Of a DNA stretch of 64,000 bases, positions 1 through 64,000 are shown piece by piece. The stretch covers positions 1,357 to 65,356 of the forward strand of contig JAJDDM010000072.1 in the NCBI GenBank assembly GCA_029260315.1, read 5' to 3'. The notes beneath the pieces were generated by a model. That model was not told the origin of the DNA, did no database searches, and saw only the letters and a list, made by a program, of their open reading frames with translations. Source of the DNA: Phycisphaerales bacterium. GTDB taxonomy: Bacteria; Planctomycetota; Phycisphaerae; Phycisphaerales; UBA1924. The position numbers were made by a program, and so were the translations under genes. The number at the start of each line of letters is the position of its first letter. The first letter of the stretch is position 1.

Positions 1-2368
1 TCGCCTCGATCCGCGCGATCTCCTCGGCGCTTACCGGCTTGTTGTGCGAGAAATCGAACCGCAGCCGATCCGGCGCGACCAGCGACCCCTTCTGCTCCAC
101 CCCCTCGCCCAGCACGTCGCGCAGCGCGAAGTTCATCACATGCGTCATCGTGTGGTTCGCGCGGATCGGCTCCCGCCGATCGCGATCGACATGCACCTCG
201 GCGCGATCTCCCACGCGGACGTGCCCGTCGGTCACATGCCCCACATGCAGCACATACCCGCCGATCGCGTCCGCGCGCCGGACGCGAAAACTCCCGGCGC
301 CGTCGCCCGGATCGTTGCTCTCGTGGGACACGACGAAGATCCGCCCGGTGTCGCTCTCCTGCCCGCCGCTCTCGGCGTAGAAGCATGTGTGGTCGAGGAT
401 CATCGCGATCGGATGCCCCGCGGCCCCCGTTCCCGTGTGCACCGAGTTATCCCAGTCCCGCCCGGTCCAGATCGCCCGCACCGTCGCGATCTTCGCGGTC
501 CGCTCGTACTTCGAGCTGTCGTCGGTCGGGGGGATGCCGCGCTGCCGCAGGCTCTCCACCGCCTCGGCGGTCATCGTCAGGGCTCGGTCACTCCCGGCCT
601 TGCCCCCGGCGCGGCTTCGCTCGCGCTGCTCGGCCATGCAACGCTCGAAGCCTTCAATGTCGACGGTCAAGCCACGCTCCTCGGCCATGAGTTGGGTGAG
701 GTCTGGAGGAAAGCCATAAGTGTCATAGAGTTTGAATACGTCTTCACCCAGCATCCTTGGCACAGATTCGAAGTAGTGTTCGATTAGGCGTGGCGTTACT
801 TCGGCGTAACTAAACTGCAAGAAGGGCTCATCGTGGCCTCTCTCGAAGATAGTGAAGGTTGAATGTTCATCAATGCCCATTGCGATCGGTCTTCGGTCAT
901 CCTGGTCCAAGACGCGCTCGATTTGAGCAGGCATGGTCTCGCGAGTTAGTGCCAACAAGTACTTGTTCTCGGTATCATCCTTGAGCGTGAACTGACGAAA
1001 AACGGCGTCGCCGGCATATGACGCGAAAACCCGCAGGCCCCGATCCAACGTCCTCCCAAAGCTCTCCTCCTCCTCCAGCACCACCTCGCGCACAAACTTC
1101 TCCCGCTTGCGCAGCTCCGCAAACGCCTCCCCCATCTGCTCGACAATCACCGGCACCAGCCCGGCGAGAAACCCCGTCTCCGCCCCCAGCATCTGACGCC
1201 CGTACCGCACCGCTCGGCGCAGCACTCGCCGCAGCACATACCCCCGCCCCTCATTGCTCGGCACCGCCCCATCGGCGATCGCAAACGTCAGCGTCCGCGC
1301 ATGGTCGGCGATCACCCGATACGCCGTGTCCACCTGCCCCTCGTCCTCTTCCCCAAGCTTCCCCGCGTACGCTCGCGCCCCCGTCGCCTCCTGGATCGCG
1401 TCGAAGATCGGCGTGAATAGATCCGTGTCGTAGTTCGAGAGCTTGTTCTGCAAGATGCTGGTCAGTCGCTCCAGCCCCATCCCCGTATCCACATGCCTCG
1501 CCGGCAGCGGCTTGAGCTGGGTAGATCGGCTCTCCGAGCCGATTCCCGAGGCGTCCTGGGTAGGTCGGCTCTCCGAGCCGACATCGGGGGCGACGATCTG
1601 GGTAGATCGGCTCTCCGAGCCGACATCGGGGTCGTCCGAGGTGCCTTGCGTGGGAGCTTTGCTCGTCGTCGTGTCGGCTCGGAGACCCGACCTACCCATT
1701 TGCCGATCGAACTGGATGAACACCAGATTCCAGACTTCGAGCACGTTGGGGTCGTCCTGGTTGACAAGCCCCGCCGCGTCGCGCCCGCCGATTCTGTCAT
1801 AGTGAATCTCGCTGCAAGGCCCGCACGGCCCGGTCTCGCCCATCTCCCAGAAGTTGTCCTTCATATTCCCCGCCAAGACCCGCGCCGCCGGCAGGTACTT
1901 CAACCAGATCTCCCGCGCCTCCTCATCCGCCCCCAACTCCTGCCCCGCATCGCCCTCGAAATACGTCGCGTACAGCCGATCCTCGGGGATCCCGCACTCC
2001 TCGGTCAGAAACTCCCACGCCCAGCCGATCGCCTCTTCCTTGAAGTAATCGCCGATCGACCAGTTCCCCAGCATCTCGAAGAACGTGTGGTGATAGGTGT
2101 CCTTGCCGACGTCCTCCAGATCGTTGTGCTTGCCCCCGGCACGGATGCACTTCTGGCTGTTCACCGCCCGGGCCAGTCCTTCCAGCGGCGACCCCGCCGA
2201 AACCTGCCCCAGAAACGCCGGCTTGAACTGGTTCATCCCCGCGTTGGTGAACAGCAGCGTCGGATCATCGTGCGGCACCACCGGGCTCGACGGATAGAAC
2301 CGATGCCCGTGCCTGGCGACGAAGAAGTCGATGAACCGCTTGCGGATCTCGCTGCTGGTCGGGGGCAT
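1..2368 (-). CDS. alaS: alanine--tRNA ligase (AlaRS); the 3' end runs off the left edge of the window
   Basis: Absent from the ORF track because there is no stop in the window. Manual minus-strand translation from ATG 2368-2366 gives [89 protein letters not shown] and LYDTYGFP. These are class II AlaRS signature blocks. The frame stays open to position 1. Confidence 0.93.
1519..1697. mobile_element. REP/REPIN-like array, family D: three direct and one inverted 25-nt GTAG-hairpin units, in-frame inside alaS
   Basis: Direct copies of GGGTAG(A/G)TCGGCTCTCCGAGCCGA(C/T) lie at 1519-1543, 1558-1582 and 1600-1624. The reverse complement lies at 1673-1697. Each unit has a 7-bp stem and 3-nt loop (TCGGCTC TCC GAGCCGA) preceded by GTAG. 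Confidence 0.85.
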
Positions 2369-2410
2369 GGGGGCTCCTGGAGTCATCCTCCCGGATGGTA
2401 GCGTTCTCAC

Positions 2411-2440
2411 AAAACAGAGCCGCGAGCGCAAGCTCGCGAC
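2411..2440. repeat. REP family A copy (left flank of the RayT-like gene)
   Basis: The sequence is AAAACAGAGCCGCGAGCGCAAGCTCGCGAC, with palindrome CGCGAGC-GCAA-GCTCGCG at 2421-2438. It is the reverse complement of the copy at 3097-3127. Confidence 0.85.
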
Positions 2441-2485
2441 GAGACATGCAAGTACCCGCGTCGTCCCACCTTGCCGGTAGCCCGG

Positions 2486-3019
2486 TCAGGATCCCCCTCG
2501 ATGAAACGGCAACCTCTGCCGCTCGCCGACGTACCGGACAGCCCCGCGCACCGCCTCCCCATTCCACAGATACCGCGTGCTTCCGTGCCGAGCCCAGAGC
2601 CTGGTCCCCTCCGTCAGCGCTTCTTTCCGAAGCCTGCGCGTCGCCCACGACTTGAGCTGCCGCATGATCTCCTCGGGCGACTCTTCCGGGGCCGTCAGCA
2701 CGACATGGACGTGCGTGCTCATGGCGTCAGGGGCGAGAAGCGTCCAGTTGCGGATCTTCGCGTGGTCGGCGATCGACCGCCTGACGATGCGCTGGGCGGG
2801 CGCTGTCAGGCGGAACGGAGGCGAGGTCATGCGTCGGCGCGCGGCGTTCTCGCGCAGTTCGTCCTTGGGGTAGTACGGGGTTGCGAACTCGTTGTGTGTG
2901 GAATCCACCGACCCGCGAGCATCGCCATGGAGGCGGTGACCATAAGTGGACCAAGTCAGGAAGTAGGCGAGCGGGCGGCGCTTCGATTCTCTGGTTCGAA
3001 TCGCCGGGTCACCTTCCAT
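2486..3019 (-). CDS. REP-associated tyrosine transposase-like protein (RayT / IS200-IS605 Y1 HUH family), 177 aa
   Basis: This is the 3' 534 nt of ORF 2486..4840(-), starting at ATG 3019-3017 (MEGDPAIRTRESKRRPLAYFLTWSTYGHRLHGD). It has an HUH motif in STHVHVVL and a C-terminal GSTRYLW tyrosine region. It is bracketed by inverted REP-A copies. Confidence 0.8.
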   Translation of the reverse strand: MEGDPAIRTRESKRRPLAYFLTWSTYGHRLHGDARGSVDSTHNEFATPYYPKDELRENAARRRMTSPPFRLTAPAQRIVRRSIADHAKIRNWTLLAPDAMSTHVHVVLTAPEESPEEIMRQLKSWATRRLRKEALTEGTRLWARHGSTRYLWNGEAVRGAVRYVGERQRLPFHRGGS

Positions 3020-3096
3020 GGTCGGCAGGATACCGTGCAAGTGGAAGAGTTGGCATTGTTTGCCGAGAACGGTACGGGCTGCCTGCCGGACGACCA

Positions 3097-3127
3097 ATCG
3101 CGAGCTTGCGCTCGCGGCTCCGTTTTG
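3097..3127. repeat. REP family A copy (right flank of the RayT-like gene)
   Basis: The sequence is ATCGCGAGCTTGCGCTCGCGGCTCCGTTTTG, with palindrome CGCGAGC-TTGC-GCTCGCG at 3099-3116. Confidence 0.85.
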
Positions 3128-3165
3128 GGGTGCGCTCCAATCCGACCGCCGCCGATAGCCGATAA

Positions 3166-3200
3166 CCCATCGCGAGCTTGTGCCCGCGCCTCCGCGTTCT
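3166..3200. repeat. Degenerate REP family A copy
   Basis: CCCATCGCGAGCTTGTGCCCGCGCCTCCGCGTTCT has the same head as the rlmN copy (ACCCATCGCGAGC). The stem carries a mismatch. Confidence 0.5.
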
Positions 3201-3220
3201 CGCCCGGTAGGATCCCCCAT

Positions 3221-4636
3221 ATGGCCCACTACGACCTCCTCGTCATCGGCTCCGGACCCGCCGGCTACAAAGCCGCCATCCAGGCCGCCAAGCTCGGCCG
3301 CCGCGTCTGCGTCGTCGAAAAGGAACGCGTCGTCGGCGGGGCCGCCATCAACACCGGCACCATCCCCTCCAAGGCCCTTCGCGAGGCCATCCTGACCCTC
3401 GCCGAGCGACCCGTCGTCATGCCCCGCTTCGACGACTTTACCGCCGCCCGCAACGCCGTGTTCTCCAACCTCCGCGGCTGCTGCTCCAAGATCATCGCCA
3501 GCGAGGTCAACATCGTCCGCGAGCACTTCGCGCGCAACGGCGTCGACCTCCGCGAGGGCTGCGCCCGCTTCGTTGATGACAAGACCATCGACGTCGGCTG
3601 CCAGGACTCCCACGTCAAACTCACCGCCGACAAAGTCGTCATCGCCGTCGGCACCACCCCGGCCCGCCCCGAGGGCGTCGCGTTCGACGACCGCACGATC
3701 ATCACCTCCGACGAGATCGTCGATCTCCAGTTCCTGCCCCACTCGATGATCGTCGTCGGTGGTGGGGTCATCGGCACCGAGTACGCCAGCATGCTCAGCG
3801 CCCTGGGCGTCAAGGTCACGCTCATCGAAGGACGCGACCGCCTGCTCGACTTCGTCGACAGCGAGATCACCGAGGCTCTGCAATACCACCTCCGCCAGAA
3901 CGGCATGACTCTCCGCCTGGGAGAAAAGGTCACTAGGATCGAGGCCATCGACGCCCCGCCCGCCGCGCGCACCGCCGACAACCGCATGGCCCAGGCCACG
4001 CTCGATTCCGGCAAGACCCTGCGCGCCGACTGCCTGCTCTACGCCATCGGCCGCCAGGGCGCGACCGACGCGCTCGACCTCCAGAACGCGGGCCTTTCCG
4101 CCGACAACCGCGGCCGCATCAAGGTCAACGACAACTACCAGACCGAGGCCAGCCACATCTACGCCGTGGGCGATGTCATCGGCTTCCCCGCCCTCGCCAG
4201 CACCTCCATGGAACAGGGCCGCCAGGCGGCGTGCCACATGTTCGGCGAGTCCTGCCACAAGATGGACGAACTCCTGCCCTACGGCATATACGCCGTGCCC
4301 GAGATCTCCATGGTCGGCTGGACCGAGCAGCGCCTCACCGACGAGGGCATCCCCTACGAGTCCGGCATCGCCCAGTACAAAGAGATCGCGAGGGGCCAGC
4401 TCCTCGGCGACGAGATCGGCATGCTCAAGATCCTCGTCCACCAGGAGTCCCGACACATTCTCGGCGTCCACGCCATCGGCACCGGCGCGACCGAGCTCAT
4501 CCACATCGGCCAGACCGCCCTCGCCTTCCACGCCACGATCGACTACTTCGTCGACACCGTCTTCAACTACCCGACCCTGGCCGAGTGCTACAAGGTCGCC
4601 GCCTACAACGCCGTCAACAAACTCCTCGGCGTGTGA
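3221..4636 (+). CDS. sthA: Si-specific NAD(P)+ transhydrogenase (soluble pyridine nucleotide transhydrogenase), 471 aa
   Basis: Internal ATG of ORF 2471..4636 gives MAHYDLLVIGSGPAGYKAAIQAAKLGRRVCVVEK, an FAD Rossmann fold. GGAAINTGTIPSK lacks the CxxxxC redox disulfide of LpdA, as expected for SthA. The C-terminal dimerisation domain is present. Confidence 0.85.
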   Translation: MAHYDLLVIGSGPAGYKAAIQAAKLGRRVCVVEKERVVGGAAINTGTIPSKALREAILTLAERPVVMPRFDDFTAARNAVFSNLRGCCSKIIASEVNIVREHFARNGVDLREGCARFVDDKTIDVGCQDSHVKLTADKVVIAVGTTPARPEGVAFDDRTIITSDEIVDLQFLPHSMIVVGGGVIGTEYASMLSALGVKVTLIEGRDRLLDFVDSEITEALQYHLRQNGMTLRLGEKVTRIEAIDAPPAARTADNRMAQATLDSGKTLRADCLLYAIGRQGATDALDLQNAGLSADNRGRIKVNDNYQTEASHIYAVGDVIGFPALASTSMEQGRQAACHMFGESCHKMDELLPYGIYAVPEISMVGWTEQRLTDEGIPYESGIAQYKEIARGQLLGDEIGMLKILVHQESRHILGVHAIGTGATELIHIGQTALAFHATIDYFVDTVFNYPTLAECYKVAAYNAVNKLLGV

Positions 4637-4978
4637 CGGGTCACCACGAGAAAACACAGAGAGCACAGAGGGCACAGAGGGCACAGAGGGCACAGAGGGC
4701 ACAGAGGGCACAGAGGGCACAGAGGGCACAGAGGGCACAGAGGGCACAGAGGGCACAGAGGGCACAGAGGGCACAGAGGAAGAATATTCACCACGGAGTT
4801 GCGCGGAGTTCAAGGTGCGGAATCGGATCGTCCTCGACACCGTTCCTTCCGACTCCGTGTCACTCCGTGAAACTCCGTGGTGAACTCCTTGCTTTTCTCT
4901 CGTGCCCTCTGCGCCCTCTTGTGGTTCATTCCTGCTCTTCGCTTTTCGCTTTTCACTTTTCGTTTTCTACCCTCCCCC
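4637..4978. repeat. Nested imperfect palindrome filling the sthA-holB spacer (repeat family G)
   Basis: TTCACCACGGAGT at 4787-4799 mirrors ACTCCGTGGTGAA at 4872-4884. The CACAGAGGG units on the left mirror CCCTCTG units at 4905-4920. Four (G/A)CTTTTC heptamers lie at 4941-4967. Confidence 0.8.
4655..4780. repeat. Tandem repeat, 14 x 9 bp (CACAGAGGG)
   Basis: Counted directly: the units start at 4655 and recur every 9 nt to 4772. The first unit is CACAGAGAG and the last is CACAGAGGA. The repeat is open in all frames (the TEGTEG, QRAQRA and PSVPSV artefact ORFs). Confidence 0.97.
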
Positions 4979-6118
4979 GTGGCCAAGCGCACCAAGAAAC
5001 CCAAGCCCCCCCGCGAGATCCCCCTCGAAGCCACCCCCTACAAGCCCTACGAGCACGCGCCCCACCTCGCCGACATCGTCGCCCAGGACCGCGCCATCGC
5101 GATCCTCGACGGCGCAATCAACTCCGCCCGCATCCATCACGCCTGGATCTTCCAGGGCCCCGAGGGCGTCGGCAAGTTCTCCACCGCCCTCGCCCTCGCT
5201 CGCGTCCTGCTCGATCCCGGCTCCACGCCGGACCTCGCCGCCCAGATCCGACCCGACCCCGACAGCCAGATCCAGCGCCTGATCGACGCCGGCGCACACC
5301 CCGACCTGCACGTCATCCGCCGAACGCTGTCGGTCTACAGCCGCAAGCCCCAGGTCCGCATCGCCAAGCAGGCCAATATCCCCCTGGAGGTCGTCCGCGA
5401 GTTCCTGCTCGAACTCGCGGCCCGCACCCGCGTGCTTTCGGGCGACAGCCTCAGCCACAAGGTCCTGATCGTCGACGAGGCCCACCACCTGGCCTCCCAG
5501 GGCCAGAACGCGATGCTCAAGACCCTCGAAGAGCCGCCCGCGGGCACGGTCATCATCCTCATCACCAGCCGCGAGTCACGTCTGGTCACCACCGTCCGCA
5601 GCCGCTGCCAGCGCGTCGCCTTCGCCCCGCTCAATGAGCCCTCCATGCGCCGCGTCCTCGGCGCCCGCGAGATCGAGCCCGACCCCTGGCTCCTGGAGAT
5701 GGCCGACGGCTCCCCGGGCGAGTACCTCCGCATGTCCGCCCTCGGCGTCGCCCAGTGGCAGGACACCCTCGAGCCCATGCTCGCCGATCTCGCCCGCAAT
5801 CGCTATCCCGCCGCCTTCGGCTCGGCCGCCGCCGCCATGGTCGAAGCCGCCGCCAAGGCCATGGTCGAGGGCGACCCCCGCGCAAGCAAGGACGCCGCGA
5901 ATCGTGAGGCCATCGCACTGCTGATCCGCATCATCGCCAGGCGTGCCCGCGCCCACATGCTCGCCGATCCAGAGAGCCCCTGGTCGGAAGTCCCCGAAGC
6001 GTTGTCCACGATCGAGACGCTGATCGCTCAGAACGTCCCGATCCTCTTCGCCGCCGACCGCCTCGCTCTGGCGATCCACGACGCTCTCCAGGGCGAGCCC
6101 GCCGGTGCCGTGGTCTAA
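4979..6118 (+). CDS. holB: DNA polymerase III subunit delta-prime
   Basis: ORF 4877..6118 contains HAWIFQGPEGVGKFSTALALARVLL (a degenerate P-loop), LIVDEAHHL, NAMLKTLEEPP and RSRCQ. The start is set at in-frame GTG 4979, because the upstream part is the T-rich repeat. The start is uncertain. Confidence 0.8.
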   Translation: MAKRTKKPKPPREIPLEATPYKPYEHAPHLADIVAQDRAIAILDGAINSARIHHAWIFQGPEGVGKFSTALALARVLLDPGSTPDLAAQIRPDPDSQIQRLIDAGAHPDLHVIRRTLSVYSRKPQVRIAKQANIPLEVVREFLLELAARTRVLSGDSLSHKVLIVDEAHHLASQGQNAMLKTLEEPPAGTVIILITSRESRLVTTVRSRCQRVAFAPLNEPSMRRVLGAREIEPDPWLLEMADGSPGEYLRMSALGVAQWQDTLEPMLADLARNRYPAAFGSAAAAMVEAAAKAMVEGDPRASKDAANREAIALLIRIIARRARAHMLADPESPWSEVPEALSTIETLIAQNVPILFAADRLALAIHDALQGEPAGAVV

Positions 6119-6216
6119 GCGAGTCTTCGAGCGCAGGCCACGCGATTGCACGCTTGACGTCGCTTCCGCTGTCGAGTCCAAAACGAATAGCCGTTCGGAG
6201 CACCGACCATGGCACC
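6104..6216. mobile_element. MITE-like element, family C, copy 1
   Basis: GGTGCCGTGGTCTAAGCGAGTCTTCGAGCGCAGGCCACGC is nearly identical to 11173-11212 and to the reverse complement of 62194-62233. The right end CCATGGCACC approximates the inverted terminus. It overlaps the last holB codons and stop. Confidence 0.7.
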
Positions 6217-6282
6217 CTTCGAGACTTCGCGCGCACGCCGCGCGTTCAGACGTTTTCGCGATCGCCGAATCACATGGGAATC

Positions 6283-6741
6283 TCAGGCCTCGAAGCTCAG
6301 GCTCGCGCGTGCCGATCCGTCCGTCGCGTCGACGCTCGAACCCGTCCCGCGTTCCTTCGCGAGCTGGTCCATCAGCATCACCCAGGTCTCACGCTCATAC
6401 TCGAGCACCTCGATCACCCGCCCCAGCCGCCCGCCGTCCCGATCGACGCCGAGGGCCATCAGCTCGCGATACAGGAACGCGTACACCGAACGCACGCGCT
6501 CGGCGAGCTCCGGATCCGGCTCATCCCGGATCGTCGTCAGCAGCTCCGAAACAATCGCCCGGCACTGCGAGATCCCCGAGATCGCTCCCTCCACGTCGGA
6601 CCGCTCGATCGCCTCCATCCCCTGGGTCGCGAACCGGATCGCCCCATCCAGGAGCATCAGCCGAAGCTCCTCGGGCGAGGCGGTCATCACCCGCGTCCGC
6701 AGATACTCATCGCTCGCCTTCTGTTGGGTTTGGATACTCAT
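6283..6741 (-). CDS. fliS: flagellar export chaperone FliS
   Basis: 152 aa. The N-terminus YLRTRVMTASPEELRLMLLDGAIRF is typical of FliS. It lies immediately downstream of fliD. Confidence 0.85.
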   Translation of the reverse strand: MSIQTQQKASDEYLRTRVMTASPEELRLMLLDGAIRFATQGMEAIERSDVEGAISGISQCRAIVSELLTTIRDEPDPELAERVRSVYAFLYRELMALGVDRDGGRLGRVIEVLEYERETWVMLMDQLAKERGTGSSVDATDGSARASLSFEA

Positions 6742-6786
6742 GCGGCCGCCTGTATCGGTCGTCCCCTCAACGCACTTGAATGCCGA

Positions 6787-9666
6787 TCAGCCGCCCAACT
6801 GCAGCAACGACTGCGACTGGGTCTGGAGCAGCGCGATCGTCTGCTCCATCGCCAGGAACTGACGCGTCAGGATCTCCCGCCGGCGCTCCAGCCGGATATC
6901 GAACGCGTCGACCCGATCCTCCTGCAGCTCGATCTGGCTGTCCAGCGACTGCTTGCGGACCGTCAGCACGCCGTCGATCGAGTCCACATAGTCCTTGGCC
7001 AGCTCCTCGAGAAGCCCCGCGATCCCGATCGCGCTGAAGCTGTCGTCGGTGTCCGTGTTCTTGACCTTGATCCCCGGGGCGATCTCGATGAACTCCTCGC
7101 GAGCCTCCAGGTCCCGCGTCTCGAACAGCGCCGCCACCGACGTGTAGTCCTCCTCCATCGCCGCCCGCAGGCGGTCCTGGTCGATCTCCAGCTTCCCGCC
7201 CTCGCCCACCGTGATCCCGACATCGACCAGCCGCGTGAACTGGCCGGTGAGCCCCTGGGCCTCGCTCTGCACAAGCGAGGTCAGCGATTGCTTGAGCTGC
7301 AGGGCCGTCGAATCGCCCAGCAGCACGCCGCGTTCTTCGGTCTCGGTCACGAACCGCGTGTGAAAGTCGATCCGCTCGATCAGCGTGTTGTACGCGTCCA
7401 CGAACGCCTGAACCTCGCTCTCGACCTTCTCGCTGTCCCGGCTGATCGTCAGCGTCACCGGGTCCTCGCTCGCGCTGAGCAGATCGATCGACACGCCCTG
7501 GATCACGTTGTCTAAGGAGTTCGTCCCACTACGCAGCAGCACCGCCTTGGCCGGGTCGCTCGAGCCGTAGAACACCCGCGCGTCCTCGCCCTCTTCGAGC
7601 ACGCTCAGGCCCAGATCGAACCCCTGCGTGTCCAGCACGAATCGTCCCTCGCGACCGCTCGTACGCGACACGATGCTCAGGCGGAACGGCGAGCCGTCCG
7701 AGCCGTCATTGATGATCGACGCCGTCGCCTGCCCCCCCGCGTCGTTGATCTTCAGGACCAGGTCGTCCAGCGTGTCCCCCGGCTCGAACACGACCTCTGT
7801 TTCACGACTGCCGTCGATGATGTTGTCGGCGCCAGTCCCCGTCGCCTCACCCTCGATTCTCAGGTTCTTGGCCACCGAGCCCGTCTCGTCGCTCACCCGG
7901 ATCGCCAGCCCGCCATCCGGGAACGCCGGATCCTCGCGGATCACGATCCCGTCGCCCGAGTCGTTGATCGCCGCCTCAATCCGCACCCCCTGGGCCTGAG
8001 CGATCGAGTTGATCTCCGAGATCATCTGGTCCACGGTCTTGGTGTCGGTCCCGATCACGATCTCCGCGGTCACGCCGTTGCCGTCAGAGATCGTGAACGT
8101 CCCGGTGCCGACGCCCTTGCTGTTGTTGAACTCGCTCAGCTGGGTCGAGAGGGTGACGTAGGCGTGTTCGAGATCCCCGCCGCGGACCGAGTCCGCCGCC
8201 ACGCCGCCGACGTCCGTGGCGATGCCCAGCGAGTCGGCCCCGTCGCCGGTGATGGTCAGGTTGCCGCCCCCGCCGGTCGTGTCGCTGATGAGCAGGCCCG
8301 TGCCCGCGTCGTTGAGGCTCGCGACGATCTTGCCGCCGTTGCCCGCGTCGTCGTTGATGGCCCGCAGGATGTCGCTGATCGTCTCATCGCCGGTGAAGTC
8401 CAGGTTGAGCACGGTGCCGTCGCGTGCTGTGAGGGTCGCCAGCCCGTCGCCGATTCCTAGCCCCGAGCGTCCGTTCAGATTCCGCACCAAGGTCCCGTTC
8501 AGGTCCGCGATCAATCGCCCGCCCGAGACCAGTGTCGCCGCGTCGTACGTCCCCGAGGTATCGAACCCCAGATCCTGCGCCGTCGTCCCGTCCTGGTTCT
8601 CGGTGATCGTGATGTCCAGCGCCTCGGAACTGGAGATCTCGATCCGTCCCTCGCTGTTTACGCTGGCGGTCAGCGTCGCGCTGACGCCGGGATCGGCCTC
8701 GATCTCATCCAGCGCCGCGTTGATCCGATCGAGCACCCCGCCGATCGTCGTCGCCGGCCCCTCCAGCAGTTCCAGATCGGTGTCGTAGACCCCGCCGATG
8801 TTCACGTTCGCGCTCACCGCCGGGTTCACCCCGTCGCCCACGCTGATGCTGAAATCGAACCGACTATCCCCCACGGTGTCGCTCACGAACACCCCGTTGC
8901 CGTCGTTGAGCCGGCTCAGCAGGCTCGTCTGGGCGAGCACATACACGTCCAAGCCCTCGAAGACATCGACGCTCGCGTCGTTGTCGGTGCCCAGCCCGAG
9001 ATCCGTCGCCGTCGTCGAGCCCAGCACGTTGGCGATCGTCACCGTCTGCCCCGAGCCCGCGCGCACCACGAAGTGCCCGTCCGACACGCTCGCGGTCACG
9101 TCGATCCCCGCGCCGTTGATCTCATCGAGCACGTCCTGCACCGTCGCGACCTTCGACAGATCGATCTCCGTCGCGTTCCCATCCAGCGAGATCGAGATCT
9201 TCCCCCGCCCGATCCCCTCGCCGCCGTTCAGCGCCGACAGGTCAACGTCCCGGTCCAGCCGCGCCTCGGCGGACTCGAACGTGAACGCGCTCGCCCCGAT
9301 CGGCGAGACGTCCCGATCCGCGAACCCGTCGCTCAAGAGCTGGCGCGTCGTCACCAGCCGATCGACGATGAAGTCGTACGCCCCCGGCACCGCCGAGGCC
9401 CCCGCCGTCGCGCTCAGCACGTCGCCGTCGGAACTCACCGCCCGGTTGCTGCTGAAGATGTTGTTGAGCCGGAAGTTCGACGCGGCGCTGCGCACCGATC
9501 CCAGCCGCGAGTTCAGGTCCAGGTACGCCGACTGCTGGATCTGGAGTTGGGCGATCCGGCGCTGCATCAGCACCCGCGGGCGCGACTCCACCGCGAGCAG
9601 CTGCTCGATCAGCGTCCGCGTGTCGATGCCGCTGAAGATCCCCACGCCAGAAGTGATGCCGCCCAT
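6787..9666 (-). CDS. fliD: flagellar filament capping protein FliD (hook-associated protein 2), 959 aa
   Basis: ORF 6787..9762(-). The start is chosen at ATG 9666-9664, preceded by GGAGG, giving MGGITSGVGIFSGIDTRTLIEQLLAVESRP, a FliD N-terminal block. The C-terminus DRLERRREILTRQFLAMEQTIALLQ is a FliD C-terminal block. Confidence 0.88.
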   Translation of the reverse strand: MGGITSGVGIFSGIDTRTLIEQLLAVESRPRVLMQRRIAQLQIQQSAYLDLNSRLGSVRSAASNFRLNNIFSSNRAVSSDGDVLSATAGASAVPGAYDFIVDRLVTTRQLLSDGFADRDVSPIGASAFTFESAEARLDRDVDLSALNGGEGIGRGKISISLDGNATEIDLSKVATVQDVLDEINGAGIDVTASVSDGHFVVRAGSGQTVTIANVLGSTTATDLGLGTDNDASVDVFEGLDVYVLAQTSLLSRLNDGNGVFVSDTVGDSRFDFSISVGDGVNPAVSANVNIGGVYDTDLELLEGPATTIGGVLDRINAALDEIEADPGVSATLTASVNSEGRIEISSSEALDITITENQDGTTAQDLGFDTSGTYDAATLVSGGRLIADLNGTLVRNLNGRSGLGIGDGLATLTARDGTVLNLDFTGDETISDILRAINDDAGNGGKIVASLNDAGTGLLISDTTGGGGNLTITGDGADSLGIATDVGGVAADSVRGGDLEHAYVTLSTQLSEFNNSKGVGTGTFTISDGNGVTAEIVIGTDTKTVDQMISEINSIAQAQGVRIEAAINDSGDGIVIREDPAFPDGGLAIRVSDETGSVAKNLRIEGEATGTGADNIIDGSRETEVVFEPGDTLDDLVLKINDAGGQATASIINDGSDGSPFRLSIVSRTSGREGRFVLDTQGFDLGLSVLEEGEDARVFYGSSDPAKAVLLRSGTNSLDNVIQGVSIDLLSASEDPVTLTISRDSEKVESEVQAFVDAYNTLIERIDFHTRFVTETEERGVLLGDSTALQLKQSLTSLVQSEAQGLTGQFTRLVDVGITVGEGGKLEIDQDRLRAAMEEDYTSVAALFETRDLEAREEFIEIAPGIKVKNTDTDDSFSAIGIAGLLEELAKDYVDSIDGVLTVRKQSLDSQIELQEDRVDAFDIRLERRREILTRQFLAMEQTIALLQTQSQSLLQLGG

Positions 9667-9804
9667 ATCGCCTCCATGCTGCGGTGCCTGGGCACCGTCT
9701 CCAGACCCGATATCGGCACAATGGCCCCCGCAGTCCCCAGATCCCCGAACGATCCGCCCCACCCCGCGTAACCTGAGCTGTTCCAGAGGCCGATAGGAAC
9801 CCCG

Positions 9805-10404
9805 ATGGAAGCACCCAGCACCCCGATCCGCGCGGCGACAGGCCTCCTCAGCGCCCTCGCTCTCGCCTCATTGATATGGGGGTTATTGCTAGTTTTTGCG
9901 GGCCAACAGCCCAACTGGGGTGCCTTCGTCTTCGAACTCGTCGTCCTCGCCTCGGCGGTCTTCGGCACCCTCTTCGCCCTCGGCAGGTTCCCTCGCGCCC
10001 CGGGCCTCACCCTCGCCAGCATCGCCGGCTGCATCTTTATCAGCACCGGTCTCGCGCTGCTCTCGATCCCGCTCGCCCCCACACAAGTGCTGAGCCACCC
10101 CCTCTTCCTCTCCCGTTTCTTCCTCGTCGCGGCCCTCACCGTCCTGGCCGCCCTCGTGACCCTCGGCGGCGATCGCCTCGCCTGGAAAAGCCTCATCAAG
10201 GGTACCCTGCTCACAACCATCAGCATCGCACTCATCGCCGCCGGCTTTGCCACCAAGTCCGCCTGGCTCGCCGGCACCGGATTTCTCCCCCTTCTCCTGC
10301 TCGTGGTCTCCCTCGTCCTGCTCACGGCCCTTGCCGCAGCGTTCTGCGTCGGCGTCCACCTCATCATCCGCGCCTTCGAGACCGCGACCAAGCCGTCCGT
10401 ATAA
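9805..10404 (+). CDS. hypothetical polytopic membrane protein (about 6 TM segments)
   Basis: 199-aa ORF made almost entirely of hydrophobic helices. GC3-rich codons. No recognisable family. Confidence 0.6.
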   Translation: MEAPSTPIRAATGLLSALALASLIWGLLLVFAGQQPNWGAFVFELVVLASAVFGTLFALGRFPRAPGLTLASIAGCIFISTGLALLSIPLAPTQVLSHPLFLSRFFLVAALTVLAALVTLGGDRLAWKSLIKGTLLTTISIALIAAGFATKSAWLAGTGFLPLLLLVVSLVLLTALAAAFCVGVHLIIRAFETATKPSV

Positions 10405-10493
10405 CCCATCTTCCCCCTACCCAAGAAACGCATCCCAGAAACCGGGCCCACCAGAATCCCAACAACCCTCCGCACAACCGCGGAGAAGCTTCC

Positions 10494-11168
10494 ATGTCCG
10501 GCACCGACTTTCTTATCGTCCTCAGCGCAGGCGTGCTGATCGGCCTCGTCGCCGTGACCGCCGGGCGCTGGCTCCTCCGCCGGCGTGCCCGCGCTTCGGA
10601 GATCCAGGTCACCGACATCCACGTCATCGCCGAGCGTGTCCAGGCTGTCTCGCGCCTCGTCGGCCTGGAGGTCTCGGCCAAGGAGATCGCGACCGCCAAG
10701 AAGGGCCTGAGCTGGCTCCCGCCGCTCATCCTCTCTCAGGCGCGCCTCGCGATGATCTTCCAGTTCGAGAAGCAGTACGCGGTGGATCTCTCGCTCATCG
10801 ACACCTCGGACGTTGACCCGCTCGCCCCCGGCAAGTACCGCCTGCGGATGCCCGAGATCGACGGCACCCTCCGCCTGATCGACGTCTCGCCCTACGACAT
10901 CCAGGACGGGCGCATGCTGGGCCTGCTCGATGTCATCCAGATGAACGCGACGACGCAGAAGCAACTCATGGACCGCGCCCAGGAGCAGGCCGCCAACCTC
11001 TTCGTCTCCAACGACAAGCGATATCTCGCCGAGGCCCGCGCCAGCATCGAGCGCCAGCTCAAGTCCCTGCTCGCGCTGTTCGACGCCGACGTCACGTTCG
11101 AATGGCCGGACCATAATCCGCTGCCCATCGTCGAAGCCGCCGAGCCCGTCCCCGCCCTCTCGGCCTAA
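10494..11168 (+). CDS. hypothetical membrane-anchored protein, possibly DUF4230-like
   Basis: Internal ATG 10494 of ORF 9876..11168 is preceded by GGAGA. It gives MSGTDFLIVLSAGVLIGLVAVTAG (one TM segment) followed by a soluble domain. The DUF4230 assignment is tentative. Confidence 0.6.
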   Translation: MSGTDFLIVLSAGVLIGLVAVTAGRWLLRRRARASEIQVTDIHVIAERVQAVSRLVGLEVSAKEIATAKKGLSWLPPLILSQARLAMIFQFEKQYAVDLSLIDTSDVDPLAPGKYRLRMPEIDGTLRLIDVSPYDIQDGRMLGLLDVIQMNATTQKQLMDRAQEQAANLFVSNDKRYLAEARASIERQLKSLLALFDADVTFEWPDHNPLPIVEAAEPVPALSA

Positions 11169-11172
11169 AATG

Positions 11173-11265
11173 GGTGCCGTGGCCTAAGCGAGTCTTCGAG
11201 CGCAGGCCACGCCCTTGCACACTCGACGTGGCATTCGTCGCAGAGCCTCCTCATACCACGGCACC
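11173..11265. mobile_element. MITE-like element, family C, copy 2 (compact, 93 bp)
   Basis: The termini GGTGCCGTGGCCT and ATACCACGGCACC are inverted. An inner hairpin GCCACG...CGTGGC is present. It starts 4 nt after the stop of the upstream gene. Confidence 0.75.
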
Positions 11266-11287
11266 ATCACGCCGGGATCGACCAGAC

Positions 11288-13198
11288 TCACTCGGGCTTC
11301 ACAATCACAACCCGCGCCTCGAATCCCTCGTCAATCGACGACACCGACGCCGCCAGATCGCCCAGATACCCCGTCAGAACGTCGATTTCCGGCAGCTTAT
11401 CCAGCCACGCCGGGCGATACTCGTCCCACTCGTCCTCGAACCACTCGCGCTGCTGGCGATCGAACCGCTCTGCCATCTGATACATCTGCTCGAAGTACCG
11501 CTCGGTATCCTGATAGCTGATCGCGACCCAATCCGCGTCGCCGATCGCCGCCATGGCGTCGCGATACCCATCGTTCGCCTCCAGCCCGCCCTCGCGCGGC
11601 TCGCCCGCCAGGCGCAGCGTGTCCTCCACCCGCGCCGTCGCGCCCAGCACGACATAACCGTTGCCGAGGCCCACCGCCAGCGGCATCATTTCCCCCTCGA
11701 ACACCTGCCCGCCGCCGAACTCCCGCGGCATCAGCCCGACCATCGCCCCAAACCCCGTCAGCGCGTTGCGCAGCGGCGCGGCGTCGCTCACCGGCACCGC
11801 GATCACCGTTCCCGCCATGGGATTCTCCGCCAACTCTTCCTCATCGACCGCCATCGTCCACGTCAGCATCCGGTCTCCCAACGACTCGACGATCGGCCTG
11901 GCGATGAACATGAACTGCTGCGACTGCGCCCGCGCCAGATCCCCCTGCTCGCCCGGGATCGCCGCGATCGTCTCCTCTGCGAGCCCGATCAGCCGCGAGA
12001 AATCCGCCCGCACGATCGCCACACCCGACGCCTCCGCCGGCACGAACGCCGGCACCTCGATCGCCTCGCCGTCCAGGTCGACCAGTCGCATCCAGCCGCC
12101 CTTCTCCTCGGCGACCAGCCGCACCCGCAACTCGCCCACCTCCGGCGTATCCAGCGTCAGCGCGGCCCCGAGCCCCTGCATCTGGCGCACGCCCAGCAGC
12201 CCGAACCCAATCTCTTGCATCTGGCTGAACGGATCGAACTCGTCGGCCATCATTGCCGCGTTGGCAAGGCTGAGCCCGAAGAACGCCGAGAGGTTCACCG
12301 CGGCCCGCGCTTGCGCGCCCTCAGCGAGCCCGTCCAGCGCGTCGGCGTAGAACGGCGCGTCCGCCGCGGCGTCGTCCAGCCCGTCCTCGATCGCGTCCAG
12401 CAGGTCCAGCATCGATTCGCCGTGGTTCGTCATGACAAACGTGTCGCCCAGCCATGTGTACGCGAACTCCTCCGAGGCGTAGAAGATCGTCGAGATCGTC
12501 GCGTCCACGCCCTGGAGATCATCGAACGGCGTCTGCGGGCTGTTGCTCTCCATCCACTCCCACAGCGCTTGGTAGTCCTCCTCGGTCTCGGCGCCCTCGG
12601 CCATCTCCGCGTACTTCTCGAAGTACGCGCCGAACGCTCTGTCGCTCTCCATCCGCACGATCGACCGCAGCGTCAGCACGCGCGCATCGCCGACGCGTTC
12701 GTCCTCCTCGATCTCGATGAACCCCTTGTCCAGGGCGACATCGACGAGCTCCTCGATCCCCTCGCGGTACATCGCCGCGTGCTCGCCCAGATCCGCGAAG
12801 ACCGCGAACCGATACGCAATCTCGCTCTCCTCGAAGTCCTCGCTCTGCACGACCTCCTCGACGCTCCCCGGCAGCGACAACGCGAGCCCCACGCCGCCCG
12901 TCGGCCACGCCAGCTCCTCACGGTCCATCCCCAGCCGCTCGAGCAGCGCGTCCAGCCCGCCCTCGTCGTCTTCACTGTCCGCAAAGTACGCCTCGAGGAA
13001 CCCGACGACCTGCGGATGCTCGATCAGGTCCTTCAGCCCCGCCCGCTCCGCCGACGCCGCCAACTCCGAAAAGTCGTCCACCTCGACGACCAGCAGCGCC
13101 CGCTCATCCACGAGCTGTGAGATCGGCGGCAGCGCGCCCGCCGCGCCCGACAGCACGCAAACACAAACACCCAGCGCGGCAAACGTCAATCTCATCAC
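11288..13198 (-). CDS. hypothetical secreted protein, acidic, 636 aa
   Basis: Signal-peptide-like N-terminus MMRLTFAALGVCVCVLSGAAG. Long uninterrupted GC3-rich ORF. It lies downstream of the protease gene on the same strand. Confidence 0.7.
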   Translation of the reverse strand: MMRLTFAALGVCVCVLSGAAGALPPISQLVDERALLVVEVDDFSELAASAERAGLKDLIEHPQVVGFLEAYFADSEDDEGGLDALLERLGMDREELAWPTGGVGLALSLPGSVEEVVQSEDFEESEIAYRFAVFADLGEHAAMYREGIEELVDVALDKGFIEIEEDERVGDARVLTLRSIVRMESDRAFGAYFEKYAEMAEGAETEEDYQALWEWMESNSPQTPFDDLQGVDATISTIFYASEEFAYTWLGDTFVMTNHGESMLDLLDAIEDGLDDAAADAPFYADALDGLAEGAQARAAVNLSAFFGLSLANAAMMADEFDPFSQMQEIGFGLLGVRQMQGLGAALTLDTPEVGELRVRLVAEEKGGWMRLVDLDGEAIEVPAFVPAEASGVAIVRADFSRLIGLAEETIAAIPGEQGDLARAQSQQFMFIARPIVESLGDRMLTWTMAVDEEELAENPMAGTVIAVPVSDAAPLRNALTGFGAMVGLMPREFGGGQVFEGEMMPLAVGLGNGYVVLGATARVEDTLRLAGEPREGGLEANDGYRDAMAAIGDADWVAISYQDTERYFEQMYQMAERFDRQQREWFEDEWDEYRPAWLDKLPEIDVLTGYLGDLAASVSSIDEGFEARVVIVKPE

Positions 13199-13273
13199 CG
13201 ACCTCTCTTTCGATGCCCTGTTGTTCGTGTCATATTTACCGAGGAATCAGGCCGCGCTCACAACCCGGAGCGC

Positions 13274-14305
13274 TCAACCGTCCTGATCCACCTTCGTCTC
13301 ATCGTCCAACTGCGGCGGCGAACCCGCCCGCTTCCTGCCCGGCCCGTCCTTGTATTCATACCCCGAGTTCGGGTTCTCCGCGTCGAAGCTGAACGCGTCG
13401 CGATGCTCGATAAAATCCTTCAGATACCGCGCCGGGATCGCGAAGTTCAGCCCCTCGCCCATCGGGATCCCCATGTTCGTCACCCCGATCACCTCGCCCC
13501 GATCGTTGAACAGCGGCCCGCCCGAGTTGCCCGGATTGATCTGCGTGTCCGTCTGGATGTACGCCAGGCCCTCAAAGCTCCGCGAGGTCGTCGAGATCAC
13601 GCCCCGGCTGAGCGTTCGCTCCAGCCCCAGGGGATTGCCGATCGCGAACACGCTCTGGCCTGCCGCCAGTTCCTCGCCGCCCTGGATGTTCACCGTCTTG
13701 AAAGGCTTGCCGTCGGGGTGCTCCATCTTGATCATCGCCAGGTCGATGTGGTTGTTCACCGCGATGATCCGCACGTCCTCGATCAGCATCCGCTTGAACT
13801 CGTGCTCGGTCCGCTCCCAGACCGTGCAGCGGATCTTGCGTTCGCCCTGCACGACATGCGCGTTGGTGATCGCGTACCCGTCCGGGTGGATGATGAACCC
13901 CGACCCCAGCCCGCGCGGCGTCGACACCTTCACCACCGCGTCGCCGAAGGCTTTGGCCAGCTCCTTGGGCGAGCGTTCGGCCAGCCCGCTCTCGACCGTG
14001 TACAGGCGATCCTCACCATCGCCCACGCCGATCGAAGCCTCGCCCGCCTCCTCGCGCTGCCGCTCGACGATCTCGGCCCGCTCCAGCTCCAGCAGCGTCG
14101 AGCCCAGATCCACCCAGATGGATGAATCGGTCTCCTTGACGACCTTCGCGCGGATCGTCGACCCGTCCCGCAGCGTGATGGTGTCCTGTGCCGATGCCCC
14201 CGCCGCCAGGCCCAGCCCGACCACCAACGCCCCGAACCCAGTGCCACTGGAAGCTCGCCCACCTGTGTGAAAGTGCAACAACGCCACGATTCCGCTCAAA
14301 CGCAT
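13274..14305 (-). CDS. trypsin-like serine peptidase (S1C/HtrA-like, no PDZ domain seen)
   Basis: GSGFIIHPDGYAITNAHVV (His), IDLAMIK (Asp) and NPGNSGGPLF (Ser) are present. The start is set at ATG 14305 (MRLSGIVALL). The ORF could extend to 14389. Confidence 0.85.
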   Translation of the reverse strand: MRLSGIVALLHFHTGGRASSGTGFGALVVGLGLAAGASAQDTITLRDGSTIRAKVVKETDSSIWVDLGSTLLELERAEIVERQREEAGEASIGVGDGEDRLYTVESGLAERSPKELAKAFGDAVVKVSTPRGLGSGFIIHPDGYAITNAHVVQGERKIRCTVWERTEHEFKRMLIEDVRIIAVNNHIDLAMIKMEHPDGKPFKTVNIQGGEELAAGQSVFAIGNPLGLERTLSRGVISTTSRSFEGLAYIQTDTQINPGNSGGPLFNDRGEVIGVTNMGIPMGEGLNFAIPARYLKDFIEHRDAFSFDAENPNSGYEYKDGPGRKRAGSPPQLDDETKVDQDG

Positions 14306-14469
14306 ACGTCCGCTCCCGATATCCCCTCGCGGCACGTCCACGACGGGCCGATGAGGAGTTTCAGTACCATACAGTCTAGTGTCGGGCACGGATCGCCTCG
14401 TCCTGAATGGACTTGGCCCGCCGGACGATACTTTGCACCCTTGGACCCCTGATTCTTAGGAGCAAACGG

Positions 14470-16776
14470 ATGAGCCGCTCTTCTTTCTCAGCACTCGCCG
14501 TCCTCGCCGCGATTCCGGTTCTCGCCGCCTCCCAGGCCCACGCCCAGGTCCAGCCGCCCATCGCCGAATACTTCGGCTTCGAAGATGAGCGCATCATCAT
14601 CGTCGACAACGGCGCGGGCCCCGTCGCGATCGCCGATTTCAACGCCGATGATCGCCCCGACATCGCGGTCGCGAACAACCGCAAGAGCCGCATCGAGATC
14701 CACAGCCTCCGCGCGGCCCCCCGCACCACCAGCGAGATCGAGCGCGACTACGAGGTCAACGAGCTGCCCCCCAACGAGTGGTACGACCGCACCGAGATCA
14801 TCGTCCGCGACCGCATCGCCGCCCTGGCCGCCACGGACCTCGACGCCGACGGCTACGCCGACCTCGTCGCCATCTCCGCCTCCCCCCTCGGCCTTGTCAT
14901 CTACCACCAGCACGCCCCCGGCGAGTTCCGCGAGGCCTCCCGCCGCGACATCTCGGGCCTGAGCACCAACCGCGACGCCCTCGTCGTCGCCGACCTCGAC
15001 GCCGACGGACGCGACGAGATCGCCACGATCGTCAACAGCGATCTCAAGCTCTTCGAGCTCTCCGCCGACGCCCGCCTCAGCGAGCCCACGCTCCTCGGCA
15101 CCGCCGACAACTTCCGCCAGCTCAAGGCCGGAGACTTTGACAACGACGGGCAGCTCGACCTGCTCGCCATCGCGCCGGGCTCGGAGACTCCGCTCCAGCT
15201 CTGGCTCCACGACGCCGCCACCGTCGGCACCCTGCCCACCCTCGCCATGCGCTTCGACGTCCCCAACGTCCAGGACGCCGATGTCATCGTCCGTCCCGGC
15301 GAGCCCGACCAGATCGCCGCGATCGAGAACGGCACCCGCCGCCACCTGGTCTACGAGCTCACCGAGTCTCAGGCGGGCGAGTCCCGCGTCGCCCGCCTCA
15401 TCACGCTCCCCGCGACGAGCGCCGACAGCCGCCCGATCGCCATCGCCGACCTCGACGCCGACGCTCACGACGACGTCGTCTCGCTCGACCCCGACGCCAA
15501 CGAGACCACCATCCTCTGGCAGCTCCCGCAGACCGGCCTCTCGCTGCGCACCAACCACCCGACCTTCAAGTCCCCCTCCGCCGTCGCCGTCGGGCGCTGG
15601 GCGGGGCGCGACGATCCCGCCGTCTTCGTCCTCTCCGAGACCGAGAGCGCCGTCGGCGTCTCCTGGTACGACGAGTCCGCCGCCTCGCTCAGCTTCCCCG
15701 AGCCCATCGTCCTCGCCACCGCCGGCGGCACCCCCGTCGCCATGCGCACCGTCACCATCGACGATCAGTCCATCCTCATGGTCATCGTCAAGAAGCGCCG
15801 CGATTATGTTCTCGAAGCCCACCGCTGGACCGACGGGGGCGACGACCCCGCCACGATCGAGCTCGACGGCGTCACCAAGGCGCCCGAGACCATCCTCGCC
15901 TTCGATGCCGACCGCGACGACACAACCGACCTCCTCCTGCTCACCCCCAACGAACCCATGCTCATGGTCTTGGGCGAGAGCGACGGCAACCTCTGGACCC
16001 CCGCCGAACTCCGCGACAAGGACGCCATGAAGCAGTTCGGCCTCGTCCAGGCCGCCGGTCCGGCCAACACCGCCATCAAGGACCTCGATCACGACGGCCA
16101 GCCCGAGCTGCTCATCGCCGACGCCAACTTCATCCGCGCCTGCGTCTACAGCGAGTCGACCGGCTGGCGCGTTACCGAGCAGTTCAACCTCGACGCAGAC
16201 GCGCAGATCGCCTCGATCACGCCCGACGCCGACCGCCTGCTCGTCGCCGATACCGCCCGCGACCGCATCGTCATCCTCGAACGCGCCAACGGTTCATGGC
16301 GTAAAGCCGCGCAGCTCAAGATCCAGGGCGTTGCGGTCGGGCCCATGCACGCCGGGCGCTTCGCCGGCGACGACACCCCCTCGGCCCTCATCATCGACGA
16401 CGCCGACCTCGCCCTCATCACCCTCGACGGGCCCGCTCAAACCCTCGCCCCGATGAGCGTCTACCGCCCCGACGCCGAGAACCGCTTCGAGCACGAGATC
16501 ACCGCCGCCGACATCAACACCGACGGCTACACCGACCTCATCGTCCTCGACGCCCGCGAGCAGATGTGCTCCATCCTCACCATTGCCGCCAGCGGCCGCA
16601 TCGTCCCCGCCACCGAGTTCAAGGTCTACGAGTCCCGCCTCTTCTCCGGCGGCGACTCCATGGAGTTCGAGCCCTCCCTCGCCCTCGCCACCGATCTCAC
16701 CGCCGACGCCAGAGACGACCTCCTCCTGCTCGTCCACGACCGCGTCATCATCTACCCCCAGGCGGCCGGCCGTTGA
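14470..16776 (+). CDS. FG-GAP / VCBS repeat protein, secreted
   Basis: ATG 14470 follows AGGAG. Signal peptide MSRSSFSALAVLAAIPVLAASQAHAQ. There are at least 8 repeats of the type DLDADGYADLV, DFDNDGQLDLL, DINTDGYTDLI. Confidence 0.85.
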   Translation: MSRSSFSALAVLAAIPVLAASQAHAQVQPPIAEYFGFEDERIIIVDNGAGPVAIADFNADDRPDIAVANNRKSRIEIHSLRAAPRTTSEIERDYEVNELPPNEWYDRTEIIVRDRIAALAATDLDADGYADLVAISASPLGLVIYHQHAPGEFREASRRDISGLSTNRDALVVADLDADGRDEIATIVNSDLKLFELSADARLSEPTLLGTADNFRQLKAGDFDNDGQLDLLAIAPGSETPLQLWLHDAATVGTLPTLAMRFDVPNVQDADVIVRPGEPDQIAAIENGTRRHLVYELTESQAGESRVARLITLPATSADSRPIAIADLDADAHDDVVSLDPDANETTILWQLPQTGLSLRTNHPTFKSPSAVAVGRWAGRDDPAVFVLSETESAVGVSWYDESAASLSFPEPIVLATAGGTPVAMRTVTIDDQSILMVIVKKRRDYVLEAHRWTDGGDDPATIELDGVTKAPETILAFDADRDDTTDLLLLTPNEPMLMVLGESDGNLWTPAELRDKDAMKQFGLVQAAGPANTAIKDLDHDGQPELLIADANFIRACVYSESTGWRVTEQFNLDADAQIASITPDADRLLVADTARDRIVILERANGSWRKAAQLKIQGVAVGPMHAGRFAGDDTPSALIIDDADLALITLDGPAQTLAPMSVYRPDAENRFEHEITAADINTDGYTDLIVLDAREQMCSILTIAASGRIVPATEFKVYESRLFSGGDSMEFEPSLALATDLTADARDDLLLLVHDRVIIYPQAAGR

Positions 16777-16995
16777 CTTTCACGCGGCACAACGGGCGGC
16801 TTTCCCGTAGGTGCGAATCTGTAGTATCCCCTCAGAGTGTTCTCCGCCAAAGATAAAGCCATTCCTCATTGCATACGCCGCCAAGAGGTTCCCCTCATAC
16901 GCCCCGCTTCCAGCGCTCTCTCCCAGGCTCGAAAACATCGAGGACCCAAACTCCTACTTACCGATACTAAACTGCGCGGAGGACACGGCCCCGCC

Positions 16996-17001
16996 CTATA
17001 A
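16996..17001 (+). promoter_or_regulatory. possible -10 box (TATAAT) in the AT-richer spacer upstream of fabH
   Basis: A perfect TATAAT sits inside a 280-bp non-coding stretch of visibly lower GC. No convincing -35 box was found. Planctomycete promoter rules are poorly known. Confidence 0.25.
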
Positions 17002-17057
17002 TCCCTAACGACGCATGCGTCTTCGCGCGTCATCCTCTCGAGCAAGGAGGCCCCAAA

Positions 17058-18142
17058 ATCCAAAACCTCTGCGAGGCGCAATCACCCGCCAACACACTCC
17101 TCGGCAACGACCTCGGCGTCGCCATCGCCGCCTTGGATTACTACCTCCCCAAGGAAGTCATCACCAACGAAGACCTCGCTTTGATGGTCGATACCTGCAA
17201 CGACTGGATTGTCTCCCGCACCGGCATCCGCCAGCGCCACCGTGCCGCGACCACCGAAGCGACCAGCGATCTCGCCGTCCACGCCGCGACCGGCGCGCTC
17301 CAGCGTGCCGGCCTGCTCGCTGCCGATCTCGACATGATCCTCGTCGCCACCGCGACTCCGGACTCCCCCGTCCCCGCGGTTTCCTGCATCGTCCAGCAGG
17401 AACTTGGCGCACACCAGGCCGCCGCCATGGACCTCGGCGCGGGCTGCTCGGGCTTTCTGTTCGCCCTGCACACCGCCGCCTGCTTCGTCCGCGCGGGCGC
17501 GGCCAAGCGCATCCTCGTCGTCGGCGCAGAAACCCTCACCCGCGTCACCGATTACACCGACCGGCGCTCCTGCATCCTCTTCGGCGACGGCGCGGGCGCC
17601 GCCATCGTCACCTCCGCGATGCCACCGAACCCAGCCGCGAAGCAAACCTCACCACGCCGCCCGGCGATCGCCTCGAACTGCTCTACTCCTACCTTGGCAC
17701 CGACGGCAGCCAGGCCAACCTCATCGAAATCCCCGGCGGCGGCTCCCGCCAGCCCGCCAGCGACAAGACCGTCAACGACAAACTCCATTACCTTCGCCTC
17801 GACGGCCAGGCCGTCTTCCGCCAGGCTGTCCGCCGCATGTCCGAAGCCGCAAGGGACGCCCTCAGCGCCCTCAACCTCACTCCCGACGACATCGACTGGC
17901 TCCTGCCCCACCAGGCGAACGCGCGCATCATCACCGCCGTCGCGGAGCACACCGGCATCGCCGCCGACCGCGCTCTACTCGACATGGCAGAGACCGGCAA
18001 TACCTCCGCCGCGTCCATCCCCATCACCCTGGGCAGAGCCCGCGAGAACGACCGCCTCAAAGAGGGCCAGCGCATCATGATGCTCGCGTTCGGCGCGGGC
18101 CTCACCTGGGCCTGCCAGGTCTGGCGCGTCCGTCACGCCTGA
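17058..18142 (+). pseudogene. fabH: 3-oxoacyl-ACP synthase III (FabH) with an interrupted reading frame (apparent 1-nt deletion near 17600-17660) and no canonical start
   Basis: The N-terminal half, in the frame of ORF 17133..18080, contains VDTCNDWIVSRTGIRQR, GAGCSGFLFAL (catalytic Cys) and ILFGDGAGAAIV. The C-terminal half, in the frame of ORF 17015..18142, contains LPHQANARI (His), GNTSAASIP (Asn) and AFGAGLTWA. The two halves are in different frames. Confidence 0.75.
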
Positions 18143-18283
18143 GGCATCATCGCGCCGAGGACGGACATTCTCGGTCCCGTTAGGCGCAGGAAAGCATTGA
18201 GCGGTGTTCGAGCGTGATGGTCGCCGACGGTTGGCTATGAGATTCGGGAAAGAGCGAGTCGCCGCGAGTGGCGAGCGGGCGCG

Positions 18284-18320
18284 CATAAAATCGCCGCCCG
18301 GCGTGCTCTACCGGGCGGCG
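18284..18320 (-). terminator. hairpin plus T-tract downstream of tRNA-Val
   Basis: On the minus strand, CGCCGCCCGG-tagagcacg-CCGGGCGGCG is followed by ATTTTAT. Confidence 0.6.
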
Positions 18321-18325
18321 AAAAG

Positions 18326-18399
18326 TGGGCGATACAGGACTCGAACCTGTGACCTCCTCGATGTCAACGAGGCGCGCTAGCCAGCTGCGCCAATCGCCC
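18326..18399 (-). tRNA. tRNA-Val (anticodon GAC)
   Basis: Hand-folded cloverleaf: acceptor GGGCGAT/ATCGCCC, D stem GCGC/GCGC, anticodon stem CCTCG/CGAGG with loop TTGACAT, T stem ACAGG/CCTGT with loop TTCGAGT. 74 nt; CCA is not encoded. Confidence 0.93.
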
Positions 18400-18423
18400 G
18401 TGGGCGGCAAGTATAGCCGCCGA

Positions 18424-19116
18424 TCAGTTATGCCGAGCCAGAAGCCTCGCCCGCTCCTCCAGGGCCGCCATGTCCGCCTCGTGCTGCCACGAATACAGCC
18501 CAAGCACCTGGCGATCCGGGCCGACGAGGATGAGCTTCGACGGGTGGTTGAGGTTGGCCATGGTGCCGCCGTCCTTGAGCTCGATCGGCGTGGACTCGTC
18601 CGGCGAGACGTCGAAGCCGAGGGCGTGGGCGATCGCCCAACTCGCATCCTGCTCGCCGGTCAGGAATGACCAGCGCCCGGGGTCCGCCCCGACCGCCCTG
18701 GCATACTCGCGCAGGCGCTGCGGTGTGTCTCGCTCGGGGTCGATCGTCATGCTCAGGAACCGCACGCCGCTGCCGGTGAGATCGTCCTGGAGCATCCGCA
18801 TCCGCTGGTTCATGCCCGGGCAGATGAACGGGCAGTTGGTGAAGATGAAATCGAGCACGGTGATCTTGCCGTCGAAGATCGAGGCGTCGGCGGGCTCCTC
18901 GTATTGGTTGACCAGCGAGAAATCGGGGACCCGATAGGGCTCAAGATTCGGATCGGGCGTGCGGGCGTCTCTCACCGCCGGGCTCTCGCCGGTGAGAAAC
19001 ACGCCGACGCCCGAGGCGACGACCAGCACGCCCGAGACGACCAGCACCGGCAGCCCCCATCGCGGCGGTCCGGGCCGGGCGGTCTCAACTTGATCGGCGT
19101 TCTCACTCACAATCAC
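18424..19116 (-). CDS. SCO1/SenC family copper chaperone (cytochrome oxidase assembly)
   Basis: Thioredoxin-like fold with FIFTNCPFICP (CxxxC). N-terminal TM anchor. Adjacent to heme O synthase. Confidence 0.85.
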   Translation of the reverse strand: MIVSENADQVETARPGPPRWGLPVLVVSGVLVVASGVGVFLTGESPAVRDARTPDPNLEPYRVPDFSLVNQYEEPADASIFDGKITVLDFIFTNCPFICPGMNQRMRMLQDDLTGSGVRFLSMTIDPERDTPQRLREYARAVGADPGRWSFLTGEQDASWAIAHALGFDVSPDESTPIELKDGGTMANLNHPSKLILVGPDRQVLGLYSWQHEADMAALEERARLLARHN

Positions 19117-19139
19117 ACCATCAGAACAGCCACACAGCG

Positions 19140-20093
19140 TCAGATAAGTGCGTCGGCGACGAGCGCTACCAGCAGCAGCGGCAGGTGCATCACCGACGCG
19201 ATGAAGACCCGCCGAGCGAACGCCACCGTCCGCGTGCGGGCCAGACGAACACAGAGGCCCAGGTACGCAAGCCCGCTGAGCAGGGCAATCGCGACGTAAG
19301 CGACCCCGACGCGCTCGGGCATCGTCCAGGCGGGCAGCAGCGAGACCACGACGAGCATCGCCGCGGTGATGAGCATCGCGATCGAGGTCGCCCGCCCCGT
19401 CGGATCGAGCACCGGCAGGACCTTATAACCGCCCTTGGCGTAGTCCTCGCGGTACATCCAGGCAATCGCCAGGAAGTGGGGGAGCTGCCAGATGGTCATG
19501 ATCGCAACGAGGCTCAGACCCATCGGGTCCAGGACCGTCGCGAAGTTCGCGGGGCCGCTGATAGCCGTCCATCCGATCAGCGGCGGCAGCGCCCCGGGGA
19601 TCGCCCCCACGAGCGTCGACCAGGGTGTCCACACCTTCATCGGGGTGTAGAGCACAACATAACTCAGCGTGCAGACCAACGCGACCGCCGCGGGCACGGG
19701 GCCGTTGACCAGCCACAGGACGCCGGCGCCAAGGACGGACATGACCAGCCCCGCGAGCAGCACGGCCCGGGGCGAGACGATCCCCGCCGGGATCGGGCGC
19801 AGGCGGGTGCGATCCATCCGGGCGTCGCGATGGCGTTCCCACCACTGGTTCAGGCTGTTGGCGCCGCTGGCGCTGAGGGACGTGCCGACGACCACGCCGA
19901 GCAGCGCGACGCCGAGTTCGATCCACGACCGCTGACCTGCCTGCAACGCCGCGAGCACGAGGCCGATGACCGCCGTCACGACCACCATCCGCGTGATCCG
20001 GGGCTTGGTCGTCTCCACGATCGCGGCGAGGCCGGAGCGTGCGCCGGTGCCATCCATCGGCAGGCCAACGGCGATCGGCGTGGTTCGGCTCAT
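19140..20093 (-). CDS. ctaB: protoheme IX farnesyltransferase (heme O synthase)
   Basis: TKPRITRMVVVTAVIGL, NQWWERHRDARMDRTRLRPIP and multiple TM segments. The start is chosen at ATG 20093, preceded by GGAG. The ORF extends to 20189. Confidence 0.88.
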   Translation of the reverse strand: MSRTTPIAVGLPMDGTGARSGLAAIVETTKPRITRMVVVTAVIGLVLAALQAGQRSWIELGVALLGVVVGTSLSASGANSLNQWWERHRDARMDRTRLRPIPAGIVSPRAVLLAGLVMSVLGAGVLWLVNGPVPAAVALVCTLSYVVLYTPMKVWTPWSTLVGAIPGALPPLIGWTAISGPANFATVLDPMGLSLVAIMTIWQLPHFLAIAWMYREDYAKGGYKVLPVLDPTGRATSIAMLITAAMLVVVSLLPAWTMPERVGVAYVAIALLSGLAYLGLCVRLARTRTVAFARRVFIASVMHLPLLLVALVADALI

Positions 20094-20199
20094 GCGAGAC
20101 TCCGTCCCTGGACCGGGCTCGGGATTCCGGTTTACCCGCACAAGATGCGGTCTGGCAAGAATACTAGCGCCCCGCCAGGGGCCGTCCAAGCGGGTTCAG

Positions 20200-21426
20200 T
20201 CATTGTTTGGCAGGAACCTTGATCTCGGCCCAGACGGGAAAGTGGTCGGAAGGAAAGCCGCCATCCCACGATGTCGGGCGATGCCGCCAGACGCCCGCGC
20301 GGGCCACCTCGATGTCCGCCGAGATGATGACGTAGTCGAGCCGTTTTCCGAACGCGGCCGTGTCCGTCGGGTCCAGGTCTTCGCCGTCGGCGGGCTTGGG
20401 ATCGAGCACGGGCGGTGGCGTCTGGCGCACCCGGCGATTGGCAAAGAGCAGGTCGGTGACGGGGTTGCCGACGCCAGTGCCCTCCTTGGCGTCGGCGTTG
20501 AGGTCGCCCAGGATGACAAAGTGCGAGCCGTCGCGCAGGCCCGCGGGCTTGCCCAGATCGTCGACGATGGCGCTGGCGCCGCTGATGTAGTCGCGCCAGA
20601 AGCGGATCTCGTCGTGGTTGCGTTTGTGGTTGCGCTTTTCGGGGCCGTCGAAGGCCGGGGGCGTGGGGTGGCTGCACAGGACGTGGACGACCGAACCGTT
20701 CGGTAGCTTCACGGAAACGTCCCAGTGGCTCTTGGAGCTGAGTCTCGCGAAGCGCAGTTCCTCGCTATCGAACCATGGCTCGCCGTCGGTCGTCGTCGGC
20801 AGCATGGCGCCCGGCATGTACTCCCACGGAAACAGACGGAACGTGCGGATGTCCTTTTCGACGATGGTCAGGCGTTTATCGACCAGCAGCGCCATCCCGT
20901 ACTGGCCCGGGAACGTGCCGAAACCCCAGCAGTCGTTGGCGTACGCCCGCCCGCGTTCTGATTGCTCGCCGGGCGTGCCATCGGGCTTGGTCGGCGCCGG
21001 CAGCGGGAAGCTCGTGACGATCTCGCCGTCGTTGTCGAGATCGAAGCCGCTGGGCATGCCCGTGTTGACCGGGGCCATGAAGACCTGGTACTCGATCGGT
21101 TCCAGCCCCTCGCCCTGGGGCTTGGCGAGGTAGTTCTCGACGAAGCGCCGGGCGTTCTGGCCGGGCGCATCGCCCTCCGCGACGCCGGGCGCTCCGGGCT
21201 GGTCATACGCAATCTCATTGAGCAGGATGATGTTGGGGCGCAGTCGCTGGATCGTCTCTGCCAGCGCCCGCACGCGCGGCTGGTCGCTCCGTTTCAGATC
21301 GCTGGTGCGGACATCCCACACATTGAACGTAGCGACGCGGAGCGATGCTTCCTGCGATACCGCCTGTGGCGTCAGCACAAACCAAGCGGCGAACGCGGTG
21401 AGAATCCGGGTAAGCGAGCGATCCAT
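20200..21426 (-). CDS. endonuclease/exonuclease/phosphatase (EEP) family protein, secreted
   Basis: LRVATFNVWDV, IILLNEI and the C-terminal SDHFPVWAEI are present. A signal peptide is present. Confidence 0.8.
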   Translation of the reverse strand: MDRSLTRILTAFAAWFVLTPQAVSQEASLRVATFNVWDVRTSDLKRSDQPRVRALAETIQRLRPNIILLNEIAYDQPGAPGVAEGDAPGQNARRFVENYLAKPQGEGLEPIEYQVFMAPVNTGMPSGFDLDNDGEIVTSFPLPAPTKPDGTPGEQSERGRAYANDCWGFGTFPGQYGMALLVDKRLTIVEKDIRTFRLFPWEYMPGAMLPTTTDGEPWFDSEELRFARLSSKSHWDVSVKLPNGSVVHVLCSHPTPPAFDGPEKRNHKRNHDEIRFWRDYISGASAIVDDLGKPAGLRDGSHFVILGDLNADAKEGTGVGNPVTDLLFANRRVRQTPPPVLDPKPADGEDLDPTDTAAFGKRLDYVIISADIEVARAGVWRHRPTSWDGGFPSDHFPVWAEIKVPAKQ

Positions 21427-21479
21427 GCGGCACCCCCTCTGGTTGACTCAGCGTGAACCATAGCGACACTTCAGGCGTC

Positions 21480-21553
21480 GCCTCGGTAGCTCAGCTGGAT
21501 AGAGCAGCGGTCTTCTAAACCGCAGGTCGCAGGTTCGAGTCCTGCCCGAGGTG
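21480..21553 (+). tRNA. tRNA-Arg (anticodon TCT)
   Basis: Hand-folded: D stem GCTC/GAGC, anticodon stem GCGGT/ACCGC with loop CTTCTAA, T stem GCAGG/CCTGC with loop TTCGAGT, acceptor GCCTCGG/CCGAGGT (G1-U72 wobble), discriminator G. Confidence 0.88.
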
Positions 21554-21715
21554 CTCTTCGAGCGCGCCCCGAGCGTTTCGCCGAGGCCATATATGGGGTC
21601 CGCATGGGCCAGGGGGCCATCTCGCTCAGAATGGGGGGAAAACGCTGAGGATTCGCCAGCGTACGCCCGGGCGATACCCGATACTCCCTTGGCGCACACC
21701 GAGGAGGATCCGCCC

Positions 21716-22774
21716 ATGACGCCGCCGCCCGAGTTGTCTCCCGACGAGCCCCTGCGGCTGGCGGCACTGCGAAGCCTCAACGTCGTGGCAACGCCATTGG
21801 AGGAGCGTTTCGAGCGGATCACCCGCATGACCCAGAGGATGCTCGGTGTCGATATCGCCGCGATCTCACTGGTGGAGGCCGACCGCCAGTACTTCAAGTC
21901 GATCCAGGGCCTGTCGGTGTGCGAGACGTCTCGGGACATCTCGTTGTGCGGGCACGCGATTCTGGGCGAGAAGATCATGGTCATTCCCGACGCGCGGATC
22001 GACAAGCGATTCGCGAACAACCCGCTGGTGACCGGACCGCCGCACATCGTGTTCTACGCCGGTGCGCCGCTGCGATCGGTGGAAGGCTTGGCGCTGGGCA
22101 CGCTCTGCGTGGTGAGTTCAACGCCGAAGGACTTCGACGCCGAAGATCGTGAGCGGTTGCAGGACATGGCGTACGTCGCCGAATCCGAGTTGCGTGCCGG
22201 GATGGCCAACGCCGTGCAGGAGGCACTGGTCGAACAGATCACAGTGGAGCATCGCCGCGCGCTCATCGACCCGCTCACGCGGATGTGGAATCGCGAGGGG
22301 ATCATCCGTCTGGGCGAGGACACGGTCAGCAAGTTGAACACGATCGAGGGCGGCGCGGCTGTCGTGATGGTCGACCTGGACAACTTCAAGCAGATCAACG
22401 ACACATATGGGCACGCCGCCGGCGATGAGGTGCTCCGCGTCGCCTCGCGCAGGATGCTCACGGCGCTGCGAGAGTCGGATCTGGTGGGGCGTCTCGGCGG
22501 AGATGAGTTCCTGTTCGTGCTCTCGCCGTGCGAGTCGGCGACGATGGCGGGCGAGGTCGCCGAGCGTGTGCGCGGTCGCCTGAACGCGGGACCGATCCAC
22601 ACCGAATCGGGCGAGATCCGGCTCAATGCGACGATGGGGGTGCGCTTCTTCGAGCGAGGCTGGGAGGGCACGCTCGCGGAGCTCATGAAATCCTCCGACG
22701 CCGCGCTCTATGAGCGCAAGCGGATGGGGCGGGGCGCCGTGCGTGTCGTCGATTCGCTGTCGCGTGCTGCCTGA
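21716..22774 (+). CDS. GAF domain-containing diguanylate cyclase (GGDEF)
   Basis: ATG 21716 follows GAGGAGGA. The GAF-like N-terminal half contains RFERITRMTQRMLGVDIAAISLV. The GGDEF half contains DPLTRMWNR, VDLDNFKQINDTYGHAAGD and RLGGDEFLFVL. Confidence 0.88.
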   Translation: MTPPPELSPDEPLRLAALRSLNVVATPLEERFERITRMTQRMLGVDIAAISLVEADRQYFKSIQGLSVCETSRDISLCGHAILGEKIMVIPDARIDKRFANNPLVTGPPHIVFYAGAPLRSVEGLALGTLCVVSSTPKDFDAEDRERLQDMAYVAESELRAGMANAVQEALVEQITVEHRRALIDPLTRMWNREGIIRLGEDTVSKLNTIEGGAAVVMVDLDNFKQINDTYGHAAGDEVLRVASRRMLTALRESDLVGRLGGDEFLFVLSPCESATMAGEVAERVRGRLNAGPIHTESGEIRLNATMGVRFFERGWEGTLAELMKSSDAALYERKRMGRGAVRVVDSLSRAA

Positions 22775-23061
22775 TACCCGCGAGCAGGGCTATCGCGACA
22801 CGAGAACGGCGGGCTGCATCGCGTGATGCACCGGTTTGGATGAGATTCGGTGTGGGCGGTCAGAGTCCGGCTTCTCCCGCTGCACCGATGTCTCGAAACG
22901 AGCACGAATCTTGCATGGCAGGCGGTGAAGGTTGGCAAGACCGCCCGCCGGGGCAGGCGCGGGCCCTTGCCGGTTGCGCTCGGGAGTCCGGCCCAGAATC
23001 AGGTATACTGCGCGCGGGCGAGCGCGACGACGACGCTCGCGCCGGCAATGGGAGGTCAGCC

Positions 23062-23895
23062 ATGTTTCATTTCGCATCGACGGCGGGCGTGGCAATCTGC
23101 ACGATGGCCGCCCAGGGGCAGGTCGTGCTGTACGACACGCTCTGGATCACCGACGACGAAGTCATGGACGCGGGCACCGGCAACGCCATCGGCGGATTCA
23201 ACGGCCCCACGGGCGAGAACATCGATTCCCAACTCGCCGACGACTTCGTCGTGGACGAGCCGGTGCGTCTGACCAAGGTTGTCGTGGACATCATGTCCTT
23301 CAACGGCACGCTGCCCGCCGAGGGTATCTGGGTCCAGCTCTACCAGCATGACGAGATCATCGTCGGACCGGACGAGGCGTGCTTCGCCGACGTGATCGTC
23401 GAGGACTACGTCGCGACCAAGATCGACACGCCGCTGAACTTCGACGCCTGGCGATTCGAGTTGGACGTGTCCCATGCCGACATTCAGCTCAGCCCGCAGC
23501 GCTGGTGGATCAACGCCCAGCCGCTGGATGAGTTCACCACCGGCGACTGGTTCTGGATCATCGGCTCGGTCAGCATCCCGACGGTCGAGCTGTCCTCGCA
23601 CGTCCGCGATAGCTTCGAGGACCACGGCAACAACTACGCCGGGCTCTGGGGCTCGACCGACTGGATCCCGCACGACTTCCGCGGCAACAACACGGTCTCC
23701 ATGCGGATCGAGGGCGAGATCATCACCGGCTGTGCCGCGGATATTGATGGCGACGGCGATGCCGACGCGGACGACTTCTTTGGCTACCTCGACCTCTTCG
23801 CGGGCGGCGATGGTCAAGCCGACATAGATGGCGACGGCGACCTCGACGCCGAGGACTTCTTTGGCTACCTGGATCGCTTCGCCCAGGGGTGCTGA
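23062..23895 (+). CDS. secreted protein with a C-terminal GC-type dockerin-like domain
   Basis: ATG 23062 follows GGGAGG. N-terminal signal-like segment. The tail is GCAADIDGDGDADADDFFGYLDLFAGGDGQADIDGDGDLDAEDFFGYLDRFAQGC. Confidence 0.8.
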   Translation: MFHFASTAGVAICTMAAQGQVVLYDTLWITDDEVMDAGTGNAIGGFNGPTGENIDSQLADDFVVDEPVRLTKVVVDIMSFNGTLPAEGIWVQLYQHDEIIVGPDEACFADVIVEDYVATKIDTPLNFDAWRFELDVSHADIQLSPQRWWINAQPLDEFTTGDWFWIIGSVSIPTVELSSHVRDSFEDHGNNYAGLWGSTDWIPHDFRGNNTVSMRIEGEIITGCAADIDGDGDADADDFFGYLDLFAGGDGQADIDGDGDLDAEDFFGYLDRFAQGC

Positions 23896-23916
23896 GCGAG
23901 CGCCGTCATTCGGCGG

Positions 23917-24975
23917 TCATGGGCGGGGCTCATTGCCATCGCCGGAACGCACGCAGCGAAAGCCTGTGTGCATGAGGCTCGTGTCGGGGCTCGCTTTCAT
24001 CCGTGCCGCAGGGCGATAGCTCGCGCAGTAGCTCGCGTGGCACAGGAACGAGCCGCCTCGCTGGACCCGCTTGGGAACGCGCGGCTCCATCGGGTCGAGG
24101 GGGGTGTCCGGACCGGTCGGATTGAGAGTGACCCCCGCGCCGCCCCGCTTGGCGTAGGTGTCGTGGCGGTACCAGTCCGCCGTCCACTCCCAGACGTTGC
24201 CCGCCATGTCGAGAAGGCCGTAGCCGTTGGCGGGGAACGAGCCGACGGGGGCGGTTGTGACGAACCCGTCCTCCCCGGTGTTTTCACCTGGAAATCTTCC
24301 CTGCCAGGTGTTGGCGCGTCTGGGGTTGATCGGGGCGTCGCCCCAGGTGAAGATCTTGGCTTCGAGCTCGCCTCGGGCCGCGTACTCCCACTCCGCCTCG
24401 CTCGGCAGCCGCTTGCCGGCCCACCGGCAATACGCCTGGGCATCGTCCCACGAGATATGAACGACCGGGTGTTCGTCCATTCCGTCGATCGAACTGTCGG
24501 GGCCGGTCGGGTGTCGCCAATCGGCGCCCGGGGTCCATGCCCACCAGCGACTCGCGTCCCGCAATGAGCCGGGCTTCTGGGGCGTCACGAAGACCAGCGA
24601 ACCGGGCACCAGCAGTTCGTCCGGCGGCTTGGGCGTGCCAGGGGATACCTGGGCCTTGAGCTCCTCCCAATCGGGAGCACGCTCGGCGGTCGTCACATAG
24701 CCCGTCGCCTCGACGAACCGCCGAAACTCGGCGTTGGTGACCTCGGTGCGGTCCATCCAGAAGCCATCGACGCGGACGCGATGGGTAGGCCGCTCATCGG
24801 CGCGGGCTATCGGTCCTTGCTCACCCATCGTGAACTCGCCCGCCGGAATCCACACCATCCCCGCCGGCACGGGTTCGGGCGTGCCGGGTCCATGCGTCGG
24901 TGGATCCCCGGACGCCCATGGGTGTACCGCGATGATGGTCAAAAGGGGGCCCAGTTTCAAGATTGAGCGGGCCAT
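23917..24975 (-). CDS. formylglycine-generating enzyme family protein (SUMF1/EgtB/PvdO fold)
   Basis: FWMDRTEVTNAEFRRFV, GNVWEWTADWY and RVQRGGSFLCHASYCASYR are present. A signal peptide is present. Confidence 0.85.
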   Translation of the reverse strand: MARSILKLGPLLTIIAVHPWASGDPPTHGPGTPEPVPAGMVWIPAGEFTMGEQGPIARADERPTHRVRVDGFWMDRTEVTNAEFRRFVEATGYVTTAERAPDWEELKAQVSPGTPKPPDELLVPGSLVFVTPQKPGSLRDASRWWAWTPGADWRHPTGPDSSIDGMDEHPVVHISWDDAQAYCRWAGKRLPSEAEWEYAARGELEAKIFTWGDAPINPRRANTWQGRFPGENTGEDGFVTTAPVGSFPANGYGLLDMAGNVWEWTADWYRHDTYAKRGGAGVTLNPTGPDTPLDPMEPRVPKRVQRGGSFLCHASYCASYRPAARMKASPDTSLMHTGFRCVRSGDGNEPRP

Positions 24976-25142
24976 CGGTGCTTGACGCTAGGCGTATGAC
25001 CCGCCGACCGTGGAGATCCGGGCGATCACACGCCCAAACATCGCGACGAGATATCGCACGCCACTGGGAGTCGGGTTCGAAATCGGGTATGTTCCAGGCA
25101 CGAAACACACTCTCCATGCACGGAGAATGAGGAGAATACCTG

Positions 25143-28100
25143 ATGAGTAGAAATGGAATCCTCGGTCCTCGTCGCGCGATGCTCGTCTCGGCGATCGCTC
25201 TGGCCGCCGGTCAGGGCGTCGCGCTGGGACAGGTCGCCTTCCGCACCGACGGCGACGCCCATCGCATCGTGATGAGCGCCCAGCAGGTGACCCAGTCGAT
25301 CCAGGAGTTGGCGGCCCGCAAGGACGCCTCGCGCGTCGTGATCCAGTTCAACGCACCCGTGACGCCCGCGCAGCGCGACGCGCTGCGCTCGGCGGGTCTC
25401 CAACTGGGCAGCTATCTCGGCAACAGCGCGTACTTCGCGCAGCTCGATGGCGTCCGTCCGATGCTCGCCGCCCGCGCGGCGTCGGTCGCCAGCGTCCGCC
25501 CGATCCAGACAAGCTGGAAGCTGGACCCGGCGCTGAATCGCGGCGAGATCTATCCCTACACCATCGTCGACAACGCCACCACCGCCGATCCGACTGTGGC
25601 GGTCTACGCCGTGTTCCATAAGGGCGTCAGCGATGAGCGGGGTGCCGAGCTGGTCGCCAAGCACGGCGGCAGCGTGCGGGCGAACCTGCGCAGCGTGAAC
25701 GCCGACGTCGTCGAGCTGCCATCCAGCGCGATCGTGGACCTCGCCCAAGAGGACGACGTCCAGTGGATCGAGCCCGCCCTGCCGCAGTACAGCGAGCTCA
25801 ACGATTCCAACCGCGTCATCACCCAGGTCGACCAGGTCCAGGAGGCCCCGTACAACCTCGACGGCAGTGGTGTGACGGTGCTGGTCTACGACGCCGGATC
25901 CGTGAATCAGAGTCATGCGGACTTTGGCGGTCGCGTGACTGACATCGATGGCACCGGCAACTCCACACACCCATCGCACGTTGCCGGCACCGTCGGCGGC
26001 GACGGGACGGCTTCCGGGGGCACTTTCCGCGGCATGGCGCCCGGCGTTGACATCCTCTCCGCCGGCTTTGAGTGGGACGGTGGTGGTGTGTTCCTCTATG
26101 AGAATCCGGGCGACATCGAGGAGGATTACGGCCTCGCAATCTCGATGGGCGCGGATATCTCGAACAACTCTATCGGCTCCAACACCGAGCCCAATGGCTT
26201 CCCGTGCGAGATCCAGGGCGATTATGGTGTCACCGCGTCGGTCATCGACGAGATCGCTCGCGGCAGCCTGGGCGATCCCATCACCATCTTCTGGTCCGCC
26301 GGCAACGAGCGCCAGGGCAGCCGCTGCGATATCGAGGGCTTCGGCGACTACTACTCCAGCGCACCGCCCAACAACGCCAAGAACCAGCTCTCTATCGGAG
26401 CCCTCAACTCCAACAACGACTCGATGACCAGCTTCTCCAGCTGGGGACCCACCGACGACGGCCGCCTCCGCCCCGACTTCTGCGGGCCGGGTTGTCAGAC
26501 CGGCGGCGATAACGGCGTCACCAGCGCGAGCAACAGCAACAACAGCTATGCGACGCTGTGCGGCACGAGCATGTCCGGGCCGACCGCCGCGGGCATCGGC
26601 GCGCTGATCCTCGAGGACTTCCGGATCCAGTTCCCGGGCCTGCCTGACCCGGCGAGCTCGACGATGAAGGTCATCCTCGCGCACACCGCGGTCGATCTGG
26701 GCAACCCCGGGCCGGATTATCAGTTCGGGTACGGGTCCATCCGGGCCAAGGACGCGATCGACTTCATGCGCACCGCGCAGTTCACCGAGCAGACGATCGG
26801 CCAGGGCGGCAGCCACACCTTCACGATCGATGTCGCGCCCAACACGCCGGAGCTGAAGTACACCCTGAGCTGGAACGACCCCGCGGGCACGCCCAACGTC
26901 GACCCGGCCCTGGTCAACAATCTGGATGTGCGGGCGATCGATCCGGGCGGCAACATCCACCACGCGTGGACGCTCGATCAGTTCGAGCCGAGCGCCGACG
27001 CCGTCCGCACTGGGCCCAACACCAAGGACAACCTCGAGCAGGTCTTCGTCGAGAACCCCCAGGCCGGCGAGTGGGTCATCGAGGTGCTCGGCACCAGCGT
27101 GCCCGAGGGCCCGCAGCTCTATTCCATCGGCGGCACGCCCGATCTCAACGTCGAGATCGTCAGCATCTCGCTCAGCAGCGAGGTGCCCGCGATGCTCGAG
27201 CCCGCCACACCGCTGACCGTCGAGGCCGCCATCACCGCCGTGAACGACGAGATCGTGCCCGGCAGCGAGGATCTGCACTACCGCTTCGACGGCGGGGCGT
27301 TCACCACGGTCGATCTGGTCGATCAGGGCGGCGGCGTCTTCGCGGCTCAGATCCCCGGCGCCGATTGCGGGCAGATGCCCGAGTTCTACCTCAGCGTCGA
27401 GGGTGTCGCGTCGGGCGAGGTCACCAGCCCGTTCAACGGGCCCGACGATCCGTTCTCCTATGCGATCGGCACGGTCCAGGTCGCCGTCTCGGACAACTTC
27501 GAGAACGACACGGGCTGGACCGCCGAGAACCTCGGCGCATCCAGCGGCGATTGGCAGCGGGGCGTGCCGGTCAACGATCCCGCGTGGGACTTCGACCCCG
27601 AGTCCGACGGCGACGGCTCGGGCCAGTGCTACCTGACCCAGAACGAGCTGGGCAACACCGACGTCGACGGCGGCGCGGTCCGCCTGACCAGCCCGGTCTT
27701 CGATATGTCCGGCAGCGGGCCGTTCACGATCGAGTACGACTACTTCCTCAACCTGACCACCCAGGGCAACGAGGACGCGCTTCTGATGGAGATCTCCAAC
27801 AACGGCGGCGGCTCGTGGACGACAATCCGAGACCATCGCGATGACAACAACCTCAACTGGACGCACGAGATCATCACACAGGACGATCTCGACAATGCCG
27901 GGGTGTCGCTGACCGACCAGATGCGTCTGCGCTACACCGCCAACGACGCCGACGGCCAGAGCATCGTCGAGGGTGGTCTCGACGGGCTCATCATCTCCAG
28001 CGTCGGCTGCGACGATGGCGGTTGCGCGGCGGATCTCGACGGCGATGGCGACGCCGACGCCGACGACTTCTTCGCGTATCTCGACGCGTTTGCCGCGAAC

Positions 28101-28190
28101 GACCTCGGGACGTGCGACATCGACGACGACGGCGACTGCGACGCCGACGACTTCTTCGGCTACCTGGACCAGTTCGCTCTGGGCTGCTGA
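25143..28190 (+). CDS. S8 family (subtilisin-like) serine peptidase with a C-terminal GC-type dockerin-like domain, 1015 aa
   Basis: VLVYDAGSV (Asp), HPSHVAGTVGG (His) and GTSMSGPTAAG (Ser) are present. The tail is GCAADLDGDGDADADDFFAYLDAF...DIDDDGDCDADDFFGYLDQFALGC. Confidence 0.9.
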   Translation: MSRNGILGPRRAMLVSAIALAAGQGVALGQVAFRTDGDAHRIVMSAQQVTQSIQELAARKDASRVVIQFNAPVTPAQRDALRSAGLQLGSYLGNSAYFAQLDGVRPMLAARAASVASVRPIQTSWKLDPALNRGEIYPYTIVDNATTADPTVAVYAVFHKGVSDERGAELVAKHGGSVRANLRSVNADVVELPSSAIVDLAQEDDVQWIEPALPQYSELNDSNRVITQVDQVQEAPYNLDGSGVTVLVYDAGSVNQSHADFGGRVTDIDGTGNSTHPSHVAGTVGGDGTASGGTFRGMAPGVDILSAGFEWDGGGVFLYENPGDIEEDYGLAISMGADISNNSIGSNTEPNGFPCEIQGDYGVTASVIDEIARGSLGDPITIFWSAGNERQGSRCDIEGFGDYYSSAPPNNAKNQLSIGALNSNNDSMTSFSSWGPTDDGRLRPDFCGPGCQTGGDNGVTSASNSNNSYATLCGTSMSGPTAAGIGALILEDFRIQFPGLPDPASSTMKVILAHTAVDLGNPGPDYQFGYGSIRAKDAIDFMRTAQFTEQTIGQGGSHTFTIDVAPNTPELKYTLSWNDPAGTPNVDPALVNNLDVRAIDPGGNIHHAWTLDQFEPSADAVRTGPNTKDNLEQVFVENPQAGEWVIEVLGTSVPEGPQLYSIGGTPDLNVEIVSISLSSEVPAMLEPATPLTVEAAITAVNDEIVPGSEDLHYRFDGGAFTTVDLVDQGGGVFAAQIPGADCGQMPEFYLSVEGVASGEVTSPFNGPDDPFSYAIGTVQVAVSDNFENDTGWTAENLGASSGDWQRGVPVNDPAWDFDPESDGDGSGQCYLTQNELGNTDVDGGAVRLTSPVFDMSGSGPFTIEYDYFLNLTTQGNEDALLMEISNNGGGSWTTIRDHRDDNNLNWTHEIITQDDLDNAGVSLTDQMRLRYTANDADGQSIVEGGLDGLIISSVGCDDGGCAADLDGDGDADADDFFAYLDAFAANDLGTCDIDDDGDCDADDFFGYLDQFALGC

Positions 28191-28218
28191 ACCCGGTCGC
28201 TGTCCACCATGAACTAGT

Positions 28219-28250
28219 CCGGGCGGGCCCTCGCGGGCCCGCCTTTTTCT
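28219..28250 (+). terminator. rho-independent terminator after the S8 peptidase gene
   Basis: GGGCGGGCCC-tcgc-GGGCCCGCC is followed by TTTTT. Confidence 0.8.
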
Positions 28251-28351
28251 CGCGCCCGAGCGTGGGCCGCGATCGACGGGTGTTGCGGGTTATACTCTCT
28301 TGAGCCGGGCGCGCGCAAGCCCGGCCTCCCTGATCTGCAAAGGGACCATCG

Positions 28352-28486
28352 ATGACTGACAAGCCAACCAAGCACGAAGAAACGCTGGAAAAGGACGAAT
28401 CCGACCGGGCGCTCGGTTTCGGCATGCTCGGCTACTTCGCCCTGCTCATCGTGGTGATCGGCATCCTGATCCTCTTTCTGATCTAG
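28352..28486 (+). CDS. possible small membrane protein, 44 aa (below the ORF-track cutoff)
   Basis: Hand translation gives MTDKPTKHEETLEKDESDRALGFGMLGYFALLIVVIGILILFLI: a charged N-terminus and one TM helix. It sits in an otherwise empty 350-bp spacer. Confidence 0.4.
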   Translation: MTDKPTKHEETLEKDESDRALGFGMLGYFALLIVVIGILILFLI

Positions 28487-28603
28487 GCGGCGCCGCCCGT
28501 GCGGGCGAGCCTGCGCCGGGAGGTCGATCGCGGATCCGCGAGCTTGGCGCAGGCGTATCGCAATCCGGTCAGGCGCGAGAGGTCTGGCCCGAGGTGATTC
28601 TCC

Positions 28604-29575
28604 ATGGCTGAGCCCAGGTTCGAGCACGAGGTCGCGGTCTGGCACGAGGGCGTCGCCAACGGACGGCGATTGTGGGATTTCGATGGCGGCGCGATCCGGT
28701 CCGAGGTCCTCTATCGCAGCGAGCACGTCATGCTGGGGCGGTACGCCGTGCAGCCGTGGTCCAGCGTCTGGCGGGAGACGGACATCATCCGATCGGGGCC
28801 GCTGCTGGCGTTCACCCGCACCCCGGTCGAGATCGAGCAGCCCGACCGCGACCCGGTCATCGCCGACCACACCTGCGCCGTCCTGCACAACGCCCATCGC
28901 GAGTATCGCAGGCGGCCGATCGATGCACGCGGCGAGCGGACGCTGTGGCTCTCGCTCTCGGCGGAGACAATCTCAGACATCCTGGGCGTCTGCCTCGACG
29001 ACCCGTCGTGTCCGTTCGGGCGATCCGACGTGCCGGTGAGCGCGGGAAGCTACCTGCTCGGCCACGCCGTGGCGCGCCGGCTCTCTTCTGGCGAGGCGGT
29101 GGACGAGATCGAGGCCGAGGAGATTCTGCTGTGGATCGCCGACGAGGTGCTGCACGCCGGCGAGGCTTTGGGCTTCGGTCGGCACGACGCACGCCGCGAA
29201 AGCACCCGCCGGGCCCATCAGGAGGCCTCGGTGCGGATGCGACGGTTCCTGGGCGAGGGGTTCCGGCGGCCGCTCTCGCTCGGGGATGTCGCGCGTTCGG
29301 CATTCCTGTCGCCGTTCCACGCGGCCAGGGTCTTCAAGCAGCAGACGGGGATGACAATCCACGAGAACCTGCGGACCCTGCGGATCCGCGAGGCGATGGA
29401 GCGGCTGGGCGACGGGGAGGAGTCGATCGCGCAGGTCGCCCGGGAGGTCGGGTTCGCGTCGCACGCTCATCTGACCGACGCGTTCGGGATGCACTTCGGC
29501 GTGCCGCCCTCGCTGGTTCGGCGGGATCCGATGGGGGCCGCTCGGCGGTTGCTCGCGGACGGGCAAGCGGACTAA
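28604..29575 (+). CDS. AraC family transcriptional regulator
   Basis: The C-terminal double HTH contains LSLGDVARSAFLSPFHAARVFKQQTGMTIHENLRTLRIREAM and IAQVAREVGFASHAHLTDAF. Confidence 0.85.
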   Translation: MAEPRFEHEVAVWHEGVANGRRLWDFDGGAIRSEVLYRSEHVMLGRYAVQPWSSVWRETDIIRSGPLLAFTRTPVEIEQPDRDPVIADHTCAVLHNAHREYRRRPIDARGERTLWLSLSAETISDILGVCLDDPSCPFGRSDVPVSAGSYLLGHAVARRLSSGEAVDEIEAEEILLWIADEVLHAGEALGFGRHDARRESTRRAHQEASVRMRRFLGEGFRRPLSLGDVARSAFLSPFHAARVFKQQTGMTIHENLRTLRIREAMERLGDGEESIAQVAREVGFASHAHLTDAFGMHFGVPPSLVRRDPMGAARRLLADGQAD

Positions 29576-29631
29576 CTCGCCCTCTAATCGCGTCGTGTGC
29601 ACATCGCTCGCGCTGCCGGTATCATCGAGGC

Positions 29632-31737
29632 ATGATGAATATCAGGGAGCGAGCCATACGCAGATGGAAGGCGTCGGTTGTTCGGTCGGTCGTGGGTCTG
29701 ACGCTGGTGGGGGTGACGCCCGGCGCCCTGGGAGCGGCACCCGATGTCTCCAACGCCCAGCGGAGCCGCGATGTCGGCTCGCCCGTGTTCGACGACATCT
29801 CCTCGATCATCGACGGGGCGATCGCGCGGGCCGACCGGACCATCCGCGGGGTCATCGCGATCCCCGATCGGGATCGCACCTTCGAGAACACGCTGGGCGC
29901 GCTCGACGACATGCACCAGCGCCTCGACACCGAGACGAACATGGCCCAGTTCATGGCCTTCGTCTCGACCGACGCCGACGAGCGGGCCGCGGCCGAGGCC
30001 GCCCAGAGCCGCATGAGCGCGTGGTACATCGACCTGGGCAAGAACGAGTTGCTGTACCGGGCGATCAAGGCGTACGCCGACTCGCTGCCGAATCTTTCCG
30101 GCGAGCGCCGCCGGCTGCTGGAGCACAGCCTGCGGGACTATCGGCGGGCGGGCATGGAGCTGCCGTCCGAGCAGCGCGAGCGGCTCACGGAGATCGAGAA
30201 AGAGCTGAGCGACCTGTCGATCGAGTTCTCGCGCAACATCCGCGAGGACGAGACGGTCGTCACCTTCACTCGCGACGAGCTGTTCGGCGTCTCGCCCGAG
30301 TTTCTCGACGGGCTCGACCGCTCGGGCGAGTTGTTCCTGGTCACGATGGACTCGCCCACGGTCACCGAGATCTGGCGGACCTGCGAGGACGAGGACACAC
30401 GCGAGAAGGTCCGCTTTGTCTACACCCGGCGCGGCGGGATGGCGAATGTGCGCCTTCTGGAGAAGATCATCGATCTGCGGGCCCGGCGGGCGCGGATGCT
30501 CGGCTACGAGACGACCGCCGACTACCAGATCGAGACGCGGATGGCCCAGACCGCCGAGACGGTCGAGGAGTTCTACGAGGAGCTGATCCCGATCGTGCGC
30601 AAGAAGGCCGAGCGAGATCTCGCGGAGTTGCTGGAAGCAAAGCGGGCGTTCACGGGCGATGACGACGCGGTCTTCCAGGTCTGGGACAACCGTTTCTACT
30701 CCGACCGGGTGCTCAAGGCCCGCTACGAGGTCGACCAGGACGAGGTCCGCCAGTACTTCCCCCTCGAGGCCGTCAAGGACGGGCTGTTCGGCATCACCCA
30801 GTCGCTCTACGGCGTGACGTACCGCGACGTGACCGACGAGGCCGGGACCGACGACCGCCCCCTCTGGCACGAAGACGTGCGGCTCTACGAGGTCACCGAC
30901 AACGAGACCGGCGAGCTGCTCGGCGAGTTCTATCTGGACCTCTACCCCCGACCCAACAAGTACAACCACGCGGCGCAGTGGGGGCTTATTCAGCACAAGG
31001 TCTACATGGATGGGCGCGAGGTCACGCCGCTGGCGGCCCTGGTCTGCAACTTCACCAAGCCGACCGCAGATAAACCCAGCCTGATGACCCACGACGAGGT
31101 CGAGACCTTCTTCCACGAGTTCGGCCACTGCCTGCACACGATGTTCAGTAAGACCGAGCTGGGCCTCTTCGGCGGCACCAACGTCGAACGCGACTTCGTC
31201 GAGGCCCCGAGCCAGATGTTCGAGAACTGGGTCTGGGATGAGGGCGTGCTCCAGACCTTCGCCCGCCACTACCAGACGCGCGAACCCATCCCCAGCGACC
31301 TCGTCGAGCGCATGGTTGCCGCACGCTACCAGGGCTCGGGCCTCAACGCCCTCGGCCAGCTCTGGCTCGGCGGGCTCGATCTGGCCTACCACAGCGACCC
31401 CGACGGCAAGGTCGCTACCACCGAGATCCAGATGGACCTCTACGACAAGATCCTGCTCTATCCCACGCAGGACCACACCTACTTCCAGGCCGCGTTCGGG
31501 CACCTGATGGGCTATCACGCGGGGTACTACGGCTACATGTGGTCGCTGGTCTACGCCTCTGACATGTTCCAGCGCTTCAAGGAGCTCGGCATGATGAGCC
31601 CGTCGGCCGGGCGCTATTACCGCGAGAAGATCCTCTCGCGGGGTGGGTCGGTCGATGGCATCGAAATGGTGCGCGAGTACCTGGGCCGCGAGCCGAACAC
31701 GGAGGCGTTTCTCAAGCACCTGGGGCTGGAGGAGTAG
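29632..31737 (+). CDS. M3 family metallopeptidase (oligopeptidase A / thimet-like), secreted
   Basis: Internal ATG 29632 of ORF 28672..31737 gives MMNIRERAIRRWK followed by a signal segment. The HExxH motif lies in FFHEFGHCLHTMF. It has the length and blocks typical of M3. Confidence 0.88.
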   Translation: MMNIRERAIRRWKASVVRSVVGLTLVGVTPGALGAAPDVSNAQRSRDVGSPVFDDISSIIDGAIARADRTIRGVIAIPDRDRTFENTLGALDDMHQRLDTETNMAQFMAFVSTDADERAAAEAAQSRMSAWYIDLGKNELLYRAIKAYADSLPNLSGERRRLLEHSLRDYRRAGMELPSEQRERLTEIEKELSDLSIEFSRNIREDETVVTFTRDELFGVSPEFLDGLDRSGELFLVTMDSPTVTEIWRTCEDEDTREKVRFVYTRRGGMANVRLLEKIIDLRARRARMLGYETTADYQIETRMAQTAETVEEFYEELIPIVRKKAERDLAELLEAKRAFTGDDDAVFQVWDNRFYSDRVLKARYEVDQDEVRQYFPLEAVKDGLFGITQSLYGVTYRDVTDEAGTDDRPLWHEDVRLYEVTDNETGELLGEFYLDLYPRPNKYNHAAQWGLIQHKVYMDGREVTPLAALVCNFTKPTADKPSLMTHDEVETFFHEFGHCLHTMFSKTELGLFGGTNVERDFVEAPSQMFENWVWDEGVLQTFARHYQTREPIPSDLVERMVAARYQGSGLNALGQLWLGGLDLAYHSDPDGKVATTEIQMDLYDKILLYPTQDHTYFQAAFGHLMGYHAGYYGYMWSLVYASDMFQRFKELGMMSPSAGRYYREKILSRGGSVDGIEMVREYLGREPNTEAFLKHLGLEE

Positions 31738-31915
31738 CCACGCACATGCGACGAGCCGCGCCCGTTAGGAAGCGGATTACCCGTCCTCCAAACTCTCAAG
31801 GTCTCGGACCACCCGCGACCGCGCTTGCGAGCGTGCATCATCGGACGCGTGATCCCTCACGATCGCGGTGGGTTTCGCATTTGAGATGGGAGCGTAGCCA
31901 GAGCGTTCGATGCAT

Positions 31916-32114
31916 CTTCGCCCGGAGGGCGCACTCGCGTTGCCAGGGACTTCAGTCCCTGGACGGCGGCATTCGCTCATTCTCGCCCGGAGGGCGGACG
32001 CGCGGCTCGAAACATGGCGACTGTCTCGTCCGCCCTCCGGGCGGCAGAGATCACTGAAGACTCCCTCCAGGGACTGAAGTCCCTGGCAACGAGCGCGCGC
32101 CCTACCGGGCGAAG
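31916..32114. repeat. Nested composite palindrome (repeat family H) between convergent genes
   Basis: Outer arms 31916-31962 and 32067-32114 are reverse complements and include CCAGGGAC-ttca-GTCCCTGG. Inner arms are CGCCCGGAGGGCGGACG at 31984-32000 and its complement at 32027-32043. Confidence 0.85.
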
Positions 32115-32125
32115 GCCGGTATTCA

Positions 32126-33556
32126 CTACATCCTCCTCAACTCATCGATCATCGCCGCGTGGCTCTTGGTGCCCAAACGGAAGCAGTCGAGCTCGAACTT
32201 CTCATTCGGCGAGTGCACCCGATCGTCCTCAAGCCCGAATCCCATGAAGATCGTCTCCAAACCCAGGCGCTGCTTGAGCATGCCGGCGACGGGGATCGAC
32301 CCGCCGGACTTGATCAGCGCGGGCTCGACACCCGCGGCCGACTTGATCGCCCGCCTCGCCGCGTCCAGATAGGGCGACTCGGTCGAGACGGTGGCGGGCA
32401 CCCCGCCGCCGTGATCGGTGAACTCCCATCGGCAGCCCGCCGGCGTGCGATCGCCCAGCCACGCGAAAAACGACTCGCGAATCGCGTCGGGATCCTGATC
32501 CGCGACGAGCCGGAAGCTGACTTTCGCCGTCGCGTGTGTCGGGATAACAGTCTTGGCCCCGGCCCCCGTGTACCCGCCGACGATGCCGTTGATCTCACAC
32601 GTCGGGCGGGCCCACTCACGCTCGACGCTGGTGAAGCCGTCCTCACCGACGTCGGCCTCGGGCGGCAGGCCGATGGCCTTCAGCGCTGCGATCTGGTCCA
32701 CGCCGAGCTTCTTCCAGGCTTCGCGCTCGCCGGGCTCGATCTCGCGCACGGCGTCATAGAAGCCGGGGACTGTCACGCGCCGGTTCTCGTCCCAGAGCCC
32801 GCTGAGCACCTTGACGAGCTCGGTGTTGGGATTCGGGCAGCGCCCGCCCCAGAGGCCCGAGTGAAGGTCCTGGTCGGGGCCGTGGAGGGTAACTTCGGTG
32901 TAGCACAAGCCTCGCACGCCGTAGGTGATCGCGGGCTTGCCACGTCCGAGCATGCCGGTGTCGCTGATGAGGCAGATGTCGCAGTCCTTGAATCTGTCCG
33001 CGTGGCGTTCGAGGAATCGCCCGAGATTGACCGACCCGGATTCCTCCTCGCCCTCGAGCATGACGGTGAACCGCACGCCGCCGGCGGGCTCATCGCCCGT
33101 TTCCTTCCATGCCCGCAAAGCCTCGAGGAACATCATGACCTGTCCCTTGTCGTCGCATGCTCCTCTAGCGACGATCCGCTCGCCCGGGCCGTTCTCGACC
33201 GCCGGCTTGATAACCGGCTCGAACGCCGGCGACTCCCAGAGCTCATCGGGATCGGTCGGCTGGACGTCGTAGTGCCCGTAGAACAAGACGTGGGGCCCGG
33301 CGGAGGCATCCGCGGCGTTGGGCGTCTTCGCGACCACGATCGGGTGCCCGGTGCCCTCGGGCTCGCCGGTCTCCATCAACTCGGCGTCGAGGCCGGAGGC
33401 ACGCAACTGCCCGGTGGCCCACTCGCCGGCCTTACGGACGTCGCTCTGGTACGCGGGGTCGGTGCTGATGCTCGGGATTCGCAGCCACTCGATCGTGCGA
33501 TCGATCGAGTGGCGTTCGTGGTCGGTCAGCCAGCGCAGGGCGTTGTCAAGGGCCAT
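32126..33556 (-). CDS. M20 family dipeptidase / peptidase (ArgE/DapE/CPG2 superfamily)
   Basis: LRIPSISTDP, VLFYGHYDVQP, ACDDKGQV and MLEGEEESGS metal-ligand blocks are present. Confidence 0.88.
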   Translation of the reverse strand: MALDNALRWLTDHERHSIDRTIEWLRIPSISTDPAYQSDVRKAGEWATGQLRASGLDAELMETGEPEGTGHPIVVAKTPNAADASAGPHVLFYGHYDVQPTDPDELWESPAFEPVIKPAVENGPGERIVARGACDDKGQVMMFLEALRAWKETGDEPAGGVRFTVMLEGEEESGSVNLGRFLERHADRFKDCDICLISDTGMLGRGKPAITYGVRGLCYTEVTLHGPDQDLHSGLWGGRCPNPNTELVKVLSGLWDENRRVTVPGFYDAVREIEPGEREAWKKLGVDQIAALKAIGLPPEADVGEDGFTSVEREWARPTCEINGIVGGYTGAGAKTVIPTHATAKVSFRLVADQDPDAIRESFFAWLGDRTPAGCRWEFTDHGGGVPATVSTESPYLDAARRAIKSAAGVEPALIKSGGSIPVAGMLKQRLGLETIFMGFGLEDDRVHSPNEKFELDCFRLGTKSHAAMIDELRRM

Positions 33557-33703
33557 CGCGGTCTCCGTGTGAGGTGGGGGAGAGTAGGGGAGCGGCTCGG
33601 GCCCGGAGGTGGCATTCTCGGCGAGAGAGCGCGGCCAATCGGCGCAAATAAGGAAGGACGCCGCCGGGGGAGGCGACGCCCTTGGGGTTGGAGCGATCTG
33701 GAA

Positions 33704-34486
33704 TCAGCGACGCCGGCGGGAGGTGACCAGCCCGCCCAGGCCGAGCAGCGCGAGGCTGCTGGGCGCGGGGATGCCCTCGAAGGCGACGTTGTCTACGAAG
33801 ATGTTCTCGCTGCTGGAGTTGTTGTCGATCGAGATGGTCAGGACGATACCGTCGGCGTTGATGCGTCCGTTGCCGATGAGATCCTCGAGATCGAAGCTGA
33901 TCAGGCCCCAGTTGTCGGTGCCGTCGTCTGCCGAGGAGTTGGCCTTGAGATCGGCCTCGCCCCAGACGAACAGGGGGACGTCGTTGACGCCGTCGCTGAG
34001 CATCGCGGACATGAAATCATCGGACTCGTACGTCGTGCCCATGATCCAGAAGTTGAAGCTGAGGGTGCGATCGGTGAAGTCGGAGGTGTTGACGGGCTCG
34101 AAGACGAGGTCGAGGCGTCCGTCGCCGTCATTGAACTCGAAGTTCTGCTCGATGCCGGTGGCGACGGGCGCGCCGCCGGGCCCGACATCGGGGCTGTTGG
34201 CGCCGGTGAAGGTATTGACGCCGATGAAGTCGCTGGTGTCGTTGGCGGGGGTGACGGGCCCGAGGCCCTCGCCGCGGGTGTCTGCGCCCCAGAACGTCGC
34301 GAAGTCGAGGCCCGGTCCGCCGTTGTTCGCGCTGCCGGAGTTGGTGAGCTGGCTGCCTTGTGGCAGGGAGTCGAACGTTTGCGCGCCGGTGTCGTCCAGC
34401 ACGTTGAAGTTCTGGCTGGCGATGGTGTCGCCGAAGGCGCCCGAGGCGAGGCCCGAGGCGACGGTGAGCGCGATAATCCGTGTCAT
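33704..34486 (-). CDS. PEP-CTERM sorting domain-containing secreted protein
   Basis: Signal peptide MTRIIALTVASGLASGAFG. The C-terminus is IPAPSSLALLGLGGLVTSRRRR: a PEP-like motif, a TM segment and an Arg cluster. Confidence 0.85.
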   Translation of the reverse strand: MTRIIALTVASGLASGAFGDTIASQNFNVLDDTGAQTFDSLPQGSQLTNSGSANNGGPGLDFATFWGADTRGEGLGPVTPANDTSDFIGVNTFTGANSPDVGPGGAPVATGIEQNFEFNDGDGRLDLVFEPVNTSDFTDRTLSFNFWIMGTTYESDDFMSAMLSDGVNDVPLFVWGEADLKANSSADDGTDNWGLISFDLEDLIGNGRINADGIVLTISIDNNSSSENIFVDNVAFEGIPAPSSLALLGLGGLVTSRRRR

Positions 34487-34784
34487 TCTCTGTTCTCCCC
34501 TGAGCTATGGCCGCGACCCACGCCGCGAACCAAAGGATGCCGAAGCCTCCACGCGTCGGCAGCAACGCCCGGTCTTGCGGACCGGGCCGGAAATGGGGGG
34601 AGAAAGGAGTGTCTTGTCTCTCTCCGCCCGCGGCAAAAGCCTAGCAGGGCGATGGGAATTGGCAAGCGGCGGAATGTTGTGGACGGGTAAAGATTGGGCT
34701 TCGGTCGAAGGAGGCGTGGGCAGCCCAGGTTGCCCAGGATTCCCGGTTCGACATCGGCTGGCGACGCCCGGCGAGCGCCAGGGA

Positions 34785-35876
34785 TCAGGGGAGTTTGTCG
34801 CCGACGTCAAATCGTTCGCGGATCTCCGGCGTCGCCTGAGAGGAGCCCGTGAAGGTGCTCCCGGATGGCCACCACGGTGCCGGATCGGACCAAGCTTCAT
34901 GGTCACGGATGTTGACGACCGAGCCGTCGAATCTCGCGGCGTTGATGGAATGTCCCGGATGACGAAACGTCAGCGAGAGATTTGATTCGTCGCCCTGGTG
35001 TCCTTGACGCGTGTCAAACTCTCTGCCAAAGGATGTGGACTCGTGATAGGAAGGAGCGGAGCTAGAGAACGAGCCATAGTGAGTAGGCACGGGGCTCGGA
35101 TCGAAGTCGAGGATTTTCAGCCTCCCGTCGTAGAATCGTGTTGCGTCAGAAACGATGATCTTGCTCGACGGCTGAATTGCGACAACGTCCATTCTCGGGC
35201 GAAACCGGCGAGGTGCATCGAACTCGGTCGGCCGACCACCGAGAAGTCTCTCCCAACTCACGGGCACGACGTCGCGCGGGATCCCTCGAATGGAGGGCAA
35301 CTTCTTCGAGTACTGTCGGGCGATCTCATCGGTAGCGTAGACATGCATGGAGAGAGGGGTGAGGTAGCTGATCTGGCGAACTCCCTGCTCAAACAGCACC
35401 TCTTCGAACTCGTCGAAGTCCAGAAGGCCACGATTTCCGTTGCCGTCGTGGATGCTGTCATTGTAGATGTTGCTCGCCGGGTCGCCGAGCGTATTGAAGA
35501 TAAACGCGGTACGTCTTGCCCGGTTGTCGGGCATGTTCATCGCATCACCAAGGACCGGGCTGATCCAATCGAAGTAGCTCGTCGGCATGAAACGAGGATC
35601 CAGCTTGCGCTGATTGAAGAGTTCGAGTCGAAAATAGAATGGGTCGTAGAATCCAGTCGTGTTTCGCCCGGCGTACCACTCCTGATTATCCAGAGCGTAC
35701 TGCTGCTGAGCGTTAGCCAACGCGCGAAGCCGCGAGCCCTGGCAAACGACACTGCGCGCGGTATCCCGAGCCCCGCTGAGCGAGGGCAAGAGGATGCCCA
35801 CAAGGAGGGCGATGATGGCGATCACAACCAGCAGCTCGATAAGTGTGAACCCGTGGCCCTGCGTACGCTGCTTCAT
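34785..35876 (-). CDS. type II secretion pseudopilin-like protein with a prepilin N-terminal cleavage/methylation motif (DUF1559-like)
   Basis: [23 protein letters not shown] is at the N-terminus. The C-terminal region contains [17 protein letters not shown]. Confidence 0.85.
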
Positions 35877-35887
35877 GGCTTTGCCCT

Positions 35888-36256
35888 CTACTTTGGTCGG
35901 CCATCACGCACCGGCTTGTCTGAAATGGATACGGCATATGTCTCAAGATCAACCGCCGCGGCGGGAAACTCATCGTTGCCAAGGCCCGCTCGGTATCGCT
36001 CGGCGATGACCCATTGCCCATCCATCTCGTAGATCGGCAAAAGTGTGCGTTCACCGGTTTCCGGGTGCTTCGCGGGAATGATCACTCCACGCTTCCCACT
36101 TGTGTCGAAGCGAAAGCGATCTCCGGAGTTGACATCCACCATCAGGATGCTGTCCGCCAGATCCACCCCGCCCCGACACGACAGGAAGAGCCCCCCCGCA
36201 AGGGCGAGCACCGCCAGCACAAACAGGATGATTTGCCAGGGCCTGGCAGAGCCCAT
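35888..36256 (-). CDS. hypothetical membrane-anchored protein, 122 aa
   Basis: One N-terminal TM segment ([19 protein letters not shown]). It lies 11 nt upstream of the pseudopilin gene on the same strand and shares its lower GC. Confidence 0.6.
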
Positions 36257-36352
36257 GGAGACCTCCTCGAGTGGAAGGGATCTTAGCGTTGCGTTGGGCC
36301 GCGATGCTCGCGACCGCCCGCTGTCGGGCGCCCGCGGCGAATCCGGGCGGAT

Positions 36353-37453
36353 TCAGCGATCCGAGGGGTGCAGATCGACCACCACGGGGTAGTGATCCGC
36401 CGCGTAGCCGGGCGGGGCGGGGTCTTGCCAGGACATATCGGCGGGCCGCTGGATGGTGCCGAGGACGAATCGGCTCGCGTCGATCACCTCCGGTCTGAGC
36501 GCATCATTCACCAGGATCAGGTCGATTCGGCGGCTCGAGGCGTGCGTGATGACCGCCGCCCCGCTCAGGCCCGCGAAGGCGTCGTGGAACCCGAAATCGA
36601 GGTACGTCCGCACGCTGGGCTGATCGACGGTCGCGTTGAAGTCGCCCAGGATGGCGATGTTGGTGGTGTCTGTCAGGTCGTCGGCCGCGTACAGGATCTC
36701 GATCAGGCCGTTGGCCTCGGCCTCGCGCCAGTAGCCGCCGTAGCGGTTGGACTTCTGGTGGATGACGTAGAGCGTGAGGCGGTAGGGCTCGCCGTCCTCC
36801 GACGCGGTGACTTCAACATCGACCCGCAGAGGCGAGCGATGGAACAGGATCGGCTCGCCGGCGTGCCAGTTCTCCTGATCGCCCCAGTTGTCAGGATGCA
36901 CCCCGGCAAGCGGGCGGCGGGGCCAGTTCTCGACGTGGGCGATGGGGAATCTGCTCAGGACCGCCTGCTCGATGCCGCGCTCGTCGCCGGCGTCGATCGA
37001 GACAACGTGGTCGTAGCCCATGCCCGTCAGGTACTCATCCATGTACCAGCGCAGGGCCGACTCTGATTCGATTTCCTGAAGGCAGAGGATGTCGGCGTCG
37101 GCCGCGCGGATGGCGTCGGCCAGCGGCTGGCGACGCTCGATCGGAATCGTCTCGTCGATGTCGTCGTTGCGCCCGCCGAGCGCGGGATCGTCGATGTCGT
37201 CGAAGAGGTTCTCGACGTTGTAGGTGGCAAGGCGGATGGTGCCGGGGGCTTTGGAAAGGGGGGAGCGGACGCCGTGGCGGATGAGGAAGGAGAGGTCGTT
37301 GTCGGTTGGTGTCGGTTTGGAGTCGGTGCTTGTCGGGGTGTCGGTTGCGAGGGATGTTGCTTCCGGCGGGGGTGTGGGCAAATCGGTAGGGGGTGTCTCG
37401 CCGCAGGCGGTGAGGACGAGAATCGCGGCGAGCATGGCGAGGCGTGCGGTCAT
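36353..37453 (-). CDS. endonuclease/exonuclease/phosphatase (EEP) family lipoprotein
   Basis: IRLATYNVENLFDD, ILCLQEIES and DHYPVVVDL are present. The start is set at ATG 37453, giving MTARLAMLAAILVLTACG (a lipobox). The ORF extends to 37543. Confidence 0.8.
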   Translation of the reverse strand: MTARLAMLAAILVLTACGETPPTDLPTPPPEATSLATDTPTSTDSKPTPTDNDLSFLIRHGVRSPLSKAPGTIRLATYNVENLFDDIDDPALGGRNDDIDETIPIERRQPLADAIRAADADILCLQEIESESALRWYMDEYLTGMGYDHVVSIDAGDERGIEQAVLSRFPIAHVENWPRRPLAGVHPDNWGDQENWHAGEPILFHRSPLRVDVEVTASEDGEPYRLTLYVIHQKSNRYGGYWREAEANGLIEILYAADDLTDTTNIAILGDFNATVDQPSVRTYLDFGFHDAFAGLSGAAVITHASSRRIDLILVNDALRPEVIDASRFVLGTIQRPADMSWQDPAPPGYAADHYPVVVDLHPSDR

Positions 37454-37559
37454 GAGCGGAGGGTAGGGACACGGCGATTGGCTGAGAACCATGTTCGCAA
37501 CGCTGCTCCGCAGCGGAGGACAGGCTCTTCTTCGGATCACCACTCTACGATTGGCTGGA

Positions 37560-38699
37560 ATGCGGATTCTGCTTGCTAATCCCCGGGGCTTCTGTGCGGG
37601 CGTGCAGATGGCGATCGACGTCGTCTCGCAGGTCGTCGACTTGTTCGAGGGCGAGACGATCTACGTCTACCACGAGATCGTGCATAATCGCCATGTGGTC
37701 AGACGATTTCGGGATTCGGGGGTCGTCTTCGTCGAGGACATTGGGGAGATTCCCGAGGGCTCGGTCGTCGTCTTCAGCGCCCACGGCGTGAGCCCGGCGG
37801 TGCGTGCCAAAGCCTCGGCGAGGGAGCTGCGGGCGATCGACGCGACCTGCCCTTTGGTCACGAAGGTCCACGCCGAGGCGATTCGCTACGCCAAGCGAGG
37901 CGATCAGATTCTGCTCGTCGGGCACGCCGAGCATCAGGAAGTGGTCGGCACCCGCGGCGAGGCGCCGGACGCGATCCAGATCGTCGAGTCGCCCGAGGGC
38001 ATCCCCAATCTCACGATCCGCGACCCCGAGAAGCTCGTGTATCTCACCCAGACGACCCTCAGCACCGACGACGCGGCGGTCATCATCGACGCGTTGCGCG
38101 AAGCATTCCCGAATATTAAGAGTCCTCCGAGCGAGGATATCTGCTATGCGACGACGAACCGCCAGCACGCGGTGCGGCGGCTCGCGCCCGAGGCAGACCT
38201 GACGCTGGTGGTAGGGTCGAAGAACTCGTCGAACTCGGTGCGGCTGACGGAGATCAGTGAGAATGTCGGGACGCCCGCGCGACTCATCGACGACGCCTCA
38301 GACTTGGATTGGAACTGGTTTGAGGATGTGTCCCGTGCCACCGACCGTGGCTCTGCACGGTTAGTGTCGGATGTCAAGAAACATGCAGATAAAGCACCAA
38401 CCGCTCAAAGCAGCGGTCGGTGGCACGGGATGACGGTGCTCGTGACCGCCGGCGCCAGCGCGCCCGAAGACCTGGTCGCGGGCGTCTGTCGGGCGCTGCT
38501 GGAACGCCTCGGCGGCACCATCGAGCAACGAGAGGTCTTCAGCGAGGACGTCGAGTTCAATCTGCCCGCGGCGTTGCGCAAGGAGATGGGCCGGCGGGGG
38601 TTGACGCCCGAGCCGGCCCGGATCGGCACGCCGAGGATCACGCGCGAGCTGTACGGCGGCGTGCCGCTGACGGTGAGCTGTCGAGCGGGACCGGAATAG
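37560..38699 (+). CDS. ispH: 4-hydroxy-3-methylbut-2-enyl diphosphate reductase
   Basis: MRILLANPRGFCAGV, SAHGVSP, DATCPLVTKVH, LLVGHAEHQEV, VGSKNSSNS and VTAGASAPE are present. It contains a 34-codon insertion (see the mobile element at 38329-38432). Confidence 0.92.
   Translation: MRILLANPRGFCAGVQMAIDVVSQVVDLFEGETIYVYHEIVHNRHVVRRFRDSGVVFVEDIGEIPEGSVVVFSAHGVSPAVRAKASARELRAIDATCPLVTKVHAEAIRYAKRGDQILLVGHAEHQEVVGTRGEAPDAIQIVESPEGIPNLTIRDPEKLVYLTQTTLSTDDAAVIIDALREAFPNIKSPPSEDICYATTNRQHAVRRLAPEADLTLVVGSKNSSNSVRLTEISENVGTPARLIDDASDLDWNWFEDVSRATDRGSARLVSDVKKHADKAPTAQSSGRWHGMTVLVTAGASAPEDLVAGVCRALLERLGGTIEQREVFSEDVEFNLPAALRKEMGRRGLTPEPARIGTPRITRELYGGVPLTVSCRAGPE
38329..38432. mobile_element. MITE-like element (family E) inserted in-frame in ispH: 100 bp with perfect 17-bp terminal inverted repeats, flanked by a TG/TG direct duplication
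   Basis: TCCCGTGCCACCGACCG at 38331-38347 is the exact reverse complement of 38414-38430. TG lies at 38329-38330 and at 38431-38432. The centre is AT-richer. Confidence 0.85.
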
Positions 38700-38817
38700 A
38701 ACCGAACGGGCTCGTTGTTCGTTCTGGGCCACACGTCGACGATGCGAGTCTTGAACTGAGCGACGGGTGTGCGCGGTTCAACCTCATTGGGACAAGCTCC
38801 CAGGAGAGGAGCTTGTC

Positions 38818-39603
38818 ATGATGCCTATGCGGCGAAACTGGCGGGGCCCGCGAGCCGGAGCGTTGGCGTTCACGACGATCGTTGGACTCTGTCTGGCCGT
38901 GGGCGGCTGTTCGTCCCCGTCGAGGTCGGGCGGGGGGCCCGCGCAGTCGGTCAATGAGATGCACCTGCTCGGCTCGGGGGTCCACCGGGTCGACAGCGCC
39001 CCCGACGACTGTCCCGTGTGCGCTGTGTACGAGCGCAACCACGGGAGCGTCGTGCGGGTGCGTGTGCCCGGCGGCGTCGGGGCGGGTGTCGTGGTCTCCG
39101 CTTCGGGGGACATCATCACCAACGCGCATGTGGTCGGTGAGAATAAGCTCATCGTCATCGAGACCTATCACGGGACGATTGTCCGCGGGCATGTCGAGCG
39201 GGTCTGGAAAGAGGCCGATCTCGCGATCGTGACCTCCGACTCAGGCGACGTGCATTGGTTGCCCATGGCGTTTGGGCCCGCGGCGTTCCCGCGGGTGGGG
39301 ACCACGACCTACGCCATCGGGCATCCCGTGGGGCTGGGGTGGACCGTGACCCAGGGGATTATTTCGGGCCGGCGAAGAGCCGGCGAGGTCGGCCCTCTCG
39401 GGATGATCCAGACAGACGCCGCGGTCTCGCCCGGGAACTCAGGCGGACCGCTCCTTGACGAGCAGAGCCGTTGGGTCGGCGTCGTCTCGTCGAAGCTCGT
39501 TGGGCCGGGCCTGGAGAACGTCTCGTTCGCCGTGCCGATCGTGGAGGTTCGCCGGTTCTACGAGGAATCGACGGCGAGCCCGGTTACTGGCGGGGTCAAC
39601 TAG
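38818..39603 (+). CDS. trypsin-like serine peptidase, lipoprotein
   Basis: ATG 38818 follows GGAGAGGA. Lipobox LAVGGCSS. ITNAHVV (His), DLAIV (Asp) and SPGNSGGPLL (Ser) are present. Confidence 0.85.
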   Translation: MMPMRRNWRGPRAGALAFTTIVGLCLAVGGCSSPSRSGGGPAQSVNEMHLLGSGVHRVDSAPDDCPVCAVYERNHGSVVRVRVPGGVGAGVVVSASGDIITNAHVVGENKLIVIETYHGTIVRGHVERVWKEADLAIVTSDSGDVHWLPMAFGPAAFPRVGTTTYAIGHPVGLGWTVTQGIISGRRRAGEVGPLGMIQTDAAVSPGNSGGPLLDEQSRWVGVVSSKLVGPGLENVSFAVPIVEVRRFYEESTASPVTGGVN

Positions 39604-39698
39604 CCGCGCGCAAGCAACTGCCGGCGGCTGGTGCGGGGCGCCATGATCGACCCTCGCTCGCACTACGATGGTCCGCCAACCCGTCGCAGTGCCATCGA

Positions 39699-41045
39699 AT
39701 GAACCACCCCGCCAGCCACATCTTCGCTTTCACGCCGGATTCGCTCGTTGAATGGTGCGGGGATCGCGGCATGGCGGCGTACCGCGCCCGCCAAATCCTC
39801 GGGTGGGTCTATCAGCGCGGCGTGATCGATCCGGACGCGATGTCCAACCTCGCCAAGCGGGACCGTGAAGTGCTCGCCAACGAGATGACGTTCATTTCCG
39901 GCGACATCCTGAGCCATCAGGCGGCGACCGACGGGACGCGCAAGATGCTCGTGGAATGGAGAGACGAGTCAGACCCACGGAGCCGCGAGCGCAAGCTCGC
40001 GATGGGTCATCCAATCGCCGGCTCGCTTCCGATTCTGCAAGGCTCCTCCGACGGAGGCGATCCAACGCGCCAGACCGAGTGCGTGATGATCCCCGCCGAG
40101 CCGCACGGGCGGGACGCCCGTGCCACCGGGGCGAAAGAAACTCGCGCGGACGAATCGCGCATCCGTCGCACCGCCTGCATCTCCAGCCAGGTCGGCTGCC
40201 CCGTCGGCTGCAAGTTCTGTGCATCCGGCCTCGGCGGGCTCGATGGGAACCTCTCCGCAGGTCGCATCGTCGAGCAGGTCTGGCTGCTGGACCAACTCGT
40301 GAAGGGAAATCTGGTTGAGGGTAGATCGACTCTCCGAGCCGATGCGAGGATTGAGGGTAGATCGGCTCTCCGAGCCGATGCGATGGATGAGCCAGATCAG
40401 AGAGATTCGACAGCAACCCAAGACCAATCGGCTCGGAGAGCCGATCTACCCAGGATCACCAACATCGTCTTCATGGGCATGGGCGAGCCCCTGGCCAACT
40501 TCCAGAGCGTCGTCCACGCGGTCCGCACGATCGCGGCGGATTGGGGCATGGGCATCGGTGCCCGCCGCATCACCATCTCGACGGTGGGTTTGCCCAAGGC
40601 GATCGAAAAACTCGCCGAGCAACTCGAGCTGCCGGTGACGCTGGCGCTGAGCCTTCACGCGCCCAACGACGAGCTTCGTCGGGAGCTGATTCCGTGGGCG
40701 GAGTACACGACGATCGATGAGCTGTTGCGGGCCTGCCGGGCGTGGTTCGACAAGGCCGGGCGGGAGATCACGCTGGAGTACATTCTTCTTGGCGGCGTGA
40801 ACGACCAGGCCGAGCACGCGGGGCAGTTGGCGGGCGTCGCGAAAAGCCTGCGGGCGAACGTCAACCTGATCCGGTACAACGAGGTGAGTGGGTTGCCGTA
40901 TGCGCGGCCGACCCACGCGGATGTGCGCCGGTTCCAGGAGATCCTGCGCGAGCGGGGGGTGAACGCGCACATCCGGACGAGCCGGGGACGGGATATCGCC
41001 GCGGCGTGCGGGCAGTTGCGGCATGAGACCGCAGGGGCGAGATAG
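39699..41045 (+). CDS. rlmN: 23S rRNA (adenine2503-C2)-methyltransferase, radical SAM, 448 aa (about 100 aa longer than usual)
   Basis: Internal ATG 39699 of ORF 39471..41045. YRARQILGWVY, SSQVGCPVGCKFCASG (CxxxCxxC), NIVFMGMGEPL, ISTVG, LALSLHAP, EYILLGGVND, NLIRYN and CGQL are present. Confidence 0.92.
   Translation: MNHPASHIFAFTPDSLVEWCGDRGMAAYRARQILGWVYQRGVIDPDAMSNLAKRDREVLANEMTFISGDILSHQAATDGTRKMLVEWRDESDPRSRERKLAMGHPIAGSLPILQGSSDGGDPTRQTECVMIPAEPHGRDARATGAKETRADESRIRRTACISSQVGCPVGCKFCASGLGGLDGNLSAGRIVEQVWLLDQLVKGNLVEGRSTLRADARIEGRSALRADAMDEPDQRDSTATQDQSARRADLPRITNIVFMGMGEPLANFQSVVHAVRTIAADWGMGIGARRITISTVGLPKAIEKLAEQLELPVTLALSLHAPNDELRRELIPWAEYTTIDELLRACRAWFDKAGREITLEYILLGGVNDQAEHAGQLAGVAKSLRANVNLIRYNEVSGLPYARPTHADVRRFQEILRERGVNAHIRTSRGRDIAAACGQLRHETAGAR
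39969..40073. repeat. In-frame insertion 1 in rlmN, containing a REP family A copy
   Basis: ACGGAGCCGCGAGCGCAAGCTCGCGATGGGT, with the palindrome at 39984-40001, matches the RayT-flanking repeats. It encodes SDPRSRERKLAMGHPIAGSLPILQGSSDGGDPTRQ. Confidence 0.8.
40101..40163. repeat. In-frame insertion 2 in rlmN, containing a family B hairpin
   Basis: CACGGGCG-gga-CGCCCGTG at 40104-40122 is followed by CCACC, as in 54338-54361. It encodes PHGRDARATGAKETRADESRI. Confidence 0.75.
40319..40451. mobile_element. In-frame insertion 3 in rlmN: REP/REPIN-like family D (two direct and one inverted unit)
   Basis: GGGTAGATCG(A/G)CTCTCCGAGCCGAT lies at 40319-40343 and 40355-40379. The reverse complement lies at 40427-40451. 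Confidence 0.88.
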
Positions 41046-41057
41046 CGGGCAAGGGCC

Positions 41058-41222
41058 AAAACGGAGCCGCGTGCGCAAGCACGCGAGAGATCGCCCGGGG
41101 TCCATGGGGCGTCGGTTCTTGCGAGCGATTGCAAGTCTGAACGACTTGAGACCCTTGACGCTCCCTCGCGAGCTGGCGCTCGCGGCTCCGTTTGTGCGGA
41201 ACGCGCTCGCGGCTCCGGAGGC
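41058..41222. repeat. Cluster of REP family A copies between rlmN and hrpA
   Basis: 41058-41088 (stem CGCGTGC/GCACGCG), 41165-41194 (CGCGAGC-tggc-GCTCGCG followed by GCTCCGTTTG) and a half copy at 41203-41222. Confidence 0.8.
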
Positions 41223-41237
41223 GCGTAGAAATCTCCC

Positions 41238-44200
41238 GTGCATCGTGGGCTTGACCAACTCGCCTCGGCCATCGACCGCTGCATGACTGCCGACCAGATT
41301 CGGCTGCGTGGCCGGCTGCGGTCCCTGCGCGCCCGGGCCCGCCAGAAGCTGCCCATCGACAAGGGCCTCGCCGAGATCGGCGAGGTCATGGACGCCTCGA
41401 TCGCCCGCCGGGAGCGCCGCGAGCGGATGCTCCCGACCGTTCGCTATCCGCAGGACCTGCCGATCAGCGAGCGGCGCGAGGAGATCGCCGAAGCGATCCG
41501 TGACCACCAGGTCGTCGTGGTCGCCGGCGAGACCGGCTCGGGCAAATCGACCCAGCTTCCCAAAATCTGCATGGAACTCGGGCGCGGCGTCGCAGGGCTC
41601 ATCGCTCACACCCAGCCCCGCCGGATCGCCGCACGAAGCATCGCGGCGAGGCTGGGCGAGGAGCTGCGCCTGGGCATCGGGCGCGGCGTGGGCTACAAGG
41701 TCCGCTTCAGCGACAAGACCAGCGACCACGATTTCATCCGCGTGCTGACCGACGGCATGCTGCTCGCCGAGACCCAGGGCGATCGCGACCTGACGCGCTA
41801 CGACACGATCATCATCGACGAGGCCCACGAGCGGAGCCTCAACATCGACTTCCTGCTCGGCTACCTCAAGCACCTGCTCGAACGGCGTCCCGAGCTCAAG
41901 GTCATCGTCACCAGCGCGACCATCGACACCAAGCGGTTCAGCGAGCATTTCTCGAACGCCCCGATCATCGAGGTCTCGGGCCGGATGTATCCGGTGGAAA
42001 CCCGCTATCGCCCGCCGAGCGAGGACTTCGACGAGCGCGAGCGGATGACCAAGGCGATCCTGCACGCGGTCGACGAGTTCGCGGAGCTCGGCGAGGGCGA
42101 CGTGCTGGTGTTCCTGCCGGGCGAGCGGGAGATCCGCGAGGCGGCGAACGCGCTCTCCAGGCACCATCCGCCCAACACCGAGATCCTGCCGCTGTACGCG
42201 CGCCTGAGCGTCGAGGAGCAGCAGCGGGTCTTCGCGCCGCATCGGGGGCGACGGATCGTGATCGCGACCAACGTCGCCGAGACGAGCCTGACGGTGCCGG
42301 GGATCCGGTTCGTTGTTGATTCGGGGACGGCGCGGATCAGCCGCTACAGCCATCGGACGAAAGTCCAGCGTCTGGAGATCGAGCCGATCAGCCGGGCGAG
42401 CGCGAACCAGCGCAGCGGGCGGTGCGGGCGCATCGCCCCCGGCACCTGCATCCGCCTGTATGACAAAGACGAGTTCGAGAGTCGCCAGGAGTACACTCAG
42501 CCGGAAATCCTGCGATCAAACCTCGCGGGCGTGATCCTGCAGATGAAGTCGCTCAAGCTCGGCAGAGTCGAGAAGTTCCCGTTCGTGGAGCCTCCGGACC
42601 CGAAGATGATCCGCGAGGGCTATCGCACGCTGCACGAGCTGGGGGCGGTGGATATCGAGGGCGAGCTGACCGAGATCGGCAGGCAGCTCTCGCGTCTGCC
42701 GATCGACCCGCGCATCGGGCGGATGATCCTTGGCTCGGGCGATGAGGACTGCGTGATGGAGGTGCTGGTCATCGCCAGTGCGCTCTCGATCCAGGACCCG
42801 CGCGATCGCCCGGCGGACAAGCGAGACCAGGCCGATGCTGCCCACGAACCATTCGTCGACGACGACTCGGACTTTCTCACCTACATGCATCTGTGGGAGG
42901 TCTTCCACGAGCGCAAGAAGCACCTGTCGCACCGCAAGCTCGCGGGCTGGGCCCGGACGCACTTTCTCTCGCACGCGCGCCTGCGCGAGTGGGAGGACGT
43001 CCATCGCCAGTTGCGGGAGATCGCCGGGGAGCTGGGCTTGCACGCCGAGCGCAACGCGGCCGAGCCCGAGGCGATCCACCGCGCGTTGCTGGCGGGGCTC
43101 ATCTCCAACGTCGGCAGAGTCGACGAGGGATACGAGTACCAGGGCACGCACGGGTCGCGGTTCCACCTGTTCCCGGGTTCGACGCTCTTTGAGGAAAAGC
43201 CCCAGTGGGTCATGGCCGCGGAGCTGGTGCGGACGACGAGGCTGTACGCGCGAACGTGCGCGAAGATCCGTCCCAAGTGGATCGAGCGGTATGCGGGCGA
43301 TCTGGTGACCAAGACCCACGGCCCACCGCGATGGGACAGCCGGCGGGCGCGGGTCGTCGCCGACGAGCGCGTGAGCCTCTACGGGCTGGAGGTCGTGCCC
43401 AAACGCGAGGTCCACTTCGGGCCGATCAACCCGGAGATCGCCCGCGAGGTCTTCATTCACAACGCGCTGGTCGAGAGCGATCTGCGGACGCGGGCCCCGT
43501 TCATGCGCCACAACAAGCGACTGATCGAGCAGATCTCGCGTCTGGAGGATCGCCTGCGCCGGCGGGACCTGCTCGCCGAGCGCACGCAGCGGTTCAAGTT
43601 CTTTGATCGGATCATCCCCGAGGACGTCTTCACGGGTGGCGAGTTCGAGCGCTGGCGGCGGATCGCCGAGAAGAAGGATCCCGAGCTGCTGTTTCTCAGC
43701 GAGGACGACGTGCTCGCGGCGACGCCCAGCGGTGACGAGCTCCGCCGGTTCCCCGAAAAAATAAGCATCAACGGATCGACGCTGCCCGTGCGGTACCGCT
43801 TCGAGCCCAACGCGGGCGACGACGGCGTGACGGTGACCGTGCCCGCCGACGCGTTCACGTCGCTGGAGCCGAAAATCTCCGACTGGTCGATCCCAGGCCT
43901 CGTCCGGGAGAAAGTGATCGACCTGATCCGCACACTGCCCAAGGAGTACCGCAAGCAGATCGGCCCGGCGCCTGAGTTCGTCGACGCGTTCCTCGCCGGC
44001 GAACCTCGCCGGGATCTGCCCATCATCGAATCGCTGACCTCGTTCATCCTCAAGCAGACCGGCACGCGTGTGCCGGAGGGCGTGTGGATGCCGGTGGGGG
44101 TCGCCGAGCATCTGCGGATCAACTATCGCGTGGTCGATGACGCGGGGAGCGTGCTGGCGATCAGCCGCGACCCCGGCGAGATCCGGCGGGCCATCCGCAA

Positions 44201-45119
44201 GCACCGCGGCACGCGCCCCGGCGATCTCTACGACGAGCGGTTCGACCGCGAGGACCTCCAGGCATGGGATTTCGGCGAGCTACCCGTCTCGATTGAGGTA
44301 GATCGCGGCGGCATGGCGACGATCGCGCATCCCGCCCTGCTCGCTCGGGGCGGACACGTCGGTCTCGGGCTCGTCGAAGACGCGATCGACGCGCAGCGCC
44401 GTCATCGGGAAGGCCTGGTCGGGTTGCTTCGGATCGTGGCGGGCCAGGATCTGGAGAAGCTCACCCGCAAGCTCCCCGATCTCGATGAGCTGGGGGTGCT
44501 GTATGCGCCCTTGGGCGAGGCGAGCGAGATGCGTGACGATGCGCTCCGCCTGCTCATTGAGCACGCGGCGCTGGAGTCCGGCAAGACGCCGCGCGATGGC
44601 GAGGCCTTCGCGGCCTGCGTCGAGTCGCTTTGGGCGAACTTCAGCGAGGCCCGTTCGCGGGTGCTGCCGGTGCTCCGCACGATCCTGGTGCGCCGCCAGG
44701 AGGTCGCGCTGGAGTTGGAGCGCGATCGCCCGGGCGCCTGGGAGACGCCCATGCGCGATCTGCGGGCCCAGTTCGCGGCGTTCGCCGGACCTCGCTTCGT
44801 TCGGGGGCGATCGTTGGACACCCTGCGACAGTTCCCGCGTTACCTCGCGGGCATGTCGGCGCGGCTCACCAGGCTCGCCCGCGGCGGGTTCGAGCGCGAC
44901 CGCCAGGCCATGGAGGAGCTGTCCGAAGTCTTGCGCGAGTACGCGGCACTGCGTAAGTGCGACGACGCGACGCCGGCGTTTGCCCGGTCGTTGGGCGAGC
45001 TGCGGTGGCGCGTCGAGGAACTGCGTGTCGCTCTCTTTGCACAAGAGCTGGGCACCCGCGAGCCGGTGTCCGCCAAGCGCGTGCTCCGCGCGATCGAGCG
45101 GGCGCGTTCGAAGGAATGA
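41238..45119 (+). CDS. hrpA: ATP-dependent RNA helicase HrpA (DEAH box), 1293 aa
   Basis: GETGSGKSTQLPK, TQPRRIAARS, DEAHERSL, SATID, TNVAETSLTVPG and QRSGRCGR are present. It has the HrpA-typical length and C-terminal region. GTG start. Confidence 0.93.
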   Translation: MHRGLDQLASAIDRCMTADQIRLRGRLRSLRARARQKLPIDKGLAEIGEVMDASIARRERRERMLPTVRYPQDLPISERREEIAEAIRDHQVVVVAGETGSGKSTQLPKICMELGRGVAGLIAHTQPRRIAARSIAARLGEELRLGIGRGVGYKVRFSDKTSDHDFIRVLTDGMLLAETQGDRDLTRYDTIIIDEAHERSLNIDFLLGYLKHLLERRPELKVIVTSATIDTKRFSEHFSNAPIIEVSGRMYPVETRYRPPSEDFDERERMTKAILHAVDEFAELGEGDVLVFLPGEREIREAANALSRHHPPNTEILPLYARLSVEEQQRVFAPHRGRRIVIATNVAETSLTVPGIRFVVDSGTARISRYSHRTKVQRLEIEPISRASANQRSGRCGRIAPGTCIRLYDKDEFESRQEYTQPEILRSNLAGVILQMKSLKLGRVEKFPFVEPPDPKMIREGYRTLHELGAVDIEGELTEIGRQLSRLPIDPRIGRMILGSGDEDCVMEVLVIASALSIQDPRDRPADKRDQADAAHEPFVDDDSDFLTYMHLWEVFHERKKHLSHRKLAGWARTHFLSHARLREWEDVHRQLREIAGELGLHAERNAAEPEAIHRALLAGLISNVGRVDEGYEYQGTHGSRFHLFPGSTLFEEKPQWVMAAELVRTTRLYARTCAKIRPKWIERYAGDLVTKTHGPPRWDSRRARVVADERVSLYGLEVVPKREVHFGPINPEIAREVFIHNALVESDLRTRAPFMRHNKRLIEQISRLEDRLRRRDLLAERTQRFKFFDRIIPEDVFTGGEFERWRRIAEKKDPELLFLSEDDVLAATPSGDELRRFPEKISINGSTLPVRYRFEPNAGDDGVTVTVPADAFTSLEPKISDWSIPGLVREKVIDLIRTLPKEYRKQIGPAPEFVDAFLAGEPRRDLPIIESLTSFILKQTGTRVPEGVWMPVGVAEHLRINYRVVDDAGSVLAISRDPGEIRRAIRKHRGTRPGDLYDERFDREDLQAWDFGELPVSIEVDRGGMATIAHPALLARGGHVGLGLVEDAIDAQRRHREGLVGLLRIVAGQDLEKLTRKLPDLDELGVLYAPLGEASEMRDDALRLLIEHAALESGKTPRDGEAFAACVESLWANFSEARSRVLPVLRTILVRRQEVALELERDRPGAWETPMRDLRAQFAAFAGPRFVRGRSLDTLRQFPRYLAGMSARLTRLARGGFERDRQAMEELSEVLREYAALRKCDDATPAFARSLGELRWRVEELRVALFAQELGTREPVSAKRVLRAIERARSKE

Positions 45120-45140
45120 GCGCGTCGAGCCGAGAAAAAC

Positions 45141-45172
45141 GGCCCGCCGACCTTTCTGGATCGGCGGGCCGC
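45141..45172 (+). terminator. possible terminator hairpin after hrpA (no T-tract)
   Basis: CGGCCCGCCGA-cctttctgga-TCGGCGGGCCG forms an 11-bp stem. It is preceded by an A-run and not followed by a T-run. Confidence 0.35.
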
Positions 45173-45356
45173 TCACGAGGAGAGAGGAGGCCGCCCGCTT
45201 GCGTGCGGCTGCCCGCACACGAAGCGAAGAATACCGGAATCGGCGGATATCGGGCTCATCGGGCGACCCTGTCGGCTGACGTGTACCACGAGGATTCCGG
45301 GTTCACCATCGCAGATCGAGGACGATCGGATACGCTCGGAGGCAGAGAATCCAACG

Positions 45357-46442
45357 ATGAACGTGCTCCTCTTGATTGATGCCGACTTCGCCGCCCGCGA
45401 GCGGTCGATGCTTCGAAGGGTCGAGGTGGGCCTCGCCGACGAGGGCGTCTCAGTCCTGCACGCCCTGCCCCAGACCCCTCGCAGCGAGGAGACGATCCTG
45501 GCGGCCCGGGTCGTCACCTTCGCGCCGGATCGACTGGGGTGGACCGCGCGCAGCCGCACCCGCGCCTTTCTGAGTGAGATCGAGGCCAGGTATCCGGGTG
45601 AGCTGTTCGGCAAGATCGACGCGGTCCACGTCCTGGGGCGTCGCTGGTGGACGTTTGGGGCCAGCATCGCCCGCGAGCTGGACGCGGGGCTCGTGATCGA
45701 GATCTGGCGTCACGCCTCGATCGATCGCGCGGGCGCGTTGCACGCCAAGACGCCCACCGTGCTGCTCGCCTCGGACCCGGCGATCCATCGCGATATGGCC
45801 AAAGCCGGGCTCAGCGAGTCCGCGAGGCCCGGCTCGTGGGGCGTCTACGCCGCGCCCCGGCCCAACGCGATCCTGCCGACCGATCGGGCCTCGAGCGTCA
45901 TGATCCTCGGCGGACGGGGCGATCTGGGCGCGATCGAACGCACGCTCCAGGGGATCGCCCACGGCACGCCCAATGACGACCTGATGATCTTCATCGACGC
46001 CCGCCTTGCGCCCAAGACCCACCTGTGGCGCTGCGCCCGCGAACTCAAGTTGCTCAACCGGCTCTCGATCATCGAGGACATGGAGGGCGAGCGTGATCTG
46101 GTGCTCGCCGGCGACATCCTACTCATCCCCTCGCCCGACGGTGAGAACCGTTCGATCGTGCTGGACGCGATGGGGCACGGCATGCTGGTGATCGCCCCGC
46201 GCGACCCGGCGATCGAGGTCCTGGACGACCCCTCGATCGCGCGATTGCTGCCCGACCCGACGCCCGATGCCTGGTCGGGCGCGACCGCCAACGCCCTCTC
46301 CGACCGCGAGCAAGCGGCACAGACCGGCACCCGCGCCTGGGAGTTCGTGCGCGAGCGCCGCAAGGGCGCGGCCCACGTCGCCTCGATCATCGACGCCTAC
46401 GAATGGCTGACCTCCTCGAACCCACTGCCGTTCGAGACCTGA
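45357..46442 (+). CDS. glycosyltransferase-like protein (GT-B fold, family 4-like)
   Basis: The N-terminus MNVLLLIDADF and the C-terminal half (DILLIPSPDGENRSIVLDAMGHGMLVIAPRD) resemble the GT1/GT4 sugar-donor domain. The assignment is tentative. Confidence 0.6.
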   Translation: MNVLLLIDADFAARERSMLRRVEVGLADEGVSVLHALPQTPRSEETILAARVVTFAPDRLGWTARSRTRAFLSEIEARYPGELFGKIDAVHVLGRRWWTFGASIARELDAGLVIEIWRHASIDRAGALHAKTPTVLLASDPAIHRDMAKAGLSESARPGSWGVYAAPRPNAILPTDRASSVMILGGRGDLGAIERTLQGIAHGTPNDDLMIFIDARLAPKTHLWRCARELKLLNRLSIIEDMEGERDLVLAGDILLIPSPDGENRSIVLDAMGHGMLVIAPRDPAIEVLDDPSIARLLPDPTPDAWSGATANALSDREQAAQTGTRAWEFVRERRKGAAHVASIIDAYEWLTSSNPLPFET

Positions 46443-46502
46443 GCCCATCGCCGTCCGATAGCGCCGCGCACGACGGCTCATAACTCTCGCAATCGCCACG
46501 AT

Positions 46503-46528
46503 CCGCCTGTAGACAGGCGGTTTTGCTT
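46503..46528 (+). terminator. rho-independent terminator
   Basis: CCGCCTGT-ag-ACAGGCGG is followed by TTTTGCTT. Confidence 0.75.
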
Positions 46529-46623
46529 GAGTTCGCTCAAGGTCGCTGGCAAACTGGAGTGTGAAGCCCGCCCCGCGTGGCGGAAAGAGCAAGAACGCGC
46601 AGAGCAGAAAGAAGAGGACCGAC

Positions 46624-47250
46624 ATGTTGACCGCAGCCGTAGCGATCTCGATCAGCGCAACCGCCCAGTTTCAATACCTGGGATATGGCGCCGAAGACAG
46701 CCGCACGCTGGCGACCCAGGCCCCGTATGTGACCGACGTCGCGATCAACGGCGCGTGGCATCCCCAGATCGGGCGCGAGTACCACACGCTCGTGTGGCGC
46801 AAAGGCCAGCCGGTCGGCCTGCACGGCTGGAACCGTCCCGGCCCCGACGCCTACGGCGCGCACCAGGACGACTACTCGCTGTACTACGCCCGCGTCGGCA
46901 ACGTCGTCGTGAGCGCCAGCCCCTGGGTCCACGTCAACGACGACTCGGGCCTCCAGCGCGTCGAGCGGGCACGCCAGACGTGGCTCCGCGAGCAGGGCTA
47001 CACCGGCGGCACGCGGACCTTCCGCAACCACCGCTACACCTCCCACGCCAGCATGGGCTCGCTCGAGAATCAGGGCGACTGGAACAAGATCACGATCCAG
47101 CTGCCCAAGCGTCCGCGCTTTGAGGTGAACGCGGGCGAGGACGCACAGCCGCAGCAGGCCCCCAGGGTAGTTGTTGCCCGGGCCGATGACGCCCGCATCG
47201 TCGTGCGTCGCGAAACCAACGAAACCACCGCGATCACGCGGGCGGACTGA
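46624..47250 (+). CDS. hypothetical protein (probably secreted)
   Basis: ORF 46561..47250. ATG 46624 gives MLTAAVAISISATAQ. No family recognised. Confidence 0.55.
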   Translation: MLTAAVAISISATAQFQYLGYGAEDSRTLATQAPYVTDVAINGAWHPQIGREYHTLVWRKGQPVGLHGWNRPGPDAYGAHQDDYSLYYARVGNVVVSASPWVHVNDDSGLQRVERARQTWLREQGYTGGTRTFRNHRYTSHASMGSLENQGDWNKITIQLPKRPRFEVNAGEDAQPQQAPRVVVARADDARIVVRRETNETTAITRAD

Positions 47251-47300
47251 ACCGACATCTCTTCCCGAGCCTGGCGGCCCGCCTCGCGTATCCTGCGAGC

Positions 47301-48794
47301 GTGGGCCGCCTTCCGTTTGATCCCGAAAAGATGGCCGCGAAGAAGTCGCGGGCCGAGCGCCCGCTGACCGTCAGCGAGCTCGCCGCCCGCGTCGACGGCA
47401 CACTCAAACGCGCGATGGGCGATCCCGTGCGGGTCGTCGGCGAGGTCTCTGGCTTCCGTGACCGGACACACTGGTACTTCGATCTCAAGGACGCCGCGGC
47501 TGTGATCTCCTGCGTCGTCTTCGCCTCATCCGCCCGCAAGCTCAAGATCCGACCCGAGGACGGGCTGGAGGTGATCGCCCGCGGTCGCGTCGAGTTCTGG
47601 GCCAAGGGCGGCAAGCTCTCCCTGCTCTGCGACACGCTCGAACCCGTCGGCGAAGGAGCGATCGACCTGGCCTTTCGCAAGCTCTGCGACGAGCTGCGAG
47701 CCCTGCGGTGGTTTGACCAATCCCGCAAGCGACCTCTGCCGCTGTTCCCCCGGCGCGTCGCGATCGTCACCAGCGAGACCGGGGCCGCGCTCCAGGATGT
47801 CCTCGACACCGCCCGCAAGCGATGTCCCGCCGTCGATCTGGACATCGTCGATGTCCGCGTCCAGGGCGAGTCCGCCGCGCCCGAGATCACCCGGGCCATC
47901 GATCGGCTCAGCGCAATCGGACCAGGCCTCGGCATCGACGCGATCATCCTCACCCGCGGCGGCGGCTCCAAAGAAGACCTCTGGGCGTTCAACGAGCGCG
48001 ACGCCGCACGGGCGATCCATGAGTGTTCCCTGCCCATCGTCGCGGCGATCGGGCACGAATCGGACACGACCATCGCCGAACTGGTTGCGGATCTGCGCTG
48101 CGCGACGCCGACCCAGGCCGCCGTCGCGGTGATTCCCGATCGCGAAGCTCTGGCTCGCCAGCTCGACAGCCAGCGACGCACGCTCCAGGCGGATATGAAC
48201 CGCCGGCTCGATCTGGTCCGCCGAAGGATCGACGCGGCACGGGCTCGCCCGTGGATGCGCGACCCCCGCCGCCTGCTCGATCACATCGGCGAGCGCGTTC
48301 ACGAGCGGGCCAAGACCCTGCAAAGGGTGCTCAATCTGAGACTGAGATCTTCCCGCTCACGCCTCGACCGCCTCGCGGTGCGTCTCGATGCGCACCGACC
48401 GGCGATCATCCACGCCCGCTTGCAGGCACGCGTCGAGGCGGGCCGACACGATCTGGAACGGGCGATGGCAAGGCGGCTGACCGACGCGCGCTGGCGGATC
48501 CGCTCCGGCGAGCGCGAGATCGAGGCGATCGCACCCCATCGTGTGCTCGATCGTGGCTTCTCATGGACCACCACGGGCGAGGGACGCCTGATCCGCGCCG
48601 CGGCCAGCGTCGCGCCGGGCGAGATCATCCGCACGCGCGTCGCCTCGGGCGAGATCATCTCGACCGTAAACAAGGGCGATGGCGGCGCCCACGGATCCGA
48701 CGCACCCGCGGCCGATTCTCCCCGTTCTTCGAAGCCATCGAATCCCCGCCCTCGAAGCACGCCCCCGCGACCCGACCAGATGGACCTGTTCTGA
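47301..48794 (+). CDS. xseA: exodeoxyribonuclease VII large subunit
   Basis: An OB-fold N-terminus (VRVVGEVSGFRDRTHWYFDLKD), RVAIVTSETGAALQD, LTRGGGSKEDLWAFN and IGHESDTTIAELVAD are present. Confidence 0.9.
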   Translation: MGRLPFDPEKMAAKKSRAERPLTVSELAARVDGTLKRAMGDPVRVVGEVSGFRDRTHWYFDLKDAAAVISCVVFASSARKLKIRPEDGLEVIARGRVEFWAKGGKLSLLCDTLEPVGEGAIDLAFRKLCDELRALRWFDQSRKRPLPLFPRRVAIVTSETGAALQDVLDTARKRCPAVDLDIVDVRVQGESAAPEITRAIDRLSAIGPGLGIDAIILTRGGGSKEDLWAFNERDAARAIHECSLPIVAAIGHESDTTIAELVADLRCATPTQAAVAVIPDREALARQLDSQRRTLQADMNRRLDLVRRRIDAARARPWMRDPRRLLDHIGERVHERAKTLQRVLNLRLRSSRSRLDRLAVRLDAHRPAIIHARLQARVEAGRHDLERAMARRLTDARWRIRSGEREIEAIAPHRVLDRGFSWTTTGEGRLIRAAASVAPGEIIRTRVASGEIISTVNKGDGGAHGSDAPAADSPRSSKPSNPRPRSTPPRPDQMDLF

Positions 48795-48816
48795 TCGCGC
48801 GGCTACCTTCCGCATC

Positions 48817-49095
48817 ATGGCAGAGCCTCCCGCCAACCCGATAGATCCCGCCAGCGAGCTTGGCTTCGAGGAGGCGATGGATCGGCTGGAGCGGATCATC
48901 GAGCGGATCGAGTCGGGCGAGGCGGGCCTGGAGGAGTCGATTCGCGAGTACGAGGCCGGGGCGAAGCTGTTGAAACGCTGCCGGGCGATCCTGGAGCGTG
49001 CCGAGCAGCGGGTCGCGAAGCTCGATCTCGAGTCGCTCGATCCGGGCGAGGGCTCAACCGGGACGCCTCGGGGGCCCGATGATGGCGATTCCTGA
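48817..49095 (+). CDS. xseB: exodeoxyribonuclease VII small subunit
   Basis: Internal ATG of ORF 48679..49095. FEEAMDRLERIIERIESGEAGLEESIREYEAGAKLLKRC is typical XseB. Confidence 0.88.
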   Translation: MAEPPANPIDPASELGFEEAMDRLERIIERIESGEAGLEESIREYEAGAKLLKRCRAILERAEQRVAKLDLESLDPGEGSTGTPRGPDDGDS

Positions 49096-49110
49096 GCGTC
49101 GAGGGCCCTT

Positions 49111-50793
49111 GTGCAGCAACACCAGCTTCTGATCCTCTGGCTGGAGCTCATCAAGCTCCTGTTCGTCTTCAGCCTCGGCGCCTGCATCGGCTCGCTCACC
49201 AACGTCCTCGTCTACCGCATGCCCCTGGGCCTCAACGTCGTCACACCCAGCTCGCGCTGTCCAAAGTGTCAGACCAAGCTCCGCTGGAACGACAACATCC
49301 CCATTCTCGGCTGGCTCGCCCTGCGCGGGCGCTGCCGATACTGCAAGGTCCGCATCTCGCCCGAATATCCGATCGTCGAGCTCATCGGCGGATTGCTCTT
49401 CGCCCTGCCGTTCTTTCTTTTCTACACGATCCTCCAGTTCCCGGTCATGGGGCTGGGCACCGAGTGGCTCGGCATCGACTGGGCGATGCTCGCCCCGGAA
49501 TGGACGGCGCGCGGCATCGGCCTCCAGTACTCCTGGCCCATCTTCCTCGTCGTGCTCGTGCTACTCGGCTGCCTGCTGCCAGCGACGATCATCGACGCGC
49601 GGACGTTCATGATCCCGCTGATCCTGACCTGGATCCCCGCCGTCGCCGCGGTCGCGATTTTGCCCGCGACCGCGGCGTGGCACGAGGCCGTGCAATCGAC
49701 AACCAGCAGGAGATTCCTCTGGGCCGATGGCTGGTCGTGGGCCATCGCCTCGCCCGGTCCGACGGGCTGGAAATGGGTCGGCGGCGCGATCGGGGCGACC
49801 GTCGGCCTTGGTGTCAGCCTGATTCTGCTCAAGGTGGGGCTGCTCAAGCGGAGCTTCGCCGACTACGACGAGTGGGAGAAAAAGGCTCTCGCCGAACTGG
49901 AAGGAGAAGATACCGCGTCGGGATCCTCCTCATCGGACGGCGCATCCGAGAGCGCGGATGTGAAGAACGAGGGCGCTGAAGACGAACACCCTTCGCCCCA
50001 GGCGTCCGGCGAGCCCTCCCCCGACGAAACTGAACCCGCACGCTCGCCCCACGCGATCGTCTCCACCGCGATCGTTCTGCTCTGCGCCGTCGGCGGGACG
50101 CAAGTCGCGAGAGCCCTCGGCTTGATCCCATTCGTCGGCCTGCTCGCCGGCGTCCTCATCGGCCCCATCCTGGCCGGCGTCGTCCATCGCCTGCGCACCA
50201 GCTCGAATGCCAACGAACAGGAGTCCGATGAGTCGCCCGCGTCCATGTGGCTGGCCTATCCCCACGCCCGGCGCGAGACGATCCGTGAACTCTCGTTCCT
50301 CGGCGTGCCCGCCCTGCTCGCCCTCGCTGGCTGGATCATCGTCCCCAAGCTCGCCGGCCCCTGGCAGACCGATCCGACAACATTTCAACAAATCCCCGCC
50401 CACCTCGTCCCGCTCTGGCTGGACGTCCTCGCCGGCGTCCTGCTCGGCTATCTCGTCGCCGGGGGTGTCGTCTGGGCGGTCCGCATCCTCGGCAGCCTCA
50501 GCTTCGGCAAGGAGGCCATGGGCCTGGGCGATGTCCACCTCATGGCCGGCGTCGGGGCCTGCCTCGGCTGGATCGATCCCACCCTCGCCTTCTTCCTCGC
50601 CGCCTTCGTAGCGCTCTATCTGACGCTCGTGGGTGTCATCTGGGCCGGAGAGGGACGCCGGGCGATGCCGTTCGGGCCGGCCCTGGTCGTCGCCACCCTG
50701 CTCATCTTCCTGGGCAAGGCGGGCGTCGAGGTGGGGATCAACAAGTGGCTGGGACGCACGCCGCAGGACCAGAACATGATCGATCTGCCCTGA
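49111..50793 (+). CDS. A24 family prepilin peptidase, unusually long (560 aa)
   Basis: An N-terminal CPKC...CRYC zinc-finger region. The first catalytic Asp context is TIIDARTFMIPL and the second is AMGLGDVHLMAGVGACLG. They are separated by about 310 residues. Confidence 0.85.
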   Translation: MQQHQLLILWLELIKLLFVFSLGACIGSLTNVLVYRMPLGLNVVTPSSRCPKCQTKLRWNDNIPILGWLALRGRCRYCKVRISPEYPIVELIGGLLFALPFFLFYTILQFPVMGLGTEWLGIDWAMLAPEWTARGIGLQYSWPIFLVVLVLLGCLLPATIIDARTFMIPLILTWIPAVAAVAILPATAAWHEAVQSTTSRRFLWADGWSWAIASPGPTGWKWVGGAIGATVGLGVSLILLKVGLLKRSFADYDEWEKKALAELEGEDTASGSSSSDGASESADVKNEGAEDEHPSPQASGEPSPDETEPARSPHAIVSTAIVLLCAVGGTQVARALGLIPFVGLLAGVLIGPILAGVVHRLRTSSNANEQESDESPASMWLAYPHARRETIRELSFLGVPALLALAGWIIVPKLAGPWQTDPTTFQQIPAHLVPLWLDVLAGVLLGYLVAGGVVWAVRILGSLSFGKEAMGLGDVHLMAGVGACLGWIDPTLAFFLAAFVALYLTLVGVIWAGEGRRAMPFGPALVVATLLIFLGKAGVEVGINKWLGRTPQDQNMIDLP

Positions 50794-50883
50794 CGGTTCG
50801 CCCCGAACCGCCCGACTCTGCTACATTACTGCACGGATCGGCGGAGCCGAGCCCGCACACGCAGATGACCTGCGCGTGCTTGC

Positions 50884-51564
50884 ATGGAGGCACGAAAGAT
50901 GGACCGGAAACAGACTGCGCGTTGGGCAATGGCGATGGCGGCGGTGGGGGCTCTCCTCGGCGGCTGCAATAGCGCCAACAGAACCAAGTACAACCTCGCC
51001 CTCCAGGAGAACCAGGAACTCCGCCAGCGCGTCGTCGCGCTGCAATCAGCCAAGGAGGCCAGCGACGAGCGAGCGGTCGCCGCCCAGCGCGAGGCCGACG
51101 AGCTGGCCCAGGCGCTCCGCGACGCGCAGAACGAGCTGGAGACCCAGCCGACCGGCAACGTGAGCGGTCTCGGCAATCTGCCGCCCGGCGTGACCGTGTC
51201 CTCGCGAGGCAGCGACGTGGTCGTCACCGTCGCGGGCGACGTTCTGTTCGACTCGGGCAAGGCGACGCTCAAGGACAGCGCCAAGCGCGACCTGGATCGC
51301 CTCACCCGCACGCTCAACCAGCGCTTCCCCACCAACCTCATCCGCGTCGAGGGCTACACGGACACCGACCCCATCAAGAAGAGCGGCTGGAAATCCAACG
51401 AGCACCTGAGCGCCGAACGCGCCCTTGCCGTCGAACGCGCCCTCGTCTCCGGCGGCATCGGCAACGACCGCGTCTACTCCGCCGCGTTCGGCCCCTCGCG
51501 CGCCAAGGGCAGCAAGCAGGAGAGCCGGCGCGTCGAGATCGTCGTGCTCGCTCCGGAGTATTGA
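50884..51564 (+). CDS. OmpA family lipoprotein (peptidoglycan-associated)
   Basis: Lipobox LLGGCNS, a coiled-coil region, then an OmpA-like block IRVEGYTDTDPI...NEHLSAERALAV...RRVEIVVL. Confidence 0.85.
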   Translation: MEARKMDRKQTARWAMAMAAVGALLGGCNSANRTKYNLALQENQELRQRVVALQSAKEASDERAVAAQREADELAQALRDAQNELETQPTGNVSGLGNLPPGVTVSSRGSDVVVTVAGDVLFDSGKATLKDSAKRDLDRLTRTLNQRFPTNLIRVEGYTDTDPIKKSGWKSNEHLSAERALAVERALVSGGIGNDRVYSAAFGPSRAKGSKQESRRVEIVVLAPEY

Positions 51565-51589
51565 GCCCTTCGCGAACCCGTTCGCTCTC

Positions 51590-51616
51590 GACCCCGCGAT
51601 TCGCGGGGTCTTTGCT
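51590..51616 (+). terminator. rho-independent terminator
   Basis: GACCCCGCG-att-CGCGGGGTC is followed by TTTGCTG. Confidence 0.7.
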
Positions 51617-51750
51617 GCGCATCGATTCTTCGATCCGGTGAATCCACCTTCTCGCATCGCCGAAAGCGATTCTCAACGGTGGGCGTGAGGCTCGCTCACC
51701 TCCGAGAACGCGGATGAACAAAGAGCCCGAAGACGGGCGAGGAGCTATCG

Positions 51751-52710
51751 ATGCGCAAGGGCTTTGCAATGATACTGGCTTCGGGCGGCGTGCTGGCCGC
51801 GGGTGCGCTGGCGGCGATGACGGCCGAGCGGGGGTCCGCTTCCCAGACATGCTCAAGCAGCACCCTCACGATGAATGTCGCCGAGGGCAAGGCAGATATC
51901 GTCGACACCGCCGTCGCCGCGGGCGACTTCAAGACGCTGGTCAAGGCCGTCAAGGCCGCCGATCTTGTCGGGGCGCTCAAGAGCAAGGGGCCGTTCACGG
52001 TCTTTGCGCCCAACGACGCGGCATTCGCCAAGGTGCCGTCCAGCGCCCTCAACAGCCTGCTCCAGCCGCAGAACAAGGAGGCTCTCCGGGGCGTGCTGAC
52101 CTACCACGTCGTTGCCGGCTCGCTCGAGGCATCGGACGTCGCCAGCCGCACCAGCGTCACCACGCTCAACGGCCAGCGTCTGGACGTCAACACCCGCGAC
52201 GGCAACGTCTTTGTCGATGGCGCCCGCGTGATCGCGACGAACATCCAGTGCGACAACGGCGTCATCCACGTCATCGACTCGGTCGTGATGCCCAAATCCG
52301 ACAACATCGTCTCGACCGCCCAGAGCGCCGGGAGCTTTGGCACGCTCCTCGCCGCCGCCGAGGCCGCCGGCCTCGCGGGCCCGCTCGCGGGCGACGGGCC
52401 GTTCACCGTCTTCGCGCCGACCGACGACGCCTTCGCGGCCCTGCCCAAGGGCACCGTCGAGTCGCTGCTCAAGCCCGAGAACAAGGCCAAGCTGGCCGCG
52501 ATCCTGAAGTACCATGTGGTGCCCGGTCGCGTGTACTCCAGCGACGCTCTCAGCGCGCAGTCCGCCGAGACCCTCCAGGGCCAGCGCGTGCGCGTCGTGC
52601 TGAAGGACGGACAACTCCGCGTCAACAACGCGAACATCATCGCCAACGACATCGAGGCGAGCAACGGCGTGATCCATGTGATCGATCGCGTCATCCTGCC
52701 CGCCATGTAG
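51751..52710 (+). CDS. fasciclin (FAS1) domain protein, two domains
   Basis: [50 protein letters not shown] and a second copy ([16 protein letters not shown]...[13 protein letters not shown]...LKYHVV) are present. Signal peptide present. Confidence 0.88.
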
Positions 52711-52725
52711 GAACCCCATTCGCAC

Positions 52726-52762
52726 GGCGCTGCCGCCTTCGCTGGCGGTGGCGCCCTTTTTC
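52726..52762 (+). terminator. rho-independent terminator
   Basis: GGCGCTGCCGCC-ttcgct-GGCGGTGGCGCC is followed by CTTTTT. Confidence 0.75.
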
Positions 52763-52865
52763 CATGGACTGCTCTGTCCCGACATCCCGCCATGTGCGAT
52801 CGGACGGGACGGAAGCGCTGCGGATCAGCATGCACGTTGGATCGTCCGGCTACCATCCCGACGCA

Positions 52866-53444
52866 ATGAGCCGAGCGGTGCCAGCCAGCCAAGCCATGTC
52901 CTCGAAGGATCGTGGCGAGCCGGTGTTGCCGCGCGTCGCCGCCGGCGAGCGGGCCGCCATGCGCGAGTGCATGGAGCGATACAGCGGGCTCGTCTGGTCT
53001 CTCGCCCGCCGCCAACTGGCCTCGCCATCCGAAGCCGAGGACGCGGTGCAGGACATCTTTCTCGACGTCTGGAAGAGCGCCGCCCGCTTCGACGGCGCGA
53101 TCGCCTCCGAGGTCACCTTCATCGCCATGATCGCGCGGCGAAGACTCATCGACCGCCGCAGAAGAGTCGCCGGATCCAAGGAGAAGACGGTCCTCGAAGA
53201 CACCGCGCCACCCGCGGCGAGCCAGTCCAATGCCGACAACGCCGACGATGTCTCCTCGGCCGTCAGCGCGTTCGCCAAGCTCAGCGACGATCAGCAGCGG
53301 GTGCTGCGCCTGTCCATCCAGCAGGGCCTCAGCCACGAGAGGATCGCCGGCGTCACGGGCATGCCCTTGGGCACCGTCAAGACCCACGCCCGCCGCGGCC
53401 TGATCAAGCTGCGCGAGCTGGTCGCTTCCGGAGGTGACTCGTGA
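52866..53444 (+). CDS. ECF-type RNA polymerase sigma-70 factor
   Basis: This is the 3' third of ORF 51714..53444. Region 2 contains DAVQDIFLDVWKSAARF. Region 4 contains LSDDQQRVLRLSIQQGLSHERIAGVTGMPLGTVKTHARRGL. The start is ATG 52866 or 52896. Confidence 0.85.
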   Translation: MSRAVPASQAMSSKDRGEPVLPRVAAGERAAMRECMERYSGLVWSLARRQLASPSEAEDAVQDIFLDVWKSAARFDGAIASEVTFIAMIARRRLIDRRRRVAGSKEKTVLEDTAPPAASQSNADNADDVSSAVSAFAKLSDDQQRVLRLSIQQGLSHERIAGVTGMPLGTVKTHARRGLIKLRELVASGGDS

Positions 53445-54271
53445 GCCCCCTGAACGATCAGAACCGAGACGGGTCGAACCCCGACTGGCTCGATCTCGCC
53501 TGCGACGCCGCGACGGGCGACCTCGCCACCGCGGATCTGGCGCTCTGCGAGGCTTCGCGCCACGACCACGCGGCGGAGTTCGACGAGTTCGATCGCATCG
53601 CGGCGGCCCTCGCAGTCGGGCTCACGCCCATCGAGCAGGCGCCCGGCGACGTCCGGGATCGACTGATGCGCACGCTCCCGGCCATCGAGGCGGAGCCGAT
53701 CGAGTCGCGCCCACTGAGAGTGTCCCCACCGGCGAGTTCGGCGCCGAAAGCCGCGAGTCTCTGGCGGAGCCGCGCGATCGCCGGCTGGTCGATCGCTGCT
53801 CTGCTGGCCCTAGTCGCCGGCGTGATCCTGATCGTCCGGGCGACACCCCCGCAAGCACCCTCGCCCGCCGACGCCCGCCGCCAGCTCATCGCCCGCGGCG
53901 CAACACCGATCGCCTGGGGAGAGTGGTCCGATCCATCCGTCCAGGCCGTCGTGCAGGGCGTGCGCGGCGACGTGGTCTGGGACGACCAGCGCCAGGAGGG
54001 CTACATGCGCTTCGTCGGCCTGCCCACCAACGATCCGAGCGAGGCCCAATACCAGCTTTGGATTCTCGACGGTCGATACGAAGATCCGCTCTCCCAACGC
54101 GTCAGCGGCGGGGTCTTCGACATCCCGCCCGGCGCCGAGGAATGGGTCGTCCCGATCCGCCAAGGGATGCCCATCGAAGACGCCGTGGGCTTCGCGATCA
54201 CCGTCGAACGCCCCGGCGGGGTCTGGGTCTCAGACATGTCCCAGCGTGTGGCCATCGCGCTTAAGGGCTAG
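53441..54271 (+). CDS. anti-sigma factor (RskA-like)
   Basis: The GTG start overlaps the sigma stop (GTGA). A single central TM segment (WSIAALLALVAGVILIV). The C-terminal domain contains YQLWILDG...GFAITVERPGG, typical of the anti-sigma-K RskA family. Confidence 0.8.
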   Translation: MSPLNDQNRDGSNPDWLDLACDAATGDLATADLALCEASRHDHAAEFDEFDRIAAALAVGLTPIEQAPGDVRDRLMRTLPAIEAEPIESRPLRVSPPASSAPKAASLWRSRAIAGWSIAALLALVAGVILIVRATPPQAPSPADARRQLIARGATPIAWGEWSDPSVQAVVQGVRGDVVWDDQRQEGYMRFVGLPTNDPSEAQYQLWILDGRYEDPLSQRVSGGVFDIPPGAEEWVVPIRQGMPIEDAVGFAITVERPGGVWVSDMSQRVAIALKG

Positions 54272-54392
54272 GTCCTGTTTGACGGATCGGTGGAACGGGC
54301 GTCTCGCCCGTTCGTATCGTGGATTATCTCCAACACGCACGGGCGAGACGCCCGTGCCACCGCTGTCTTGTGATCCGTCAAACAGAACCTAG
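54268..54392. mobile_element. 125-bp palindromic element (family B core) between convergent genes
   Basis: The arms are CTAGGTCCTGTTTGACGGATC...GGTGGAACGGGCGTCTCGCCCGT and the reverse complement. CTAG lies at both ends. The element overlaps both stop codons. Confidence 0.8.
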
Positions 54393-54992
54393 AGCCGCAT
54401 CGCGATTCGCGCCCGCCTCGCTATCGTCCATCGGCCGCAGATAGGGCGTCAGGATCTCGGGCACGCGTCGCAGCCCCCGCCGCCTCGCCTTGTCCACGGC
54501 ATACCGCATCGAGTCGTGCATGCGCTTCCGCACGCGGTCGGTGACGTTGAACTCCAGCCGCTCCATCGTGTCGATCGCGAACCGCCAGGCGTGGTACTCC
54601 TCGACGCACCGCAGGCGATGGGTGTCGAAGCCGATCGCATGGTGCCCGATCTCGTGCAGGAAGATCGCGCACGACATCGGTCCCTTCGGGCGCGGCGCCT
54701 CGATCAGCCGGCTGACGCTGCCGTCCCGATAGAGCACCTGCCACGCGACGCCGGACATGCTGGATCGCCACTTGCGGACTCGCACGCCGTGCGTTCGCAG
54801 CATGTCCCGCGTGAGCTGGTCATACCGCTCGCTCATCGCCGGCTTCGCTGCGGGCGCAGGAACACTTGGGCAGGCGGGCGGCGCCGGAAGCACCTCGCCG
54901 ACGCCGACCGATGCATCGTCGCGTCCGGAACGCGGTCGTCGAGGAACGATCCGAGGCTTTGTCGGCTTGAGAATGTCCCACAGCGTCAGCAC
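54378..54992 (-). CDS. hypothetical protein with a HExxH zinc-metallopeptidase-like motif
   Basis: 204 aa. FLHEIGHHAIGF is the only recognisable motif. It lies 16 nt downstream of fmt on the same strand. Confidence 0.6.
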   Translation of the reverse strand: MLTLWDILKPTKPRIVPRRPRSGRDDASVGVGEVLPAPPACPSVPAPAAKPAMSERYDQLTRDMLRTHGVRVRKWRSSMSGVAWQVLYRDGSVSRLIEAPRPKGPMSCAIFLHEIGHHAIGFDTHRLRCVEEYHAWRFAIDTMERLEFNVTDRVRKRMHDSMRYAVDKARRRGLRRVPEILTPYLRPMDDSEAGANRDAALGSV

Positions 54993-55008
54993 GTCCCGTC
55001 CCTGTCGT

Positions 55009-55947
55009 TCACGCTCCGATCAACCGCTCGCCCGCGCCGATGCGCTGCCCGCGGGCAAAGTCTCCCCACGCCATGGCCTTCTTCCCCGCCGGCTGCGCCT
55101 CCAGCACGCGCAGCAGCGTACCCCCGCCGCACGCGACGAGCCCCGCGCCCGGGTCCACGATCGCGCCCGGTTCCTGATTGGGAATCGTGCTCATTTCCGT
55201 TTCCGCTCGCGCCCGCAGCAGCTTGATCTCCGCCTCACGAAACTCCACCCGCACGCCGGGCTTCGGGCTCAGGGCGTTGATCCGACATCGGCAACGCTCG
55301 CTCGATTCGTCGAATCGGACCCACGCGTCGGCGCCGCTGATCTTGCGGGCCAGCGTCACCCTTTGTTCGTCCTGCACCTCGCCCCGGACGGTCCCCGCAT
55401 CCTGCTCCCCCAGCACACGCTCGATCAGGTCCGAGCCCTCGATCGCCAGCCGATCGTGCAGATCCTCGCTCGTCTCGCTGCCCCCGATCGGCGCCGACGC
55501 CCGCGCCAGCACCAGCCCCGCATCCATCTTCTCCGCCAGGGTGATCACCGAGTTGCCCGTCTCAGAGTCCCCCGCCAGGATCGCCGCCTGAATCGGCGCG
55601 GCCCCACGCCACCTCGGTAACAGCGACGCGTGCAGATTGATCGCGAACACTCCCTCCAGCAACCCCGCCGAGAGCTTCTGCCCGAACGCGATCACGACCC
55701 ACGCATCAGCCGCCAGATCCCGCAGCTTCCCGGCGATCTCCGCCTGGTTGACATTCTCCGGCTTGTGCAGTTCGATCTGCGGCGCGTGCGCCTCGACCCA
55801 CTCGCCCACGGGCGTCGCCCGCAACTTGCCCCCGCGCCCCGCCGGGCGATCCGGCTGGGTCACGATCCCCACCACCTCGTGCGATCGCGTCAGCGACGCC
55901 AGCGTCGGCAGGGCAAACGGGCTGGACCCGAAGAAGATCAGCCGCAC
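55009..55947 (-). CDS. fmt: methionyl-tRNA formyltransferase
   Basis: MRLIFFGSSPFALPTL, VTQPDRPAGRG, INLHASLLPRWRGAAPI and the C-terminal domain are present. It lies directly after def. Confidence 0.92.
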   Translation of the reverse strand: MRLIFFGSSPFALPTLASLTRSHEVVGIVTQPDRPAGRGGKLRATPVGEWVEAHAPQIELHKPENVNQAEIAGKLRDLAADAWVVIAFGQKLSAGLLEGVFAINLHASLLPRWRGAAPIQAAILAGDSETGNSVITLAEKMDAGLVLARASAPIGGSETSEDLHDRLAIEGSDLIERVLGEQDAGTVRGEVQDEQRVTLARKISGADAWVRFDESSERCRCRINALSPKPGVRVEFREAEIKLLRARAETEMSTIPNQEPGAIVDPGAGLVACGGGTLLRVLEAQPAGKKAMAWGDFARGQRIGAGERLIGA

Positions 55948-56496
55948 CTAGCGCCCCCGCTCCATCGCCCGGATCGTCGCCCGATTCCGCAGACGCGACA
56001 TCTGCGTGAACCGATCCAGGATCAGCACACCCTCCAGATGGTCGAACTCGTGCTGCCAGCAGCGCGCGACCAACCCGCTGGCGGTCCCGGTGATCGCCTT
56101 ACCATCCAGATCCAGCGCCTCGATCGTCACCGTCCGCGGCCGCAGCACGTCGCCCCGCACCCCCGGGATGCTCAGACACCCCTCGTTGAACGGCTCGATC
56201 GGCCCCTCCGGCGAGCGGATCACGGGATTGACATAGACCAGCGCCGGGATCGTCGAGCGATCCAGAGGCCCCTCGTCGCCCTCCTCCAACTCCGGCACGC
56301 GGGTCACGAATATCCGCCACGAGAGCCCGACCTGCGGCGCAGCCAGCCCGATCCCCTCGGCCTGATCCATCAGCTCGATCATCCGCGCCGCGACCGCCCG
56401 CATCTCCTCATTGACCGCGTCGATCGGCTCGGCGCGAACGCGGAGGATCGGGTCCGGAAACTCCATGATTCGCAGCTCGCCCGGATCCACGCCCAT
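55948..56496 (-). CDS. def: peptide deformylase
   Basis: This is the 3' 549 nt of ORF 55948..56994(-). GIGLAAPQVG, EGCLSIPG and QHEFDHLEG are present. The start is ATG 56496, or alternatively 56466. Confidence 0.9.
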   Translation of the reverse strand: MGVDPGELRIMEFPDPILRVRAEPIDAVNEEMRAVAARMIELMDQAEGIGLAAPQVGLSWRIFVTRVPELEEGDEGPLDRSTIPALVYVNPVIRSPEGPIEPFNEGCLSIPGVRGDVLRPRTVTIEALDLDGKAITGTASGLVARCWQHEFDHLEGVLILDRFTQMSRLRNRATIRAMERGR

Positions 56497-56701
56497 GGGT
56501 CCATCGTAGATCCCGCTGTCCTCGCGCGCCCCGGATTCGCCTCCCGTTCGGGAACAAACGGGACACGACCACCCGCCGTCGCACGCCCTCCGGGGGTGTA
56601 GAATCGCCCCGCGATCCGCGCGGGGAACTCCCCCCGGCATCCCGCGTCGGATCCGGCTCACCCCCTCGCGAACACGGGCCGCGAACAAAGGAAGGCTGAC
56701 C

Positions 56702-58216
56702 TTGGCGATCTTCGGCAAGAAGAAATCGGATGAAGAGCAGCAGGACGAGACGCCGCAGCCCGGAGCGGATCTCGCGGTCGAGCACTCTCCCGAGAAGGCC
56801 AAGCGTTTCTTCGACCGAGCCAAGACCGTCCACGAATCCGGCCAGTACGAGTACGCCATGTCGCTCTGGCTCGACGGGCTCAAGTGGGACCCGACGGACC
56901 TGGGAGCAATCGAGAAGTTCGCGCTCAGCGCGTCGGCGTTCAACAACAGCAAGACCAAGCCCAGCAAGGAGACCGTCCGAAACATCGAGGGCAAACGCCT
57001 GGTCGATCGCTACGCCCTGGCCCTGCTCCAGTGGGGGGTCAAGCCCCGCGACGCGTCGTCAGTTGTGAAGGCCGCCGAGGCCGCCGCCAAGATCGACGCC
57101 GAGAGCGCCCTCAACATGAGCGAGGTCGTCTACTGGATCGGCGAGCGGGCCCTGGCGATCATCCGCTCGGACAAGCCGAAGAAGGACCACTACGTCAAGC
57201 TCATGAACGCCTGCCGGACCGCCCGCGTGTACGACCTCGCGGTCGCCGCCGGCGACGAGGGCGTCAGGCTCGATCCCACCGACTCCAACCTCGCCGCCGA
57301 CACCCGCAACCTCGCGGCCCAGGCGACGATGTCCACCGGCGGCTACGCCGGCACCGGAGAGGCCGGCGGCTTCCGCGCGAACATCAAGGACGCCAACCAG
57401 CAGCGCCTCGTCGAGGAGCGCGAGCGCATCGTCAAGACCGAGGACGTCAAGGACCGGCTCGTGAGTGTCGCCGAGCAGGAGTACGCCCGCAGGCCCGACG
57501 ACCTGCCGACCGTCCGCCAATATGTCAAAGCGCTGAAAGAACGCGGCCGCGAGGACGACGAAAAACTCGCCTACCGCCTGCTTATGAAGGCCTACGAGGA
57601 GACCAAGCAGTTCCAGCTCAAGGTCGACGCCGACGATATCCGGTTGCGCCAGGCACGCCGGGCGCTGATGAAGTACCGCGACGCCGCCGAGGAGAATCCC
57701 GACCACACCCAGGCCCGGGAGAACTTCAAGAAGGCCGAACGCAAGTTCATCGAGATGGAAGTCGAGACGCTGCGTGCCCAGGTCGAAGCCTACCCCACCG
57801 ACCTGCGCCTCAAGTTCGAACTCGGCAAGCGCGAACTCAAGCTCGACAACCACGACGAGGCCATCGCCCTCTTCCAGGAGAGCCAGGACGATCCCAAGTA
57901 TCGCGCCAGCTCCCTCGCCCTCCTCGGCGAGTCGTTCTTCAGGCAGGACTGGGTCGACGAGGCGATCGACACCTACCGCCGCGCCCTCGACGGGCACGAG
58001 GACACCAAGGATTCCTCCGGCCTCGACCTGCGCTACGGCCTCATGCTCGCCCTCCAGCGCAAGGCCCGCGAGGAAAACGATCTCGAGGCCGCCAGCGAGG
58101 CCGAGAAGCTCGCCAGCGGCATCGCCATCCAGCAGATCAACTACCGCGACATCAAGGATCGGCGCAACGAGTTGAAACAACTCGTCGGCGAGCTCAAGCA
58201 GCGCCAGGCGGGCTGA
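56702..58216 (+). CDS. TPR-like repeat protein, hypothetical
   Basis: 504-aa helical-repeat protein. The TTG start at 56702 is preceded by AAGGAAGG. No family-specific motif. Confidence 0.65.
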   Translation: MAIFGKKKSDEEQQDETPQPGADLAVEHSPEKAKRFFDRAKTVHESGQYEYAMSLWLDGLKWDPTDLGAIEKFALSASAFNNSKTKPSKETVRNIEGKRLVDRYALALLQWGVKPRDASSVVKAAEAAAKIDAESALNMSEVVYWIGERALAIIRSDKPKKDHYVKLMNACRTARVYDLAVAAGDEGVRLDPTDSNLAADTRNLAAQATMSTGGYAGTGEAGGFRANIKDANQQRLVEERERIVKTEDVKDRLVSVAEQEYARRPDDLPTVRQYVKALKERGREDDEKLAYRLLMKAYEETKQFQLKVDADDIRLRQARRALMKYRDAAEENPDHTQARENFKKAERKFIEMEVETLRAQVEAYPTDLRLKFELGKRELKLDNHDEAIALFQESQDDPKYRASSLALLGESFFRQDWVDEAIDTYRRALDGHEDTKDSSGLDLRYGLMLALQRKAREENDLEAASEAEKLASGIAIQQINYRDIKDRRNELKQLVGELKQRQAG

Positions 58217-58951
58217 GTGGACGCTCTCGCCATCATTCCCGCCCGCTACGCCTCCGAGCGATTCCCCGCCAAGGCCCTCGCCCGCGACACCGGCAAGCCC
58301 CTCATCCAGCACGTCGTCGAGGCCGCCCAGGCCTGCGACGCCATCGACCGCGTCGTCGTCGCCACCGACGACGAGCGCATCGCGTCGGCCGTCAGTTCCT
58401 TCGGCACAGAGTCCGTCATGACCCGCGCCGACCACGACAACGGCACCAGCCGATTAGCAGAAGCCGCCTGGACCCTCGATCTGCGCCCCGACACCATCGT
58501 CGTCAACATCCAGGGCGACGAGCCCGAGATCGAGCCCGCCGCCGTCGACGGCGCGATCGCACTCCTCGAATCCAGCGCCTGCGACATGGCCACCGCCGCG
58601 GCACCCATCCTCTCCCGCGCCGATCACCTCGACCCCAACGTCGTCAAGGTCGTCCTCGACCGCAACAGCCGCGCCCTCTACTTCTCCCGCGCCCCGATCC
58701 CCTACCCGCGCACCCTCGGCGTCACCCCCCTACGCCACATCGGCCTCTACGTCTACCGCTGCGACTTCCTCGAACGTTACGCCGACCTGCCCTCGACCCC
58801 GCTCGAAAAGGCCGAGCGCCTCGAGCAGCTCCGGGCATTGGAGCACGGGCACACGATTGGCGTTCATCTGACCGATGCGGCGTGGTCGGGCATCGACACC
58901 CCCGAGCAATACGCCGCATTCGTCGAGCGCTGGACAGCCCGTGAGCGCTGA
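58217..58951 (+). CDS. kdsB: 3-deoxy-manno-octulosonate cytidylyltransferase (CMP-KDO synthetase)
   Basis: IIPARYASERFPAKAL, GKPLIQHV, NIQGDEP, LEQLRALEHG. GTG start. Confidence 0.9.
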   Translation: MDALAIIPARYASERFPAKALARDTGKPLIQHVVEAAQACDAIDRVVVATDDERIASAVSSFGTESVMTRADHDNGTSRLAEAAWTLDLRPDTIVVNIQGDEPEIEPAAVDGAIALLESSACDMATAAAPILSRADHLDPNVVKVVLDRNSRALYFSRAPIPYPRTLGVTPLRHIGLYVYRCDFLERYADLPSTPLEKAERLEQLRALEHGHTIGVHLTDAAWSGIDTPEQYAAFVERWTARER

Positions 58952-58957
58952 CCCGCC

Positions 58958-59097
58958 GGTGCCACTGGTGGCTCGCCCACCAGTGCGATCCACCAGGTGC
59001 ATTCATCCACGCCAAGACCGTGCCACCGAGATGGCCGGTCCTCCGGCCATCTCGGTGCTTCTTCACACCGTGCCGCTGGTGGCTCGCCACCAGTGCC
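58958..59097. repeat. Three tandem hairpin repeats (family F) in the kdsB-mqn spacer
   Basis: GGTGCCACTGGTGG-ctcgc-CCACCAGTGC at 58958-58986. A perfect 15-bp stem CACCGAGATGGCCGG-tcct-CCGGCCATCTCGGTG at 59024-59057. CGTGCCGCTGGTGGCTCGCCACCAGTGCC at 59069-59097. Confidence 0.85.
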
Positions 59098-59135
59098 GAA
59101 CGTAGAGACCTCCTCCCAACCCATACCCTCACCTC

Positions 59136-60056
59136 ATGCCCACTCTCACCCTCGCCCACTCCCCCGACGCCGACGACATGGCCATGTGGTGGCCCATCAC
59201 TGGCATGCGAGATCCCCAAGGCGATCCCATCGCCGGCGAGCTTGGAAGTCCCGTCCTCGACACCGCCCGCTGGCGCTTCGATCCCATCCCCGACGACGTC
59301 CAGCGCCTCAACCGGCGTGCGATCGACACCGCCGACCTCGACATCACCGCCATCTCCGCTCACGCCTACCCGCACGTTCGCGACCGCTACGCCATCACCG
59401 CCTGCGGCGGCTCCTTCGGCGAGGGCTACGGCCCCAAACTCGTCGTCGCCGCCAGCAGCCCGCACGCCTCATTAGACCATCTATTCGAAGGCCGGAGCCC
59501 GACCCTCGCGGTTCCCGGCCTGCACACCACGGCGTACCTCGCCCTCTGCGTGCTGCTCGGACGCCGACTCGACACCCACGAACGCCTGTTCAGCGAGATC
59601 CCCGGCGCCGTTGCCTCCGGCGAGTTCGACGCCGGCCTGCTCATCCACGAGGCCCAGCTCTCCTTCGCCGACCTCGGCCTGCGCCCCCTCGCCGATCTCG
59701 GCTCGCTCTGGAAAGACCGATTCGATTCGATCCTCCCTCTCGGCCTCAACGTCATCGGGCGCGATCTCGATGCGCGATTCGGCGAGGGCTCGCTCGCCGA
59801 GGTCTCAAGGATCCTCCGCGACTCGGTCGCTTGCGCCATGCAACGCCGCGCCGACACCAAGACCTTCCTGCGCCTCCACGCCGAGCGCCGACCAGAATGG
59901 CTCGACGATGCACTCGTCGACCGCTACCTCGACATGTACGTCAGCGAGATGACATTGGACATGGGCGCCGTCGGCATCGACGCTCTCACAACGCTGCTCA
60001 CCCACGGCGCACGCCTCGACCTCTGCCCCGACCCCGCCGAGATCCACACCTACTGA
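59136..60056 (+). CDS. MqnA/MqnD family protein (futalosine-pathway menaquinone biosynthesis)
   Basis: LTLAHSPDADDMAMWW at the N-terminus and a periplasmic-binding-protein-like fold length of about 300 aa. I cannot separate MqnA from MqnD by eye. Confidence 0.7.
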   Translation: MPTLTLAHSPDADDMAMWWPITGMRDPQGDPIAGELGSPVLDTARWRFDPIPDDVQRLNRRAIDTADLDITAISAHAYPHVRDRYAITACGGSFGEGYGPKLVVAASSPHASLDHLFEGRSPTLAVPGLHTTAYLALCVLLGRRLDTHERLFSEIPGAVASGEFDAGLLIHEAQLSFADLGLRPLADLGSLWKDRFDSILPLGLNVIGRDLDARFGEGSLAEVSRILRDSVACAMQRRADTKTFLRLHAERRPEWLDDALVDRYLDMYVSEMTLDMGAVGIDALTTLLTHGARLDLCPDPAEIHTY

Positions 60057-60087
60057 TCGAACAGCGATCCCGGATCACCGACGCTTC

Positions 60088-60192
60088 ATTCTCACCGCGG
60101 AGACACGGAGACACGGAGAGGAACAATGCATTGACTCCGTGACTCCGTGGTGAATCCCTGCCCGATTCCTCTCTGTGCCCTCTGTGGTGAAT
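60088..60192. repeat. Repeat family G, second (unexpanded) copy
   Basis: CACCGCGGAGACACGGAGACACGGAG ... GACTCCGTGACTCCGTGGTGAA ... CTCTGTGCCCTCTGTGGTGAAT has the same core as 4787-4925. Confidence 0.8.
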
Positions 60193-60231
60193 AAGCCTTT
60201 GCGGTCTTGGCTGGGACCATACACTCGCCCC

Positions 60232-60957
60232 ATGCGCATCTTGAAGACCGACCTCGGCGTCACGATCGAACCCGACAACGCCGCGCCCCTCGAAGTCCGC
60301 CACATCATCGGCATCGGCCGCAACTACGCCGAGCACGCCGGCGAGATGGGCGCCGACCTCCCCGAGCGCCCCATGGTCTTCTTCAAGAGCCCGGCCAGCG
60401 CCACCATCCATGGCGAGCCCATCGTCATCCCGCCGATCTGCGTCGATCCGGACACCGGCGGCGAGCAGGTCGACTTCGAGGCAGAACTCGCCGTCGTGAT
60501 CGGCAGGCCGGCGCGCGACGTCCCTCTGGACGGGGCCCTCGATCACGTCCTCGGCTACTGCTGCGCCAACGACGTCTCGGCCCGATGGTGGCAGCGCCAC
60601 GGCTCCGCGGGGCAGTTCTGCCGGGGCAAGAGCTTCGACACGTTCTGCCCGCTCGGCCCGAAGATCACCCCCGCCGAGCGCGTGCCCGATCCCCAGAATC
60701 TGCGGATCCGCTGCCGGGTCAACGGCGAGACGATGCAGGACGCGAGCACCGCCGACATGATCTTCCCCGTCGCCCAGCTCATCAGCGAGCTCAGCCGCGG
60801 CACGACGCTCCTGCCCGGCACGGTGCTCGTCACGGGCTCACCGAGCGGCGTCGGCTTCGCCCGCTCGCCGCAGGTCTTCCTGCGCGACGGCGACACGGTC
60901 GAGGTCGAGATCGAGGGCCTCGGCATCCTTCGCAATCCGGTTCAACTCGAACGCTGA
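60232..60957 (+). CDS. fumarylacetoacetate hydrolase (FAH) family protein
   Basis: IGIGRNYAEHA, FFKSPAS, DFEAELAVVIG, GYCCANDVSAR, GKSFDTFCPLGP and TGSPSGVG are present. The start is ATG 60232. Confidence 0.88.
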   Translation: MRILKTDLGVTIEPDNAAPLEVRHIIGIGRNYAEHAGEMGADLPERPMVFFKSPASATIHGEPIVIPPICVDPDTGGEQVDFEAELAVVIGRPARDVPLDGALDHVLGYCCANDVSARWWQRHGSAGQFCRGKSFDTFCPLGPKITPAERVPDPQNLRIRCRVNGETMQDASTADMIFPVAQLISELSRGTTLLPGTVLVTGSPSGVGFARSPQVFLRDGDTVEVEIEGLGILRNPVQLER

Positions 60958-60991
60958 CGTCCGGGCTCTTCCACGTCGGGTCCCTGCCTGC

Positions 60992-61507
60992 CTATCGCCC
61001 CAAGGCTTCGAGCTCTCGCTCGATCACCCCGACCAGCTTCGCTGCCTCCTCCTCGCTCGGCACGCCCACGGTCCGGTACAGCACCTCGCCATCAGCGCCG
61101 ACCAGCACGATCGTCGGGATCCCCTCGACACTCATCTCCTCGGCCAACGGGTCGGCGTTGAGCAGGATCTGGTAGGTGTACCCCGCGTCCTGCATGAACC
61201 GCAGCGGGTCGGATCGCTCCCAGACGTTGGCGCCGAAGACGTTCAGGCCCCGCCCGCCATAGGTCTCGTGCAGGTGCTGCACCTCCGGCATCGCGATCCG
61301 GCAGGGGCCGCACCAGGTCGCCCAGAAATCCAGCAGCACGAGCTCGCCTCGATAGTCCTCGCTCGTGTGCGTCCGCCCGACGCCATCCACCAGCCGCCAA
61401 TCCGGCGCATCGCCCAGATCCTGCGGCATCATCCGGAACAGCAGCACGCCTCCCAGAGCCACCACGATCAGCACCGGGAACAGCGGGAAGGACCTGCGAT
61501 CGCTCAT
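60992..61507 (-). CDS. TlpA/ResA-like thiol:disulfide oxidoreductase (thioredoxin fold), membrane-anchored
   Basis: N-terminal TM segment. LLDFWATWCGPCRIAMPEV contains the WCxxC motif. Confidence 0.88.
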   Translation of the reverse strand: MSDRRSFPLFPVLIVVALGGVLLFRMMPQDLGDAPDWRLVDGVGRTHTSEDYRGELVLLDFWATWCGPCRIAMPEVQHLHETYGGRGLNVFGANVWERSDPLRFMQDAGYTYQILLNADPLAEEMSVEGIPTIVLVGADGEVLYRTVGVPSEEEAAKLVGVIERELEALGR

Positions 61508-61524
61508 GCCTGGCTCCGTGACAG

Positions 61525-62058
61525 ATGGACGAGAACCTGGGGAACCCCTCGCCCCTGCGTATTGTTCGACCGCCCGTGGCCAAGAAGAAGAAACAATCCG
61601 GCACGCCGAACGTCGAGAACCGCAAGGCGCGGTTCCAGTACCACATCCACGAGACGCTGGAGGTCGGCATCCAGCTCCAGGGCTCGGAGGTCAAGAGCGT
61701 CCGCGCCGGCAACGTGTCGATCGCCGAGGGCTTTGTGCGGGTCGAATCCAGCCCGCCCGCGCTCTTCCTCCACGGCGTGACCATCGGCGAGTACGGCCCG
61801 GCCGGGGGCATGGGGCACGCCCCGACCCGGACTCGCAAGCTGCTGGCGCACCGCCAGGAGATCGCCAAGCTCCAGCGGACGGTGGACCGCAAGGGCGTGA
61901 CGATCGTGCCGCTGAAGCTGTATTTCAAGAACGGGTTCGCGAAGCTGCTGGTGGGCGTGGGCGAGGGCAAGAGCCGCTCGGACAAGCGCCAGACGATCGC
62001 CGAGCGAGATACGCAGCGGGACATGCAGCGGGCGATGACGCGCAAGAGGATCGGGTGA
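61525..62058 (+). CDS. smpB: SsrA-binding protein
   Basis: NRKARFQYHI, GIQLQGSEVKSVR, TRKLLAHRQEI, LKLYFKNGFAK and GKSRSDKRQ are present. Confidence 0.92.
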   Translation: MDENLGNPSPLRIVRPPVAKKKKQSGTPNVENRKARFQYHIHETLEVGIQLQGSEVKSVRAGNVSIAEGFVRVESSPPALFLHGVTIGEYGPAGGMGHAPTRTRKLLAHRQEIAKLQRTVDRKGVTIVPLKLYFKNGFAKLLVGVGEGKSRSDKRQTIAERDTQRDMQRAMTRKRIG

Positions 62059-62090
62059 GGCAAGAGCCCGGAGTCGCGTGCCGATCCGGT

Positions 62091-62233
62091 GGTGCCGTGG
62101 TCTGAGGAGGCTTTGCGACAAATGGCCACGCGCACGCCCCCGAAGACGACAATCCGTCGCTCGCGCCAAGACTTGACAGCGGTTGGCAACTCGGCGTGGC
62201 CTTCGCTCGAAGACTCGCTCAGACCACGGCACC
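62091..62233. mobile_element. MITE-like element, family C, copy 3 (143 bp, inverted relative to copies 1 and 2)
   Basis: The ends are GGTGCCGTGGTCTGAGGAGGCTTTGCGAC and GGCGTGGCCTTCGCTCGAAGACTCGCTCAGACCACGGCACC. The ends match the reverse complements of the copy 2 ends. Confidence 0.8.
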
Positions 62234-62267
62234 CCTCGGCGAACGCTACGCGCCCGCTGAATTTGCG

Positions 62268-62720
62268 CTAGATCCCCTTGCCGACGCGGCTCTCGGCGAG
62301 GCGGACCTTGGCGCGGGCTGCGTGGATGGCGTGGGTGCGGCGTTCCTGGGCGACGCGCCGGGTCTCGAGGTCGCCGTCGGTCGAGAGCGGCGTCGCCTCG
62401 GCCTGCTTGAGCTCGTTCTGGGCGTCGGTGAGGACGAGGGACTCGGCGGGCACGGCGGTCTCGGCGATCAGGGTCAGCGAGCCCTCGGACATCTTGCAGA
62501 CGCCGCCGTCGACGAAGTAGGAACGGCTGCCGCCGGCGGCGGATCCGTCGTTCGGGAAATCGACCCGCAGTTCGCCGGTGCCGAGGCTGGCGACGATCGG
62601 GGCGCGGCCGGGGAGGATGCCCATCAGGCCGTCCCAGAGGGGGATGGAGGCGTAGGTGATCTCCTCTTCGAGGAGCTTGTCGGCGGGGGAGACGATGGTG
62701 CAGCGGAAGGTGTTGGCCAT
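62268..62720 (-). CDS. atpC: F0F1 ATP synthase subunit epsilon
   Basis: FRCTIVSPADKLL, DGLMGILPGRAP, YFVDGGV and LTLIAETA are followed by a helical C-terminus. No atpD lies upstream. Confidence 0.8.
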   Translation of the reverse strand: MANTFRCTIVSPADKLLEEEITYASIPLWDGLMGILPGRAPIVASLGTGELRVDFPNDGSAAGGSRSYFVDGGVCKMSEGSLTLIAETAVPAESLVLTDAQNELKQAEATPLSTDGDLETRRVAQERRTHAIHAARAKVRLAESRVGKGI

Positions 62721-62773
62721 GGGGTCTCTCTTGACTTCCTTGGGGACTTCCTTGGGGCTCGCTTGAGCGTTCC

Positions 62774-63817
62774 GTGGGGGAGGCTGAAACGGGGACGATG
62801 ATAGGGCGGGCGGGCTCGGCGGACGATACCGTGCCTCTCGTGAGCCGCAGGGCCGTCATCACGTTGGTCGTTCTGGTGAGCGTGCTGGGCGCCTCGGCGA
62901 TGCTGCGCCTGCTGGTCGGGGGCGAGGGGCTGGCGCTGCCGGAGATGCGGGCGATCTGGGAGCTGCGGCTGGAGCGGTTGGCCAGCGGCGTGATCGTCGG
63001 CGCGAGCCTGGGGATCGCGGGGGTGCTGCTCCAGGCGCTGCTGCGGAATCCCCTGGCGAGCCCGGATCTGCTGGGGCTGGCCTCGGGGGCGGGGCTGGGG
63101 GTGATGGTCAGCTTCGGGCTGGGGGCGATCGCGGGGACGGTCGGGTCGGCGCTGCTCGGGACGACGGGGCCGGCGATCGCGGGGTCGCTGGGGGCGCTGG
63201 CGATTGTGTATGCCCTGAGCCAGCATCGGGGGTTCGTCGATCCGGTGCCGCTGATTCTGGTGGGGGTGATCGTCTCGATCATCGCCTCGGCGGCGACGCT
63301 GTTGATCCAGAACCTGCTGCCGGATCGGGGGTTGAGTGCGGGGCGGTGGATGCTTGGGTCGCTGCGCGACGGGACGCCGGGGTGGCAGCTCTGGGGCGTC
63401 GGGGCGCTGACGCTGGTGAGCGCGGCGTGGAGCGTGCGGCTGGGGCCTGCGATGGACGCGTCGGCGCTGAGCGACGACGAGGCGATCGGGGTGGGGGTGC
63501 GGCTGGGGCTGCTGCGGGCGATCCTGTTCGTGCTGGCGGGGTTGTTGACGGCGGGGAGCGTCGTGCTCGCGGGGCCGATCGGGTTTGTCGGGTTGGTCTG
63601 TCCGCATCTGGTACGTCTGATGGCGGGGCCGGCGCATCGTCCGCTGGTGATCGGGTCGGCGATCGCGGGTGCGGCGCTGGTGGTGCTGGCCGATGCGTTG
63701 GTGAAGGCGATCGAGGTGCCGACGGGGAGGTTGCCGATCGGCGTGCTGACGACGGTGGTGGGCGGGCCGGTGTTCATCGTGCTGCTGCGGCGGGAGATGG
63801 TGGGGGGGCGGTCGTGA
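62774..63817 (+). CDS. iron-chelate (FecCD/BtuC family) ABC transporter permease
   Basis: LLRNPLASPDLLGLASGAG, GPIGFVGLVCPHLVRL and LPIGVLTTVVGGPVFIVLL are present. The start is GTG 62774 or ATG 62798. Confidence 0.88.
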   Translation: MGEAETGTMIGRAGSADDTVPLVSRRAVITLVVLVSVLGASAMLRLLVGGEGLALPEMRAIWELRLERLASGVIVGASLGIAGVLLQALLRNPLASPDLLGLASGAGLGVMVSFGLGAIAGTVGSALLGTTGPAIAGSLGALAIVYALSQHRGFVDPVPLILVGVIVSIIASAATLLIQNLLPDRGLSAGRWMLGSLRDGTPGWQLWGVGALTLVSAAWSVRLGPAMDASALSDDEAIGVGVRLGLLRAILFVLAGLLTAGSVVLAGPIGFVGLVCPHLVRLMAGPAHRPLVIGSAIAGAALVVLADALVKAIEVPTGRLPIGVLTTVVGGPVFIVLLRREMVGGRS

Positions 63818-64000
63818 CGCGCGTGCTGTTTCTCGCGCCGAGCTTTCTCTCGCGCCGGGCTCATAAGCCGATCCGGGGCGTGGAGATCTTTGATCTGCAT
63901 CTGGTGCGACAGATGGCGGAGCTTGGAGTTCGGGTCTGTGTGCCGGCGGAGCGGTATTGGCGGGGGATCTTTGAGGAGCGGTTTGCGGGGGTGGATGTGG
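63814..64000 (+). CDS. hypothetical protein, N-terminal fragment (runs off the right edge); possibly a glycosyltransferase
   Basis: GTG 63814 overlaps the permease stop. The translation is VTRVLFLAPSFLSRRAHKPIRGVEIFDLHLVRQMAELGVRVCV. Only 62 codons are visible. Confidence 0.35.
   Translation, partial: MTRVLFLAPSFLSRRAHKPIRGVEIFDLHLVRQMAELGVRVCVPAERYWRGIFEERFAGVDV

What the first reader, a model, noticed from the sequence alone, without database searches (positions are those of the whole stretch)
40101..40163. rlmN insertion 2: family B hairpin just upstream of the radical-SAM cysteine motif
Canonical RlmN reads IPE-(D)DR-ATLCVSSQVGC. Here IPAE and RRTACISSQVGCPVGCKFC are separated by 21 extra codons (PHGRDARATGAKETRADESRI). 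Their DNA starts with CACGGGCG-gga-CGCCCGTG plus CCACC. This is the hairpin and head found twice in the intergenic element at 54268-54392. The insertion lies about 4-10 residues upstream of the CxxxCxxC [4Fe-4S] ligands.
Basis: partly seen in the sequence, partly recalled or inferred. Interest (0 to 1): 0.7.

Follow-up and report, generated by a model that had tools for sequence, protein, structure and literature searches.

The report
Mobile hairpin repeat inside rlmN gene
A short mobile palindromic DNA repeat (a REP element) sits in-frame in a floppy surface loop of the ribosome-methylating enzyme RlmN of a Phycisphaerales bacterium; this kind of "decorated" gene, with this same repeat, was already described in 2013, so it is a good but fairly ordinary example.

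Summary
rlmN (39699..41045, +) has 21 extra in-frame codons at 40101-40163. Their first 27 nt (40102-40128) match an intergenic hairpin at 54336-54362 at 26 of 27 positions (0.03 expected by chance).

Read on the minus strand, the unit is GGTGG-CACGGGCG-TCC-CGCCCGTG. That is a GTGG-headed REP (repetitive extragenic palindrome). The same 24-mer occurs in at least 120 loci from Planctomycetota, Verrucomicrobiota, Acidobacteriota, Sumerlaeota and others.

Di Nocera et al. 2013 (PMC3733652) list in-frame Opitutus terrae "GTAG-19" REPs encoding HGRDARAT, the peptide found here. The kind of feature is therefore known.

The insert lies in the turn between two beta-strands, before strand beta1 of the radical-SAM core. 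This loop is 3-42 aa long in 117 Phycisphaerales relatives and is modelled with low confidence. All catalytic cysteines are intact, so the gene is probably functional.

New here:
- The same loop carries REP variants, intact or decayed, in about 16 scattered relatives and in one distant RlmN.
- All three extra segments of this rlmN hold hairpin repeats.

Mobilisation by a HuH tyrosine transposase is inferred, not shown. The last 35 nt of the insert are unexplained.

Verdict: new member of a known kind, modest interest.

The parts
39699..41045 (+). rlmN coding sequence (448 aa with Met). It encodes the dual-specificity radical-SAM RNA methyltransferase and carries three extra in-frame segments.
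   Evidence: The ORF is. TIGR00048 scores 333.6 bits against a cutoff of 290. PDB RlmN hits reach E = 7e-67. The AF2 model matches E. coli RlmN with TM 0.81-0.86 normalised to the target.
40101..40163 (+). Extra segment 2: 21 in-frame codons (PHGRDARATGAKETRADESRI) in the turn between strand QTECVMIP and strand RRTACIS (beta1).
   Evidence: Sequence is. It is absent from the PDB alignments. This loop is 3-42 aa in 117 relatives. pLDDT is below 50 at query residues 135-144, flanked by strands E124-131 and E156-161.
40102..40128 (-). REP unit of family B. On the minus strand it reads cGGTGG-CACGGGCG-TCC-CGCCCGTG-cg: a GTGG head directly abutting an 8-9 bp stem with a 3-nt loop. It encodes HGRDARAT.
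   Evidence: It matches 54336-54362 at 26 of 27 positions (D16), with 0.03 matches expected by chance. The canonical GT[AG]G-plus-stem scan finds it. As single-stranded DNA the hairpin folds at -12.8 kcal/mol, z = -3.0. The same 24-mer occurs in at least 120 loci in other genomes. The same peptide is listed for O. terrae GTAG-19 REPs.
40129..40163 (+). Remainder of the insert (GAKETRADESRI). It has a weak 5-bp GCGCG/CGCGC hairpin and its origin is unresolved. It may be a decayed older REP.
   Evidence: Local alignment to REP variants is not significant (best p = 0.057-0.066). There is peptide-level resemblance (RADESR) to xGSESRAT and RGTESRAT at the same place in relatives.
40176..40220 (+). 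Catalytic cysteines just downstream: the Cys equivalent to E. coli C118 (40176-40178) and the CxxxCxxC [4Fe-4S] ligands (40197-40199, 40209-40211, 40218-40220). All are intact.
   Evidence: These columns are invariant in alignment A1. Coordinates were read.
39977..40012 (+). Extra segment 1 of rlmN: hairpin repeat of family A (ACGGAGCCGCGAGCGCAAGCTCGCGA), in-frame.
   Evidence: (D12, I6, I10, I20): copies at 2414, 3089 (reverse complement), 3161 (reverse complement), 41061 and 41157 (reverse complement). pLDDT is below 50 at residues 100-116.
40315..40453 (+). Extra segment 3 of rlmN: two direct copies and one inverted copy of a GTAG-headed REP of family C (GTAGATCGGCTCTCCGAGCCGAT), in-frame. 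They encode EGRSxLRADA twice and SARRADLP.
   Evidence: (D6, D7, I14, I19, I25). pLDDT is below 50 at residues 208-245.
54268..54392 (.). Intergenic palindromic element holding two family-B REPs in inverted orientation (54290-54312 on the plus strand, 54338-54360 on the minus strand) inside outer inverted arms. It lies between the 3' ends of two convergent ORFs.
   Evidence: (I9, I18). The flanking ORFs are 53441..54271 (+) and 54378..54992 (-).

Best explanation
The segment is an in-frame copy of a REP, a short mobile palindromic repeat with a GTGG head. It belongs to the family Di Nocera et al. 2013 called GTAG-19 in Opitutus terrae.

The REP landed in, or was copied into, a structurally permissive loop of RlmN and is now translated as part of the protein (HGRDARAT...).

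Proposed steps:
1. REP units of this family spread within genomes as single-stranded hairpins. By analogy with E. coli and Pseudomonas REP/RAYT systems, they are presumably mobilised by a HuH tyrosine (Y1, IS200-like) transposase. This step is inferred.
2. Copies that hit coding DNA are normally lost. They survive only where the length is a multiple of three, the frame has no stop codon and the protein tolerates the extra residues. This is inferred from the pattern of survivors.
3. The loop before beta1 of the radical-SAM core is such a place. It varies from 3 to 42 aa in the lineage and is modelled as disordered. It sits at the N-terminal end of beta1, whereas the cluster-binding loop follows the C-terminal end. 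The variability and disorder are shown; the distance from the active site is inferred from fold topology.
4. Trapped copies then decay or partly duplicate in place. This explains the degenerate hairpins in relatives and perhaps the unexplained 35-nt tail here. Decay is shown in relatives; for the tail it is only suggested.

The enzyme is most likely still active. The hairpin probably has no dedicated function in rlmN.
For: Repeat identity:
- 26 of 27 nt match the intergenic copy, with a chance expectation of 0.03.
- The GTGG head abuts a perfect 8-9 bp stem with a 3-nt loop. The window holds 8 such units against 1.6 expected.

Family:
- The same 24-mer occurs in at least 120 loci across several phyla. 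Flanks are not conserved, the loop is biased (GGA 56, AGA 37 of 118), inverted partners are frequent, and many variants have covarying stems.
- PMC3733652 describes GTAG/GTGG-headed REPs and lists about 70 in-frame O. terrae REPs, including GTAG-19 units encoding HGRDARAT, GRDARAT and GTGVPPV.

Insertion rather than ancestral sequence:
- The nearest relatives differ. P0002 has no hairpin. P0001 has a decayed different variant seven codons further on.
- REP-type peptides at this loop occur in 16 of 117 relatives, scattered among REP-less sisters.
- A distant RlmN (L152, 33% identity, GC 0.47) has REP-like hairpins in the same loop in the other orientation and frame.

Tolerance:
- pLDDT is below 50 in all three extra segments, while the core superposes on E. 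coli RlmN.
- All catalytic Cys residues and 150 or more invariant columns are intact.
- All three extra segments are multiples of three and free of stop codons.

Machinery:
- A Y1_Tnp (PF01797) gene at 2486-3019 (30.2 bits, cutoff 23) is flanked by family-A hairpins, the family found in rlmN segment 1.
Against: - No near-identical genome with an empty site was found, so the insertion event, its exact borders and any target duplication are not demonstrated.
- No transposase flanked by family-B REPs was found in the window or in the 840 kb of REP-bearing loci. The Y1 gene in the window goes with family A, not family B.
- All eight forward-oriented copies seen at this loop in the Phycisphaerales set (the window and seven relatives) use the same frame (xGxxxRAT), and four start exactly three codons after 'IP'. 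In O. terrae, REPs use all frames. This fits shared descent, targeting or frame-specific selection better than fully random independent hits.
- The last 35 nt of the insert are unexplained.
- Translation and enzyme activity were not tested.
- A second rlmN copy in the genome cannot be excluded.
Confidence: 0.72

Rival explanations
1. There was one ancient insertion in the ancestor of this Phycisphaerales clade. It has been inherited vertically, and the hairpin has been kept by selection because it does something in rlmN. Possible roles are an mRNA structure that slows the ribosome before the Fe-S-binding motif, an mRNA stability element, or a DNA site bound by a host protein.
For: - The hairpin plus CCAC head recurs at the same loop, in the same orientation and the same reading frame, in the window and seven relatives. 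Stem sequences differ but remain complementary: CACGGGCG, CACGGCTC, CACCGGCT, CGCGGC.
- Several copies share the following Gly codon (RATG).
- REP-like units are far denser in rlmN than in the flanks of the same contigs: 7 in about 12.5 kb against 3 in about 100 kb. The sample is biased.
Against: - Most relatives (about 100 of 117) have no such motif, and some have a 3-aa loop.
- Several copies are visibly decaying (L127, L208, L209).
- The stem variants are the same ones seen in extragenic REPs elsewhere. For example, the L122 variant occurs in an intergenic REP doublet in L042. This fits replacement from the REP pool rather than compensatory drift.
- One relative (L123) and a distant RlmN (L152) carry the units in the opposite orientation.
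- The 81-nt mRNA region folds no better than shuffles (z = -0.53).
- The window and L121 share an identical 19-nt hairpin although the proteins are only about 71% identical. That is not expected from neutral vertical descent.
Confidence: 0.1
2. The sequence was not transposed. It was generated locally by replication slippage or template switching at a GC-rich palindrome, or pasted in by gene conversion or repair templated on another REP copy.
For: Partial tandem re-iterations of the 3' arm plus head occur both inside rlmN of relatives (L122, L123, L209, L210) and in intergenic copies (L042, L078, L114, L117). These show that slippage-type processes act on these units.
Against: Slippage can expand a unit but does not explain the first arrival of a 27-nt sequence that matches a pan-genomic repeat at 26 of 27 positions. 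Related REP families are documented substrates of Y1 transposases (background knowledge; reviewed in PMC3733652 and PMC6006769).
Confidence: 0.12
3. The gene is a decaying pseudogene riddled with repeats, or the inserts are assembly artefacts.
For: Three separate repeat-bearing segments in one 1.3-kb gene is unusual.
Against: - The ORF is intact, and all three segments are in-frame and free of stop codons.
- All invariant residues of the family are present, including five catalytic Cys residues.
- The gene scores above the TIGR00048 equivalog cutoff.
- Independent assemblies of relatives show inserts at the same three loops.
Confidence: 0.04

Closest known systems
Intragenic GTAG/GTGG-headed REPs of Opitutus terrae, family 'GTAG-19' (Di Nocera, De Gregorio & Rocco 2013, BMC Genomics 14:522, PMC3733652)
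   Same: - Same architecture: a GT[AG]G head abutting a 6-9 bp stem with a short loop.
- Same encoded peptides: HGRDARAT forward and GTGVPPV reverse.
- Same behaviour: single units or dimers inserted in-frame in housekeeping genes of a PVC-superphylum bacterium.
- Hits to the exact 24-mer include Opitutus and Opitutaceae genomes.
   Different: - The host here is a Phycisphaerales planctomycete.
- The target, rlmN, is not in their list.
- The same three loops of one gene are occupied by three different repeat families.
- The same loop is occupied in many relatives.
- The O. terrae DNA consensus was not available to me, so identity with GTAG-19 rests on the encoded peptides.
REP/REPIN-RAYT systems of Escherichia and Pseudomonas (Nunvar 2010; Bertels & Rainey 2011, PMC3116915; Ton-Hoang 2012; Quentin 2018, PMC6006769)
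   Same: - A short palindrome with a GTAG or GTGG tetranucleotide 0-2 nt 5' of the stem.
- Inverted doublets (the intergenic copy at 54288-54362 is one).
- The typical location between convergent genes.
- A Y1 HuH transposase-like gene flanked by hairpin repeats is present in the window.
   Different: - Those REPs are almost all extragenic and mostly lineage-specific, whereas this 24-mer is nearly identical across several phyla.
- The Y1 gene seen here is flanked by family A (CGGA foot, reminiscent of Quentin's 'class 3'), not by family B.
- No cognate RAYT for family B was identified.
Rickettsia palindromic elements (RPE; Ogata et al. 2000, 2002)
   Same: Palindromic mobile repeats inserted in-frame in conserved protein-coding genes, at surface positions, without destroying function. 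This rests on background knowledge. RPE-4 and RPE-6 are equated with CGTC REPs in PMC3733652.
   Different: Classical RPE-1 is 100-150 bp and restricted to Rickettsia, and the RPEs that PMC3733652 equates with REPs (RPE-4, RPE-6) carry a CGTC tag. The unit here is 24-27 nt and has a GTGG tag.
Translational-bypass inserts ('byps' of Magnusiomyces mitochondria; T4 gene 60)
   Same: Short GC-rich hairpin-forming mobile inserts inside coding sequence (background knowledge).
   Different: Those inserts interrupt the frame and are skipped by the ribosome. Here every insert is a multiple of three and free of stop codons, so no bypass is needed. I considered this analogy and rejected it.

Membership tests
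REP (repetitive extragenic palindrome), GTAG/GTGG super-family | Short (20-40 nt) palindrome able to form a stem-loop, with a 6-13 bp stem | tested here: met
   The unit has an 8-9 bp perfect stem and a 3-nt loop within 23-27 nt. As single-stranded DNA it folds at -12.8 kcal/mol, z = -3.0.
REP (repetitive extragenic palindrome), GTAG/GTGG super-family | Conserved GT[AG]G tetranucleotide 0-2 nt 5' of the stem | tested here: met
   GTGG directly abuts the stem on the minus strand (40126 downward). The head is conserved in the copies recovered from other genomes, although it was part of the search pattern. GTGG heads are accepted in the family according to PMC3733652 and PMC6006769.
REP (repetitive extragenic palindrome), GTAG/GTGG super-family | Many dispersed copies in one genome | tested here: inconclusive
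   The 64-kb window has 3 family-B units and 2 B-type half sites. At least 120 loci are found in other genomes, several with multiple contigs per MAG. The whole genome of this organism is not available.
REP (repetitive extragenic palindrome), GTAG/GTGG super-family | Frequent inverted doublets (REPIN/BIME-like) | tested here: met
   The intergenic copy is a doublet (54288-54324 / 54326-54362, I9). Many copies in other genomes have an inverted partner 5-10 nt away. The rlmN copy itself is a singlet.
REP (repetitive extragenic palindrome), GTAG/GTGG super-family | Cognate RAYT (Y1 HuH transposase) gene flanked by the same REPs | tested here: not met
   None was found for family B in the window or in the fetched loci. 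That search used only a tblastn with the window's own Y1 protein, so a divergent class-2 RAYT would have been missed. A Y1_Tnp gene at 2486-3019 is flanked by family A instead. A single-copy gene elsewhere in the genome cannot be excluded. PMC3733652 notes there is no strict correlation between REPs and transposase genes.
REP (repetitive extragenic palindrome), GTAG/GTGG super-family | Extragenic location | tested here: not met
   This copy is inside a CDS. Intragenic copies are a documented minority of the family (PMC3733652, Additional file 3).
RlmN (TIGR00048; dual-specificity radical-SAM RNA methyltransferase) | Score above the equivalog cutoff, the CxxxCxxC cluster motif, and the two mechanistic Cys residues (E. 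coli C118 and C355) | tested here: met
   The protein scores 333.6 bits against a cutoff of 290. C159, C166, C170, C173 and C436 (numbering of the 447-aa query) are invariant columns. The fold matches 5hr7, 3rf9 and 3rfa. Enzyme activity was not tested.
Rickettsia palindromic elements (RPE-1 type) | A palindromic element of 100-150 bp belonging to the Rickettsia RPE sequence families | tested here: not met
   The unit is 24-27 nt with a GTGG tag, and the host is a planctomycete. The resemblance is in behaviour only.

The most novel reading that the evidence does not exclude
rlmN may be a lineage-wide trap or preferred landing site for REP hairpins. Three loops of one housekeeping gene have been colonised by at least three repeat families. 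The loop before the radical-SAM motif has been re-occupied many times in Phycisphaerales, and at least once in a distant bacterium. Within Phycisphaerales, nearly always the same orientation and reading frame are used. This would imply one of two things: sequence- or structure-targeted REP integration, or selection for a structured element or peptide at this position of RlmN. Alongside this, a 24-nt REP kept nearly identical across six or more phyla would imply a conserved, possibly horizontally spreading, recognition machinery.
Probability: 0.13. Interest if true: 0.55.

Novelty: new member of a known kind. Interest (0 to 1): 0.3.

Why it matters
The finding documents that REP-type selfish hairpins write themselves into essential-pathway enzymes in Planctomycetota, a few residues from a radical-SAM active-site motif, without breaking the gene.

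Practical consequences:
- Odd low-complexity peptides such as [16 protein letters not shown] and ATERRSDEG in PVC and Acidobacteria proteomes are repeat-derived loop decorations. They are not domains and should be masked in homology searches and structure prediction.

Evolutionary interest:
- The rlmN loops give a natural series of fresh, duplicated and decayed REP copies at one orthologous site.
- That series could be used to time REP turnover and to test whether integration is targeted.

It does not reveal a new kind of element or mechanism.

Tried and rejected
- **Rfam.** There was no family match for the hairpin or the intergenic element.
- **Literal sequence search of the literature.** The 19-mers do not appear. 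Hits to the short 9-11-mers are unrelated primers.
- **Metagenome scan with the RlmN alignment.** It was of little use for close relatives but gave an unbiased control set and the L152 case.
- **Is the 35-nt tail a second, decayed REP?** The alignments are not significant (p 0.06 to 0.67), so this is left open.
- **Does the mRNA region fold unusually well?** It does not (z = -0.53). Only the 33-nt hairpin as single-stranded DNA stands out.
- **Homologues of the window's Y1 transposase next to family-B REPs in 840 kb of other genomes.** None were found.
- **Source genome.** The best database relative of the RlmN protein is 72% identical, so the source genome is not in the protein collection. 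A second rlmN copy could not be checked.
- **Translational bypass, intein or intron-like removal.** I rejected these because all inserts are in-frame and free of stop codons.
- **Chance or low-complexity origin.** I rejected this.
Full report
**1. The observation**

The window is GC-rich (about 0.66). By the names attached to its closest RlmN homologues, it comes from a Phycisphaerales planctomycete.

rlmN runs from ATG 39699 to the stop codon at 41043-41045 on the plus strand.
- It scores 333.6 bits on the RlmN equivalog TIGR00048, against a cutoff of 290.
- It aligns to solved RlmN and Cfr structures in three blocks, which leaves unmatched extra segments between the blocks.

The segment in question, 40101-40163, is exactly 21 in-frame codons, PHGRDARATGAKETRADESRI.

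It begins with CACGGGCG-gga-CGCCCGTG followed by CCACC.
- That hairpin pattern occurs twice in the window, at 40104 and 54338. The chance expectation is 0.03, and no shuffle out of 100 reaches two matches.
- The shared stretch is 27 nt at 96% identity (D16).

- Only the first 27 nt are shared with the intergenic element.
- The insert ends 12 residues before the first cluster cysteine, and 5 before the Cys equivalent to E. coli C118.
- Against its own lineage the excess is about 12-18 codons, because the loop there is already typically 5-11 aa.

**2. What the repeat is**

On the minus strand the unit reads GGTGG-CACGGGCG-TCC-CGCCCGTG. This is a GTGG tetranucleotide directly abutting a perfect 8-9 bp stem with a 3-nt loop.

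A scan for this architecture (GT[AG]G, a stem of at least 7 bp, a loop of 3-7 nt) gave the following.
- It finds 8 units in the window, against 1.6 in Markov-1 random sequences generated from the window's base transitions.
- Three of the eight lie in rlmN.
- Two form the inverted doublet in the intergenic element 54268-54392.
- That element sits between the 3' ends of two convergent ORFs, which is the classical REP location.

- Loci came from Planctomycetota, Verrucomicrobiota (Opitutus, Ereboglobus, Akkermansia), Acidobacteriota, Sumerlaeota, Hydrogenedentota and others.
- Their flanks share nothing.
- The loop is biased: GGA in 56 and AGA in 37 of 118 copies.
- Many copies have an inverted partner a few bases away.
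- The loci contain dozens of variants with covarying stems.

Rfam has nothing for this sequence.

The literature does. Di Nocera et al. 2013 (PMC3733652) define GTAG-tagged REP families in which the tag can be GTGG.
- They report that the largest number of intragenic GTAG REPs is in Opitutus terrae.
- Their Additional file 3 lists O. terrae GTAG-19 units encoding HGRHARAT, GRDARAT and GTGVPPVMADQPHGRDARAT inside housekeeping genes.
- HGRDARAT is the translation of the forward strand of the unit here. GTGVPPV is the translation of its reverse strand.

**3. Is it an insertion, and is the gene alive?**

In 117 Phycisphaerales relatives the loop between ...ECVMIP and RRTAC... varies from 3 to 42 residues.

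The two closest relatives (72% identity in the search; 77-80% over aligned columns) do not have the unit.
- P0002 has nine ordinary residues and no hairpin.
- P0001 has a decayed, different variant (CACGCCTCggaGAGCCGTGCCAAC) seven codons further along.

The AlphaFold model built on the family alignment shows the following.
- The segment lies in the turn between strands 124-131 and 156-161.
- pLDDT is below 50 there, as it is for the other two extra segments.
- The rest of the model superposes on E. coli RlmN with TM 0.81-0.86 relative to the target.

The insert precedes beta1, whereas the cluster-binding loop follows beta1. By fold topology the insert is therefore at the opposite end of the strand from the active site. 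This is an inference, because I did not measure distances.

All catalytic cysteines and the family's invariant columns are intact. All three extra segments are multiples of three and free of stop codons. I conclude that the gene is under selection and the insert is translated, although neither point was tested directly.

**4. Context: a repeat-decorated gene in a repeat-rich genome**

All three extra segments of this rlmN contain repeats that also occur elsewhere in the window.
- Segment 1 holds family A, at 39977-40012.
- Segment 2 holds family B.
- Segment 3 holds three copies of a GTAG-headed family C, within 40315-40453.

Family A also flanks, on both sides, a 177-aa gene at 2486-3019 on the minus strand. 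That gene hits Pfam Y1_Tnp, the IS200-like HuH tyrosine transposase family, at 30.2 bits against a cutoff of 23.
- Its motifs, and the CGGA foot of the hairpins, resemble the "class 3" proteins that Quentin et al. 2018 found mainly in Planctomycetes and Acidobacteria.
- This is the REPtron layout expected of a mobilising enzyme, but for family A and not for family B.

The neighbouring ispH also carries an in-frame 100-nt palindrome with B-type heads, at 38331-38430.

**5. The same loop in relatives**

I fetched DNA for ten relatives. It shows a hairpin plus a CCAC head at this loop in most of those whose peptide looked REP-like.

| Locus | Unit at the loop |
|---|---|
| L121 | CACGGGCGggaCGCCCGTG-CCGCC, the identical hairpin |
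| L122 | CACGGCTCggaGAGCCGTG-CCACT |
| L210 | CACCGGCTggaAGCCGGTG-CCACG |
| L124 | CGCGGC...GCCGCG-CCACC |
| L127, L208, L209 | decayed copies |
| L123 | two units in the opposite orientation, plus a forward unit with partial re-iterations |

On a neighbour-joining tree, the 16 relatives with REP-type peptides fall in eight or more places among REP-less sisters.

In an unbiased set of 80 mostly distant RlmN loci, one (L152, 33% identity, GC 0.47) has REP-like hairpins in this same loop, in a different orientation and frame.

The L122 stem variant is also found as an ordinary intergenic REP in another Phycisphaeraceae genome.

The simplest reading is repeated colonisation of a permissive loop, with slow decay and slippage afterwards.

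Two things sit uneasily with pure independence.
- All eight forward-oriented copies in the Phycisphaerales set (the window and seven relatives) use the same frame, whereas O. terrae uses all frames.
- Four of them start exactly three codons after "IP".

Shared descent of some copies, REP-next-to-REP targeting, or frame-specific tolerance could each explain this. I could not separate these possibilities.

**6. Mechanism and rivals**

The best-supported explanation (confidence about 0.72) has four parts.
- A REP unit spread as a single-stranded hairpin, presumably by a Y1/RAYT-type transposase. This is inferred by analogy.
- It entered rlmN.
- It survived because the loop tolerates it and the frame is open.
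- It is now a translated, near-neutral decoration.

The rivals are as follows.
- **An anciently inserted hairpin kept for a function in rlmN mRNA or DNA (0.10).**
  - For it: the recurrence, orientation and frame at this loop.
  - Against it: absence in about 85% of relatives, visible decay, opposite-orientation cases, and an mRNA fold no better than shuffles (z = -0.53).
- **Local generation by slippage or gene conversion rather than transposition (0.12).** Slippage clearly acts on these units, but it does not explain first arrival.
- **Pseudogene or assembly artefact (0.04).** The intact frame, the conserved residues and independent assemblies contradict this.

**7. Novelty and score**

The element class, the exact repeat family and its in-frame occurrence in housekeeping genes of a PVC bacterium are all published. 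This is a new member of a known kind.

What I did not find described:
- rlmN as a target, with the insert next to the radical-SAM motif;
- three repeat families in three loops of one gene;
- recurrent occupancy of one orthologous loop across a lineage;
- the breadth of phyla sharing a nearly identical 24-mer.

These points are worth a note but do not change the understanding of REPs. Interest is 0.3.

The most novel reading not excluded is targeted integration or selection at this RlmN loop, together with a conserved cross-phylum recognition machinery. I give it about 0.13 probability.

Noticed in passing
window 2486-3019 (-), with hairpins at 2414-2451, 3089-3125 and 3161-3197: A 177-aa gene hits Pfam Y1_Tnp (IS200-like HuH tyrosine transposase) at 30.2 bits against a cutoff of 23. 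It is flanked on both sides by family-A hairpins (aCGGAgcCGCGAGCgcaaGCTCGCGa), which is a REPtron-like layout. Its motifs (HVH, WA, YVGERQ) and the CGGA foot resemble the 'class 3' TnpA-Y1 of Quentin et al. 2018. Family A is also the repeat in rlmN extra segment 1 and in the rlmN-hrpA spacer (41061, 41157).
   Followed up: partly
window 38331-38430, inside ispH/lytB (37491..38699, +): The neighbouring housekeeping gene ispH (PF02401, 287 bits) carries an in-frame 100-nt palindrome. Its arms are TCCCGTGCCACCGACCGTGG... and ...CGGTCGGTGGCACGGGA. It encodes about 33 extra residues just before the conserved MTVLVTAGASAPEDLV. The arms end in family-B-type half sites and heads.
   Followed up: partly
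window 39977-40012 and 40315-40453: The other two extra segments of rlmN are also repeat-derived. Segment 1 holds a family-A hairpin. Segment 3 holds two direct copies and one inverted copy of a GTAG-headed REP (GTAGATCGGCTCTCCGAGCCGAT), encoding EGRSxLRADA twice and SARRADLP.
   Followed up: partly
window 1515-1640: Three tandemly spaced GTAG-headed family-C REPs lie at the 5' end of a 302-aa ORF (1493..2401, +) that has no Pfam hit. In that ORF they read GRSALRAD three times. It is unclear whether this is coding sequence or an upstream REP cluster.
   Followed up: partly
L152:500-640 (metagenome contig Ga0182017_10104520): A distant RlmN (33% identity, GC 0.47) has a roughly 40-aa insert in the same loop before beta1. 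It contains GACAGGCAgggacGTCTGTCCCACC and two reverse-oriented GGTGGCACAGGCctccGTGCCTGTG-type units. This is an independent REP colonisation of the same site in another lineage.
   Followed up: partly
L114, L117, L042, L078; L122, L123, L209, L210 rlmN site 2: Family-B REPs are often followed by tandem re-iterations of only the 3' arm plus head (for example GCGCCCGTGCCAC repeated two or three times). This occurs both in intergenic DNA and inside rlmN, and suggests slippage or nested partial copying.
   Followed up: no
window 4655-4790: A perfect 9-nt tandem repeat, CACAGAGGG, of roughly 12-15 units (D1) lies just downstream of the pyridine-nucleotide disulphide oxidoreductase gene, which ends at 4636.
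   Followed up: no
window 6104-6168, 11172-11266, 62090-62234: Another dispersed repeat family of about 65-100 nt (GGTGCCGTGGyCTAAGCGAGTCTTCGAGCGCAGGCCACGC...) is present at 88-95% identity, in both orientations.
   Followed up: no
window 31921-32108: A 188-nt palindromic element has 46-nt arms that are 87% complementary. The arms contain the hairpin CCAGGGACTtcaGTCCCTGG.
   Followed up: no
relatives' loci L121, L123, L124, L125, L127 compared with window 37491-41045: The gene order ispH (LYTB) upstream of rlmN is conserved in the lineage. In the window a trypsin-like protease gene (38767..39603) lies between them, and an HrpA-type helicase gene (41238..45119) follows rlmN.
   Followed up: partly

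Follow-up and report, generated by a model that had tools for sequence, protein, structure and literature searches.

The rlmN gene in the 64-kb stretch of Phycisphaerales DNA analysed here (hereafter the window) has a cluster of palindromic repeats in the middle of its reading frame. This raises the question of what the cluster is, how it came to lie inside the gene of a conserved enzyme, and what became of the enzyme. Taken together, the evidence indicates that the segment 40319-40451 is probably a GTAG-tagged REP doublet (REPIN-like) whose left arm was tandem-duplicated by 36 nt, and that it is tolerated as a translated loop of RlmN. The features on which the argument draws are listed in Table 1.

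Table 1. Repeats, host genes and transposase gene in the window (positions are those of the window)
Feature	Position	Strand	Remarks
Family D cluster in alaS	1519..1697	-	Three direct units, 48-nt spacer, one inverted unit; in frame in alaS, loop after FIQFDRQ
RayT-like Y1 (HUH) transposase gene	2489..3019	-	Family A units on both sides: 2414-2439, 3098-3123
rlmN CDS, 448 aa	39699..41045	+	Host of three repeat-derived inserts; from the ORF list
Family A hairpin unit inside rlmN	39977..40002	+	Variable loop 1; read PRSRERKLAM
Family B hairpin inside rlmN	40104..40126	+	Variable loop 2; read HGRDARAT
Tandem duplication copy 1, with family D unit 1	40315..40350	+	Read as VEGRSTLRADAR
Family D unit 1, GGGTAGATCGACTCTCCGAGCCGAT	40319..40343	+	1 mismatch
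Tandem duplication copy 2, with family D unit 2	40351..40386	+	Exact master sequence, left arm of doublet
Family D unit 2, GGGTAGATCGGCTCTCCGAGCCGAT	40355..40379	+	Exact; reverse complement at 40427-40451
47-nt spacer between arms	40380..40426	+	Read as A-MDEPDQRDSTATQDQ
Family D unit 3, inverted, right arm	40427..40451	-	25/25 complementary to unit 2; read as SARRADLP
Family A inverted doublet, intergenic	41059..41193	.	Just downstream of rlmN; two 44-nt arms separated by 47 nt

We take RlmN to be the methyltransferase that modifies C2 of 23S rRNA A2503 and tRNA A37. The protein encoded in the window has the Pfam domains RlmN_N (2.9e-11) and Radical_SAM (1.7e-13), and it matches the RlmN structure 6fz6 in the PDB (HMMER, 7.4e-67) in an alignment that passes over the family D insert. 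Its best match in the protein collection has 72% identity. The N-terminal domain, the radical-SAM CX3CX2C motif (C167, C171, C174) and the extra catalytic cysteines (C160, C437) are all present, and these five cysteines are invariant across 73 homologs. The AF2 model of the protein has a pTM of 0.82, and Foldseek aligned it to solved RlmN structures with TM 0.82-0.89, including fold matches to 3rfa and 5hr7. The catalytic blocks are thus intact, as the preliminary description of this locus had stated. That description also gave the protein as about 100 aa longer than normal. At 448 aa, compared with ~389 aa in relatives with an empty site such as P0034, it is ~60 aa longer. The same text called rlmN essential, a term that does not fit a gene that E. 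coli and S. aureus can do without (PMC5062987). RlmN is an enzyme of ~380 aa with three variable loops.

The family D unit is 25 nt long. Seven copies with at most three mismatches occur in the window, at two sites, whereas none was expected from 100 shuffles. In rlmN, the two direct units and the inverted unit that had been reported, with 47 nt between the arms, are all present, and arms 40355-40379 and 40427-40451 form an inverted repeat with 25/25 complementary positions. Both direct units are contained in a 36-nt (12-codon) tandem duplication at 40315-40388 (94% matches). A G-to-A change disrupts the stem of unit 1 itself. The whole cluster is in frame and free of stop codons, every conserved RlmN residue is still in place, and the flanks connect exactly to conserved RlmN blocks. 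Relative to relatives with an empty site the insert adds 45 residues, in agreement with the original estimate. Rfam and tRNA scans gave no match at the insert and found two tRNAs elsewhere in the window. No intrinsic terminator or promoter was found at the doublet on the coding strand.

Each unit consists of a GTAG head followed by an 8-bp stem, (R)TCGGCTC / GAGCCGA(Y), and a 3-nt loop. GGGTAG is present in 7/7 window copies, and each of T4, A5 and G6 of the unit is kept in at least 90% of 46 distinct variants. Across these variants 6/8 stem pairs changed on both sides and 94.6% of cells are paired; none of 500 shuffles matched the observed values, and slid controls collapsed. The stem is maintained by compensatory change. 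The rlmN doublet folds to -77.4 kcal/mol as RNA (z = -5.5) and to -39.5 kcal/mol as DNA (z = -4.8), and the minimum-free-energy and centroid folds both pair the two arms. Conservation of family D acts on the DNA hairpin and not on the peptide.

Family D is one of three repeat families within rlmN. Families A and B also have further copies elsewhere in the window, in line with the three families first described. The second family D site is in alaS, with units at 1519, 1558 and 1600 on the plus strand and 1673-1697 on the minus strand. The two sites had been said to have the same geometry. The alaS spacer is indeed 48 nt and its cluster is in frame, but spacers of family D +/- pairs vary from 8 to 96 nt and are mostly 10-18 nt (among the matches listed), and the spacers of the two window clusters show no clear similarity (z about 2.6). 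A conserved 47/48-nt geometry was therefore rejected. The 47-nt spacer of rlmN significantly resembled neither the alaS spacer nor the loops of relatives; its resemblance to the P0001 loop (GAGCCAGATC vs GAGCAAGATC) is weak, with p = 0.07.

The window has a single RAYT, and it belongs to family A. The RayT-like gene is flanked by family A units and is therefore likely the mobilizer of family A and not of family D, and three relatives of this gene are likewise flanked by family-A-type hairpins. Neither tblastn nor phmmer, run on the window and on 102 loci, detected a RAYT next to a family D copy. The element labelled a REPIN at the outset has the anatomy of a GTAG-tagged REP doublet, with stem covariation, dispersed copies and outward GTAG ends, but the status of family D as a REPIN in the strict sense is unproven because the searches brought up no cognate RAYT.

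The insert occupies the loop that leads from the first long helix of the radical-SAM barrel to the strand RITNIVFMGMG. At this position (site 3) most of 120 homologs have 4-5 residues, and about a third carry unrelated inserts; the RlmN of the closest relatives has a loop of 12-16 residues that begins with VKGN. In the AF2 model, residues 203-250 are mostly coil with a pLDDT of about 46-64, between a helix (187-202) and a strand (255-259). The insert is thus predicted to be a floppy, low-confidence surface loop. No family D units were found at the rlmN site in the sister lineages P0001, P0002, P0004 and P0006. P0115 and P0013, which stand among sisters with an empty site, carry family D doublets in this loop as well, read in other frames. 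Independent assemblies from different studies have in-frame family D doublets in rlmN (L106 and L107), and site 3 is occupied by other repeat families in P0003 and in L113/L118. Left junctions of family D in rlmN differ among lineages. The right junction, CTACCC followed by AGGATCACCAAC, is common to the window and L106 and appears as AGA in L113/L118.

These comparisons between species point to separate entry of family D into the same rlmN loop in at least three lineages (the window, P0115 and P0013). We infer insertion from its distribution across species, which share at most 72% identity in RlmN: some have the element and others lack it. A metagenome scan for strain-level polymorphism using the clade-specific rlmN flank gave no match, and a scan for the REP-to-rlmN junction returned mostly chance matches and one other repeat family at the site. 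Candidate decayed relics of family D in the closest relatives, P0001 and P0004, were discarded, as their similarity was not significant (p = 0.04 to 0.98).

Besides its two sites in the window, family D is dispersed through many genomes of Phycisphaerales. At least 102 stretches, from at least 22 other genomes, contain the exact unit, and other MAGs have at least 14-15 separate 8-kb stretches each that carry it. The exact 25-mer was found in four phyla; beyond Phycisphaerales, it occurs in Neisseriaceae, Sumerlaeia and another lineage. The matches listed comprise 189 copies in 122 clusters; among them single units are common, and pairs are nearly always a plus unit followed by a minus unit, with the GTAG ends outward. 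Neither a target-site duplication nor a target motif was detected at the doublets beyond Y at position -1. Our literature search found no paper on the unit or its peptides. A census of the insert peptide in proteins yielded 0 candidates with a word-index search and one weak match with exhaustive phmmer, neither outcome being informative.

The preliminary description had asked whether intragenic copies depart from chance in number and frame, and had suggested a repeat designed to keep frames open. The counts came out as it had expected. Five of the six reading frames of the unit are open. Among the matches listed, 35/106 evaluable clusters lie inside conserved genes, and where the coding flanks are on one strand, 35/37 clusters keep the phase and an open frame; the frame with the stop (TAG) is never used among the in-gene clusters listed. 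About 30 conserved genes besides rlmN have in-frame doublets (among the matches listed), and the hosts include MiaB-like, UvrA, MetH, DnaE, ValRS, GlnRS/GluRS, PheT, PurL, MnmA and UbiD. In these unrelated proteins the unit is read in five frames and in both orientations, and it also occurs between genes. One classified host ORF (L089:2804-4816) has NAD-GH as its sole Pfam match, and the strand assignment of its cluster is doubtful for that reason. The Pfam NAD-GH model often matches antisense frames of G+C-rich genes. An open-frame design is not supported: with a G+C content of 67%, stop-free frames are cheap, and a selection filter accounts for the phase data.

The share of clusters in coding DNA differs among genomes. 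All clusters in the window (2/2) are inside coding sequences. Among the matches listed, coding DNA holds 14/16 clusters in LejiaD_71_15 (baseline 0.57, p = 0.02) and 9/14 in SJ456 (baseline 0.47), whereas family D is depleted from coding DNA in 42896_E15 (1/13), Sumerlaeia (0/6), samp_2109 (0/7) and Neisseriaceae (0/12). These per-genome counts are small and the loci are those among the matches listed. Among the matches listed, GRSALRAD is the reading of the forward unit in 27 cases and VGRLSEP in 5. This frame bias, and the lack of depletion from coding DNA in some genomes, are not predicted by pure random insertion plus a filter.

A plausible course of events can be outlined. Family D units would spread as single-stranded DNA hairpins, mobilized in trans by a RAYT-type HUH tyrosine transposase, and tandem copies may arise by slippage or by repeated insertion beside an existing unit. 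Insertions would occur in many places, and the survivors would be those that preserve the phase, do not use the TAG frame and lie in surface loops able to tolerate them. The surviving insert in rlmN would then be translated as a disordered loop of 45 residues, assumed here to be roughly neutral, on the barrel face opposite the active site and probably without a dedicated function. The rlmN mRNA could form a 25-bp duplex that the ribosome would have to unwind.

Other histories can be set against this one. Repeats are a known source of misassembly, and an assembly or binning error might have put the repeat in rlmN; alternatively, the repeat might be removed from the transcript and the protein be normal. 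We find either hardly credible, because family D doublets are also in frame in rlmN of L106 and L107 and in the ~30 other conserved genes, because phase and openness in 35/37 clusters would be needless if the segment were absent or spliced out, and because the flanks meet the conserved blocks exactly. A tentative but possible alternative concerns the order of events, namely that two single REP insertions occurred around an older loop segment, now the 47-nt spacer, and that the 36-nt duplication followed by slippage. A spacer of 47-48 nt is atypical for +/- pairs that range from 8 to 96 nt, with 10-18 nt in the usual doublet; single units are common in family D; and the closest relatives already have the VKGN loop of 12-16 residues, with which (in P0001) the spacer has its weak similarity. 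That similarity is not significant, however, the alaS cluster has the same overall layout, and 25/25 complementary arms are easier to explain if a single event happened recently or if one arm was copied.

It is also conceivable, but doubtful, that insertion is targeted, with family D or its transposase preferring coding or transcribed DNA, or loop-coding sequence or structure, and with the family adapted to intragenic life through five open frames out of six, one of them preferred. The coding shares at or above random in LejiaD_71_15, SJ456 and the window (among the matches listed) agree with this, as do the 27 to 5 ratio of the two readings, the junction of CTACCC with AG(G/A)ATCACCAAC that is common to three lineages in rlmN, and the entry of family D at least three times, plus other families, into one loop. 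Repeated use of the loop is also predicted by a strong tolerance filter in a 380-aa enzyme with three variable loops, and the left junctions in rlmN are unlike among lineages. The depletion in other genomes, the lack of a target motif or target-site duplication beyond Y at -1, and the small numbers per genome, from loci among the matches listed, also argue against targeting. Very unlikely, in our assessment, is co-option of the insert, either as a functional peptide loop (a binding surface or localisation signal) or through regulation of rlmN by the 25-bp mRNA duplex, by RNase III cleavage or translational pausing. Points in its favor are the high stability of the RNA duplex, the perfect conservation of the arms, a frame preference across genes, and, for Neisseria elements, RNase III processing of repeat hairpins in mRNAs, as cited in PMC3733652 (ref. 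B17). Yet the same DNA also occurs between genes and, where it lies in unrelated proteins, is translated in any of five frames and from either orientation; the closest RlmN relatives are without the insert, the loop is predicted to be disordered, and conservation lies in the DNA hairpin rather than the peptide. We thus favor a tolerated REP doublet.

This reading places family D closest to the GTAG-tagged REPs described by Di Nocera, De Gregorio and Rocco (2013; PMC3733652), who included intragenic copies and had thereby already relaxed the extragenic criterion. As in family D, those repeats have an unpaired GTAG head, a G+C-rich stem of 6-9 bp and a loop of 2-3 nt, are found mostly in opposite-orientation pairs or clusters, and occur in the PVC superphylum. 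The family D unit has the GTAG end of GTAG-type REPs, and its stem and loop lie within the ranges of 5-13 bp and 2-20 nt. The two sets share the hosts uvrA, dnaE and tRNA synthetases. In-gene copies of the published repeats encode 20-30 aa per dimer and 43-82 aa per cluster, and their authors argued for neutral insertion in loops or linkers (PMC3733652). Phycisphaerales are outside the set of that study. In the available portion of that source, the family D stem was not matched to the 24 families, and the supplementary files there are without these peptides. Family D differs in its frame bias and in a much higher intragenic share in some genomes (14/16 and 9/14, among the matches listed).

The resemblance to the REPIN-RAYT system (Bertels and Rainey, 2011, PMC3116915; 10.1101/2021.07.10.451892) lies in two inverted REPs that make one long hairpin and in near-identical copies around a master sequence. 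The window also has a RayT-like gene with its own REP doublets, but these are of family A. REPINs are described as extragenic and vertically inherited, with RAYT-REPIN specificity per lineage, whereas the family D 25-mer is found in four phyla and, contrary to the classical extragenic criterion for REPs, lies in CDS in 2/2 window clusters and 35/106 overall (among the matches listed). In their behavior, family D copies also recall the Rickettsia RPE (Ogata et al., 2000, as summarized in PMC10969869 and PMC3733652), which are palindromic, in frame in unrelated housekeeping genes, present in many genes per genome and translated into additional segments at the surface that fold and function accommodate. 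The likeness is in behavior only; as these accounts describe RPE-1, it is about 150 bp, A+T-rich, from an obligate intracellular alphaproteobacterium and with one conserved peptide each, whereas family D is 25 nt, G+C-rich, read in five frames and from free-living Planctomycetota. Bacterial MITEs (ERIC, Coxiella QMITE, Nezha; PMC10969869, PMC5896051) are likewise small non-autonomous repeats that occur in ORFs and add peptide segments. They have IS-derived terminal inverted repeats and usually target-site duplications, neither of which was seen at family D doublets. As GTAG REPs in genes were already described in 2013 (PMC3733652) and the Rickettsia RPEs earlier, the rlmN case is a clear new example and not a new phenomenon.

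A broader proposal is that in a subset of Phycisphaerales, including the source of the window, family D has shifted from extragenic to intragenic sites, is not depleted from coding DNA, occupies, in phase, loops of dozens of housekeeping enzymes with the GRSALRAD frame preferred, and shares its 25-mer with Neisseriaceae, Sumerlaeia and another lineage. We regard this as unlikely. If true, it would imply that the element targets coding or loop-coding DNA, or that the encoded peptide is under selection. In either case a REP system would have spread across phyla, where current REPIN theory holds that REP systems are vertically inherited.

Among Phycisphaerales proteins, many that look too long or have odd gaps are repeat-derived, as are the loops modelled in them with low confidence, and peptides such as VGSESRPT are footprints of DNA repeats and not domains. 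The gene offers a clean case of mobile hairpins as raw material for loop growth in conserved enzymes, and the several independent fillings of one loop mark where RlmN tolerates insertions. Should complete genomes confirm the lack of depletion and the frame bias, both would be relevant to how REPINs persist in gene-dense genomes without killing genes.

Family D, a GTAG-headed 25-nt REP hairpin, occupies rlmN as two direct units followed by an inverted one. The window has a G+C content of 66.8%, and its RlmN falls among Phycisphaerales (Planctomycetota) sequences in the homolog comparison, with RlmN 6fz6 as the closest solved structure (7.4e-67). At up to three mismatches, seven family D copies were found in the window and none in 100 shuffles. 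Complementarity between the arms at 40355 and 40427 extends over 25 of 25 nucleotides, and 47 nt separate them. Units, inverted arms, reading frame and the further window copies of families A and B (two other hairpin repeat families, each also inside rlmN) were all recovered, and the preliminary description of the rlmN repeats is therefore correct; the 48-nt spacer that it reported for alaS is likewise present, in frame on the minus strand.

Repeat units and associated features in the window
Feature	Position	Strand	Remarks
Family D, second cluster	1519-1697	- (alaS strand)	in frame in alaS; spacer 48 nt
Family A units bordering the RayT-like gene	2414-2439, 3098-3123		inverted orientation
RayT-like Y1/HUH gene	2489-3019	-	Pfam Y1_Tnp 5e-7
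9-nt tandem repeat CACAGAGGG	4655-4779		13.9 copies, 99% matches; a 16-mer recurs in reverse orientation near 60171 (60171-60186)
Trypsin-like protease ORF	38767-39603		separates ispH (lytB) from rlmN
rlmN ORF	39699-41045	+	448-aa RlmN; Pfam RlmN_N 2.9e-11, Radical_SAM 1.7e-13
Family A unit in rlmN	39977-40002		5 family A copies in window
Family B unit in rlmN	40104-40126		3 family B copies in window
36-nt (12-codon) tandem duplication	40315-40388		94% matches; contains both direct family D units
Family D unit 1, 25-mer GGGTAGATCGGCTCTCCGAGCCGAT	40319	+	1 mismatch
Family D unit 2, GGGTAGATCGGCTCTCCGAGCCGAT	40355	+	exact
Family D unit 3, GGGTAGATCGGCTCTCCGAGCCGAT	40427-40451	-	inside rlmN
Family A inverted doublet	41059-41193		arms 44 nt, 47 nt apart; rlmN-hrpA intergenic, directly after the rlmN stop codon
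Family B doublet	54290-54360		CACGGGCGAGACGCCCGTGCCAC and its inverse, between convergent ORFs 53441-54271 (+) and 54378-54992 (-)

The family D unit consists of the GTAG head, then an 8-bp stem (RTCGGCTC / GAGCCGAY) with a TCC loop. In a set of 46 distinct variants from 103 sources, 94.6% of stem cells are paired and six of the eight pairs show changes on both sides. These pairing values were reached by 0 of 500 shuffles and the signal collapses when the partner is slid, which argues that the hairpin as such is under selection. At up to four mismatches there are 189 copies in 122 clusters among the matches listed. Pairs are nearly always oriented plus then minus with the GTAG ends pointing outward, and their spacers span 8-96 nt (mostly 10-18 nt). 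The rlmN doublet is predicted to fold into a 25-bp stem (RNA -77.4 kcal/mol, z = -5.5; DNA -39.5 kcal/mol, z = -4.8), and no terminator character was found for it on the coding strand. At four loci from other genomes (L021, L036, L041 and L097), the terminal (GA)GCCGAYCTACCC is partly re-duplicated in tandem directly 3′ of the doublet, a pattern that points to slippage, or to repeated events, at the end of the element.

Aligned with 120 RlmN homologs and E. coli RlmN, the window protein carries the insert between helix EQVWRLxxL and strand RITNVVFMGMG. This loop comprises just 4-5 residues in most Phycisphaerales homologs (e.g., EGVG-R), and about a third of the aligned homologs carry unrelated inserts there. 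The loop of the window protein is 45 residues longer, in agreement with the earlier estimate, and the catalytic blocks are intact as claimed (radical-SAM C167, C171 and C174 and catalytic C160 and C437 are all invariant). The protein had been put at about 100 residues longer than normal, but the difference is only about 60 (448 versus 389 aa in the empty-site relative P0034). AlphaFold2, supplied with 73 sequences, gave a model with pTM = 0.82 in which insert residues 203-250 are mostly coil with a pLDDT of about 46-64; the helix before them (187-202) and the strand after them (255-259) are confident. The other two repeat-bearing loops are of low confidence too, and the model core matches solved RlmN structures with target-normalised TM values of 0.82-0.89. 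Helix-to-strand loops of beta/alpha barrels generally point away from the catalytic ends of the strands.

Comparing the DNA of rlmN orthologs, we found that the window RlmN clusters with homologs P0001/P0002 and P0004/P0006, whose loops of 12-16 residues start with VKGN and lack family D. Two homologs have a family D doublet in the same loop in other frames, read as VGRLTEP...SARRADLP in P0115 (L106) and GRLALRAD...RLGEPTYP in P0013 (L107), and both are placed in other clades than the window, beside empty-site sisters. This distribution argues for at least three separate entries of family D into this loop. A different inverted repeat occupies the site in P0003 and its relatives, and metagenome contigs L113 and L118 carry yet another doublet, GGGTAC...CTACCC, whose junction of CTACCC with AGAATCACCAAC resembles the window and L106. 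At L108 (1501-2841), the loop is filled by the inverted-repeat family GGAGCGACGAAGCGACGAAGG, read as TERRSDEG / SVASSLR; a TERRSDEG-type peptide also occurs in loop 1 of several RlmN homologs. The similarity of relatives' loops to family D units was not significant, nor was that to the window spacer, so we do not claim family D relics there. Local synteny differs, as the protease ORF intervenes in the window whereas rlmN directly follows lytB in the relatives L104 and L109.

The census of intragenic copies proposed in the preliminary description covered the window and the 102 family D loci among the matches listed. GGG-TAG gives the sole stop frame of the unit; the other five are open. A cluster was assigned to coding sequence when a single frame stayed open across it and the 240 nt to either side, and both flanks had GC3 ≥0.78 and GC3 minus GC2 ≥0.2. 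Of 106 evaluable clusters, 35 were coding on these criteria, and 18 of 20 host ORFs tested matched conserved enzymes. Hosts identified by Pfam include MiaB-like, aminotransferase, kynureninase, UvrA, MqnC/CofH, MetH, DnaE, MgsA, GlnRS/GluRS, ValRS, UbiD, MnmA, MeaB, aldehyde dehydrogenase, PheT, P-type ATPase and PurL. When flanks were judged independently of the cluster, both were coding-like on one strand for 37 clusters; 35 of these were in phase and open, two were out of phase and none had an in-phase stop, against one third in phase expected by chance. This argues that family D inserts are read through and that the host genes are kept working, and is evidence against misassembly and against excision from the transcript.

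The same classifier called 47-57% of random positions coding. Among the matches listed, and with small numbers throughout, family D was in coding sequence in 14 of 16 cases in LejiaD_71_15 (p = 0.02), 9 of 14 in SJ456 and 2 of 2 in the window, and was depleted from it in 42896_E15 (1/13), Sumerlaeia (0/6) and samp_2109 (0/7). Depletion was also seen in the Neisseriaceae genome (0/12), the GC3 rule being weak for that genome. The absence of coding-DNA depletion in some genomes lies outside the prediction of a simple model. Nor does such a model predict the bias in reading frame: translation of the GTAG-first unit yields GRSALRAD in 27 cases and VGRLSEP in five, and that of the inverted unit VGSESRPT and SARRADLP in 13 each and RLGEPTYP in four. 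Family D copies showed neither a target motif nor a target-site duplication, apart from a pyrimidine preceding GGGTAG.

When one genome per species was scanned, at least 102 stretches of other genomes contained the exact unit. Among the matches listed, these derive from about 19 Phycisphaerae or Planctomycetota MAGs, Neisseriaceae bacterium HSC-16F19, a Sumerlaeia MAG and an unclassified MAG (samp_2109). The betaproteobacterium HSC-16F19 has the unit in intergenic doublets with spacers of 13-18 nt (L005, L010, L011, L017, L018, L050, L054, L064, L068 and L070); the Sumerlaeia MAG (L033 and six further loci) and samp_2109 (L043 and four further loci) have exact 25-nt single units. An identical 25-nt unit across phyla conflicts with the vertical inheritance described for REPINs.

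The RayT-like protein scored 1.7e-7 against NCBIfam REP_Tyr_transpos, below the model cut-off, and its homologs carry the annotation “REP element-mobilizing transposase RayT.” In other genomes, inverted doublets of the GAGCCGCG...CGCGG type shared with the bordering family A units lie on both sides of three relatives of the gene, which points to a family A REPtron (a RAYT gene with its own REPs) at 2414-3123. No RayT-like gene was found beside family D copies in the window or in the 102 loci listed. The intergenic family B doublet occupies a classical REP position, in contrast to the single family B unit inside rlmN. In a Phycisphaerales MAG (L038:1509-2939, plus strand), a RAYT-like sequence with an HVHLLL motif, bordered by GRDARHPG-type hairpins, shares one open frame with N- and C-terminal portions of an rdgB/HAM1-like pyrophosphatase; a whole transposase gene appears to sit in frame within a housekeeping gene.

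GTAG-tagged REPs were defined in many phyla, including the PVC group, with dimers as the prevailing form (Di Nocera et al., 2013; PMC3733652). Intragenic examples in uvrA, dnaE, tRNA synthetases and other hosts encode 20-30 aa as a dimer and 43-82 aa as a cluster, and neutral insertion into loops or linkers has been proposed for them (PMC3733652). The rlmN insert is like them in anatomy and behavior; new here are a further lineage, the triple occupancy of rlmN and the recurrent hits on one loop. Rickettsia RPEs are an older in-frame example (PMC10969869). In REPIN-RAYT systems, inverted REP doublets are moved by single-copy RAYTs, and that literature emphasizes that inheritance is vertical and that insertions into genes are costly (PMC3116915; 10.1101/2021.07.10.451892).

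The rlmN insert is a real feature and was correctly read in the preliminary description, which erred in calling the gene essential, since E. coli and S. aureus can do without rlmN (PMC5062987); among the other genes hit, the term holds for alaS, dnaE and the synthetases. The best reading of the insert, which we regard as likely, is a REP doublet that gained an extra copy by slippage and is tolerated as a translated disordered loop. The apparent lack of coding-DNA depletion in some genomes, the uneven use of frames and the occurrence of an identical unit in different phyla add interest to the family D case.
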